DNA from: Yuukianura sp. NJ FZ-2021
Lineage: Eukaryota
Direction of reading: 5' to 3'
DNA: 64,000 nucleotides
Assembly: GCA_046563655.1 (NCBI GenBank)
Contig: CM102290.1
Span: forward strand, 11,966,001-12,030,000
Part shown: positions 1-64,000 of the stretch, piece by piece
Position numbering within the stretch: the stretch's first letter is position 1
How the letters are laid out: every line of letters starts with the position of its first letter
Translations under genes and position numbers: made by a program
Notes under the pieces: generated by a model
Database searches by the model: none
The model's input: only the letters and a program-made list of their open reading frames with translations
Told to the model about the DNA's origin: nothing

Positions 1-3000
1 TTGGTAATTTCATATTTTTTTAAAATGAACAATCAATATCGAATTAGTTTTTTTTCGCTTTAGAACATACTAGCTTAGTATTTAATAAGGTTGGTTTGTA
101 ATTAAAGTGTGATTTGTTTGCACGTAGAAATATGTGAAAACAAAACTGCTCAGCATGTAGAAACTGATCTGCGCATGATTAGATCCTGATCATGACAGGC
201 ACTTAACACCATTACTTCTAAAGTGAGATTTGATGACACTGAAGTTGAAAAGAAACACTAGTTATAAAGATTCCTACAAGAAATTGTTTTTGAAATACCG
301 TAAAACTTCTAATAAGCGTCTGTCACTAACCAGTGATTGGTATCCATTAAACGCCGCGGTGTTCAGACTTAGAAATGCACTCCGGGGGAAAATAAGAGAT
401 TGTGAATACACGCCTGGGCGTATATTGGAAGTTTTGCGGTATAACGGAAATAAATCTCATGTTATTGCAATTTGGAACTAACAAATGGTAATTTGCGATT
501 TGCACATTGTAAATTGTGTGAGTATTTTTTGTATTTGTAAAAATGGAGTACTTAAGGGAAAGTCTTGGGCGGGAAAAGACGAACTCGTTTTGATTTTCCA
601 TTGTTCCACAACCGTCATTATCATCGTCTTCCTCAACTTGTTCAATCGTTTCAGCCTCATTTGTCATTAGGCTCATGGGCGAACATGCGCATTGGCAAAG
701 TGACATTAGTTACTCCCTTTTAAGTCCACAGGTCCAACAATGCTTGTTTCCAATTTAACCATGAATTAGTTCCAAAAGAGACCTTTGGATTGGCAATGCC
801 AGTCAAAGGTCAAACGTAGGTCACTGCCAAGCCATAACTTAATTGGCGTAGCAATTCGAAAGCCGAACAGTGAAAATTTGTTGTTTGGTTTTTACTTTTT
901 GATGTTTTTAGATTTTGAAATTAAACATTGTACTAAAAGAAGTGTAGGATTACGTTCGTTCTACGTCGTTTAAGTTGACCCTGAACTTAATGGAGGCAGT
1001 GGAGCTCAACACGCACAATTTCTATTGTTTATTGGCGGCAAATGATAAAAATCTTCTTTAAAATGTTTTTTTATCAAAATACTAAAACTAAAATTAACCT
1101 TAACTTAACTTATTACATTGAGAGCTCTCACTTCTTGTAAACTTTACTACGTACTCAAAGCGTACAAATTTTTAAGTAGCTCAGTTTACCAGAAAATTTG
1201 ACACAAATTCGCTGTAGCATGTCCACCTATAAAATTATGCTGCCACTTTTGTAGTATTGATACTGACGTGAATGCTGCTTGCACTTTTCCTGCAAACTCT
1301 CAAATTTTACCACAACTTTTAAATTTGAAAACGATATTTTGAGCAAGTACAGAAAAAGATGAAATCAGTCGATTAGAGTTTGATTTTTTACAAATTTAAA
1401 GAAGATTTTTGCGGAAAGTGAAAATGCAACTTTTCTTTTTCTTTGTTTCTGATTTATTAGGGAGAGTTTGCTGTAAAAAAAATTTGAAGTTATAGTCACA
1501 GTCACAGACTGTCACTTTGTGCAGTCAATTTGCAAAGAAAAAATCAAATTGTTTTGTGTATGTCGCCAATTCGCACTGACAAGGTTTACACGTTCCGTTC
1601 GCAGTTTCTTAATTTTTGTTGAATGAGGTGAGAGATGAATCTAATCTTCAAGGTTTTTGTCATTTGGTTGTGTATCCTGTGCATAAAATTTGTTTTACTT
1701 TGGTTCATTTAATATTTAACGGTCTGAAACAATGTTAAAGTGTAATATTGAAATGAATTTTCAAAACGACGGAAATGACAATTTCTGAAAAAAATGGCAA
1801 TTTCCTTTTTAGCTTAAAATTTAAAACGCCCAACGATTAAAACTCATAGAAAAACGTTTCTGGTATGGGTGGTTTTGCAAATTGTCTTCAAAAATTTGCA
1901 TGATTTTGCAAATCGATAAATCTACGAATTCCGTTTTTTTTTTGCAAATTTACATTCAAAATTTCGCAATTGTGTCAAAAATGACAAGTGCAATGACGTT
2001 AGATGTGATGTGACGCGGCTAAAGTTTACAAAATTCTTATCGCTTAACTTTGAGTTAACCCTTAAGTTGGTGACAAACTTTTGCAAAAAAAATTTTCAAT
2101 GTTGTTGAATTAAGAATTAACTGGAATTTATATACCTCATTGTGCCAAAATTTTAGAGTTAGCCTGTTTCGAAATAGGCCATAACTAAATTGTTGCAAAT
2201 TTTTGGCGCCAAAGTTTAAACGCACACGTTTGCTTCCTTCCGCTTGATTTAAGTACGTTCTGTTCGATAGGAAATATGATAGGTGCAAAAAAAAACGTGC
2301 CAAATTCTGTACAAACTTCTTCTCGCCGTTAAAACGTGATTGTTGTGGGAAAAGAATGAAGTTGAAATTCGAGTTTTCCTTTTAAATTGACTTCCATTTG
2401 TTGATGGATGAGAACTGTAAAAAATGCGAAAAGAAAATGGACAACACAATTATTGTTGAACCGCACCACCAAACCAACTTATCAGCAGCACACCAACAAC
2501 ATCAAGTCACCACAACATTGCAATTTTTTTTTTGCAAATTTCCAATTTGCAAATTGAGTACTGCTACGAAACGTCACGTTGGTGTAGGTAACTATTACAC
2601 TTGCCATTTTGATTTCCGTCCGGACGGCACAGTCACACCAACAAAAGGAGTTTGACTTATTTGCCAATTTAGTTTTTGCACAAAAAAATTATGCCTTAGA
2701 TTTACTTCCTCATAGTTAAGTTGATAAGAGATTCGTTTAAGCTATGCATAGTAAAATGTGCAGGTTAGGAATTTCAAAATGTTCAAAATCAAATTTGGAA
2801 AAAATTATTAAAAAAGTTGTAAATCATGCGGTCAAGTGGCGTTGCAGTTACTAAAATTCAAGAAATCAAGTAATATCAACGTCACTTTTTGAGTTATTCC
2901 CATTTTGCGTCCAACTGCTATAACTCTAGTTGTTGGGTAATTGGAATTTGGAAGAGATTTGCATTGGCTCTTAACAATGACACCATTATTGCGCAAACTC

Positions 3001-4591
3001 AACAATGAGAGTAGCAAAGGACTATGACTAATTTCCACTTTGTTCCTTGAAGAGGTTACGACGAGGGATTTCCGACGGATTCAAATTCCAAATATTTGCA
3101 TTCTCTCCAAATCCTACAATCAACAAGCAGCATCCTATTTTTGCATTTTGCAAAATCTTTTCTTTTTTGCAACAATGCTCCAATGCCGACTTTTGTCTTT
3201 GTCTGTGACATTATAGTGACTTTGTAAGTTACAAATTGTAACGTCACTTAAAAGCTGCAGCGTGTAACTAGTTACTTCCTCAGACTTCAACTGCATTAAT
3301 ACACCCATGTCCTAATTATGACCTGCAAAAAGGGCAACAGAAAGCTGCTCATACAAGAGCTAACTAGATTTTTGAATTTGCCGCAATCATTCTTCTCAAA
3401 AAAAAATGGATGGCTTTTTTTCTTTTCAAAACGCAATGTTCATATAGCAACGACATAGTTTTCCTTTACCAGGTTAGACATTAAGTCCTGTTTTCAAAAA
3501 ATATCGCCCCAAACAATTTTTTCCTCCAATTTTCTGCCAATCCCATTTGATTACATATAAATCATTGCCATAGGGAGGCACTGGAACCAAGTTTTGCTTA
3601 TTTTTTAACAAAATTTGAAAAGTTAGAGTTATTGCCTAACCTGCTGAAGAAAAATGCATTTTCTTGTTTACGAACCTTGTTCAAAACGTATCAAAATGAC
3701 TTCTGCCATTATAAAAAGTGAAAAAGAACAGAAATATATTCAGTTTGAATTCACATTCCAGAATTTTCTACAAAAACGAATTTCCTTTCATAAAATTTGG
3801 GCGAAACCGTTGTGTTTGTAATTCCAAATGAAAAAAAAAAGTGCCAATGAAAATTAGGCTTTATCCGGAAAGTGAAATCTGAGAATTTTGGATGCGAGGA
3901 GATGATGCTACAATGCATCGATGTTATGAACTTCTACGTTAAGTTATGCTTGTGTTTAGGTTAGTGTTGAAATTGTTGTTTTGTTCGTTAAATTAGGCGG
4001 AGGAGGTACAATTTATTATTTGGCGTCTTTGTAAAAATATGGCCTGCCTCCTTTTTCTGCGTAATGCCAAGTCAAGGAATTCAAAACATGAAGAAACACT
4101 GAGCAATGTGCGTTTTTTGAAGTGGTGATGTGCACATGCGCTTCAGTAGAGAGATCACTTTTACCTGTCAACTATTTTTTCTTTGTTGTGATGAGATAGG
4201 AAAGACTGTTACTAGAAAGTGATTCCATTGTTTAACTAAAAAGTCCGTGAATTGTTGGCTTTAAAAGGAAGGTTTATGAAGTAATGCCTAAAGGATTCGA
4301 AACGTGTGCCATTTTGAGAGAGATTCAATTCGACAAAGGAATTAACACATTTTGAACTTCCCACCAAATTAAGTACAGTACAACCTCATCCATCAATTCC
4401 ACCAATTTGCTCAGACAGGTGAAAAAAGTTAATCAATCAGTGTTCAGGCATTCAAGTTACGCTTGATTTCACATCAGACGAATTTTTGTGTGCAATGTAG
4501 CCAAAATGACCTCTTGGTCTGTGTAACGCATGTGTTGTGACCTAACGTAACATTATCATACCTTTCATAAGTTTTTTTTTTTGAATTTCAG

Positions 4592-7467
4592 GTTCGGATT
4601 CTGGGCCTCAACATTTAAATATGTAAGAAATTTCGTTTTTGTAAACTTTTACTACCGGGTTCAAAATTTTGAAAACCGTATCATGAATTTTTAGAAAACG
4701 AAATCCACGAGTTGGCGGATCAGCCAGCGTGGATTACAGCAATGGATTTCCGAGTGGATTTACACAAGGATTGCCCACATTTGACTTCTCGGGACCAATA
4801 ACCTCGGCCAGTAAGGTCACAGATTTGACCTTGGATTTTATTTTTTTTGTAAAAGGTCAATGACCTTCGTATATTTATTTTTCCATAGGTGAATCGGAAC
4901 AAAGTGCGGCAGATACAGAAAACGTAGGGTTCGTACATGGACCGCCAGATGGATTTCCAAGTCTCTCGCAACTCGGAGGTGACTTTCCGAGTTACGACAG
5001 GGACGACGAACGCCCAACAAGTCACAGACGTTATAGGCCTGAAGGTCAGCGGGAAGTTTAAAATTTTTGAATAACTTGAACCATCTATGCTGATCAATTT
5101 TAACATTTATGTTTTTGCACAGGGTCACACAAGGTCAACTCCCAGCGTGACCCGATTCCAACAGGAGCTGAGCATTCACTGTCACATGATGGACCAGTTC
5201 CAGCCCAAAGCCAACCGGAGTTACAACGTAGACCGAACAACCAACGTCGCCCTCTCCAAAAACCAATTCGTGTAACAAAGCAGAAGTTGCGACATCCAGG
5301 ACCTTCTGGCCAAAGTCATCAGCAACATCAGCATCATCAGCAGCTTCAGCAACATCAGCAACAGAGACCTGAGCCTGGAGTGAGCAGTTCTGGAGGGCAT
5401 AACCAGTATGTTGCGCCTCCTGCGCATGAGCAACACTACACAAACCCCAGTCATCCCATCCAGCATCCCGAACACCGTGGAAATGCTCCAGTCGTACTCA
5501 AGGTTTCTAGTATAAAGACGCGTCCTACAAAACTCCCGCCTCTGCCACCTCCATTCTACGCTCCTTCACCAGATTTCCAAGCAAGGAAGCTAAAGGTAAC
5601 GACAAATGCAAAATTTAAATACTAGACCATTTTTTGCTATTTGCAAGGTGGATAGACAAAGAAATACTTTTTCTTTAACAGGTTAGGCAAGAACTCGAGT
5701 TTTAAGGTTTTTCCGAAAAATTTTCAAAACTGAATTGACCTAGTTTCAATCGCTGTTGGTATGGTAAACGGGTTTTAAAAATTCGGAGAGAAGGTTTTGA
5801 ATTGGCAAATTCAAAGTCGAAAAGGAGTAAAAGATAGACAAAAATTTCTAGATTTTTCCAAAACAGGACTTATTGCCCAACCTGTTAAAACTATTTCGTT
5901 GCTACAGCAACCTTGGGTATTTGTACAAAATTTAGGTACATTAACTTAGGTAACCTCTGACCTATCAACATATCGAGCGTAAAATTGCAACAACAATGAG
6001 GAAATGATGACTTTAGGATGAGTGAAGTTGAGAATTAGCGAAATAAATGCAAAGCCGCGCCCCCTTTGTTCTCGTTTGGTACATTAAAACGCTCAAATGT
6101 CTCACTTAACCTCATTCACGAAAAGACGACTTTTCAAAACGAAAAAAAATCCTCTCGGCAAAAATTTTTGTAGCATTATGATGGACGTTTTGGCATAAGG
6201 AGTCGATTAATTAAGGTCACTTGCAAATATGATCCACACTAATCCTCTGCACAGAAACAGAACAACAGGAAACATGTCAGATTAGGTTTTTACAACTGTC
6301 ATGTTTATGAAGTATTGGCACACACTAAACACTGTGATTTGTGAACTAATAACCTGAATTGGGACATGTTAAGTTAAAATTTAATAAGTTACTAACTGGA
6401 GGTGAAAACTTATTCATTACATTTCTTTTATTTTTTGACAGAACAATGAGGCGTCCCAGCCTCAACGTCAACCCGGATTCCAGCAAAGGTACAGGCGGGA
6501 AATTCAAACTTCCGAACAAAAAACGGTACTGAAAAAACAACCGACGAGTTCTGCGCCGCCAAAAACTCAACCGTCTGATTCTGCTAAGCTGAAACCCCAA
6601 ACGAAAAATTCTGCTCAATCGAAAACACAACTAGCAGCTTCTGCGCAACCGAAACAACAACTAGCAGCTTCTGCGCAACTCAAAGAAGTTGATTCGGCAG
6701 ACCAAATGCAAGATGGCTCCGACGACACCTTCTGGGAAACCCCTTCTCCTTACATCTCCTTTGACAACTACGAAGACGAAAAAACTGGCAACACTGGAAT
6801 TCAGTCTATTCATCGCAACGGTTCTTCCAGAGACCACGACGCTGGAGAACAGCGTTTCTTCCCATCATTTCCACCCACAAATCCATACTTGAGTGCAATC
6901 CATCCCTTCATCACAGCTCCAGCACGACCGCCACTCTTTCCAGGCCCCACAGCCAACCGAGCCCCCTCAAGGTCACAGTTTGGTCAAAAGTATGCCCATA
7001 CACAGCGAGGACCCAGCGGAGTCTATTCAGCAGAGAGTCATGATCATGGCGACCGCTATGTTGACAGTAACCTCCTGGGATCCGGAAATTTTGAAGTTGT
7101 GCGCGGCGGAACTTTTTATGAAGATGATGAAAACTATCATCCTGGATTCGTAGGCTCCCAGCATCAGCATTCTACTGGCGGAGATGAAGGTGGAGACTAC
7201 TACCACCATAATGGTCACTCCTCTCCGACTGGATTTGGACATCAACCGGGTTCGGACTTCTTCGCCAACTTCCGTGACTTTGCTGATATCAATCCCCACT
7301 CCAGAGCGTTTTCACATAATTTTGAAACAGCAGTAAACTTGGAATCGGCTGCAAGTGAACGAAAACCACAAAATATTTTGGACAAACTGGAAAGTAGGTC
7401 AGATGACACCGAGCGTCTTGGAAGTACTAAAAGCATCGACAACGATCCAATGATGGCCACATACTAA
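4592..7467 (+). CDS. Uncharacterised low-complexity (Gln/His/Pro-rich) protein, probably secreted or cuticle-associated; 5' end not located
   Basis: Phase-consistent GT-AG exons 4592-4622, 4695-4810, 4889-5044, 5123-5595, 6442-7467 give one open frame. It contains a furin-like RYRR site, 10-aa repeats (QLAASAQPKQ) and a GSGNFEVVRGGTFY...FFANFRDFADI block that I recall from uncharacterised arthropod proteins. The first identified exon starts in phase 1, so an upstream exon is missing. Confidence 0.7.
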
Positions 7468-10400
7468 AAACGCACATGCGCAAATGGTTTTTATATTTTA
7501 AGAGTTTTTTTTTTGCCATTGTTAATACTTTTTCTACTCGTCGTAGGTTTTAGAACGCATTTTATTAAAAAAAATACTCCTGTCTCCTTGAAAAAACAGT
7601 TTTCAAAGTTCAAGTTTTTCAAAATTGACGGAAATTTAGTGCCATTTTGACACATCTAGTCGTGAGCTACACTTCTTGACGTTTATGTGTTCATGTTCAC
7701 TTTGAGCCGACTTTTCATCCAGTATCTCATCGTGAATTTTGGTTGATGGTGTTAGACACACAGTAATCAGCGTGTTCCCTGGAGACCTGTTGGATCTGTG
7801 TCACTATATATCGTGGATCACGAAAGCTGTTTCTCACTGTCGAGAACTTAAAAACTTTGAAGATGACACAACACGATGATGACGCGCGTCATGACGGTGA
7901 TCTACTAATCATTACGCACGCAACGAAACTTGTACTTAAATTATAGTTTTAAGTTGAAATCTAGGATGTAAACAATGTGTTTACTTAGGAATCCAACTAT
8001 TTCGTTCGTGAGATTCTGCCTTTGTTCATCCTGGCCTTCACAAAAGGGTTTTTACCAACCTGAATTTCTTAATTTTTTCCAAGGTTACAGTTTCAACAAC
8101 AACCAGTGGAAAGTTGACCCCAAGGTCATCATGTCTGTTGCAGACTGTTTTTTGCATTATTTTGTAAACGAAGTGTTTCCGTGCGCGGAAGCTGGTAATA
8201 GGTCAATATTTTTTCGTTTTTGTGTTCCAGGACAACAAAAATGGAGTGGCATTCTTCACTAATGCAAATTGCGTAGGTAGGATTTGTGTTGTCTAAGGTC
8301 AGATTAGGTCTAGGTTAAGGTGAAAACAACTTTAGGCTAGATGTCACTAATGGCCAATCTCTAACCCAGTAAACTACTGAAATAGTTAGTACACCAGCTT
8401 ACTTTGTAAAAGTTAGTTGAGAACTTAACAGCTTTACTATGATAGGAATCGGGTGGTTAGAATAGCAAATGTTAGGGTTTCATAGTTGCATGAAGTTTGC
8501 AAATGCACAATTGAGATGATTTTGTTCAAAAGTGCTAAAAACTTTAGAAAGTGATGCAAATCCAAGAAGTTTTGAAGATACTAAAGCCACTTTTTAATTT
8601 GTGGGAGCCGCTGCTAACTATGTGTGTGCATTTACTATTTGTAATGATAATTGGAGTATTTGTGGTTAACTGAAGTGAGTCCACAAATAAGTTGGGCGGT
8701 AGTCCAGTCCAAGGCTACTTGCTATTAAAAATGTCCTAATAAAGTTATGCTCTCTGGACCATGGACAATGGAGTATAGTACTTCCAGATAATCATGGAAG
8801 CATGAAAATACGCGGTGCCCTTGAAACATTAAAGACAACAAAAGACATACCTAGTATCATAATCTGCGTGTATACAAGTTAAGGTTAGCTGTCGCCCATG
8901 GCCCAAAGTCTAGACAAAAATAGGATGATGTATCTCTTATTTTTTAAAACTGTTTTTGTCATATTTTGTTGTTTTTGTTTTTAATAAGTTTTTCGTAATT
9001 TTGATAATTAATTTTTGTTTATTTTCATTTCATTTTCCTGGTAGTGACTGCATGCTGGACAGGAATATAAAATTTCGTCGCGGTTTACCTAAGTTTGATA
9101 TTACAAGGTGGTGACCATAAGTCGCTCATGGTCGTGGTCAATACAATAGTGTGAGTCGTCTTGGTTTCAGAGACATGCGCATGCGCGGAACAGCGTGATG
9201 TGATATATTGCACATACACCCCAGCGTCATGATCGTTTGTCATTTTCGAATTCCTACAGTGACAGGGATTGACCTCATAAAGTACAGATTACAGCAGTCC
9301 ATGGGCTGACCACAAGCCATATCATACCGTGTGACTAATTACTGTTTTAAGTGGGCGCTAATTGAGAAATTGACACTCCATAAATTAGTCATGAAAATAA
9401 CATAGTCGGTCTCCCGCTATTGTTACAGGTTGCAAAAATCAAACGTCGGCATTCAAAATGAGCCTCCACTGAAGAATTTCCGACATTTGAGAAATGAGGC
9501 ACATTTCGGTTTCTCGGAAAAATATCCGTTTCCGAGATTTTGAAGGTGAAATGATACGAATAATTGAAAAGCTAGGAGTAAAAACAATTAAAAGTGCTGA
9601 CTTTCGTTAGTTCTGAGAAGCCGCTGTGTGGGAAGTATATTGGATGACTTGTGGAGTATCTTATTGACCCATGGCCAAAGTGACTCCGTGACTGTGATGC
9701 GCTGAGGCCGGCGCCTGTCAAATCTCCACACATGCTGCATTGTGTCTGTATACGACTAGAATTTACTATGTTTGGTGGATGGAGTTTGTGCAAAAAGACA
9801 AGAAAATGTAGCGATGTAGACATCGGCTGACGGGGTGACGAGTATTAACCGAATCCATGTATGACTCGATTTTTACCACTTCAAACTAAACCAGTATAAC
9901 TAACTTAAATGAGTTGAATGCAGCTTTTAGTGTTTTACTTAACAATTGTTCATCATTGCAAATTAATTTCCCAAGTAAGGTTAAGCGGAAGTTTATATTT
10001 GAATTATCTTTTTTTTTTTATATATTTATGATATTTTTTTTGAAAACCCCATTGAAATTTGTATTTCAGCTGAAATTACAAGAAATGGTGAAACACTCAC
10101 AGGCCTAAGGCAGGTTGAGGAATTTGCAACGTACTGTTGATAATCAAATATTATATTATTAATTATTATAAGAATATTATATTTTTTATATTCAATTTGA
10201 GAATGGCAAAAAGGGCGCTTCTCGTAATCTTTTAGCAGCTTCTAAAAATGTCATGACAACAACTTTCATATACTAGGTAGGTATATCATAGAAAGCTTGT
10301 TTGTATTTTTTTTAACGGAACGGTGCGCGGTGTGCGGTGTGGCAATCCGCGTGGATATCCAAATCAGGAAGTAGTTGGACTGACGATACGGTTCACTTTT

Positions 10401-10762
10401 TTGATTGTATTGCGTAGTTGGTGTCGAGTTTTCAGCCGGTACGAAACTCCGTATCGGTACCGTCGCCGGTCTGTTCGATAAAAAGTGGGTGATTGGAACC
10501 GGAGTATACCGTACACCTCTACCATTGGATTTTGTGTATGCCTCAGAGTCTGTAGGGTGGGTTGTGTCCCGTCTGCCTCCTCTGCTCTCTCATCAATTCG
10601 TCCTCCCTGGGATTCCTCTGTCTCTCGCCTCTCGTCAATTGGAAATTGGAATTCAGTCAATTGTTCAGTGCCGTCCGGGAACCCTCCCAAGTAGTCAATG
10701 TGCTCCCAAGCGCCAGTTCCCTGCCAATAAGTATCCAGGGAGACAGTATCAAATTAGTAACT

Positions 10763-13700
10763 ATGACAAGTCAGACTACTACCCTATTCTACACACTCCA
10801 TGGATTCGCCGTCTTTCTCATTGTCTTCTGGTCAGCAATTTGGGTACTTCACATCATAGCCCTGTTCTGGAGGTAAGGGTCATACCGATTATTCAGTGTC
10901 TAAACAGGAAGTACGGCAGTATGCCAGTTTACCTGTGGACTTGTTTCCTGGAAACGTAGTCGTGATCATGTCATTCATTTAGTATGTATGTCACGTCGAT
11001 GACTCAATGTTATCGTCCTTAACCTTGCGTCGCTACTCGATGAAGGTAAACTGGTGTATCGTTGGGATGAACACAGGCAAATTGTTCCACAAGATGCTTA
11101 CGAAGTATCTTGGGAAGCTGGAGCACTTAGCTCCTAATCTTCACATCATAATGTTTCAATTTCGGTAGTCTGATCTTAATAGGCTCTTAGCGTCTTTGGT
11201 TAGTACTAACTAATGTGTCATTCACGTTTCTCATGACACGAAGATGCTCTAATGTAATGAAATGTTACTTGTACTTTAGAAAAGTCCAAGAAGCCCTAGC
11301 AGACTTGAGACTAGACATGACTCATCATCAACAACATCTTAACCTCTCTTTGTTTGATACAGTAATTGGAAGTTACACCGCAAGTTGCCAATCTTGGATC
11401 CCGAAATTCCGCTTCCAGGAGTGTCCATTCTAAAACCGTTAGTCGGGGTGGATCCTAACTTGTATTCCAATCTAGAATCATTCTTTACCATGGGCTACCC
11501 AAAGGTAAATTGATTCTCAGTTTAATCACGAATTTAAGTTGTACTCTGTGAAGTTAAATGTTCTGTTTGATTTCTTTCAGTATGAGCTCCTTTTTTGTGT
11601 TCAAGACAAATCAGACCCAGCGATTCAGCTTGTCGAAAGTATTATGAAGAAATACCCATATGTCGATGCAAAATTATTCGTTGGTAATTCTTTTCTTTTT
11701 CAAATACTTGGGCAATATTTCCAAGGTCGTATGCTAACTTTTCAATTTACTTTTATAGGTGGGGAAAGCGTAGGCATTAATCCTAAAATTAATAACATGC
11801 AACCGGCTTACGCAGCAGCGCGACCAGATTATGAACTGGTTCTCGTGTCGGACAGTGGCATTCGCAGTAAGTGGTTTACTTTTCAATGTTCCTCAATTTT
11901 CGAAAACGTTTTTATGTGAATTGTACACGGATTTTTATTTTGAATCTTGTCTATGTACAGTGAAAGAAGACACTTTGCTGGACATGGTGATCAACATGAC
12001 GGAATCCGTTGGACTTGTCCATCAAATGCCTTACGTCTGTGATCGGCCCGGATTTCCAGCCATTCTGGAAAAGGTGAGGATATGAATCAACTATTTACCA
12101 CTACCACGTTAGTTAGGATTTTACTAGCTGAGTAATCAGTTGAGGTGTCAATTAATGGGATAGCAATTCATCACTTTTAGTTTAGCGGGTTTTCGGCGCC
12201 ACATTGTAACTTGGGGAGAGTAGGCAGAGCAGGGCATGATTTTTTTTTATTATGGTCATTACTTATCGGTTTCATGGCACTTCCACATTTCTGTTTTTGA
12301 ATTATGCGCCACTGCTCGCTGAAAGTGGGCAAGCAGGGTATGTGAGTTCTATTTGAAGTGGGAAAATCTCAGGAATTGGATTGTTGAGGAAATAGGAAAA
12401 ATGTGTGGAAATGAAAAGTGAAAATTCCTACTTTCACTTTTCTTTTTCAATGTTTTGGAATGGAACTGGCTGGAAATGGGGATGGGAGACTTAATTTCCG
12501 GTTTCCATGGCCTGTTCGTCTGTCCGGTTTCTCTGATGTGTATCCCAACTATTACAAGAAGTAACAAAACCAGTTCTTTTTAATATGTTTTGATTTTAAT
12601 AAAATAAGGCACGGATTCAACTGATGATAGTGATTCCTAGTCCGTTGTTGCAAACTTAAATGAAACCAAATTGTCCCAACCAACGGCCTCGCAATCATAT
12701 CATAATCTAAATTCCAGCGGAGACCAAAGTTCAACTTTGAGTTAAAAAAAATATAAGGTTAATCCCTCCTTAACTTTCTCACTGTGTAATAACTGCCAAT
12801 TTAAATTTCATTTTTGAAAAAATGCAATTAATTGTTAGCTAAATACGTCGCAGAGGAAATATTACGAAGTGTTAATGCCGATTTTTACCGCGCTTAAAAT
12901 TAATCGTTTTTTTTTTCAAGTATTTTGAAACATCTATTACTCAAATTTCGAAATTTCCGATTTCCGACAAAATGTAAGTACAAATTGCACTTTGCAGATT
13001 CATTAAAAATGAATTAATAGTCGGCATTTAAAAAGTTTTTGGTGGGAAGGCTGCAGCGATTGGCCTGGTGCGAATAGAAAATTAACTTACGACCATTACA
13101 AAGCCTATTTTTAAAGATAAGCGATTTCATCACATAGAATTCAACAATGGCAATATTTCATCTCTTGCGCTTATTCTAAAAAGTTAGCATTCGCATTTCG
13201 CAAAAACCGATTTCGCATTTGTCTAATCTGGGGCACTCGAGAGTCAGAGTCATGAGATTGGCCTTATCTGGAATTAGCAATGTTCCATGTCCCAGAACTG
13301 TTTGGACAGGGGGTACTTTAGCACGTAGGCGGTGGGGGCATCGTCATTGTTTCTCTTTTAAGTGTCCAAAGGGCAGATATGAAGATTGATCCCATGCAAA
13401 GTGATCATTTTGTGCGGATATTGACAGGGATATGACTCAATTGTACAAACAATGGTTGATTACATATGTATTATGGAAGTGATTTATACTTATTTTATGA
13501 CCTAGCGTTTTTCTTTTCATGTAGACTTGTTGGAAAATATCTAAATATGAAATGTTTGTTGGACATCATGTGACATGATTTGGAAAAACGTTAGGCTTGA
13601 AAAGCATTTAGGACAGAAGATGATTGGATGTTTTCATCCTTGATGTTTCTTGTTATTTGAATTCATATCTCAAGGCTCGTGAGACGATACTGGTTTATGG

Positions 13701-16095
13701 TCCTTCAGTTTATGTCACTTGAACTTAACATAACTTGTTTCCTAGATCAATCCATTGTTATGTTATTTTTCTCCCAAGGTTTTACATCATACCACCTTTG
13801 TCCAGTAAACCGGAGGTTTTGCCTTTAGAGTTTCCATATTGTGATGTTTGTACATCCAACATCCGACTTGTTTATGACGCCCGTTAAGTTAAATGGAAAG
13901 GTCATCTGGAAAGTGATAGAAGAAATTAGTCATTCGGAGATTGATTAGATCAAATCTAGTATTTGTTTGCGATTTTAGATTTCCGTGAGTCAAGCAAGGA
14001 CAGAGCTAGTTAACAATGTTAACCGATACACGATTGTTTCTGAAGAACTTGATGTAATAACCTCGACTTCTGTCGGTCATGGAACTTGTAATGTATGAGT
14101 CAAGGGTATCTGCCTCCGGCCAACACAGATTTCCGTCCAACCTGTTTTCACTTTTTAAAAAAATATGCTGAGCAGGTTTTTGTTCTCAGGATTTATGTAA
14201 TTACGTCTGCCGGTTTCGTCCAAATTCGGAAGTGGCGTAATCGTCAAGTTTTTCGATTTCAAGTCTGTTTGTTTTTTAGGTTTCAAGTTTTTTGTAAGAG
14301 TTCCAGTATGCAGTGGGTATTCCTTGGTAGATGGTGGGTTTGAATAGTTTAACTGTCATAAGGTCACGGTTTACAGAGTACGAAGGAATATGGTTTTTTG
14401 ATGGTCAATTTTCATGGTTACGCCTTTCACGTCCTCGTTTTCTGTCCATTTTCGAAATGGCATTTTTTGAATTATGAAAAACTAGTTGATACAAGGTTAA
14501 GTTTACATTATGAAGTAGGTTGGACCATACTTTTGATAAATTGATTTCAATTTGAGCAGGAGTTTCACCCTGGCTTAGGGGAAAAAAAACTAGGTTTTTG
14601 TTAAAACTTTAAACTAGGTTTGGCTAAATTTCGGTTTAGCACTTAACCTAGTTTAGGATTTCAGCTTGTTGCGAATCTTAAAGTGTTTAACAAAAAAATG
14701 AAAGTGTAAAACGGAAGAATGTGAGTGTGAATTTTTAATTTCATAAGATTAGTTACTGGTATGAACCTTTGTGCTTGACGTAAGGATGTTTTCACTCGTA
14801 TTTATTTATCACAGTGGAAGTGGTTTTGAGCGGCTCGTAGAGAAACCACTTATTAGTCACTTCAATTCCAATTAATGCTAAGCTTCTGCATTTTAAACAG
14901 GCCATTTAATCTGGATGTTGTGGTTTGTTATTCCAGGTATATTTTGGAACTTATCATGCTCGCATGTACCTTGGAGCTGATTGTCTCGGAGTCAACTGCC
15001 CTACTGGAATGTCAGCGTTAATGAGAAAGAGACTCTTGGATGATGTATGTCACTTACTACATGATAAAAGAAAAAGAAAGAGCATGCTAAATGAGCTTTG
15101 AGTTTAAAAATAACAAGGCGCTCCCTCGAATTTGTAATAAAATGTTTTTGTTTGTTGTTTAGGCCGGAGGAATTAAAGAATTTGGGTGCTACCTCGCGGA
15201 GGACTACTTTTTTGCAAAGTCAATAACAAATAGAGGTTGGCGAATCTCAATTGCTAGTCAGCCAGCTTGGCAAAATTCTGGTTTCTGTGATATTGCCACT
15301 TTCCAACGGAGAATCACGCGGTAAGGCGAGACAACATGATGAATTACTGCAATTTCTTTGATTTAATGCAGGGGAAAACGTAATTAAGGGATACCTGGTG
15401 GGTTTAAATTGAAAGTGAAGATGGACACTGTGAGTGACTTATGGAATGTTGTTGTGTTTTGTATTTTCAGATGGGCAAAGCTTCGCCTTGCAATGGTGCC
15501 TTTAGCTATGGCTGGTGAGCCCTTCACGGAGTGTATGCTCCTAGGAATTCTGGCTTCAATTTCCACTAGAATTGTTTTCCACTGGGACCCAATCGTAGTT
15601 TTTCTTATTCATCTCCTCGTGTGGTGTATACTTGACTGGTTCCTGCTTAGAACCATCCAGGTAAGACTCGTGAATTAATTGATTTGATTAGCAAAACAAA
15701 TACAGAAGGTCCTCTCTTATAACAACTTACGCTGATACCGTAATCTCTCTGGTCACATTTGGACCATCCGAAAGCCTCCTCTTCTTTTCCCGCTTCCTGG
15801 AGGAAGTTGAGAGCTTCACGGTATTTTGCAGAGAAGTTACTATGAGAGAGGGCTTTCTGTTGCAATTGGCAAATGACGTATTGCGTAATGTGAGAATGTT
15901 AATGAGAAATTATATTGTTTCTAATTGCAGAATGGTAGCCTCCCATTCACCAAGTTCGAATTCGTCCTGGCCTGGCTACTTCGTGAACTAACGACACCGT
16001 TCATCTTCATCCATGCTCTAAGTTTCCCCAACATCCGCTGGCGGGATGGTTACTACCGACTGCAATGGGGTGGCAGAGTAGAAAAACTCAACTAA
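10763..16095 (+). CDS. UGCG: Ceramide glucosyltransferase (GT21 family, GlcT-1/UGCG)
   Basis: Nine exons (~10763-10872, 11363-11504, 11581-11683, 11759-11867, 11961-12073, 14937-15044, 15163-15321, 15471-15660, 15931-16095). N-terminal TM followed by [45 protein letters not shown] and RITRWAKLR. Confidence 0.95.
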
Positions 16096-17226
16096 ATCTA
16101 AATTATTACACGCCGAATAACGATGAAGTTTAACAAATAATCAAACAAATCACACACCCAAACCAAAACCATTCTTATGGATCTCATCTATAAAGCTCTT
16201 AAACCAGACAAATTTTGTAATGTGTAATGAAATGCAACAATGACGACAATTGCAAGTTCCAAGTAATGTTATAACAATTCCATGAAAATAATTTAATTCC
16301 TCTTCTAGGTCGTAAGAGTAGAAGCTATCAACATTTCTGGAGGAAAAATAAAGTTTTATATGAAGATTAACTCATGTTTTCGGGGGAAACCCTTAGAATT
16401 CGGGTTCAGGTCATTAACTCGAAAACAATAAGCGCGAATTCCACAATTCGGCAACACTGAATGTACGTTACCAGTGAAATTTAACACAGTTTTTAAAAAC
16501 CGTAGCCTGCGCCCCAATAAGGGTCAGTTCCATTGTTGCCAACTTGCTGAATTAGCGCTTATTGTTTTCGCGCTAATGACCTGCTACGGAGTATTATTCG
16601 TGTTTTTTAGTTTTGTTTTTTACCTCCGTACCCGTTCCTGGTTTATTACGCTAATGATTTTTAATGATTTTCGGTTCGATATGCTGGGTTTCGTCTACGC
16701 AGACGCGGATCGGAATACCGGTCATGCCCTGGAAAAATTCCAAAAAGTTGCGAATTTTTATCTCTGGGCATCTCAAATCTCTAAAAGCTTATCACGTGGG
16801 GGAGCCGATGAAGGTGAAGGAGAACAGAATCAGCTGATTTTTGAGGAGATCGAATTCCAACGGAGGTTTGTACTGGAGTAAGCTTTAATTAGTTGCGAAA
16901 ACGTGAATTCGTGAATAATCTTCCTACCGGTCGAAGCTAATTGACATCAGTCAGGTAATGGGTTTCATTTCGGCTTAGAGTTGGTATTTGTAATTCGGTA
17001 ATTTATTAATTTAGAGTATTGGCAGTCTTTCACTTGAATTTAACGTAAAAGCATAAGGAAAGGAGTTACTCAAATGTCACATTTTTGACGTGGAGTGTCC
17101 TCTTGTCGAGTAGTTTGTGAGATTACATGTTGTATAATTCTGATTGACCTTGATTTTTTTGTGGAAGAGGGGCAAAGGGAGATGTTGTAATTTTAATCCG
17201 GTTCTTTGTAGAGTCCAGCCATCAGA

Positions 17227-19506
17227 ATGGGGAGCCTCAATCGCCTAATTTTTAAAGAACTAGCTCTAGTACGTCCATCTAAGTCACAGGCAGTGCTGAC
17301 ATTAAGATCACTTCATCGACCTCCTGTGCTGCAACATCTTTCGTTGAATTCTAGCCGTCAGTTGTCAACTAGTCTATCAAAAATGGTAAGATTGAATACT
17401 GAGACAACAGTAACATTACCATTTCATTATGAGAAATGACCTCTGAATTCTTTTGTCAAGGCTGAGTATCGTTTGGAATCGGATACATTTGGAGAGCTGA
17501 AGGTCCCAGCTGACAAATTGTATGGAGCTCAAACTCTACGATCTGTAATGAATTTCCCTATTGGTGGAACCTCGGAAAGAATGCCGGTACGAACTAAAGG
17601 AAGCTGAAATCTCTTGAATAAGGCTAAATAAGTGCTTAGTACTAATATTTTGTCTAATATGATTTATGCGATAGCTTCCAGTGGTAAAAGCGATGGGGGT
17701 ACTGAAGAAGGCATCCGCAATGGTCAACAAGGAGTATGGTTTGGATCCGAAAATCGCTGACGCCATTTGCAAAGCTGCAGATGAAGTACGTGTATCTTAT
17801 TTTCTAAAATTGCAATCACCACCAATTAGCAATTACTTTCAAATTCCATTTCTGCATTTAGGTGATTAGTGGCAAATTGTATGATGATCATTTTCCGCTG
17901 GTCATTTGGCAAACTGGTTCCGGCACCCAAACCAACATGAATACCAACGAAGTGATCTCAAATAGAGCTATTCAGTTACTAGGAGGGAAGTTGGGTTCCA
18001 AGGATCCAGTCCATCCTAACGATCATGTCAACAAGAGCCAGGTATGATTTCTATATAGTGCCTATGTTACTTGCCAAGGTCAACTGACGAACTTCATCTA
18101 ATGTAGTCCATCATTGTATATCGCAGAGTTCCAATGACACCTTCCCAACAGCAATGCATATCGCTGTTGCAACTGAATTGAATCAAACACTACTGCCTTC
18201 GCTTCAAATGCTGCACGATGCCCTAAAGAAGAAATCCGAAGAGTTTAGTTCCATTGTCAAGATTGGACGAACTCATACACAGGTTTCTAAAACGATTATT
18301 TTACGTTGAGTGTTAGAATGAATTTTAATTCCCAATTGATATCTTACAGGATGCAACTCCATTGACTCTGGGCCAAGAGTTCTCAGGTTACGTTCAGCAG
18401 TTGGCGTTTGGATTGGAGCGAATCAAGGCTACGTTGCCACGATGCTACATGCTAGCCGCCGGAGGTACTGCTGTTGGAACAGGGCTGAACACTAGGATTG
18501 GTTTCGACAAGAAAGTGGCAGAAACTGTTGGCAAATTGACTGGTAATGTTAAAAACACATTGTTACTTATTACATACACTTTACATCAGATGTCTAGAAA
18601 CGCAATGTCTAACGAACTATTACTTCGAATATCTAGGTATGCCATTTGTGACTGCGCCAAACAAATTCGAAGCTCTAGCATGTCATGATACCATGGTTGA
18701 AGTGTCTGGAGCTTTGAACGTCCTGGCTGTGTCTCTCATGAAGGTAAATAATCAACCCGAATTGCCAGCCATCGCATCAACTAGTTACTCCATTTAGCAA
18801 ATCAACGCTCAAACCAACGTTGCTTCATTTTCAGATTGCCAACGATATTCGATTCTTGGCGTCTGGTCCAAGATGTGGATTAGGCGAACTGTCACTGCCC
18901 GAAAATGAGCCTGGTTCGTCCATCATGCCTGGCAAAGTGAATCCTACCCAGTGTGAGGCCATTACAATGGTAGCGGGACAAGTCATGGGCAATCATGTTG
19001 CTGCCAGCATTGGCGGAAGCAATGGACATTTCGAATTGAACGTCTTCAAACCAATGATTGTGGCCAATGTCCTTAGGTATTTCCACTTTAACTTTTTCGT
19101 AAATTACTTTTCATGACTGTAAAATTCTAAAACTGTTTTGTTACTTGTGTTAGGTCGATTCAATTGTTGGGAGATAGCTGTAAAGCATTTACCACTAACT
19201 GTGTTGACGGAATTGTTGCAAACAAAGATCAGATTGACAAGCTACTTCACGAGTCACTAATGTTAGTCACTGCACTCAATCCACACATTGGCTATGACAA
19301 GGTAAGTTATCGAATTTTTGTTCTAAAAAATCGTATATATAGTAATTACAGGAAGTTTTGGATTTGTTTTACAGGCAGCAAAGATTGCTAAAACGGCTCA
19401 CAAGGAAGGAACGACCTTGAAACAAGCAGCACTGAAACTGGGCTACTTGACAGAATCTGATTTTGACAAGTGGGTGAGGCCAGAGGACATGCTTGGACCC
19501 AAGTAG
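17227..19506 (+). CDS. FH: Class II fumarate hydratase with mitochondrial presequence
   Basis: Multi-exon. Motifs include [61 protein letters not shown] and the signature [15 protein letters not shown]. Ends [11 protein letters not shown]. Confidence 0.97.
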
Positions 19507-20178
19507 ATGCCGAATCCTTCAGACAGACTACAATGACAACTTGGAAATTGAATTTGCCCACAATATTTTGGACAGTCGTTGACCAACTTGCGAACATGTT
19601 CAAATATCATATAAAGGAAGACATAACGCGTAAATAAAAGCAAGAATGAGGAGAAGGACACTGTTTTTTTTTTCAAGCGGTTTTTAACATTGAATCAATC
19701 TCGTCATTCTCCTCGCTGAGTTTATAAGAGGAAGAATCATTTTTGCAAAGTGATTTTTAATCTTAAAAAATTCAAGGAAAAAGTTCACAAATTTTGAAAT
19801 TTGGAGAATTATTCGTTGCGTAAAATTTTGATACGCTCATAAAAGCACGTAACTGTAGAAAGTACTACATCTGCAATAAAGTTTTGAACTTGGATTAAAA
19901 AGTTACGGTTGGTTAGATTCCACTTTCAGATGAGTTAGGCTGAATGAATTAATTAGGTTAGCCTAAACTAACCTTACGTTATTTAACAAATAGATTACAT
20001 CAATCTGTAATTAAGTCACACTACACTTACTCCTCACTCAACGCTTTACTTTCACCCCATTTTACATTTTATACTGTTTACAGTTTTTACACTTTTACTT
20101 TCTTTTTTTTATTTTAACAAAACACTTCTCAATCAGTTGATTTCTGAGTTTACACCTACACATTTCACACATTTGAGA

Positions 20179-21544
20179 ATGCGTCTTTTTCAGATTTGTA
20201 TTTTGGCGGTACTTTTTTGCGCTCGAAGTTCCTATGGCTGGGACAAATTAGACATGGCGAAATCCCTGTTTCGACAGATCTACCGAAGTGTTCTTCCGAC
20301 TTCAACTCCGGCTCCGAAGTATTACGATCCAGTCGAAGAGTTCCGGAAGTCCAAGGACATCATTTTTGATTCAATCGGAATTACTCGGGCTTTCAATGGA
20401 CATAAGGGAACGACGCTTGCGCGAGTGACTGGACCAGTGAACGTGCGTCGACCATCACTTCAATCTGTAATGTACTACTACAACTACACTCTAGTCATCA
20501 CGTGTGAGTCCAGTTTAGAGCGATGGGACTGTCCATACTGTCGAGTCCTTGGTGGACACATTCAGATGGTGAAGCTTCATGTCAACAAGAAATGGCACAC
20601 GAAGTGGATGGTTACAGTGGACCACCGAAGAGACGAAATCGTTCTAACATTTCGCCCGACCTACAATGTCGGAACTCTACTTCTGGACTTCTTTGTGAAA
20701 CAGACGAAAGTGAATGGGACAGACATTGGGATACACACGGGATATTTTGACGCAGTGGTTGCAGACTACGACGAAATGGTAAACGTGCTGCGACAACTTA
20801 TCGTCTGGAATCCAACATACAAACTCATCATCACAGGTATACATCACACATAATTTTTACGTTTTGGAACTTATATAGCTGATCTACATACTACTTATTA
20901 TTCGACCTTGACCTGCAGGTCACAGTCTTGGCGGGTCACTGTCAGCCGTGATGACTTTCCTTCTGACGTACAACAACGTCTTTCCAGGAACGCAGATTGA
21001 GCTGTACACATTTGGCCAAGCACGAGTTGGCAACAAGGCATTTGTGGACTACATGAACAGTCTGCACATTCCTCTCGCAAGAGCCGTTCACCGCGACGAC
21101 GCAGCAGCACGTATCACTCCTGCCATCCTGGACTACTACCACCATCACAACGAATTGTACATGGACTATGACAAACATGGACGGATGACGGCCCGGTACT
21201 GCTCCGCTGCCTTCTACGAAGATCCCGACTGTGGACAGTCACGTGGTCCACCGTTCCCAGTCTCTGACCTTATTATAGGCATCATTGACCACCAGACATA
21301 TTTTGGTTTAGATGCTACTAGGTGTGCACAGAACAATTTAGCAGAGTTTCTGCTTCAAGCCGTTTGGCCATTACGTGACAGCATCCCCAAAGAAATAGTG
21401 AACAGGCTTCCCCCGCTTGCTGTAGAGTTCTCGGTCTTCCAGGATATTACAAAACTGTTTGGGGGCGGGGGGATTCGAGACTTGTATAAAATAGCGTCAC
21501 AAAAATCATCATCTGATAAGTATGGAGTCAGCAAACCCAAATGA
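20179..21544 (+). CDS. Secreted class-3 (fungal-type) triacylglycerol lipase
   Basis: Signal peptide MRLFQICILAVLFCARSSYG. Exons 20179-20836 and 20919-21544; splicing creates ITG|HSLGG (nucleophile elbow). Also W.C..C, IHTGYF, YTFGQARVGN..F, and DHQTYFG (catalytic His). Confidence 0.9.
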
Positions 21545-21574
21545 CACGCGCAATCCATGGCTTGATTCATGTTT

Positions 21575-21912
21575 TTTATTGTTTCAAGTATTTTTTACGA
21601 TAAAATTTGATATTGCTATTTTTTTATTGTTTCAAGTATTTTTCAGGATAAGATTTAATTTGTTTCAAGTATTTTTTAAGATTTAATTTGTTTCAAGTAT
21701 TTTTTAGGAGGAAAGTTTTTATTGTTTCAAGTAGTTTTCATGACTAGATATGTTATTGTTTCAAGTATTTTTTATGGCTGGATATGTTATTGTTTTAAGT
21801 ATTTTTCAGCATAAGATTTTTATGGTGTTTCAAGTATTTTTCAGGAAGATTTTTTATTGTTTCAAGTATTTTTCATTAAGAAAAAATACTAGATATGTTA
21901 TTGTTTCAAACT
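21575..21912. repeat. Degenerate AT-rich minisatellite, ~10 copies of core TGTTTCAAGTATTTTT at 28-48 bp spacing
   Basis: Core seen at about 21580, 21628, 21661, 21689, 21723, 21757, 21791, 21826, 21858 and 21902. The linkers are related to one another (AGATTT, GATATGTTAT). Confidence 0.85.
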
Positions 21913-22034
21913 TTATTCGTGATTTATGGGAAAAACCATTCAAACCTCAATAGACTATTTTATCTCACATCGCCCCATTTTTCTAAATGCTGTATTGTGG
22001 CGTATATATGCCATCATGATTTTTCATTTGAACA

Positions 22035-23479
22035 TTATCTGTGCGGTGGAAACGCTTGTTCCATGAGCAGTTCGATCGGAATTTCAGGAATGTTGCCCTG
22101 CGCATGTCTCGAAATTTTGATTGGTCCATGCGTCTCGTCAAAGAATCCACAACTACGCAGGAAAAATTGTCCGTTTTCCTCTCCGCATGTCCGATCCTTG
22201 CGATCTCCCGTTTCCTTGTCCCCACCCAAAAACTTCGCAGACGTGACCTCCGTCCACACACCGTCGGGGGTCCTCACAAACTGATTTCCGAGTAAGACTT
22301 TTCGTTCAATGAAGCTCGTCGAAGTGTCTATCCCTTCGTCAAACGAGTAGAACCGATTGAGGTAGCCACTGAACTTTGGTTGTTTAAAACTCGCCATGAG
22401 ATTCCATGTCCCAAGTTCGGGTGCCCAGAACCAGGCAGCATAGCGTGTACGATTGTCGTCCATTGGTGACGCGTGGACTAGAAATTTGTATGTCACGCCT
22501 GCGCGCCACTTGAAGTCAAAGTTCGAGTGGAGTCCGGAACCCTCTCCTCCAAATGGCTCAATGGCAACGTCCCGCCCTTTCCGCATGACCTTGACCTTGA
22601 ACTGGCTCGGGATATGCGTGGGGTCATCCGTGTTGAACCTCGACCACAAAGCAAACAACACCGTACGTCTTGTTTCGGAGTTTGTTTGAATTCCAAAATA
22701 GCCGCTGCGAAAAACAAAATGTTAAGTTTTGGCATAAAAAAACTAAAAAAAAATCCTTTTGGAAAGTCTCACATTGCCCCATTAGAAACTAAATTTTTTC
22801 AAAAAAAAAACAACATAATTTCGCATCTTTTTTCTCCCGCAATTGAATCTTTCCGCAAAAACTAACATTCCAATTGGGGCATCGTGAGATACCTATCAAA
22901 TCCTATAGCCATAAAGTAGGCCCCCACAGGGTCCAGTCCTTCAGGGACCGTGACTTCATTGTAGTAAAAGTCAGCATTAGGAGGGTAGCCTTGGTAGAAG
23001 ATGTTGATGCTGGGACCCCTTAGACCCCAGTAGTACTTTGTAGGCTCACAGACGAAACAGAGGGCATCACAATCCGCATGGTCCAGAATCAAGTCCTTCA
23101 CATCCCCAATCCAGTCGCCACTTTTGGAGAGTCCTTCAATGTCAATCCGATTGTAGCCACATTTGGGTAGGTCGAAGTGCCCGACTTTGAAATCTTGAAA
23201 CTCAGTGCCAGAAATGACCAACTCATAGGCCTGGCCGGACACGGGGGAACTCACTTTGATTTGACTTTTCCCGCCAACACACTTGGCTCGAAGCGAAACG
23301 AAGGCTGTAAGGGGATGTTGCGTTTTGAAGTAAACCGAAGCTACTGCTCCGATGCCTGTCCAGTTCCCTAACCCTGAAACGGGACTGACGCTGGCACCAA
23401 CTTCCTCCTCTGAAGATGCTTTCGTTATGTAACAGTTTCCAGCCAATGGAATCACGGTAGTCTTCACAGAGCAATTCAT
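22035..23479 (-). CDS. DUF5077 + DUF3472 domain protein (Bacteroidetes-type / nematoblast-specific-protein-like)
   Basis: Exons 23479-22893 and 22704-22035 with a GT-AG intron at 22892-22705 join in frame: IPLAGNCYIT...YYWGLRGPS...FYYNEVTVPEGLDPVGAYFMAIGFD|SGYFGIQTNSETRRTVLFALWS...FGGEGSG...WRAGVTYKF. The family was recognised from these motifs. Confidence 0.8.
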
Positions 23480-24115
23480 CGTCGCTTTTCACCTCAAAAC
23501 GGCTCGAATTTTCAAAAATGACACTAATTTTTATCAATACCGCAAATATTAAAAATGCCTTGATCCGCCACTGCCACTGCTGTACTAAAAGGCTGTAGGC
23601 TTGAATTACAAAAAGTAACTGTACCTTTTATGTAATTAGGCAACTTTGTTAATTAGTTGAAAAACCGCATTCACCTGAGACATCACAAATCTTAATTGAC
23701 ATTTCAATTTAAAGTTTACACCTTTACTACATCAACACAAAACGGAAACGTCTGAAATTTTTAGTTTTAATCCAAGAAAAAACTTAAGGTCGAAAATACA
23801 GATGTAAAATTCATTTATTAAAGTCCTTATAAATACAATATTGTGATTAATTAACTTAAAGTTAACATATCCTTTTTAGCGAGAAAGTATAAAAAGGTGT
23901 TTTAGTTTCACTGCGATTGCGAATCCTTATAACAAATTCGCTTGAAAACATGTATTTTTTAATATTTTTTTTTCGTGGTATGGTATTTCTAGGTTTGACT
24001 TTGATTTGATCTTGAGAGTGGGCGGAGCTTAGCGTCTGTGCAGAATAATGAAGCTTTGGTTTAATTTGAGTCAATTTTTGGAAGTGGAAGTGTTTCGATA
24101 GGTAGCATCTTTTTG

Positions 24116-24880
24116 TTATGGTTTTTTGTCGGTGACTGGAATGACCTTGGGCAGAATGGGCTCTTCGTTTGAGTCACCCGGTAATTTCTGCTCAACCGAA
24201 CAATCCTCGTCTTCACGCTCTGCATCTGAAAAGGAATCTTCCGTCGATTCCGCATCTTCATCCCATTCACAGGGCTGAAGTATTCAAAATGAAAATCTTT
24301 AAAAAAAAATTAAAAGAGAGACTGAAATATGCCAAACATCGCAGCCCATGCTCACTGCGAGCCTCACTACCTTACTCGAAAAGTAGTAAGAGGCAGAGGT
24401 AAGCTGCCGCTAGTATAATAATATTCAATGTCTACTAAAGAAATATGAGGTGTGCTTGTCTGTCCATTATAATGATAATGTCCCATGTAATTATAATATT
24501 ATAATAATAATATTAAAATAATAATAATAATTTATAACTAGAATATGTACCATAGGCGTGGCGTTAGGCTTAAGACGAAGTTTCTTGTTATTTATGAACG
24601 CATTATCAGGAAAGTGGTTAGAGCAGACACGTGGATCGTTTCCCAAGTATTCTCCCTCTAATTTCAAAAGCCTCAGCCATTCCTGCAGCCTACGGAAAAC
24701 CAATTAATGCTAATTAGTAATGACCAATCAATAATTTAGCAAACATAACCTAAGTAAATAATTGCTCATGCATTAAAATAAATGTTACCTAACAGGGTCA
24801 TTTGGAAACTTAAACCTGGATATTTTTGCCATGTCTACTGGGCCACAAACAATGCAGTAATAGGCGTGTATCCGTGACAT
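24116..24880 (-). CDS. Small THAP (C2CH zinc-finger) domain protein with acidic tail
   Basis: Exons 24880-24789, 24689-24551, 24459-24376 and 24274-24116 are phase-consistent. They give CIVC...FKFPNDPVRLQEWLRLL...RVCSNHFPDNAF...LRLKPNATP, which has the THAP C,C,P,W,C,H,F pattern and an AVP-box variant. Confidence 0.8.
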
Positions 24881-26163
24881 TTTTTAAACTTTGGAACAAT
24901 TCAATCTTAAAAACCTTAAAAACTTATTAGAAAAGTTACTTTTTTTTTCACTATGAAATCTTACTTTTCACCCAAGGTTTGTGATTGAACAAAACCGTCG
25001 GCGCCCGAAGCATTCGGATTGAACGGTGGGCGGAGCATGTGAATCCTGTATAATGTAGCATTTTAACATTTCAGTTTTCCACGAAGATGGCATAAGTTTC
25101 GGTTTGGCATAGAGGATTTAAGTTAAACATTTTGACATTCGGAAAGTGTTTTCCGGTAGGAGATGAGATGACGAATTGCCAGGCGTCACGAGGGAGTTTT
25201 TTTCCATAAAATGTCGAGAAAGGAACATTCTGGAGTCGGGAATGAATTTTGCTGAGGCAATTTGTGATTTGTGAAGTGGAATTGACAGCAAACAATTCTC
25301 TGGACATACAGAAGTCGGCAGAGCTGTCTCTTTTTTATGCTCAAGAGTAAAATGCTAACTCTCTTGATAATAAAAAAAATGATCAGCCATTAGCATTATG
25401 AAAAAAATCGGACGTTTCACAGCAAAACTTTCACTGTTGAAAGCAATGAAACGTTTAATTTTTGCCTCTTACCGGCTTAATTTTAAATTGTTTTTCTCCG
25501 CGACACTGTGATCAATACATCGTTTGTGTCAGTGGTATTGCGGAGCCCATTTCTTTCTAATAGACAAGCAAGCTTAATTCTTAATTGTTGGATCCATAAT
25601 TAGGATCATTATGAATACGAAACTGTTTCATGAAATTTTTATTTTTTATTATTAATTAATACTAAATTATTATTTTATGAAAGCTACCTACGTAACGTAG
25701 TGAGTCTTTTAGAGTTTGGCTTTTTAAGACTACGCTGAGCGATACTGGTAGTGCCGACGCTTGAGCGTGACAAACAAAGTTGAGTTTGAGGAGTCTTGTG
25801 ATGTTTTTTGTTATTCAACGTAAAGTGCCGGTTGTCCACTAACTTATAAAACAGTGTTTCAGGTTCCATCGCTCTGACAGTATCCAATCCACTTCAGTTG
25901 ACTACTGACACACCTTCCACTTCACTCTTCAACGTCAATCCAAGGTAACATTCATTTATTCAAGGTTATTCGTAAACAAAGAATCGATATTCTGTTGTCT
26001 GAGCCACTATTCGCTCGGTTCTTTGGAGGCATTAGTGTAGTGACGTCTTGTCACGCCATGTCATGTCATGGCCATGACTTCCCGATTTTGAAAACAGAAT
26101 CATGTCCACTAACTACATAGTCTTTTTTTTTTTATTCCAGTGACCTTTTCCAAGAATTTCATC

Positions 26164-26991
26164 ATGGCAGAACAATACAAATTGACTTACTTTAACGGAC
26201 GGGGTAAGTAATCTACTGTAATTAATTAATGATACCTGTACTGAAAACGACTAACTTTTTCATAATTGGTGTACAGGAGCTGCTGAAACCATTCGGTACA
26301 TCTTAGCATTGGCCGGAGTCGATTACGAAGATCACCGAATTGAAAAGGAAGACTGGCCGGCTCTAAAACCAAGTAAACCTTAACCACACAGCTATGTCAT
26401 CTTTTCGAAAACACTTTTTCAAAATCCTTTCTTCTTTTAATAGGTACTAAGTATGGTCAATTGCCAATGTTTGAAGTAAACGGAGAGCAAATGGCTCAGA
26501 GTATTGCCACGGGGCGATACTTGGCTAGGAAGTACAAGTTGGCCGGAGAGACCCCCATGGAGGAGTTCAGGTGTGACGAACTGATTGACTGCCTGCTCGA
26601 CTTCCGTCCACACATGCGTGCTCTGTACATGGAAACTGACGAAGCCAAGAAGACCGAACTCAAGAAGAAGTTCATTGACGAAGTCGCTAAGCCCTTCCTG
26701 GACAAACTTGTTGCTCTCAAGGAGAAGAACGGCGGGAAGTGGATGGTCGGCAAGAACGTAAGTCTTCTATGAAATATTTGATGTAAGGAAATAACTAACC
26801 TAACTAATCATATCACCCTCGGTCAGGTCACCTGGGCTGACATCCATGTAGCTCATGGGATGGAATACATCAAGGTATTGGATGCCAACGCTTTGTCCAA
26901 CTACCCAGCTATTCAGGAACATCAGAACAACGTTTTCGGACTCCCGCAAATCAAGAAGTGGATTGAAACTCGCCCCAAAACTGATTATTAG
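26164..26991 (+). CDS. Glutathione S-transferase, sigma class (copy 1)
   Basis: Four exons (26164-26203, ~26277-26372, ~26444-26757, ~26828-26991). Sequence: [74 protein letters not shown]. Confidence 0.95.
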
Positions 26992-27665
26992 ACAAAGGAA
27001 ACACAAGAACGGAGATTATAATGAAATGGAATTTTTTTTTTGTAACAATAAGCTAGTGTCTGTCCATCACAATTTCACAATGCAAAATTCAGAAGGCCAC
27101 TTCAATTACCATGCATTGTGTTGAAATTGAAGTGTTTTTGTCTAAAATGCTAAAATGGAAATAAAGCATTCCACTTTCCATTGTTCCAGGAATAGCATTT
27201 CCAGTTTTTATTGCTTCAACTTTCCATTATTCATAAACTCCGTGTTTGCTTACTTTCAAATGGAAACTTCGTATTGAAAACGTTTAAATGAAATCATAAA
27301 AACTTCTAATTTTAGCTTTAACTTTCATTTTAACTTTTAACTTTCTAAATTTTAGTTAAGTTGGAAAAGTTCATTTGAGCATTTATCGGTCGATTGTTCT
27401 GGAAGAAATGATAAACTTGAGCAATTGTAAATTGAACGTGCATAGAGTATATAAAGTGGTGATGTGAGAGTGATAAGTGGATGAGATAAGCATTTCGATT
27501 GTCACTTTTTGACCAAAAACGCTCAAATCCGCGTGACTTGGATACGCCAAAATTACACATAAGAATTTTAGCATTTAAAGGAAAACTCGCTCACTTTTGT
27601 TCACCTATTCTTTTTCCAATTTCTAAGGAGGCTGACATTTGGGAGTGAACTAATTCGAAAAAAAA

Positions 27666-28862
27666 ATGGCGGAAAAATACAAACTCTTATACTTCAATGC
27701 TCGCGGTGAGTCGCTTTCGATCTTTTTCGAACTTTCCCGCTTCTAACTCGAAGCTAATTGAAATTTCAGTAATTTATGTAATCCTTTTTTTTTTTACTTT
27801 TCACCACAGGGCGTGCTGAGCCAATTCGACTAATTTTTGCTTATGCCGGAGTAGAGTTCGAGGATAGACGTTTCGAACTTGCAGAATGGCCGGCTCTCAA
27901 AAATGGTAATTCACTTTTACGGAACGTTATTTTTTCCGCCCTTTTACACTGCCCGAAATTTTCGACGTTTTTGCTATTGCCTGTTTGTCGGCCCCTTTAA
28001 AACCCCCATTTCGTCGGCCGTTTTTGGTCTGTTTTTCTAAGCGGCCACTTTTCGGACAATTTTCTGTACCCATTTTCGGACAGTTTTGTTTCGGCCGAAA
28101 TGCCCATATACTGTCTATTCTATAAATAAGAAACTAAAAACCTCAAACCTTTTCCTTTCTCCATTTCTTTTCAATGCGGCCTCACTGCGGCCATAAAGGA
28201 AGCCTCACTGAGGCCTACGACAGAAATGGAGAAAGGGTTGAGGTTTTTAGTTTCTTATTTAGAGAATGAGGTTATTCCTATGTTGTTTGTAAAATAATTA
28301 ACAATTCCTTTCGCAGGTACCAAGTGGGGAGTAGTACCGGTACTGGAAGTGAATGGAGAACCAATGGGAGAAGTATCAGCGATCATAGGCTACTTGTCCA
28401 GGAAGTACGGAATCGCTGGACAAACTCCATGGGAACAGTTCAGAGTGGATGAGCTACTGAGTGCCTTTGGAGATGTTGTCAAGATTCGTGACTTTGTAGT
28501 AGAACAAGATCCCGCCAAAAAGGAAGCTGTTCGTAAAAATTACGTTGAAAAGAATAAACCACTGTTCGCAAAAGTGTCGGCACTCAAAGAGAAAAATGGC
28601 GGGAAATGGCTCGTCGGTGAAAAGGTATGTGAACTTTCGGATTTTCAAAAATCATTCCCAATTCTGAATTTGAATTTTGAAAATTTTTATTTGAAAGTTG
28701 ACTGCAGCTGACCTTCTCGTTGCACATGGGTTGAGTACTGCCCAAATCGTCGATCCCTCAATTCTTGCTGAATTTCCAGGTCTCCAGAAGTTGCAAGATG
28801 AAGTTTTTGAAGTTCCGCAAATCAAAAAGTGGATTGAGACTAGACCAAAAACGTTTATTTAA
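27666..28862 (+). CDS. Glutathione S-transferase, sigma class (copy 2, diverged paralog)
   Basis: Same four-exon layout (27666-27705, ~27810-27905, ~28317-28624, 28698-28862). Sequence: [62 protein letters not shown]. Confidence 0.93.
28117..28267. mobile_element. Fold-back / MITE-like inverted repeat in GST copy 2 intron 2
   Basis: Left arm ATTCTATAAATAAGAAACTAAAAACCTCAAACC...TTTCTCCATTTCT...GGCCTCA is the reverse complement of right arm TGAGGCC...AGAAATGGAGAAAGGGTTGAGGTTTTTAGTTTCTTATTTAGAGAAT. The loop is short. Confidence 0.65.
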
Positions 28863-29061
28863 ATATACTGAACAAAGTAAAAGTTCAAGGTTTTAATAAA
28901 AGTGAAGCCATCACAATTTTTGGGACTGATTCAAAACACTTTAGGTGAGTGAATTAAGTAGGGGATCAAAACCTCGTGACTAGAAAGAAGGCCATGTCAT
29001 ACTTTACAGTAAGTTACTTATAAATAAGACGTGTTCAGGGTGTTGGCGATAACTATTTGCT

Positions 29062-31450
29062 ATTTGGAATTATTTTATTTAAAAAGAGTGATTTTCCTAC
29101 TAAACTGTTAACTTTTTGGAATTTGGAATTATGTTATTTAAAAAGAGTGATTTTCCTACTAAACTTTTAACTTTTTGGAATTTGGAATTATGTTATTTAA
29201 AAAGAGTGATTTTCCTACTAAACTTTTAACTTTTTGGAATTTGGAATTATGTTATTTAAAAAGAGTGATTTTCCTACTAAACTTTTAACTTTTTGGAATT
29301 TGGAATTATGTTATTTAAAAAGAGTGATTTTCCTACTAAACTTTTAACTTTTTGGAGTTTGGAATTATGTTATTTAAAAAGAGTGATTTTCCTACTAAAC
29401 TTTTAACTTTTTGGAATTTGGAATTATGTTATCTAAAAAGAGTGATTTTCCTACTAAACTTTTAACTTTTTGGAATTTGGAATTATGTTATTTAAAAAGA
29501 GTGATTTTCCTACTAAACTTTTAACTTTTTGGAGTTTGGAATTATGTTATTTAAAAAGAGTGATTTTCCTACTAAACTTTTAACTTTTTGGAATTTGGAA
29601 TTATTTTATTTAAAAAGAGTGATTTTCCTACTAAACTTTTAACTTTTTGGAATTTGGAATTATGTTATTTAAAAAGAGTGATTTTCCTACTAAACTTTTA
29701 ACTTTTTGGAATTTGGAATTATGTTATTTAAAAAGAGTGATTTTCCTACTAAACTTTTAACTTTTTGGAATTTGGAATTATGTTATTTAAAAAGAGTGAT
29801 TTTCCTACTAAACTTTTAACTTTTTGGAATTTGGAATTATGTTATTTAAAAAGAGTGATTTTCCTACTAAACTTTTAACTTTTTGGAATTTGGAATTATG
29901 TTATTTAAAAAGAGTGATTTTCCTACTAAACTTTTAACTTTTTGGAATTTGGAATTATGTTATTTAAAAAGAGTGATTTTCCTACTAAACTTTTAACTTT
30001 TTGGAATTTGGAATTATGTTATTTAAAAAGAGTGATTTTCTTACTAAACTTTTAACTTTTTGGAATTTGGAATTATGCTATTTAAAAAGAGTGATTTTCC
30101 TACTAAACTTTTAACTTTTTGGAATTTGGAATTATGTTATTTAAAAAGAGTGATTTTCCTACTAAACTTTTAGCTTTTTGGAATTTGGAATTATGTTATT
30201 TAAAAAGAGTGATTTTCCTACTAAACTTTTAACTTTTTGGAATTTGGAATTATGTTATTTAAAAAGAGTGATTTTCCTACTAAACTTTTAACTTTTTGGA
30301 ATTTGGAATTATGTTATTTAAAAAGAGTGATTTTCCTACTAAACTTTTAACTTTTTGGAATTTGGAATTATGTTATTTAAAAAGAGTGATTTTCCTACTA
30401 AACTTTTAACTTTTTGGAATTTGGAATTATGTTATTTAAAAAGAGTGATTTTCCTACTAAACTTTTAACTTTTTGGAATTTGGAATTATGCTATTTAAAA
30501 AGAGTGATTTTCCTACTAAACTTTTAACTTTTTGGAATTTGGAATTATGCTATTTAAAAAGAGTGATTTTCCTACTAAACTTTTAACTTTTTGGAATTTG
30601 GAATTATGTTATTTAAAAAGAGTGATTTTCCTACTAAACTTTTAACTTTTTGGAATTTGGAATTATGTTATTTAAAAAGAGTGATTTTCCTACTAAACTT
30701 TTAACTTTTTGGAATTTGGAATTATGTTATTTAAAAAGAGTGATTTTCCTACTAAACTTTTATTAAAAAGAGTGATTTTCCTACTAAACTTTTAACTTTT
30801 TGGAATTTGGAATTATGCTATTTAAAAAGAGTGATTTTCCTACTAAACTTTTAACTTTTTGGAATTTGGAATTATGTTATTTAAAAAGAGTGATTTTCCT
30901 ACTAAACTTTTAACTTTTTGGAATCTGGAATTATGCTATTTAAAAAGAGTGATTTTCCTACTAAACTTTTAACTTTTTGGATTCTGGAATTATGCTATTT
31001 AAAAAGAGTGATTTTCCTACTAAACTAAACTTTTTGGAATTTGGAATTATGTTATTTAAAAAGAGTGATTTTCCTACTAAACTTTTAACTTTTTGGAATT
31101 TGGAATTATGTTATTTAAAAAGAGTGATTTTCCTACTAAACTTTTAACTTTTTGGAATTTGGAATTATGTTATTTAAAAAGAGTGATTTTCCTACTAAAC
31201 TTTTAACTTTTTGGAATTTGGAATTTGTTTAATAAGAGTGATTTTCCTACTAAACTTTTAACTTTTTGGAATCTGGAATTATGTGATTTAAAAAGAGTGA
31301 TTTTCCTACTAAACTTTTAACTTTTTGGAATCTGGAATTATGTTATTTAAAAAGAGTGATTTTCCTACTAAACTTTTAACTTTTTGGAATTTGGAATTAT
31401 GTTATTTAAAAAGAGTGATTTTCCTACTAGACTTTTAACTTTTTGGAATT
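29062..31450. repeat. Tandem satellite, 59-bp unit, ~40 copies
   Basis: Unit TTGGAATTTGGAATTATGTTATTTAAAAAGAGTGATTTTCCTACTAAACTTTTAACTTT. The pattern shifts one base per 60-nt line. Copies are near-identical, with a truncated unit near 30762. Confidence 0.98.
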
Positions 31451-31714
31451 GCATGATCTCAACTTTTTTTTTTTGGAATTCTACTAAAGTGACTTGGACT
31501 TGAAAAAGGAGACGATTTTGCTATATAATCGTTTTGCTTTTTAAAAAACAGCATTCACAGTGGAGAATTTCTGCAAATTGTTCTATTCTGGACTGAATCA
31601 AGCCTTAGAAATTTGAAACAGTGGAAAACTATTTAAGATAGTAGTAAACATCAAAAAGATAGCTTAACTTTTTGTTTTGTATTTTATTACAACAATAACA
31701 AACATTAAAATATT

Positions 31715-34671
31715 TTATTCTTTATATAAATCCAGATCCTTCACGAAGTAGCACACGAACGCGTCAAACACCACGCCGATCAGCATAAACGCTAGTTTCA
31801 AAAGACACAAAAATTAAAAACTCAATTCTTAAAAGAAAAAAAAATTATTTTCGAAAATTTTGAGAAAAAAAATTGAATTCTTACAAGCTGCAACAATGTT
31901 AAAAATGTAGCGTAGTTGGTGGCCGTCGTAGAGCACACAGTTGCCAGCTTTTCCGCATTCCGCTCCACCCCAAACGAGACATACGCTGTCTAAAACAAGA
32001 TTTTAACATCACGCTTTTTTTTTAAATCAAAAATTTCAAAAAATTGAATTCAAAATTTTCGCGAGCGTACCTATGATACGCCCAAAAACGATAGGAGCGG
32101 GAAGCATAGCTAGAGCGCTCAACACCAAAATGTGAATCCCAATAGATAGAGATCGTTCCTCCACTTTTACGCACCTAAAAAACGATTTTGAAAATATTTA
32201 AATTTAAAAAAAAAAAAGGTTTCAACTAATTTTTGACAAAGTTTTTTGAGCTTTGAGAGGTAGAATTTTGAAGTGTTTACCGGTATGAGACTAGCATGTT
32301 TCCTATTCGACCTGTTGCATCTACGAACTTAACAATTGCAGAGATGACCAGAAACGTAATGAAGATTTGTGAGCAGCCGCTTGCGCATGTACCGAGTTCT
32401 ACCGTATCTTCGAGACTCGGCAGACAACTGCAATTTCCCATCTTGTTTCCGCTGTCTATCGTTTCACATCCTGCGTGACACGCAGAGTAGAACAAAGTGT
32501 TTTGCTTTTCAAAGCAAACCGGCAAAATTTTGCTGGTTTTGCAGTTGCAGTCGGCGTTACACGCAGACGTCAAATTCCAACTGTCGTCAAGCGGATTCCG
32601 AGTTCCGAAAGAGAGCTGCCCAATATCACAGCCGAGTTGGGTTAATCCAAGCATCACGCAGACACTCAGGAATCCCACAAACACGTTCCAAGCTGCCAGT
32701 GTTCTGGCGCTGAATTGAAAGCGGGAAATCAAAATTCCAGAAAGCAGGAGCCCACCAGCTTGCGTAAAAATTCCAGTGATACCTTTGAAATAGAGCAAAT
32801 TTAAGCAACCCCTAGATTTACGTAACTTTTACAACTTTAGTTTACGTTTTTTACGAATTTACGCAACTGTAAGTGCCGTATATGGTAGTACCTGAGATTA
32901 TTGATGAGTTTGAGGCTGTTTGCATGAAAATGGTTTCCATGTACTTGGGCATGTACGTCCAGTAGCCAATCCCAGAGAAGAGGCAAAAAGTCCCAGCCAA
33001 ATTGTTCAAAACGTTTACTTTGTTCTTTAGCAAAAGTTTGACAGCGTTAGGAATCTCTACAAACATAACTTTCCTATTACATATCACATATTTTTGCATA
33101 AATTTGTACATAAATCTACATCATTTCTCAAATTTTTAAAAAATATTTTTGAAACCTGAAAATTTTGGCGGCGTATCCAGTTTTGTAGATGTCAAATCCG
33201 CCGTACTCTCTCCCTTCACTTTTTTCAAGTGACGGGGAAACATGGCCATTAGGGAGGAAAAAATAATCATTGCACTTCCCAATATCACCCATCCTAGCAA
33301 CCATTTTCAAAATTTTGAAAAAAATTTCATTCTTATAATTTTGGAATTTTTAACTTCAAAAATTTACCTAACCACCAGGCACCAATCCACTTCGGGCTCT
33401 CCGGCGTTATTGTTGGCGTGAGCAGTGGGTTGACATACATTTTGAGTGCAGCAGATGCCAGGAGGAAGCCAAAAGTTGGACCAATCAAACGCAAGCTCAT
33501 TGTTATTCCTGCCAATCAGAAACCTGGATTCTAGGAATGCGTAGAAGCAATGTTTTTTTACTACGCAACTCACCGAATAACATCGGAATGTTTTTCCGTT
33601 TCGTGTTGTCGTCCATGTAGGGACCACCGAGCGTAAAAAACAGCAACACTCCTATGCCGCTCACAAACTGCGAGCAGAAAATGAGCACCAATGGAACAAA
33701 GTTTGTGTCTTGGTCTGCGCATGTCTCATGCGTCGGTGCATCTTTGCGACGACACAAGTTGACGTTCGGGTTGATCGGATGTTTCAGGGGATTAGTCGAC
33801 CCAGGCGTAGTTTTCGGTAGATCGGCTCCAGTAGTAGTGGTTTCTGTGTTTTGAAGTAATGATGCTACGTGATTAGCTTCATGCGTCTGTGCCATGGCTG
33901 TAATTTCAGTTTCGTCAAGACCGTTGATCCATGAGAATTCCTGTGTCAATTCCAGTGCATCTCTACCAGAACCGTAGAAAGCATGTGGAGATGCAAGGAT
34001 TAAACAGGCCACGCCTGACAGCAAAACGCCTGTGGCTATCCACCGAGGTCGGTGACCTGCAGCCCCGTAGTACGACAGGAAGATGGAGAACAGGATCTGA
34101 CTCACCTCGTTTCCAGTCATCACGATTCCTAAAATTTTGAAATTTTGTAATTTCAAAAAATTGGAAACGTTGAGTTTTGAAGTTACCGGCCGTTTGGGTG
34201 CTGATTTTGAACCGTTTTTCGAGCGTAGAGATAGTTGCGGTGAAGTAGGACCATGACATGCCCTGAATAACGCCGAGGAGACTAAACACGAGCACAAAGT
34301 ACCTTTTAGTTGCAAATCGCTGCATCCACTCGGCAGTAAAGCCAGCGATGCCACAATCCTCCACAGCGTCGTCATTTTCTTCATCGTCTTGTTCTTTTCC
34401 CGCCTTTTCGTTTTTCACTTGACTCAACTCAAGTTCAAATGACATCCGTCGCACGTCAATCACTCCACTGAAATCAAAAAATTTAACAATTTTTTGCAAC
34501 TTACAACACTCTCCTTTTCAAAAAATACGTTTTTGAGCAGAAAATTTGAAAAGTTCGCAAATTTTCAAAACCGAAGCTGAACATTGGGTAAGAAGTTTAG
34601 CTTTGGTTCAATTTCCTTTTTAAAATTAAGATTCTATGAAAATTTTGAAAAGTTTTTCCTTACGCTGTCAT
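31715..34671 (-). CDS. Organic anion transporting polypeptide (SLCO/OATP family)
   Basis: About ten exons starting ATG ACA GC|gt at 34671. Motifs: TISTLEKRFKIST, GNEVSQI, GHRPRWI, LGGPYMDDN, GPTFGFLL, PKWIGAWWLG, Kazal-like CNADCNC...PVC...FYSACHAGC, PIVFGRIIDSVCLVWG..CGKAGNCVLYD. Confidence 0.93.
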
Positions 34672-36431
34672 TCCCACGACCAGTTTGCGACTATTTTCTT
34701 AAGTTGTAAGTAAATCTTCCACCTCTTCCAACTTCCCTCGTAGGGCCCAACTATGTTAATAAATTGCAGCTTAACATTTGCTTATTTAAATTCAAGTTGA
34801 GCCACTTTTTGCAAAGTTTTTTTTGCAAAGTACAAAACCCAACAAGTGACGTAGGACCTAAAGCTTTGGACAATCAATTTGCAAAAACTTGATACTAACG
34901 AAATTACCTAGGAGAATTTGAGACGCCGAACAGGAAGTTCGTCCAAGTTCACACACTTACTCCTGTCAGTATTGCGTCAGTCAATCTAAGTTTAGTTAAG
35001 TTAACTACAGCAAAAGTTAGGGTGACTATAAGTTAACTTAACCTTAACTTGTGTTAGCCTTGTGGCCCAATTGGAAGTAATCAGACGAAGAGTTCTCGGA
35101 ATCTGCTTTGACTCTTGCAAAATGTGAATGGGTACTCGGAAATCGTGTAATTTTGTATGTTTAATTACCTCTGAATTATTCTTTCTGTGTACTCGTGTGT
35201 ACACGGGTCCAAGGACGCAGTGTCATAAGTCACAGTACAACAATGCAACAATTCAATTTCCAAAATAAAAAATTCAAGTTCAAAAAAATGAAAGAGAGAG
35301 TCAAATTAAAAAAAAAGCAGGGTTGAATTAAAATATAACAATGGCCATAATTGATGACAATGATGCGGCTAAACTGGCATGTGCATAATATTTTCCAAGT
35401 TTTTTTTTACAAATAGTGTACTGTATTTTTTTTTGCAATTTTTTGTCAAATTTTCTGAATCTTCTTTTTGCTTGAAAAAATGCCTATTGTTTGGAGCGAT
35501 TCCGGTAGCATGCTGCTGAATTGCATGAATCTACGTTTGCAATTTTTTTTTATTTGATTGTATTTCCATTTCCGTTTGCAAAAAAAGGCGGTTTACCTTG
35601 AAAACGGAAGCTGACAGTAGAATCTCTGTTGTATGATTTGAAATTTGGCGAATTCACGCTCCTACTACTAGTTCGTAATTACATAATGAACATAATTACA
35701 TAATTTATGTAATTAATTTTTTTAGTCGAACGTAAGTGACAGGGTTATAACAACAGCACAAAAGTGCTGGAATTGATCAAAGCGTTAATTTTTTTTGTAT
35801 ACAAACCACAAACTTCAAAAACTTTCTAACTTTGTAAAAAAAAATGCATTTTTTCATATTACAAAAATGGAGCGTAGAAAGTAGTACGGAGGGAATTAGA
35901 AAGTGAATTTCTTAGTTTTGCAAAAACGTGCAGAACTCACTCAAAATTAAGAAAAAAACATGAGAAGCCAATAAAAATTCAATTTTTTTTTGGATTGGTT
36001 GGTCTCCTCCCGTCCATTCCACTGCTCCTGTACCTAACTGCATATCTGCCCGACTTTTCGTCAAAGTAGGCATAGCCTAATCTAATGACATTAACATAAC
36101 ATAACTAATATAACATTAGGCTAAACTAATTAACCTAATCGTTATGACTAATTGCTAGGTAGGGTGGTACTTGTGTAAGAGCGGGCTCTTTTCAAAAATA
36201 CGAAATGTATACCAAGCGAATTGAACTTAACAGCAAAATGTTGATTACACCTGTGAAAAATTTTAAGTATTTTTTTCAATTCAAAACTTTGTTTAAAAAA
36301 CCAAAATCAAAATTTGTTTATTCGAACAGCATAAAAACAAATAAATTATTGAAAACAAACATAAATAAGAGTGGGAATGATTAATGGCTTGGACGGAATG
36401 ATTTTTGAATGAGGCATCTAATAAGTTCTGT

Positions 36432-38738
36432 TCAGACGGAGGTTTCTGAGCTGAGGTGGAGGCTGAACTGGTTGTTTTTGGGGTCAGTGACCTCTTCCAG
36501 AAGATTCACGTGCGGAAGTTGGCGTACGGAAACGAACAGACTCACGTCGTCTCCGCGCAGCAGAAATTCTGTTCCGTCTTTGATTCCACTTGACACTGAC
36601 CCTTCGCTCACCAATCCCCACGACACTGATCTTCCGCTCTCCGCCTATGTTCAAATAGTCAACCACAGTATTAGAAATAAAAGTAGGTTGGCTAGTTTAA
36701 ATAGTTCAATGCAATTGGGTCAACGGAATTGTATCAACAGTTCAACGTTAATCATATCAACACACAAAATGTATCAACAAGCTATCCCAAGGTGACTTAT
36801 TGTTATAGTCCACAGGCCGGAGCTACAATCAGGCAGTTGATCCAACTCGGTTGATACAATTGCAGTTGGATCAATTCAATTGCAGTTGATCGAATTCCGT
36901 TGATACAAAATGGAAAAAGTTGACTAACCTGAATGGCGGTGGGAGGAGCTAGGAACTTTTGGAGGAAAGCTCTTGAGGAGAGGCCGAGGTGTAAGCAGGT
37001 AGCGAGATGCTTGAGAACGCTTTCTGAGGAATGCCACGGTTGTTCTCGGCAGCATCGAATGTACTTCTGGAGGGGGCGAGCCAACGACGGAAAGATGACA
37101 GCAGCAGTCTCATTGCTGTCCAGCGCCTGAGTGCCACCTACCGTTCAAGAAAAATCCAACATTTTCATAAACTGTTTCAAAAAAGTAAACAATTTACCAA
37201 ATCACCAACCTTTGTCTTGTTGTATTCTTTTGACTTGCGTGAAAGCTTCCTCTGCTGCAGTGATCAGCCTCGCTCTGCGTTTGCGCAGTCGTTCCAAATC
37301 CAACTCCTCTTGGAATCGGTCGTGCTTTTTTGTCACGTGAGATCGATTTGACCCACGTCCAACCTTACAAGAAAAAAACATGAAGTTTTTAGAGATTTCC
37401 AAAAACATTTTAAAATCATGACGCTTAAAAATCAAAATTTTTATAAAAACCTACCAATTGAAACAGAGACTCTTCTTCCAAGTGACCAAAAAGTGTTGAT
37501 GTCTCGTCGTCTCCCAAACTCTGCTTCCTGATTGGCTGTCTCCTGTCGAGATGCGGGTTATATACTGGGAAGTGCGTGTAATAGTTCTCAAGAACCCACT
37601 GCGCAGCGCGTTGTACGCTCAGCGGTCCAATGAAGCAGTTCCGATGGACTCCGTCAGGAGAGCGTAGAATCGACACCTTTTTGAAAAAAAGGAAAAAAAA
37701 AACATGCAACATTTCAAAAACATAAAAATATAGAAATCTTTAATAAAATTCTGATTGTGAGAACCTGAAACTGCGGTTGGATGTGTCTAATTTGTATGAG
37801 GAGAACACCCAAGTAGTGGATTGCCAGCAAAGCATCTGTCAGACCGCCTACAAAAAAAGTAAATTGTGTAAAATTGGTCAATAAAAACCGCGCTTGAATT
37901 TGAAATTTACCGGCAAATGCTATGGCTCCCAGGAGAGAAAGATGCTGTTCTGCTCGTACCCAGTAGAAGAGCCAGAACGTGAAAACGGCAAAGAACGTGA
38001 GGAGGAGGGTGGAGGTGCGGAAAAGATGGATGCGGGGCAGTGTTGCTCGTGGCAACCGCCAGAATACTGCCCAAACCCCACCCACGAGCACCACCGTCTT
38101 CAGAGCCAAAGTGAGCAACAGCGCATGGCACTCCGATCCGCAGTCGGCAGTCGCTCCAGGCAAAAAGATTACACCCGAACCAACACCGAACTTGTGAGCA
38201 ACCACCATCAAAATTGGACTCACTATGGCAACGACTACGACGAGCCCTCCGACAACAGGTCCACAGAATCTGGCAGGCAACAACATCGGTCATAGTAACT
38301 TTTTGAACTTTCACACTTAGGTCAAAGGTCAAATTAGTAGAAAATTTCAAACTGTGGTCAAAAGTAGCGGGAAAGTTAAACTCGGGTCAAAGGTAAAAGT
38401 AAAAATATGAAGTTGCGGTTAATTGCTAATCAGTACCTTTCGAAAATGCCGGTTCGGTTTTGCCGTACCGGTTCTGCGGTACGGTCTGTTTCCCACTTTG
38501 TTGATTTCTCTTCCGCCAGTAACGTCACGGGTGAATGTGACATCGTGTGACCTTCGGACTGGTATTTATAAATATAATAAAAATATTTAATTGAAAGTAA
38601 AAACTAAAGTATTTATACATAATAAAAATTCATACTAGTATGTTTTACCTGCGGCTCTGCCTGTGTCTGGGATTCCGGATCACGAAGATGCTCATTGGAG
38701 TTGCGAAAATTTGTGTTGTTGCGCAGAGTAGAATCCAT
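36432..38738 (-). CDS. Vang: Vang/Strabismus family planar cell polarity protein (divergent)
   Basis: Exons from 38738-38649, 38558-38437, 38269-37910 onward. Four TM segments, then FWRLPRATLPRIHLFR, DALLAIHYL, RSPDG, LSVQRAA.WVLE.YY..FPVYNP, KRRARLITAAEEAF, MARPLQKY and a C-terminal PDZ-binding ETSV*. Confidence 0.9.
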
Positions 38739-40411
38739 TTTGTACTTTTAAAATTTCCGGTGTAGTTACATATATTCCCACGTACTAAAAGCTCTTCAGT
38801 ACACAAAAAATAAAAACGTAAAATAGTAATTACTAATACATAAACTATTTAAAGAACTTTTTGTATAATATTCAACAGTTTGCCCGTGTTACTCACCATT
38901 TTCGATCCATTTTGAGTTGTGAGTTACATTAACCCCTCATCTCCAGCCGATGACTCAAGCAAAAGTCACCCCAACTAAGCATCACCTTTTGAAAAACAGA
39001 ACTTAAAAATTCGCACTGCCTCAGGTAACGCAATTATGTACTTGGTATTGTTATTAGTGACACACGCAACGGATCCACTTACGTCTCATTAGGAAGACGC
39101 AATTTACAAAGGAGCTGAAGCCGTGAGAATTCCAAATGACTTTGCGTTCTGCCAAATGTCAACTTTCTACGTTCGAGGTCACACAGGTCAACGACCCCAA
39201 AATACACAAAAGCAACTGCTATGGAGGAAGTGGCGAAATTGAAATATTTCAAATTTAAGAAAGCGGTTCTTCGTAAATCTTTGTGATTCATACAGCGATT
39301 AAAGTTCCTGTCACTTGAGAATTCCAAACAGAACTGAAAAAGGGGGAAGCAGAGGGTGATTGTTCCCGTTGAAAATCAACTTCATCCCCTGCCTGCGTCC
39401 GTTTTTTATAATTAAAAAAAATACTTTATGAAATCACTTCCTGCGTCTGTCTGTATGTCTGCTCCGCAGAATTCGAAACTTTTAAGTTTACTATACGTAT
39501 CACAAAGTTAGGTGCGACGTGTAGTTTATACCAGCAAAGTTTTCCGACAAAAACTGTAGCTGAGAATAAGCAATTTGAGAATGGGCACTACTACAAAATT
39601 TTTAACACTGTTGGAACGATACACGTTTCTGCAACATGACTCTAAATTTAACGTAGTACCGCACTCGACTCTAGGGTGAGAGTGTGCTCCATTCGGGGTT
39701 TTATGAGTTTTTGAGTGCGTTTTTTAAACTTTTTTTTCTTGTAGTGCTGGAACTGTTTTGGCTACTTTATTGCATCCGTTTGAGGTGAAGCAAGCAATTG
39801 ACTTCCTCGGTTTTTGTGTTCCCACACAATGGAGACGAAAGGCAGGTGAAGATGGATGGAAAAAGTGGTTTCTCAAGATGAAAAATCTCACCTTGAGCAA
39901 CCCTCATAAAAGCAACGAACCGAATCAAAAAACTTACAAAAATTATTATGATCTTCCTCATCCTCCATGGAGGGTGGCTCCAAAAGCCCGCTTTTTTCTT
40001 CTTTTCAAAACATAATTAAGCTCCACCATGAAATACTTACGCGTCTCGCTTTTATAGCACTGCAACTACGTAATTGTTTCAAATACCTACTTTTGATTTT
40101 TTTTTCATGCAATTCTCATGTTTTCGATGTTTTCCTTCTTCTGACTGAGTTTAGCTCTGAAAACACGTTTAAGGTTTATGTTAATTTTAATTAACTCTGA
40201 TTTTATAATTAACAGGTTTACAATTGGCGTTTGTTTTTGAGTTATACAATATTTGAACAACTTTCTTCGAAATGTTTGAGTTGAGTTTTTAAAAGTTACT
40301 TAATTTTTTGTGCACTAAACCGGTTATGATTTCACTTTTGAATTGACAAATTTCTTCTTACGTTTTGAGGGATTCCACAAACTTTCAGTTTCCGTTTTGA
40401 TAAGAAACGAG

Positions 40412-41702
40412 ATGGAAGTGACACTGCTCCTGTTCTTTGTTGTTGTGGCGGCACAAGGGCGCCATTTCCACGGAATTCAAAAATACTACGACCGGTATGC
40501 TCCAAAACCTACCATTTCCTCAGAAGCCGCCAAATTCAAACAGTGAGTTGACAATTTCGCTTCAAAATTTAAACTTGTACGGTACGGTTTCAAAGCGTTG
40601 GAACGAAATTTCAAAAGGATTTGAAAAAAAAATTGCTTCAGTCGATTTCGTACTTTGACGTTTTGAAAAAATGTATCAAACGTGTAGAAAACACTTGGAA
40701 ATTTAAAAATTTGTTGAAATTTTTTTTAGGTCTCGTCTCTGCTCGGCGTCCAACGACGGAGGCGCTCCCTACCGGTACTACAAACCAACTCGACAATGCT
40801 ACGTAGTGGGAGAAAAAGGACCCTGCGGAGACATGATGGCATTCACACTGGTCGACAGAGACTACGGTTTTAACAATTTCAATATAATATTTAATATTTT
40901 AATATAATATAATATGTAATAAAATATTTAATTACTTCAGGAACCTGTGACTGCAGTCAACAAGATAGATGTGGACGCCCATTGATTTACTGGCCTCAGC
41001 AAAAGAGATGCTACAGAGTCAATGAACAGGTTGACAACAATTAGTTTACGAGGGAACATTCCCAACCGTTCGTCAAGTTTTTGAATTTAAAAAATACAGC
41101 CATATTCTGTATGTCAAAAGAAAATTTTCTACACGCTAAAATTGCGGGGTAATTTTTTTTTTGGCGTTGGCAACCGAAACAACTGCAGAATTTTTTTTTG
41201 ACATACTGAGTATGACTCTATTTTTAAATTCCAAAAACTTGACGAACGCTTGGGAATGTTCCCTTGTCAGTTAAATATGTTAATTAAGAATATAGCTAAA
41301 AATAATTTGTTCTAGGGTCCATGCATGGCCGGGAAGTGGCTCACTTTTGGCATGTACTTGACTCCAGTGTGTAAGCGGAATCCGTGTGAACAGCACATGC
41401 GCAGAGACCCCTCCCGGGGAAGCCAGTTTTGGTTTGAAGTTGGAGGTCAATGTTTCAGAACGATGACGCAGGGTTACTGTGCTCCTGGGCAAACCCTCCT
41501 CAACCAATGGGAAGACTACAAACCAAAGTGCTACGACGCAGAGAAGCAGCTGAGGTGTGTGCAGACGTCAGTCAACGCTTTAGCCTGTCTACCGGGCATG
41601 CTCCACAACCATTCTACGGAATGCGTGTATCGGCGCTTAAACGGAACTGACGCAGGAGAAACTCTTCCGCTTCCTAATATTTACCATTTGAAACTAGAGT
41701 AA
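40412..41702 (+). CDS. Secreted cysteine-rich protein (DUF4789-like, repeated CY...GPC modules)
   Basis: Signal peptide MEVTLLLFFVVVAAQG. Exons 40412-40542, 40730-40867, 40941-41029 and 41315-41702 are in phase. Modules: QCYVVGEKGPC, GTCDC, RCYRVNEQGPC, VCKRNPC, QCFRTMTQGYC. Confidence 0.8.
41048..41267. mobile_element. MITE-like element with ~85 bp terminal inverted arms in intron 3 of the Cys-rich gene
   Basis: AGGGAACATTCCCAACCGTTCGTCAAGTTTTTGAATTTAAAAAATA... pairs with ...TATTTTTAAATTCCAAAAACTTGACGAACGCTTGGGAATGTTCCCT around a ~50 bp core. It fills most of an otherwise short intron. Confidence 0.75.
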
Positions 41703-44700
41703 AACCTAGTTCTTGACACATGTATTTAAATTAATTATCCATATGTTTATATAAATTGTTATATTTTTATATTACGTTAATTATATACAATTGTTCTGTT
41801 TATATTATATTGTTACCGTCCCATCAAAAGTTGTATGTGAACGTCATATTGCACGAAACGAAAATTTTTGGCGTCGTGATTTATTTTTGCAATTTTTGCA
41901 GCAGTAGCAGTATTATTGGCACATTTTGAATCTACAAAACGTTTGTCATGTGCGGATACTAGTTAAAACCAACCGCAAAGCATAGCGTTTCGCGACGTTA
42001 AAAATTTCCTGCCAAAAAGAAGAACGCTTGGGAAAAATATTTCGAAATTCGAAATTCGAAAATAACAACACTGCAGTGCCACAATTCTACTGCTCATTGG
42101 TTCTATTAATGCCACAACTGCGCAGGCTGTTGACCTTGCGGCAGGTCAGCTGGGTCAACATTGTCAGAAATCAACATGGTCAACAATTTGAAACTTTCTA
42201 TTTAAAAATAGAATATGAGAACAAAACAGGTCGTGCTGATGAAACTTTTGTAACTGGGAGTTTTATAACCGCTGTCTCCGGATGTGTCCAATTTTGCATC
42301 TTTTTCTCATGCTTTTTGGTCAGTTTATTTCATGATGTTGACTTTCTAACATTTTTTTGTCTGAACAAACCAGAATTTTTTGTTTTGTTTAATTAATGTT
42401 GTTTTTGTTTACCACCTTTGGATTCATTGTGGCTCGTGGCTGGATAGAAGAACTAAAGTCATTCTGTGCGGTCATGGGCCATTGTTGGTGGTGAACATTG
42501 CGCAATTTTTCGCATCTCATCGAATATTTACAACGCTCATGCTTTCATGCAGAAATTGTTGACTCAACCTCCCATAGTTGCTGCAAAATTGCAAAGTTGC
42601 AAAATTGGATCTTGCTAATTCGTGACCTTGACTTTCAACTTGGCATGACTCTCGTAGTAAACAATTGTTTGTCATAGTGGCGTCAGTTTCTTTTAAGGTA
42701 GGTTCACACCACGTGATACACGAGGTGAGTAACTAGAAACTAACTGCTAAATTCACACCTCAGGGAACCAATAACCAATCACGAAGCAGGAACAAGCCTA
42801 GTAGCTACAATTGATCACAGTTTAGGATAGTCCGCACGTCGGCGACATAAGGTCAGGTCAACGCCAAACATTTCTACACCATTGACACTCGGGCATGTCC
42901 GACATGGCAACGTCCCGTTTGTACAAAATTAGCAAAGTTGTGGAACCGGATCTGCAGCAAGTTTGGGCGAGGCACTTGTTTGTTTCAAGCAGAGTTTGAC
43001 CTTGGGTGAGGTCATCTACATCAGCTAACTAAAAACTACAGTGAAAATACAGCATTACGTAAGCCTTTTTTTGTCTGAAAAGATTATTGTAGCGCTGACG
43101 TGCCTACTGATAGTAGAAGACCAGAATTCAACGGAATTGGTATTCAACAAAAAAGTTCTTATGACGTGGGCTTGGCTTTTTAGTGCATTCAAAATGACCA
43201 ATAGGAGGTCACAGTGACAGGAAATACACAAACAACTTAACTTGTGACCTCTTGAACTAAGATTGCCCAAGCGAAGCCAAACAGCTTAACCTTAAATTGC
43301 TCCAGCAAATTCTAGCTTCTAGCATCGTTAGTGTCAGTACTTTTGGCACTAAAGTTTTCTGGAGCGTGCCATGACAAAAGTTACCAAATATTTCATAGTA
43401 AACCAAACTGGTCAACCGGAATGGAACATGAAATGACCTACTAGGCCGATTTTTTATAACTGAACTTGTTATTTGTTTCATGGTTTAGAAACGAACAATT
43501 TTTTAAACCTTTATCAAAAGCAGTGGTGAGAAAGTTGTTTGGGTGTTTACGTTGTTAATACAATTTGTAATACAATTCAGACACTGAATATGCGTCATTA
43601 AGTTTAACAACAAAAACAACAACAAGAAAGATGAATATTTTAACACAACATCTATCGTGTTCGTGACCTTCCATATACTAGATTTTCTTTTTTTCGCTTT
43701 GTATTTATAAAATTGTTAATTTTTCGTTAGTCATGTTAATTTAATCGTTGAACCTTGGCATTTAAAGGAAAAATGAAATACACCTTGCTCATTGAGGTAA
43801 GTCAAGATCACGACCGTGACCTTGACCATGACCTTTAGTAATGCTGCAGCATACAGCGCCCTCTGGTGAATACTTTTTTGTTTAAGAAACAAACTGTGGA
43901 GAGCGGCCTTACTGCAATAAGTTATGTTTGTTTGTTGTGTTGTTGAATTCTTGTGTTTTTCGTTCTATGAAGTTTTTGTAATCAAGGGCAAGGCAAAGGG
44001 CACGCAAGGATCACAGGGAGGAAGTAAGTTGGGTAATCGTTAAAGTTAACAACAAAGGGAAAAGCCTTCTAAATCTAAAGGTACACCAAAAATTCATAAT
44101 AAAATTGTCAAGTCTAACTCTAATTGTTTTCCTTTAAAGTAACACTGCGCGATTGACTCTGAATGTATTTTGTCATTTTTCTTTTTCTCACAGCTGATAT
44201 TAGAAATACTGGACGGGGGACACCTTTGTAATTGTGGCAAATCGTCAAGGTCAAGGTCATAGTCCAACTAATTTACCACTGAAGGTGATTAATGGAGTGC
44301 AACCGCTAAGCAGGTGAAGTAACGATACATACTTTGACCAGGCGAGACTACACTTTGACTTATTGACTTTGTAAGTGTGCACTAATAGATAAAAGTATTG
44401 GTACGGTAAATGCACAATTGGAGATTAATTAACTACAAATGAGTCATTTAAGGAAGGTGGTTTTGGTTGATTTCTTTTTTCTTGTTTTTTTTGGTATAGG
44501 TGGTGCATTGCATTGGGAAGGAAGATCTCCTTGATTTATTTGTGAGGTTGCGTGGTTGGAAGTAAGCGTGGCATTGAGAGAGAAGGGTGACTCGAGATTG
44601 AAACTCTTGGAGGAAGACTAACCAGCTCAGTGTTCGGGACGGGATCGTACGACACTTCTGTTTCTCCGTTCAGCACGACAAGTAGTCAGTAAGATACTAG

Positions 44701-45143
44701 GTCCAGTGCGGCATTAGTGCCCGTTTTATTTGACGCAGTTACGTGTCATGTCAACAATCGCAATCTATCTATCAATACTATCTAGATATCAAGTCTAATT
44801 CGGGCTTCACTGTTACAGGAACTGTTAACTATCTACTACTGACGTGGACTTTCAGCGTACATGTTCCGGTAACGACCAACTGACATTCATTCGCGACAGT
44901 GTCCGGTGATTGTGTACCTTTGAACTTGATACCCTAAGAACCCCTGTTTGGCTTTAGACAGCGTTAAGGAACCTGGAGGTGCCCCAAACCAGTAGTGGTA
45001 ATTCTACGTGTTCAATCACCCGGTAAAGTTTAATCGACTCATTACCATTTAGCCGGTTCTCACGTTAATCATATCCGGTGCTCATTGACCTTTCCTTTTT
45101 CAACCATAAGGAACCTAACTGACGTAGAGTAAACAGTACCGTG

Positions 45144-48100
45144 ATGACAATGGACGTCCAGTCAGTTCTACCAGACACATCTCCAGTTTTTAAACCGAAC
45201 ATAATACAAAGTAACGGGAAGATTGACGCTCGTATGGAATTTAGGCCACACCGAAATGGCTACCATCAGCATCAACAGCAGCAACAACAACAACAGTCGC
45301 CTCAGAAAAAGATTCAGTATGGGAGTTTGCCTGGATTTTCATTGAATCCGGCTTGGTAAGTTTCTGATTTTAATTTATTTTAGGAAATTAACGTTGTGCT
45401 CACTACGATCATAATAACTTTAAAATTCAACATAACAAATCTGTTTTTTGTGACAAAGGGAAGGTCGTCCAGAGTGACATACAAACCCATTTGCTAGATG
45501 AGCCACATTTAGCATTACTAATGGAAAAACGCGGTCATACAGTTGACATAGGCCTTTTGGGAGTTGTTCCGTCGCAAATATTTCTCCAGTATCATTTTAT
45601 GTCACGTCGTTGACGTCAGAAGAGCAACAACAGTCGTTTCCTTGATCGTTTCTGTGCGTGTGTACAGAAAATGGAATTAGTTTAACGTTATGATGGAATC
45701 AGCCAGCGCTCGGGCTATCTCTGGGACCTATCGGATATCTTGATTAGCAAAATGTATTATTGCTAAACAGAGTACTCGATAACATTAGAAACTGCGAAAT
45801 AACGAGTAATATTTCGACAGTTTACAAAAAAACGGTCTTTGAACTTTTGTGCCACAATTAATTAGCCGGTCATACCATCAGTTTTTCCAGTGCTTTGTTA
45901 TTGTTTTTAGTCTGAAATGTGACTCACGTTTATCGATTTGAGTCATTAATGATCTATTACTTTTTTCTAGTAATTGGAACATGCAATTGGAACCGGAGTC
46001 GTACGATGTGGCATAAACATGGTCATTAGTTCTTTCCAATACCAAAGTGTCACCCTGTAAACAGTATTACAAGTATTTTAACGACCACGTTCTCATGAAT
46101 AAGAGAATGACCCATCAAAAACTAATGGGAATCGTGCTTTCCTTGCAAACTAAAGGTGATACACGCGTAGCCTTTCGACCTCGCTTTGACCTTGTTGTGT
46201 CATTCCAACTTATAAACTTTTACACTTTTTCCGGGTTATGATACTTTCTTGATAACTTGAAATTTTAAATCAAATGTTGTCATGGAAGGTGGACAACATT
46301 TATTGTAAAATGTTTACACCGTAAAAAATGTTGTCGCTGCGATGCTGGCGTAATTATAAATCGACTACTACTGGATTCAGCATGGAGTAGGATAAATAGG
46401 CTTATTAAGACGCTCGTGATGAAGCGGTGCACGGCAATGTAAATTTATTTGAAAATGGCGGAAGTACTGGTGGTCATTACTCGATTAACTTTTGTTTGTT
46501 CCAGTGCCTGCCTCTTGATGCTGGAGACGCTGATGAGATTCTCATGGATTGCAATTCGAACGGTGTTTGTGACAGTGAACAATTGCTACTGCATTCCAAC
46601 TTACACTGTCTGGATGATCCTACTCATGCCCCTCAGAACGCTTGCCCCAAAAGCGTACTGGCGAATTGAAGGGCGCCTATTTCATTGGCTTCTGTCTATG
46701 GTCTCACTCTGGAGCTACTCAGCAGGATATCAAAGTAAGTTCAGAGTTCAACAGTTCAATGTCCAACGTATGTTTTAGTTTACAACGTAAGAGGTTGATA
46801 TGATAAGAATAATAAGGCAGAATGAATGAATTAATATTGAGTAACACGAAAAACGCAATGCAATCTAGTATGTATCATGGGTGTCAGTCGAAGTTTGAAA
46901 GTTGACACTTTTTTTCTTCAAAAAATTTGATGGATGAATGAGTTTTTTTTTAAAACTTTTTGTGTAACGTTTCGTATTTTTGGTTTTTTGCAGTTATGGA
47001 GTCGGGTGACAAAATTGATGAAGTTGCGGAGGAAGAGACTTTGGTTCTGTCCAATCATCAATCCACAAGTGACGTTCCGTTGCTAATGGCCGCATTTAAT
47101 ACTCGCAAGCACCTCCTCCCAAACTTAACCTGGATCATGGATCATATTTTTAAATTTACCAATTTCGGGGTCGTTTCTGCCCTCCATGGAGACTTTTTCG
47201 TAATTTCTGTAAGTGAATTTTAGAAAACAGGAAAGCTACAGGTTAAGTTTGAACATATTGTGACACTAATTGTGTTTTTTTTCTGGTTTTAGGGCAAGGA
47301 TGCCCGGGAGCGAACAATTTCTGAGCTGAGTAAATACCTTGGACAAGTTTACATTCCAAGAGAACGGAAATGGATAGTACTTTTTCCTGAGGGAGGATTT
47401 CTCCACAAGAGACGAGCAGTTAGTCAGAGGTAGGATTTCGTAAAGTTGAACTTAATTTTGAAATTTCAATTGAAATTGGTTTAATTTCATGTTTAGGTAT
47501 GCAGAGAAGAACAATTTGCCCCATTTCCAGCATGTCACTGTACCAAGGATGGGAGCTGTTCAAGCCATTCTGGATGGTATTGGACCAAAGGTCCCTTCAC
47601 TGCCTATTGGAGACGGAAACCACGCTAACCTGCAAAGTCGTAAGCGATTTTGTTACGTCCATGTCCATTTACATTTCCATCCAGTTAGAGTCAAGTTTTG
47701 TAATTCATTTTCAGCTGTTTCGACAGGGGGCCAATTGAAGTATATTTTGGACATTACAATTGCTTACCCGAACGGAGAGCCGCTAGACATCTTCGCTGTC
47801 GTTTCAGGTTACATTCGCCCTTGTAAAGTCCATTTGCACTACCGATTGTTTCCCATTGAGCAAGTAAGATCTTCATTCAAACCAATTGAGTCTTATTTCG
47901 CTTATTACAAGAATTCATTTTTTTTAAAATTGTAATCGTTCCAGGTCCCTACTTCGCCAGAAGCATTTCAAGCTTGGCTTCTGAAAATTTACGCAGAAAA
48001 GGAGAAAATGCTGAACAATTTTTATGAAACTGGGAAAATCGCTCCGTATTACGAGAGAAGCACAAAATGGCACAAAAATTGGGCCTACGTCAAAGAACCT

Positions 48101-48223
48101 ACGTTCGTCGATCAAGATCTCCTGCGCATGGCCATGCTGCATTCCTTCTTCATCTGTTCGTCAATACTGCATTGGACCTGTATCCAATACATGTACACAC
48201 AGTTCGTCCTCTCCTTATTTTGA
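45144..48223 (+). CDS. LPGAT1: Acyl-CoA:lysophosphatidylglycerol acyltransferase 1
   Basis: Seven exons (45144-45355, ~46504-46734, 46994-47208, 47293-47429, 47497-47639, 47715-47862, 47945-48223). Motifs: [20 protein letters not shown] (HxxxxD), [34 protein letters not shown]. Confidence 0.93.
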
Positions 48224-51200
48224 ATCAAGCATCTCTTCATCCTCACCCAACACTGCAAAGTACCGACACATCGACTTCTGTCGACATATCACCCTCAAAC
48301 TTCTAAATTCAACCACCCATGGCTCCAGCAAGTCGCAGCATGGAGTTGATTGACATGTTGACGAAATGTAAAGCTGATGTGACAAGAACTTTCTCCTTTT
48401 CTAATTGAAATTAATGCAACACTAAACGTAATGACTCGGACATGACTATACTTTTCTACTACACGTCCCGCAACCGTACACATGAAGCGTCCATCAAAAT
48501 TAAAATGATTAACGAAACTTTGGTCGGTCTCTGTTTGTCAAGGTAAATACTTTACTTATCTAGTTTTTTTAAGAGGTAAATTGTTATGGTCTAGAAATGG
48601 ACCTAAGTCAACAGAAGAAAGGAAATGTTGAGATGATATTGCCCAAAAAATATTGGAAATTGAAGTTTGAGAGTGGGGATTGACTATACTACGTTGTTAT
48701 CTGCAATTTAGTTGAAAATGTACGTGTTTACTTTTAAATGTTACACTTTACAAGGTCGTGGCTACTATGTTTACAGTTCTAGCGTAAGGTTGTAGATGAT
48801 AAACAAGAAAGAGCTCATTCCAGAAACTTGTTGTCACAATATTTCAGTAGTTATGGAAAGCAGAAAACTTGTAAGTACTTGTAAGGATTAACTGGGATTG
48901 ATATAATGCTAAATGCAACTACATTGAATTTCATGATTCTTAAATACTTCCGTGTACACGTACCTGTTTCTTACTAAAATTAGCGTCAATTGAACACGGA
49001 AATGGATTGTTTTCGAACGCTTTTGTCGTGAATTTAGGAGAACTGTACCTTATAATTCCCAATTTGAATTGGTCAGTTAACAATACTAGCAGGAGATAAG
49101 CATACTAAGAATTTATGACATTTAGGAAAAAACTGTTGCAATGTGCAAAGATCGTGCAAAACTATTTATTTGTTACGCCAGGGCGAGTGTCTTTTGTTTA
49201 TAAACTGGGGAGTACTTACTTTTAACATTAGGAAAACTAATTTGGGGTCCCTTGAGGGTACTATGGCTGTGATAGATGTGAGACACATGCTCATCCAGGT
49301 TGTCCTGGAGTCAACTTTACTTGACCCTTGACCTCTACATACACAGCAGGGCCATCTCTTGATTCTCAGTTACGGAATTTTCAAAACATAGTGTACGTTT
49401 TGTAGGTGTCAAAGTGTACGAGGTTTCAAAACAGTAACACAAACGTTAGTATATCTTTCGTTTGATGATTATGGAAATTAGTGAGATGACCTTTGACCTC
49501 TCAGGAAGATTCAGGATTGGATAACGATTCAATCCTGAATTTAGAATTCAGGCTTCAGGCATGGGCGTGTTTTGTTCCTGATACCATTGAGAGGGGTGGG
49601 GGGTACTAGATGGGGGGGGGGTCAGAGGTCAAATTAACTGAAGTGAGTCCATCTAAAGGTCACGCAAGTGCCTCTCCTATTTCCCTATACCAATATATTT
49701 GTTAAGCGAAACTGGCTAGAAACGTTGAGATTAGAGTGAAAAATTAGTTTCTGAAATATGAATTTTTGGGAAGTAGCTTCTAAAATTAAGTAGTGGGGTG
49801 AAAATTTAACAAACTTAACGTTAACCAATTGTAGAAGTTTCGGCTCTAAATAGTTGATTTGTACTTTGACAAGTATGTTACGACATGCAATTTCATGGAT
49901 TTCTGTAATTTGTATAAGGTACAAGTGAAATTAAATCCAGATGGATTAAGTACTAAAGTATCAACGTTATGCAGCTGGAAATATTCTTATGATTAATCCA
50001 CAACCTTCACGTAATGTACAGCATGGTTAATTATTTATTGTTGATTGTGAAACATTTGTTAAGGAATTATACTTGTACATGTATGAAATAAGTTAAAATA
50101 TCTAAATGTATGCGAAATTGTGTATAAACTGCTAAACGTAACTACCGTGTACAGTTAAAGTTTGCACATTTACCTAACGACTATTATATACGTTATAGAC
50201 ATGGATGTTAAATGTCAAATTTACGTTTTTTCGAAAAACCGTGTCACACTAAATTTTGAATACTGATATTTTGGAAACAGTGGGGTAATTCATGAGGGGA
50301 CGATACTTTTTTGTTAAAAAATGTTTGTAGAGACTGTTGTAAGTAGTAAGTCATTGAAATTTAGCTAAAAAGTGGACTATTTCTGACTTATTAGAGTTAG
50401 TAGAATTTTTGTTGTGAAAAATAAAATGTTATTTATCATACAAATCATCACACCTTTGCTCAATTTTTGCCAATTCTACCTGAAAAAGCTTTAGTTTCGG
50501 CTTCACAATCCGCACATGCGCAGATATTTAGAAAAAAAAATTTGCAAATTTTCAGGATGTATGACGCTAAATATGCAATGTAGGGGTGGTAAGGGTGATG
50601 TGCTCGGTGGATTTGCGGTTAGTATCTGATTAGCACTGGAACAAATGCAATGAATCTGCTTTGATAAAGTACTATCAAAGTACGGGTAAAAAATATTAGA
50701 TGCGGTGTGAGCTGGAAGCATATAGGCTAAAACCTTAGTTTTTGGAGGTCAAAGGTCATTGGAACCTCCGCATATGTTCTTGCCTAAAACCACATGAGAC
50801 AATTGAATCTACTTAGGTGATATAGGTGTGAATTACTAATCTTATGTTAGTCATAGTATGGTGTGACTCATACGAAGCATTTGGCTTATTCGACTAACCA
50901 GCATGTTCTGACCAAATGTCGTAGTCTTCTCAAAACCAAAATCTCTCCAGAACTTCCAGTAAGCCCAAAGATGCTATGAATTTTCAAAATTCTCCAGGAT
51001 TTCCTGGAAGGAGGAGCCTAAACAGTATTTGACGAAATGCAGGAAGTTGATATCCTGAAAAATGGTGGTCACCGGAACAACGGATTTGCGGAAACACGAA
51101 AAGCGTGGTTCCAGCATCCAGTTGTGTCTTGTTGACTTTTGTAACCCAATTAAAGTCTTTGTATCTGGAACTCGGCAGTTGGGAATTGGAAACCGCAAGA

Positions 51201-51528
51201 GCCACAACATGAACCAAAGCCTTCCAGAACCATGTTCCCTGTCACTTGAAATTCAGCGTTCGTGAATCCGCGTACAATTTCGGCTCTTGACCAACATCGA
51301 GACGTGGATCCACCACGACAGTTTCCCAACCGCAAGACAGTCACCCGCTTCTGGACCACAATAGCGAGAGCTGGATCCTTAATTAATTATTCACCACAAC
51401 CATTATTAGCAATTAGAAGCACCAACCAGTTGCTTCTTCGGCACTTGTGCAAAACAGCATTCAACCATTTCTCCAACTCTAGGAGTCTGGGAACGCATTT
51501 CAGTCATCTCGTTCACACTTAGCCAACA

Positions 51529-52636
51529 ATGACGAAACAATACGCCAGACTGGACCAGAGTGACAAAGAAGTGGAGTCAGCCAGTTACATTGTCAAACCG
51601 GAAGACAATGGCGGTGCTGGACGGAAACGATCGTGCTGTCTCTCCACATTCATTGTATTTGCTGTCGTGGTGATGTTTGCTGGAGGAATTGCCATTGTCG
51701 TTGGAATCTTTTTCACACCACAAGTCAATACAATGATTGACAACTACATGAAACCAGAAGGGGTCAACGCCACATCCAACGTTTCTGCACTTCCCAGCAT
51801 AAACATCACAACAACGCTTGCGCCGCCGACACTGGAACAGCTTTTGGTTGTAGTGACAACTACTGAAACGCCGACGACATTAACACCAACACTTCCGCCT
51901 GTAATAAATGACACTGTCAAAAGTGGAGAATCATATTCAAAGGAAAACGTTACACAAAGTAGCCAACCTGACGACATTGATACGACTACGGAAGAACTGG
52001 ATGAAGAAATTGCAGACGAATTGGAAGAAGAATCAGGCGAGAACGAAGAAGAACCGGAAGAAGACGAAAACGAAACGACGTCGACGACACCACTACCGTC
52101 AACAACGCATCATCCAAAGCACCATGGCAAACATATCACTGGAAAACACCATCCGAAACCTCGGCCAGAGTCGAATGAAGACGAATCAACTACTGTCGAC
52201 GATGGGCCAGAGATTCTGGACGAAGCAGAAGAGCAATTCGCTTCTTGGATGATTCGTCTTGAACGGTTCCTGGAGAAAACGACCGTGAGTGACATCCAAT
52301 CTTTGTAAACTTCGTCAATGTAGGTTTGAGCAATTGTTAATTAGTTTAACGATTAACGGATTGCAGGGAATCCATCGTCCGGAGCTCGTCGTTCCTCTGT
52401 TTATGCTGCTTTGCTTCATTGGGTCAATGACATTGGCGTGTTGCTGCTGCTACATCATGGGAAAGAGGCGTGACAGTCACAGAAGGAGGATTCTGGGGGT
52501 AAGTTGAGAAAATCTGCAATAAATTAAATTTAGGTTAAATTACTAAACAAAGTATATTTTGAAATAGAAAATTATTACCGATCTTCAGACGGGAGACTCC
52601 AAGTCCGTTCTGCTGGGTCATGATGGAGATGACTGA
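51529..52636 (+). CDS. Uncharacterised two-TM protein with Thr/Glu/His-rich luminal loop
   Basis: Exons 51529-52284, 52367-52498 and 52568-52636 are in phase. TM1 is FIVFAVVVMFAGGIAIVVGIFF, followed by a Thr-rich and acidic loop with several N-x-S/T sites. TM2 is LVVPLFMLLCFIGSMTLACCCCYIM, followed by basic residues. Confidence 0.8.
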
Positions 52637-52940
52637 GAATTCAATTGGCACAAAATGCAATAATTTCCAGTTTAATTTACTAACTTGATAGTTAATAACA
52701 TTTAAATGACTATATTCCATTTGGAGATCCTTACGCCATACATATGACGACTCTCCAGTGCCCCTAATATAAAAATGAAAATGTTTCCAGCTCTACTATT
52801 CTTACCGTACAAAATAAATAAACGTTTGACCCATTCTATTTATAGTGATTGACTTGATAGCATCTAAGCGATTAAGTATTGGCTATTGGTAATGGTAATT
52901 GTTGAAGTTTGGATTTGTGAATTGATCGTTCAGCACTAGA

Positions 52941-53269
52941 TTAACCGCTAGGATCCTTCCCCTTCATTCCTTCGTGTTTCTCTACCTCCTTTACGTCTAT
53001 CTTCAGCCGAACAATGGCAGCCTAGAATTTTAATCCAATGCAATAATTTTTAGTGAACCATTTGTTTGGTTTAGGTATTGCCAAGGGCAACTGACAAGGT
53101 TGAGGTGTTAAAAATGGCAGCATACCTTAACACACATTTGATATTGTTCCAGGTACTTGTCACACACGGAGATATTATGGTCGCCTTCCAGAAACCGAGA
53201 AAACCAGACATTGAAGCAGTCGTCATAGCGTTTCTTGAGCTCATTACATTCAGGACTAAGACTACCCAT
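52941..53269 (-). CDS. TRIAP1: TRIAP1/Mdm35 twin-CX9C mitochondrial intermembrane-space protein (74 aa)
   Basis: Not in the ORF track. Exons 53269-53126 and 53021-52941 give MGSLSPECNELKKRYDDCFNVWFSRFLEGDHNISVCDKYLEQYQMCVK|AAIVRLKIDVKEVEKHEGMKGKDPSG*. It has two CX9C motifs and the YD.CFN.WF...FL.GD hallmark. Confidence 0.92.
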
Positions 53270-54216
53270 CTAAAGCACAGAGTACCAACTATCAAATAAG
53301 GATTGCTGACATTGGTGTCATGTTATTTGGACAATTATGATTGATATTTCTTGAGTGCTTACGGGACCCAATGGATGATTCCCTTCCATCGTAATGTCAC
53401 AACTAGCGACACTTTTAGAGAGTGAAGTGATAGAGACGAATTCAACAAGAGATCCGAAGATCCGATCCAACTCCGTCGCAGAGTAAAGTTTTACTTGTTC
53501 ACCGGCAAGTTAGTCGTAGCAAAGTCTTCTCGAAACGAAAAAATCTCAACAATGATCCTGTAAATTGAATAAATCAAGATTAGAAGATGAAGATGGTAGA
53601 AATACACTCAACAAGAAGGTCAACGTTATAACGAACAGCAAATGAGGATGACTTTTGCCGTGTACAATCAGCTGATGATTTGTTGACATAAGGCAAAAAC
53701 AGGTGAGTGTACTCCTGGGTTGTACCCATTTTTGTTATTCTTGAAATCAGTAGTTAATAAGAAAATGATCAATAACTACTCCAGTACGTTTTCATTTTAA
53801 GTGTTTGATTAATTCGTTAAGTTAAGCAACTTAATACAAAATTCGAAATGTACGACTCCAGGTAAATTAATTAGGGTGATAATGCAACAAAATAGACGTT
53901 TATTTTACAAACATCAAAAACATTAGTTTTTGTCAATTTTGATCCAATAACGATTCCACTAAACATTCACACAGTCATGAAACTTCTCCATTCCATCTTT
54001 CAGATGGATCTGGCTAAGGTGAATGACCTGAAAATGCACATGACCTTACGAAAACGGGTGTCACTAGTAGAGGAGAGTTTAAACCGGGGTTGCCACATTT
54101 AGTGTCACCTCTCTTGACATGATCGAGAGGCGCTTAATTTTGTTCCTAAAGGACGAGTAGTGCTTATTGATTACTTACTATAGAAGATTAGATTTTGTAG
54201 AGTTTGTGTACCTGTG

Positions 54217-57200
54217 CTACTTGTCAACTGAAACACCCTGAAAGAGCTGAGGTTCTGAGCTTAGCTTGTCTCTTACATGTTCCAACGTATTCAGAAAATG
54301 CTTATTAATTTGCTCACTCTCGTCACTGTGTTCTAAGTTGGGAATTTCGTCCCTGATCTTGTCAATGATTTGATTTACTAATGGAATCGTTATTTCCTCG
54401 TTCCCCTTTTCTAGAAAATACAAGTAGTGGTTGAGGAGTTCAATGAACAGTTGAACTTGAACCATTGGATCCATGCACTGACTCCCGATTTTCACACCTT
54501 TCTTCAGTGCTTCCAGGACACGTTTTCCATTCCGAGTCTATAAAATATTACAGTCATGCAATTTAGACAATTTTGGGAAATCATTTTAAAAGTTAACAAA
54601 TCAGTACGTACCGGTTCTCCGTTTGTCATTAGCGATTTTCCAGACCAAAACAAATGTGCGCAGGTTCCTACGGCTCGGCACTGATCAGGCTTCTTTAGAA
54701 GCTTGGAAGCTGCAAGGGCACATTGAGCCCTCAAAGGCTCGTGATTCTCTTCGCCAAAACAGCCCATCTTCTCTACTGTACCGATTATCAATGTAATGGC
54801 CGCCAATTGTGCTTTGCTATCCGATATTTCATCCTCATAAAGCGAAAATGCCTGTTTCAAAAAAGACATTAGAGGGTTTAACGATGAATTTGTACTAATG
54901 CATCATTTGACAATTTTAGTTGAAGTTAGCTGACCTGTGACATGAACTCGTACGCTATGCTCTCTTGGTTTTCAAATTGGATTTGACTGATGGCAAGGGC
55001 ACCTTGCAGAAAAAGTCGTATCGGAAGTTCAGCCAGTTCTGCTTTGGTAAGCGCCACTATCGTTCCATGGCAAAATTGAAATATTTTCTGGCACTTCTTC
55101 TCCCACTTATCGTCCTGTTTTCCCAAAAAACGAGTAAAAATTAGTTGAAAATAACAGCATTGAGCTAACACGAATTATGCTGAAATCAGTTGGGTTTGCA
55201 TGATAAGAATTCGTAACTTACGTCGTCTCTCATCCGTTCATACTTAAATGCGAGCTGATAGGCCGAGAAAACAACCGGTGGGAGAGTAAAGGGGATTCGT
55301 TTATTCCCGCCCGCTCCAAGGTGCTTCCGTGCAGTATTCAGTATCAAATACTGCTCATCCGGTTCATCAGATGACAGAAGATGAAGAAACCTGCGAATTG
55401 GCAACATCAACAATTTGTCAAAACTTATAATTATAGCAATTGCGGCAGCAGGTTTATGCAATACCTTCCAAGCAAACTCTGTTCCTCAGCGAAATCTTCC
55501 GGATCTTGTGGCTCCGGTGGTTGGTCTGCCTGGTCTTGTATGAGAGCCGAGAGAAGCCCGAGTACGAAATCAGTCTGCTCATGCGTCCCAATCAGTGTCT
55601 CATTCTCCAGGGCATTGTTGATCAAGTAGATTCCAATTCCCTTCCGACCTTCAAAGTCCATAAAGTCCAAGAGATTCCCATAATTTTCAAGTCTGAGGAG
55701 GGTTATTATATCGTTGTAGCAATCGACCGGGATTTGAAGAAGCTTGAACAGCTCCCTCCCAACAGGCGATTGTTGTCCAATTCGCTCCAAGTTGAACTTA
55801 TTGAAGATCTCAGCAGTTTTGCCGAGCACTTTGTCGATGTAGTCTACCCGTTCGGGGTAAACCTTGTAGGCCAGATTGATGAGGGAGACTTGAAGGGCAA
55901 CGATGTCTTCGGACGCCATGTTGGGCTTAGACTGCAAAAATAATTCAAAAACACACATAGTTATTAGTATGCAACGCCACAATTATTTTCATAGTTAAAT
56001 GCTTGGAGGTTCAGTAAAAGTCGAATTAATAAAGTTTTTGAATTACCAGAATGATTTGTGCTACTTGGTCAGAGAAAATATCAAAGAGTTGTAAATCCGT
56101 TGGTATCGTGCCACCTTCGTCCTTGGTCTTCTGTGTATAAATTGCCAGTCGATCGATAAGGGCAATGATAATATTCTTAACGTTAACGCCTCCCTGAAGT
56201 TCAGCACACGCCCGCAAAAAGGAATGGAGCGTTATGAGATGAAATTCGTCAGGAAATACTTGAATGATGCACTCCATCAAGTATTCTTGAGCAATTGCAT
56301 CCCGACAACTCACGACTTGCTCCAGTAAGCTTGGCATAACCACCTATGACAAAAAGTAAATGTTAGAAAATAGGAATACCAGGACTGCGCTGATTGTCTC
56401 ATCTGTGTCAAGGGACGTTGCAGTACCTTGGTGTATTTGTCAATATCGATGCACTCCAGTTGAGACAGTCGAACAAGATTGGTGCCCACGAGAATCCTCA
56501 GATCTTGCCTCTCCTTTTCCCGTCTGTCCTTGTCCCTCGTGTGACCTTGATGCTGCATGCGCACCCACAGTTTGTTCATCTCAGCAAAGTTCATAAGAAC
56601 AAAATCGATGGAGTCTTGAACCTAAAATGACATGCAAACACGGATCATGAGAAACATATCCTTCGTGTCAAACAGAAATTTGGATGTTATGCCTTACTGT
56701 GCCGCCAGCATTTGGATCGTCTGGCTCTAGCCCCTCGTTGTCCAGAACATCCGGAAGGATGTTCCTTGTGCATTGAAGCAGGTAGTTTCGCAGAAAAAGT
56801 CCACGTAATGGATGTTGTACACCACGGCACATTTCCACCATGTCTTTCAGAACATCACGACACAGAACTGGTTTAGTTTTGATATAAACCAGGCCCACGG
56901 TAATCAACAGATACCTATATTTATAAAATTGAGATCAAGTAATGAAAAATGTAATACAAGTAGTGGTAAAAATAACAATGTACTGTTGCCTTACAATCTG
57001 GGCACAATATTGCCAGCATACTGAACCAACTCGTACAAATCTGATACTTGTCTTCCTTTTTGGAATTCGTCGACTAAGTAGAGCTCTAGATGTCGAAGTT
57101 CATCTGTGACTGCCATGTCTATAAAGCAAAAACAAATCATAATTGAATTTTCTACGTCATCATGCCTTGCTTTCGTCGACGATGAAAATCAAATCTAAAA

Positions 57201-57549
57201 GAACTCAAATTCTGACTTACATAGTTCGTAGTAGCTTTTCGGTGACAACATCGATGTTCTCAGTTCACCTAGCATTGTGGAAGCATGTTTGAGTCCATCC
57301 ATCAATCTTGACTTGTCCAGACATCGTTTCATTTGAAATGCCTGAACTTTGACAATTCCCATGGCTTCGTCCAAGAGCTTGTCTTGATCGTCCGCAGCAG
57401 TTGAGGCAAAGGCTGCTTGGGTCATTATTGGCTGTATAGAAACCACAGGGTAAATTAATACACGAACATTCGATTGCTGTAACGTTCTTTTTAAGAAAAT
57501 CCCAATATGATTGCCTTTTCACATATGTATCTGTGTTGTTGCTTACCAT
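54217..57549 (-). CDS. VPS35: Vacuolar protein sorting 35 (retromer subunit)
   Basis: ATG-only first coding exon (57549-57547), then DQDKLLDEA...[78 protein letters not shown]. Confidence 0.97.
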
Positions 57550-58704
57550 GTCGGAATACTTACAGTTGCACTGATACTTTCAGATTCAGAGTCGTTTATT
57601 TACACGTTTGACACTTGACAGGAAATGACAAAAAATACTCCAGTTATTCCGGAGTTTCCGGAGAGGAGTTTTCTCTATTTATCACTCACTCATGTCCAAT
57701 GCTGGTGCGCAAATCCGCCCCCACTCAACCAGGCGCTCCAAGGTTCGGTGAGTTCCGTCCTTTTGTCTGTCCGATTAGAAAGTTTAAATTCGGTAAAATT
57801 TTAGTTCTAATTTCGTTGAATTAAACTTCATTTTTGAGCGATTGAAAACATTAACTTTGAACTGTAGTATGTTTCTCGTATATAAAGCACCTCGAAATAA
57901 GAATTTTTAATTACGCTCCTAACTTGTCCATTGTCAAGATTAAAAAAGTCTGAACATCCTAAATTCGTTTGGAAATAAAAAAAAATGTTAACGAAAAAAT
58001 TGATGCAGCTCTTTATATGGAGATTATAATGCTACACCACAAAATCTTTTTCGGTTTCTAACTAAAAATGCTCTCTTTTTTTTATAGTTAACACAAATTA
58101 GCACAAGTACTAGGCTTAGACTCGAGTCGACGATAATAGATAGGATAATTATTTTAAGGTATTAAGTTAAGTTAAATTAAGAAATTCTGATGTCCGCTCG
58201 GGATTTGGATACCTCTGTGTGAAAGAAATATCCGATGCAGTAATACATAAATTCGTTTGGTTGCGGTAATCCATGGAAGATAGGCCAGACACACATAAGC
58301 ATTTTGCTATGCATAAAAAGTTAAGTCCATAAGATCACATCTTTCATGTCATTAATCCCTACTCATCTTCTCATCTTCATCTCTACATTAGCAGCTCCAA
58401 CTATAGACTGGGATGATTAGTGGTGATGATGACTCATTCTCAAGGGCATGGGCTTGTTACAGCACAGTAAAACTCACATTTTCAATTGAATGAATCAATT
58501 GTTTAGGTTTACGTGTAGGAATTTGTGTTGTATAAGTCAAAGAGGTCAAACGAAAAGGAGAGGTCAACAACCACTTTTGGCTTTTGTATTTTAGGTACTA
58601 AAAAAAATTTTTTAGTAAAAAATGTGTTTTTTACTTTTGTCTTTTAATAAATAACAAAATTAAAACTTTTGGAATGAAAAATATTGGAATGTTGAATTCG
58701 GACG

Positions 58705-60157
58705 CTATTTGGTGGGCAAATACAACTTCTCAGCTCTGACCAATTCATCATCGCGTTGTAGACGAAATATTTCCTTCACCGGCACAATCTAAGTCACAGA
58801 ATAATTAGTGCGTCGGTTAGTTTTCAGAAGAAAATGAAGAACTTATACAGAGCAAACTTAACTTTTTCATAAAAGATGAAAGATTAACTTGTAATGCCAA
58901 GTTTTTAAAAAACGAAATGTCTTTAAACTTACCGAATCTTGTACATCCACCAAATGTTGATTTCTGAAAATGTTGGACGAAACCCACTGCATCGCTTTGA
59001 CTGAAGCGCGGAGGTTGTGATTGGCCCAAATCACAAGACTGACACCCATCTGAGCTAATTCTCGCGTGGGAGTTTTGAAATAATTCGTCGGTACAACAAT
59101 GACAGGACCCTGTTGAATGAAGCACCAAATTTTCAAAAATCATGAAAGCGTTTTTTACACCGTTTTTTTCTAGGAAAGATTTTAATGTTCAAAATCAAAA
59201 ACCTGATTCTTCCATGCTTTCATGAAGGCTGCAATATCCGATGGATCTGACTTTTTGCTGTGCATGAGAATAGCGTCTGCGCCGGCATTCCGATAAGCTT
59301 CTGCCCTGCGCAGAGCCTCATCTAAACCCCAGCCAGCAATGAACGCCTCAACGCGTGCTACGACAACAAAATCAGGATCCACTTGATGGTCTTTACATGC
59401 CTACAGAAGTAAACCCATATTAAAATTTTGGCAAAAGTTTTTCAAAAAGTGCTGATTTTGTTTTTAAAAAACGTTTTTGTTATGTTACCTTGATTTTCAA
59501 AGCAAACTCCTCTACATCGGCTAACGGTTGTTTCCGATCATCCAGCAACGAATTCGTCTTCGGAAATAATTTATCCTCGAGACAACATCCTTGAACCAAG
59601 TAAAAATCAAAATTGCATTTTTTTTTGTGAAATCACAAAATTTTTGACACTTTCAAAAAATTTTCTTATTACCCGCTACTCCAATTTTCTCTAACTTGTG
59701 AACCAGTCTTCGAGCATTGTTGAAGTTGCCATATCCCGTATCAGCATCCAATAAAATTGGAATTTCAGTAGCATCCGCCATAAACTCCAAAACTGACACC
59801 ACTTCCGTCCAGGAAGCTTCGTTGCTATCTCGAACCCCCAGTTGAGCAGAAATTGACAACCCACTACCCCAGATTCCCTTGAACCCTAAAATTTAACATA
59901 AGACATAAACTGAAACAAATATTTCAAAAGTTGTTATACCATTGACCTTTGACCTCCTTCCGTATTCTTCCATTCCCAAACTCACCCGCTTCTTCTACAA
60001 TCCTAGCTGAGATTCCGGAGTGAGCCTCCATGATAAATTCCAATTTGTCCGAAACAAGCATTTGCTTTAGTTGCGTCGTTTTCTTGACAGTTGACATACG
60101 TCGAGACAATACGCCAAATGACACGGGTGAGTAGATCTGCTTCAATGTCGACAACAT
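58705..60157 (-). CDS. pepM: Phosphoenolpyruvate phosphomutase (PEP mutase), 314 aa
   Basis: Six exons (60157-59986, 59885-59673, 59589-59489, 59400-59203, 59109-58933, 58788-58705; 945 nt). Motifs: [40 protein letters not shown], the diagnostic [27 protein letters not shown] and [10 protein letters not shown]. Confidence 0.95.
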
Positions 60158-60692
60158 TTTAAACTCAAAATTTCGAACTCAAAAACCCTGAAAAATTTCG
60201 ACCTCTTCTTATAAATCTGTTTCCGGTGAAACTTTATTCAGTTGGTATACCACTCAAGATGTTGCTTCGAACTAACTTTCTGCTTCGGACAATCTACAGG
60301 AAAGTCCTTTAGCATTGCCCACTAAAAGTTTCTAGACAGTGGTAAAATGCTAACAGTTAAGTTTATTGTTTAGAAATTAATGACACAATGAAAATTGAGT
60401 CTTAAAAAACAAAAAGATAATGGGTTACGAAGTGTATAGGGTTTCATTGTAGTCTAGTCTTCCCCTTCCAGGGAACCAGACATGTCATGTGTCATTACAC
60501 AAGTCCAGAGGACATGCCCACTCGCTGGACACCCCGATTCGGAGAAATTGCACAAGGGGTGAGCTTCCCGTCAAAAGCTAATACTACAACATCTATAATT
60601 CTAAAGCATACTCACTCATTCATTGGAAACAGAAAAGAGGAATTATTTTTATTGCACGATACCAATAAGAAGAGAAACATTTAGCAGACGCT

Positions 60693-61155
60693 GACATAAT
60701 TCAATAGCAGACATGATTTTGGTAGCGGTAAGCACGGAAACATGCGTTTCTTGAAAAAAAAAAAAAAACAAGAAATGATTTGTCCACTCAAGAGGTTCGC
60801 ATTTTCTTCTTCCTTTGCTCTCTCAGTTGAATTTTTGAGAGAAAATAAATAATTTCTGAAAAAAAAGTGAAAATTGCTTGAAATTAATTGAATTAAAAAT
60901 TCTCAGCTAAAAGCGTCAATTTCGAATACAAAATGAGTATGAGAGAAAGTTCGCTTTATTTATGTTCTGACATGCGTTAAATATCATTTATTTTTCTTGT
61001 TCGTTTTTTTTTTCATTCTTTTTCAACGAATTTTTTATTAAAAATTGGCACGCTTCAGTAACTACCAACTACTTTGTGACAGGACGTTTAGATTCCATTG
61101 GTAGTGTAGAAAGTAGCGTTTATGTAACAGATATCAATGTCATTCTACGATTGTA
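60693..61155 (+). repeat. Direct repeat copy A (upstream region of EcKL gene)
   Basis: GACATAATTCAATAGCAGACATGATTTTGGTAGCGGTAAGCACGGAAACATGCGTTTCTTG...ATGTCATTCTACGATTGTA aligns by eye with 63567-64000. Confidence 0.9.
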
Positions 61156-61357
61156 TTCTCAAGGTTAACATTAGGTAACTCGTGTCAAGTGGAACTCAAT
61201 TGAAGATTTGATTCAAATAGGCTCTCGTCAGTTTTGTACAGTAAGTTTCCCTTGAAACATCACGTTCACGAAAAGTTTCTTGGACATTTTTATCATCCAA
61301 ACTTGTACTAAAATTTTTCTTTTTCTTGGTTGAGCTTTGAGTAATTTGAAATTCGAA

Positions 61358-63335
61358 ATGACGGGAGTCGCTAAAGATTTAGTGGAGTTCTACACCGAAA
61401 TTTTACGGAAGAATGGAATAACTGATGAAATTAAGGAAGTGACCGTAAAAGTGCCCGAATTGGCGGGAGAGCAATATGCAAGTCAATGTACGGAAGTAAC
61501 AGTTCATTTTGTGAACAAGGATGTACCACCACTGGAAATCTTTGTTAAAAATACAACCGCGAATGAACAATATGCGAAGCAAATGGAAGACGTTTTGATG
61601 TTTGAAAAAGAAGCCCAATTTTTTAGCTCACTTCTTCCTGATGTTCTTGAATTTGCCGAAAAGCATCACGGGTATGACGGAGAAATTATTAGAAAATTTC
61701 ATTTTGATACTATTTAGTTGTAAATTTTCGAAATATTGTTGTTTTGCTTAATACAGAAACAATGGTTCCCTGAAAAGCCTTTTCCCAAAATGCTATCTCG
61801 CTACGCATGACACTGCCATTTTTAAAAATTTGGTTCACAGTGGATACACCAAGCTAAGCAGATTCACGCCACATGATCTCCATACGGCAGAGTAAATTAG
61901 ACTTATTTATTTATAAAATAAATATGGAAATGTGAAAAATATGGGAATTATTTCTTCGCTGCTTTTGTTCGTAGATTAGTGATAGCAAATTTGGCTAAAT
62001 TTCATGGGACGTTCCGAGCTTATATTCAATCAATCGGAGAAGAGACGTTCAAAGCCAAATATTCGCATATCAGTTCGCGTAACGTTTGGTTGGAAGAAGG
62101 AGAGTTAATCAATGGAACCTGGATTCAACAAGCTGTTGAAGGAGCGATACAAATATTGACGGTAAACTAATAATGAAACTAAGTGTAATACCGAGCGTCC
62201 TAAAGTGAGGTGAAGATTAGCTCTCTATCACTCTATCGCTGTCCGTTCTCGAGATATTTTTCAAAATTTTATTTAATAAAATTTTTTCCAAACATTAGAA
62301 AATTTCGTTTTACTTGGACGTGAAAATTTTGCCCCTAAAAATAGGTTGTGATCCTCCTACGGCTCACACCGTAGAAGTTCTAAGGAATGTTCAAGTTTTG
62401 ACAAAAGAAAACCATGTTCTTATTTCTTTATGTTGTTGTTTTCAGCGTAAGCCTACGAATGGGTCCGAAGAAGTTTTGGAATTTTTCAAGAAATATGAAA
62501 CCAAAGCCATGCTGAAAATTTGTCCTTTGTTTTACCTCAACAATCTGCGGTGTTCCGTAGTGTTAAGTCACGGGGATTTCTGGAATGGAAATATGATGTT
62601 TACTGTTAACTCAGAGACCAACCTTCCTCAAACGTGTGTTTTTCTTGACTTCCAGGTAAGTTATTAAAAAAGTAAGAATTATTTTAAGTTTTCAACAAAT
62701 TATGATTCTTTTTTTTAATTTTTTAATTCCTAGACTATCAACCTTTCAACTCCGGCACAGGATTTGATTTTTTACGTTTTCTTTGTAATGGACGCGGAAG
62801 TACGAAAAAGGAACTGGAAGCGTTTACTTAGCTTTTATTACGAACAAGTTCAGCAAGTAATGAGTCAGTACGGACAGAAGATTCAATACAGCCTCAGTGT
62901 AAATTTCCAATTTCTTTGTCTTTTAGTCCATGTCCTGCCTAGTTTTACACATTATCTTCTTATTTCTGCTCTTTTTGTTTTGAAAAAAATTTTAAACGGG
63001 AGTAGCCGACTAGGCTTGGTTGCTTTGGAGGCACTACTTTCTTCCAAGAACGGTGCATAACAATATTTTTTCATTTTTAGGACTTGACATACGACTTTTG
63101 TACCAAAAGTGTGGCTGGATTCTTCTTCGGTTTGTATCCAATATTTGGATTCGAAGCTTTGGAAAATGTTGGAGGTGTTCAAAATTCAGATGGAAATGCA
63201 CTGGAAAATCTTTCCGCTACCATGAGCAACTCACTGGACAAACTCATGGACACACGCGGAACAGAATTTTCAAAAAGTATTGTTAAAATGTACAGAGAAT
63301 ATCAAGAGATTGAAAAATATTCACAAGATGATTGA
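61358..63335 (+). CDS. Ecdysteroid kinase-like (EcKL/DUF227) small-molecule kinase
   Basis: Six exons (~61358-61671, 61757-61891, 61975-62161, 62446-62654, 62734-62897, 63081-63335). Motifs: GEQYAS, IFVK, FEKEAQFF, FPKCY, LAKFHG, LSHGDFWNGNMMF, FLDFQ, PAQDL, LLSFYYE. Confidence 0.9.
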
Positions 63336-63566
63336 ACAATGAAACATAAGCGACATATACTGCAGCCTAATTTTAAACATAATTTTTGACGTAATTGTAG
63401 CCTTCACATCCTCTCTTCCAATACAAACCCATTCAAAATAATTCTTAATAAACACTAATAATAAAATAATTATAATAATAAAATACTTATTACCATTATT
63501 TATTAATATTTAAAACTGTATTACCATTACTTATTAAAAGAATAATAATAAAATACTTATTTTAGA

Positions 63567-64000
63567 GACATAATTCAACAGCAGGACATATTTTGGTAGC
63601 GGTAAGCATGGAAACACGCGTTTCTTGAAAAAAGAAAAAATGAAATGATTTGTCCACTCAAGAGGTTCGCGTTTTCTTCTTTTTTTTGCTCTCAGTTGAA
63701 TTTTTGAGAGAAAATAAATAGTTTTTGATAAAAAGTAAAAATTCTTTGAAAGAAAGTGAATGAAATTTTCCGCTAAAAACGTCAGTATCAAGTACAAAAT
63801 GAGTATACGAGAAGTTCGCTTTATTTGTGTTCGGACACGCGTTAAATATCATTTGTTTTTCTTGTTCGTTTTTTTTCTTTTTTTTTTACGAATTTTTTAT
63901 TAAAAATTTGCATGCTTCAGAAACATGACGTTTTGATTCCACTGGCAGTATAGAAAGAAAGCGTTTATCTAACAGATATGAATGTCATTCTACGATTGTA
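63567..64000 (+). repeat. Direct repeat copy B (runs off window end)
   Basis: GACATAATTCAACAGCAGGACATATTTTGGTAGCGGTAAGCATGGAAACACGCGTTTCTTG...ATGTCATTCTACGATTGTA is a diverged copy of 60693-61155, offset 2874 bp. Confidence 0.9.

Follow-up and report, generated by a model that had tools for sequence, protein, structure and literature searches.

The biosynthesis of 2-aminoethylphosphonate (AEP) is described as a pathway of three enzymes, a phosphoenolpyruvate (PEP) mutase, a decarboxylase and a transaminase (PMC10540779, PMC3640398). All three genes are expressed in velvet worms, which also carry AEP-glycans. The same paper from 2023 predicts that various arthropods have phosphonates, which has been confirmed for locusts, and lists krill, a shrimp and Locusta in its Table S2 (PMC10540779). 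AEP on a locust glycoprotein, dating from 1993, is also cited in a glycan review (PMC6935376). According to an excerpt from a 2013 coral paper with a survey including Drosophila, the decarboxylase did not turn up in the genomes of other metazoans (PMC3640398), and the relevant passages of another paper interpret the homologs of bdelloid rotifers as catabolic (PMC3499245). We found no paper on a phosphonate pathway in springtails or across hexapods in searches that covered mostly literature outside subscription and were partly swamped by off-topic papers. We did not encounter the terms phosphomutase, phosphonopyruvate and aminoethylphosphonate in the text searched for the genome papers of Folsomia and Orchesella (PMC5490193 with main text and 3 supplements, PMC4987106 with 2 supplements).

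Our window, i.e., the whole 64-kb stretch of DNA that was analyzed, is part of a 15.3-Mb contig in an assembly of 98.7 Mb and 22 contigs. We consider it very probable that this window encodes a single-copy, vertically inherited PEP mutase that would start de novo AEP synthesis in a springtail-type hexapod. The predicted gene has the following features:

59986..60157, minus strand: exon 1, residues 1-57, including the start codon and the N-terminal leader (TIGR02320 positions 1-28 correspond to residues 30-57)
60086..60157, minus strand: N-terminal extension of 24 residues with 3 K/R and 0 D/E, a likely mitochondrial presequence
59886..59985, minus strand: intron 1, 100 nt, phase 1, in Gly58
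59673..59885, minus strand: exon 2, residues 58-128, with the GSGL loop and the Asp equivalents of Mytilus 58, 85 and 87
59590..59672, minus strand: intron 2, 83 nt, phase 1
59489..59589, minus strand: exon 3, residues 129-162, containing the capping loop
59549..59578, minus strand: PEP mutase (PepM) signature EDK-x5-NS, [10 protein letters not shown], residues 133-142, equal to Mytilus chain residues 114-123
59401..59488, minus strand: intron 3, 88 nt, phase 0
59203..59400, minus strand: exon 4, residues 163-228, including the equivalents of Mytilus Arg 159 and His 190
59110..59202, minus strand: intron 4, 93 nt, phase 0
58933..59109, minus strand: exon 5, residues 229-287, including the WANH stretch
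58789..58932, minus strand: intron 5, 144 nt, phase 0
58705..58788, minus strand: exon 6, residues 288-314 plus TAG (relatives align up to residue 312-314)
58643..58648, minus strand: possible variant polyadenylation signal ATTAAA, 57 nt beyond the stop codon

A sequence-only reading of the window had described six exons that splice to an uninterrupted protein of 314 residues. This description is borne out, with six minus-strand exons (60157-58705) that join to 945 nt or 314 residues plus TAG, five introns that are all GT-AG, and no internal stop under the splicing predicted from the sequence. Coding GC (0.457) and GC3 (0.47) are inside the range of four neighboring exon stretches (GC3 0.43 to 0.58), and the GC content of the introns is 0.27. 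The downstream neighbor of the gene is Vps35 (Pfam match 55431-55982), and an ecdysteroid-kinase-like gene lies upstream and points away from it. The five introns and the Vps35 neighbor support the earlier view that the gene is not contamination. Ordinary neighbors in the window are 2 GST-like genes (one of them examined with Pfam), an OATP transporter, Strabismus, a weak match to DUF4789, and the ecdysteroid-kinase-like gene just mentioned (26377-28711, 32277-34517, 37714-38289, 41316-41702, and 61334-63060) as well as lyase-family (fumarase-like) exons near 18300-19100 and a class 3 lipase gene with 2 long exons and a signal-peptide-like start (20011-21544, plus strand). A further gene combines DUF5077 and DUF3472, which are mainly microbial domains, in 2 frames with an apparent intron between them (22035-23488, minus strand) and is possibly a transferred gene.

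The EDK-x5-NS signature is given as a PepM marker in passages of two published papers (PMC12723261, PMC8942020) and is found a single time in the six reading frames of the window but never in 30 mononucleotide shuffles. Among NCBIfam models, all 5 scoring exons have TIGR02320 (PEP mutase) as their best match, with exon 6 (27 residues) giving no match, and the models of phosphonopyruvate hydrolase and methylisocitrate lyase (TIGR02317), which share the isocitrate-lyase superfamily, match the same exons more weakly. As a rough sum of separate exon scans that excludes exon 6, the TIGR02320 scores amount to ca. 322 bits (curated cut-off 319.55), compared to ca. 164 bits for the hydrolase model TIGR02321 (cut-off 374.4). 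Five close relatives with 71% to 78% identity, scanned whole, score 388 to 412 bits with TIGR02320 and fail the TIGR02321 cut-off with 243 to 260 bits. All 15 checked active-site positions are identical to the mussel chain at a constant offset of 19 residues. These positions, which we take to be the metal ligands and substrate-binding residues, are W44, S46, G47, L48, D58, D85, D87, E114, K120, N122, S123, L124, R159, H190, and N239 in Mytilus. Of the 158 columns with a conservation of 90% or more in 60 relatives, the protein agrees with 154; it deviates at residues 49, 85, 280, and 285, three of which carry a residue absent from all 60 other rows, and the Glu at residue 85 also occurs in the solved PepM 5unc. 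The best solved match of exons 2 to 5 is mussel PEP mutase with gap-free alignments, and the protein is nested among named PepM in our trees, which contain no hydrolase or lyase rows. Phosphonopyruvate hydrolase was rejected as an identity based on KTNS in the window protein versus KDTS in the hydrolase (PDB 2dua) and the far lower scores. Isocitrate and methylisocitrate lyases have a catalytic loop of the form K-[KR]-C-G-H that is absent from all 314 residues, and this identity was rejected as well. By its motif, exon-wise TIGR02320 matches, and active-site positions, which bear out the original assignment, the predicted gene is thus a true animal-type PEP mutase, and the grouping with hydrolase or methylisocitrate lyase that had been named as a possible refutation was not found for any scoring exon.

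As far as our genome searches see, the PEP mutase gene is single-copy, with exon 2 matching once. A second PF13714 match in the genome was considered as a second mutase and rejected, being an isocitrate lyase on C3 (ca. 12748900-12750370, plus strand; L042:2423-3870). This intron-containing gene has an intact KKCGH loop and finds its best solved matches in short isocitrate lyases of ca. 430 residues. It suggests a glyoxylate cycle and was likely gained horizontally; the term malate synthase is absent from the searched text of 2 springtail genome papers (PMC5490193, PMC4987106).

The top full-length BLAST match in our first set (P0022) clusters with Allacma fusca, and a quick tree of 61 rows places the window protein in a clade of 9 rows together with 4 springtail and 4 other rows (SH-aLRT 99), with 13 insects as the sister of this springtail clade (SH-aLRT 87). 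A careful tree under LG+G4, for which 25 mostly near-duplicate or long rows were dropped to leave 36 of the 61, recovers the springtail clade with support of 98/98 and resolves neither hexapod monophyly nor most of the deep branches; the barnacle sequence falls outside the hexapods. In an AU test with the fuller search, sister positions to Mytilus (p 0.001) and to the bacterial-type sequences (p 0.017) are both rejected and a hexapod clade is not (p 0.32). A faster search with 2000 replicates and poor constrained trees gave p values of 0.052 for bacteria, 0.004 for Mytilus, 0.11 for hexapods, and 0.11 for hexapods plus barnacle. Six of the 7 bacterial-type rows bear this label based on a missing leader or a PF12804 fusion. 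The phylogeny proposed by the sequence-only reading therefore gives a split result, since the springtail clade and the rejection of a bacterial sister stand, but hexapod monophyly is without strong support. Judged from the mutase tree and the best matches of the decarboxylase, the animal is most likely a springtail.

The intron positions were compared as had also been proposed, and the result favors vertical retention. A metagenome scan by intron pattern, which selected for intron 3, gave 3 loci that represent 2 real PepM genes and 1 chance match. Introns 1, 2, and 3 are shared in position and phase with both genes, i.e., a bivalve-like one from a marine metagenome (L020), whose 8 best named matches are all molluscs, and a springtail-like one (L021); because the scan selected for intron 3, only introns 1 and 2 are independent evidence. 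Indirect intron evidence comes from the ends of ORF fragments called on genomic contigs: 4 from the coral cluster start at residues 57-58 (intron 1), and 6 from the oyster cluster terminate behind residue 228 (intron 4). For intron 3 (residue 162), the corresponding break of coral and oyster fragments is near residue 165, around 3 codons further on. For intron 5, no shared position was found in the mollusc-, coral-, or springtail-like genes compared. Altogether, 4 of the 5 intron positions are found again in mollusc-like or coral-like genes. We take this as a sign of vertical inheritance, the best reading of the origin of this putative enzyme.

No downstream enzyme of the pathway had been noted in the window, but the rest of the genome encodes both of them on separate contigs, resulting in 3 contigs for the 3 genes. 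The predicted phosphonopyruvate decarboxylase gene (G000:C1:7304491-7299547) has 7 exons with GT-AG introns throughout, including one of 2.5 kb, and an open frame of 473 residues. TIGR03297 is the best model for 5 of its 6 scanned exons, with 1 exon giving no match, and the protein is 66% to 75% identical to 3 springtail proteins (Orchesella, Folsomia) and 51% to 55% identical to 4 prokaryotic ones. The predicted AEP transaminase gene (G000:C4:3527847-3526205) comprises 7 exons with 370 open residues, AEP-transaminase models as the best match in all 6 scanned exons, an SANKC lysine motif, and AEP-pyruvate transaminases as the best solved matches. A phosphonate cytidylyltransferase had been suggested as a third search target, and no bacterial-type PntC (PF12804), fused or clustered, was found among the 3 candidates that were scored in our exon-wise search, which may miss short exons. 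The same type of search, again with this limit for short exons, detected no phosphonatase in the genome, and its only match to the PhnA model (E 1.4e-4) is weak, with a sequence resembling ordinary ectonucleotide phosphodiesterases. The predicted gene route to AEP is complete, and de novo AEP synthesis is likely because both downstream enzymes are encoded in the genome, which supports the earlier proposal that this animal probably makes its own phosphonates.

In the mechanism that we propose, PEP mutase would rearrange PEP to phosphonopyruvate, with the activity assigned from its family and a probably mitochondrial location. Phosphonopyruvate decarboxylase chemistry is irreversible, and the thiamine-diphosphate-dependent enzyme encoded on C1 would pull the unfavorable equilibrium of the first step by forming phosphonoacetaldehyde. 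The PLP-dependent transaminase encoded on C4 would then generate AEP, probably in the cytosol. As the least certain step, an enzyme of the ethanolamine-phosphate cytidylyltransferase type may activate AEP as CMP-AEP, and the activated AEP would be attached to ceramide or glycans as a phosphoethanolamine analogue. The 3 genes would be ordinary, housekeeping-like genes.

The assignment of the first 2 steps to mitochondria is based on the acid-free leaders of mutase and decarboxylase, which we infer to be of mitochondrial type, and a cytosolic third step is probable because the gene model of the transaminase lacks such a leader. An N-terminal extension of 14 to 61 residues is found in 50 of 52 eukaryote rows, compared to 2 residues in all 4 bacterial-type rows (5 rows without the anchor motif were left out), and the first 62 residues of the decarboxylase contain 5 basic, 0 acidic, and 22 Ser/Thr residues. 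Met21 of the mutase is a possible alternative start that would give a cytosolic form. The database name of an Andalucia counterpart points to the mitochondrion, and passages of a preprint describe mutase and decarboxylase of rhizarians as targeted to mitochondrion-related organelles (bioRxiv 10.64898/2026.09.23.753574).

The activation step has only candidate genes, since no PntC was found and the ethanolamine-phosphate cytidylyltransferase (ECT) of Trypanosoma brucei is described as rejecting AEP as a substrate (PMC2784872); the latter also makes a dedicated AEP-activating enzyme plausible. Besides the canonical ethanolamine-phosphate cytidylyltransferase on C7, the genome encodes an intact paralog on C6 (L024:1806-102, minus strand) with 7 exons and 412 residues, of which 172 of 357 are identical to the C7 enzyme (48%); its N-terminal HxGH motif is retained and the C-terminal one altered. 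Orthologs of this paralog were not found among the best 150 of 827 matches. Eight proteins score higher with the C6 than with the C7 enzyme, but these are 6 short fragments and 2 cases of unequal alignment length, and 10 matches that were looked up by name include a diatom and a fungus. As an AEP-activating candidate, the C6 paralog is therefore a weak lead. A near-copy of the C7 enzyme on C8 (6647027-6648228, minus strand; L028) has an altered HxGH motif and, close to its end, an apparent frame change; it looks like a decaying duplicate. Four loci have clear matches to PAP2_C of the sphingomyelin-synthase family (C1:2853420, C1:2858916, C2:7137127, and C2:4058009); two of them are 5 kb apart, and they are candidates for a ceramide-AEP synthase. 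The window itself contains a glycosyltransferase family 21 gene that resembles ceramide glucosyltransferases (ca. 11500-16000, plus strand; Pfam match 11509-11919) at a distance of 45 kb from the mutase. Phosphono-glucosylceramide is listed for krill in a supplement (PMC10540779), but the linkage of this gene to the mutase is probably chance.

A profile of 5 arthropod PEP mutase sequences retrieved at least 15 named hexapod clusters among the best 120 of 7999 matches, and those listed include Orchesella dallaii, Folsomia, Ischnura, Cloeon, Neocloeon, 2 Schistocerca, Anabrus, Gryllus, 2 Timema, Bacillus rossius, Periplaneta, Zootermopsis, and Diploptera. With the PEP mutases of Allacma and O. 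cincta, which were identified separately, the named orthologs add up to at least 4 springtails and at least 13 insects from 5 non-holometabolous orders. Among the matches listed, named decarboxylases come from both Orchesella, Folsomia, Cloeon, Periplaneta, Ischnura, Anabrus, and a barnacle, Pollicipes. No named holometabolan or hemipteran appears among the best 120 matches of either the mutase or the decarboxylase search, in which many matches carry no species name, and this suggests a loss of the pathway in Holometabola and Hemiptera. A gene model of Allacma fusca (P0127, 597 residues) has a long tail without Pfam match after the mutase and is probably a merged model. Based on these annotated orthologs, phosphonate synthesis is predicted to be common to other springtails and many insects and not peculiar to one animal. 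The sequence-only reading had called the pathway rarely described in hexapods and had expected its novelty to fall if orthologs were already characterized across them. This largely applies, with orthologs across springtails and 5 insect orders for which we found annotations but no biochemical study, and with AEP known from a locust glycoprotein since 1993.

It could be argued that springtails gained the mutase horizontally from a microbe or another eukaryote and that introns were added later. Such gains are common in this group, with a springtail literature rich in papers on transferred genes, and the genome studied here has at least one bacterial-type gene with introns, the isocitrate lyase on C3. 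Bacterial-type PepM are 64% to 71% identical to the window protein, and the deep branches of the tree are without resolution. However, a bacterial sister was rejected in the fuller AU test (borderline in the faster one), the unselected introns 1 and 2 match the bivalve-like gene in position and phase, and intron 4 matches the ends of the oyster ORFs. Furthermore, mutase and decarboxylase have insect, barnacle, mollusc, and cnidarian counterparts, and the pathway terms do not occur in those supplements of the two springtail genome papers that were searched. We therefore regard a horizontal origin as very unlikely and prefer vertical inheritance.

The 3 genes might also serve mainly salvage or catabolism, either by degrading dietary phosphonates of soil microbes or with the mutase running backwards from phosphonopyruvate to PEP. 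The mutase equilibrium favors PEP, the AEP transaminase is reversible, and a catabolic reading was chosen for similar genes in the bdelloid rotifer paper introduced above. Yet the irreversible decarboxylase points to synthesis, the loop motif is of the mutase type and not the KDTS of phosphonopyruvate hydrolase, and our genome searches found neither the phosphonatase that is needed to finish AEP breakdown nor a clear PhnA. The predicted gene set fits synthesis, not breakdown, and we give salvage very little credence. About equally improbable is that the intact gene is barely expressed or contributes to a phosphonate other than AEP conjugates, which might be free AEP or N-methyl-AEP but also phosphonoalanine or a small compound used in defense. 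In favor of this option, the attaching enzyme is represented by candidates only, and a supplement reports N-methyl-AEP lipids in krill (PMC10540779). Against it, all 3 predicted AEP genes are intact and under evident constraint, and the land-dwelling relatives with data in the tables consulted, locust and velvet worm, are described as carrying AEP on glycans (PMC10540779, PMC6935376).

Enzyme, pathway, and even a hexapod product were already known, so that the textbook is unchanged and our finding is a pointer. It consists of a complete three-gene route in a small springtail genome and of orthologs in 5 insect orders, with no holometabolan among the named entries listed. This distribution pattern is useful and apparently unwritten, though no surprise to a phosphonate specialist. 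It suggests that early-branching hexapods commonly synthesize phosphonates and that this went unnoticed because insect biochemistry is dominated by flies, beetles, and moths. We lean, by a modest margin over even odds, towards AEP synthesis as an ancestral hexapod trait with mitochondrial first and second steps that persisted in springtails, mayflies, damselflies, orthopterans, stick insects, and cockroaches but disappeared towards the Holometabola. Soil would then receive C-P compounds from springtails as an animal source not counted so far. That this ancestral trait is joined by a C6 paralog acting as the animal enzyme that activates AEP to CMP-AEP seems unlikely as a combination. Springtails, which are abundant in soil and in some cases easily reared, are tractable animals for approaching the role of AEP in animals and the enzymes that activate and attach it.

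Among known enzymes, PEP mutase of Mytilus galloprovincialis (EC 5.4.2.9, TIGR02320; PDB 1m1b, 1pym, 1s2t-w) is 79.5% identical to the window protein over 298 residues and has an identical EDK-x5-NS loop. The 4 exon alignments are without gaps, and the solved chain starts at around residue 20 of the springtail protein with most of the leader missing. The close resemblance to Mytilus that the sequence-only reading had named thus stands as identity and animal type but not as kinship: the window protein belongs to the springtail clade and deviates at 4 conserved columns, and because the tree rejects a Mytilus sister, the likeness would reflect slow evolution. The database-annotated PEP mutases of the Collembola Allacma fusca, Folsomia candida, Orchesella cincta, and O. 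dallaii, for which we found no printed description, share this supported clade at 70.6% to 78.0% identity and have a similar leader, and Folsomia and both Orchesella also have the decarboxylase. The window protein adds a further species that is 20% to 30% distinct from the other springtail proteins. Velvet worms (PMC10540779) and the coral Acropora (PMC3640398) are described with the same 3 genes, PEPm, Ppd, and AEPt; the coral genes are intron-bearing, with 7 introns in the mutase compared to 5 in the window gene (PMC3640398). For these animals, expression or the product, AEP-glycans on slime proteins, has been shown, whereas the springtail pathway is predicted from its genes. The mutase of Schistocerca, a relative of Locusta, is 75% identical to the window protein. 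In Locusta itself, Hard et al. are said to have found AEP on the N-glycans of apolipophorin III in 1993, which is product evidence from an insect, and the window complements it with gene evidence from a non-insect hexapod.
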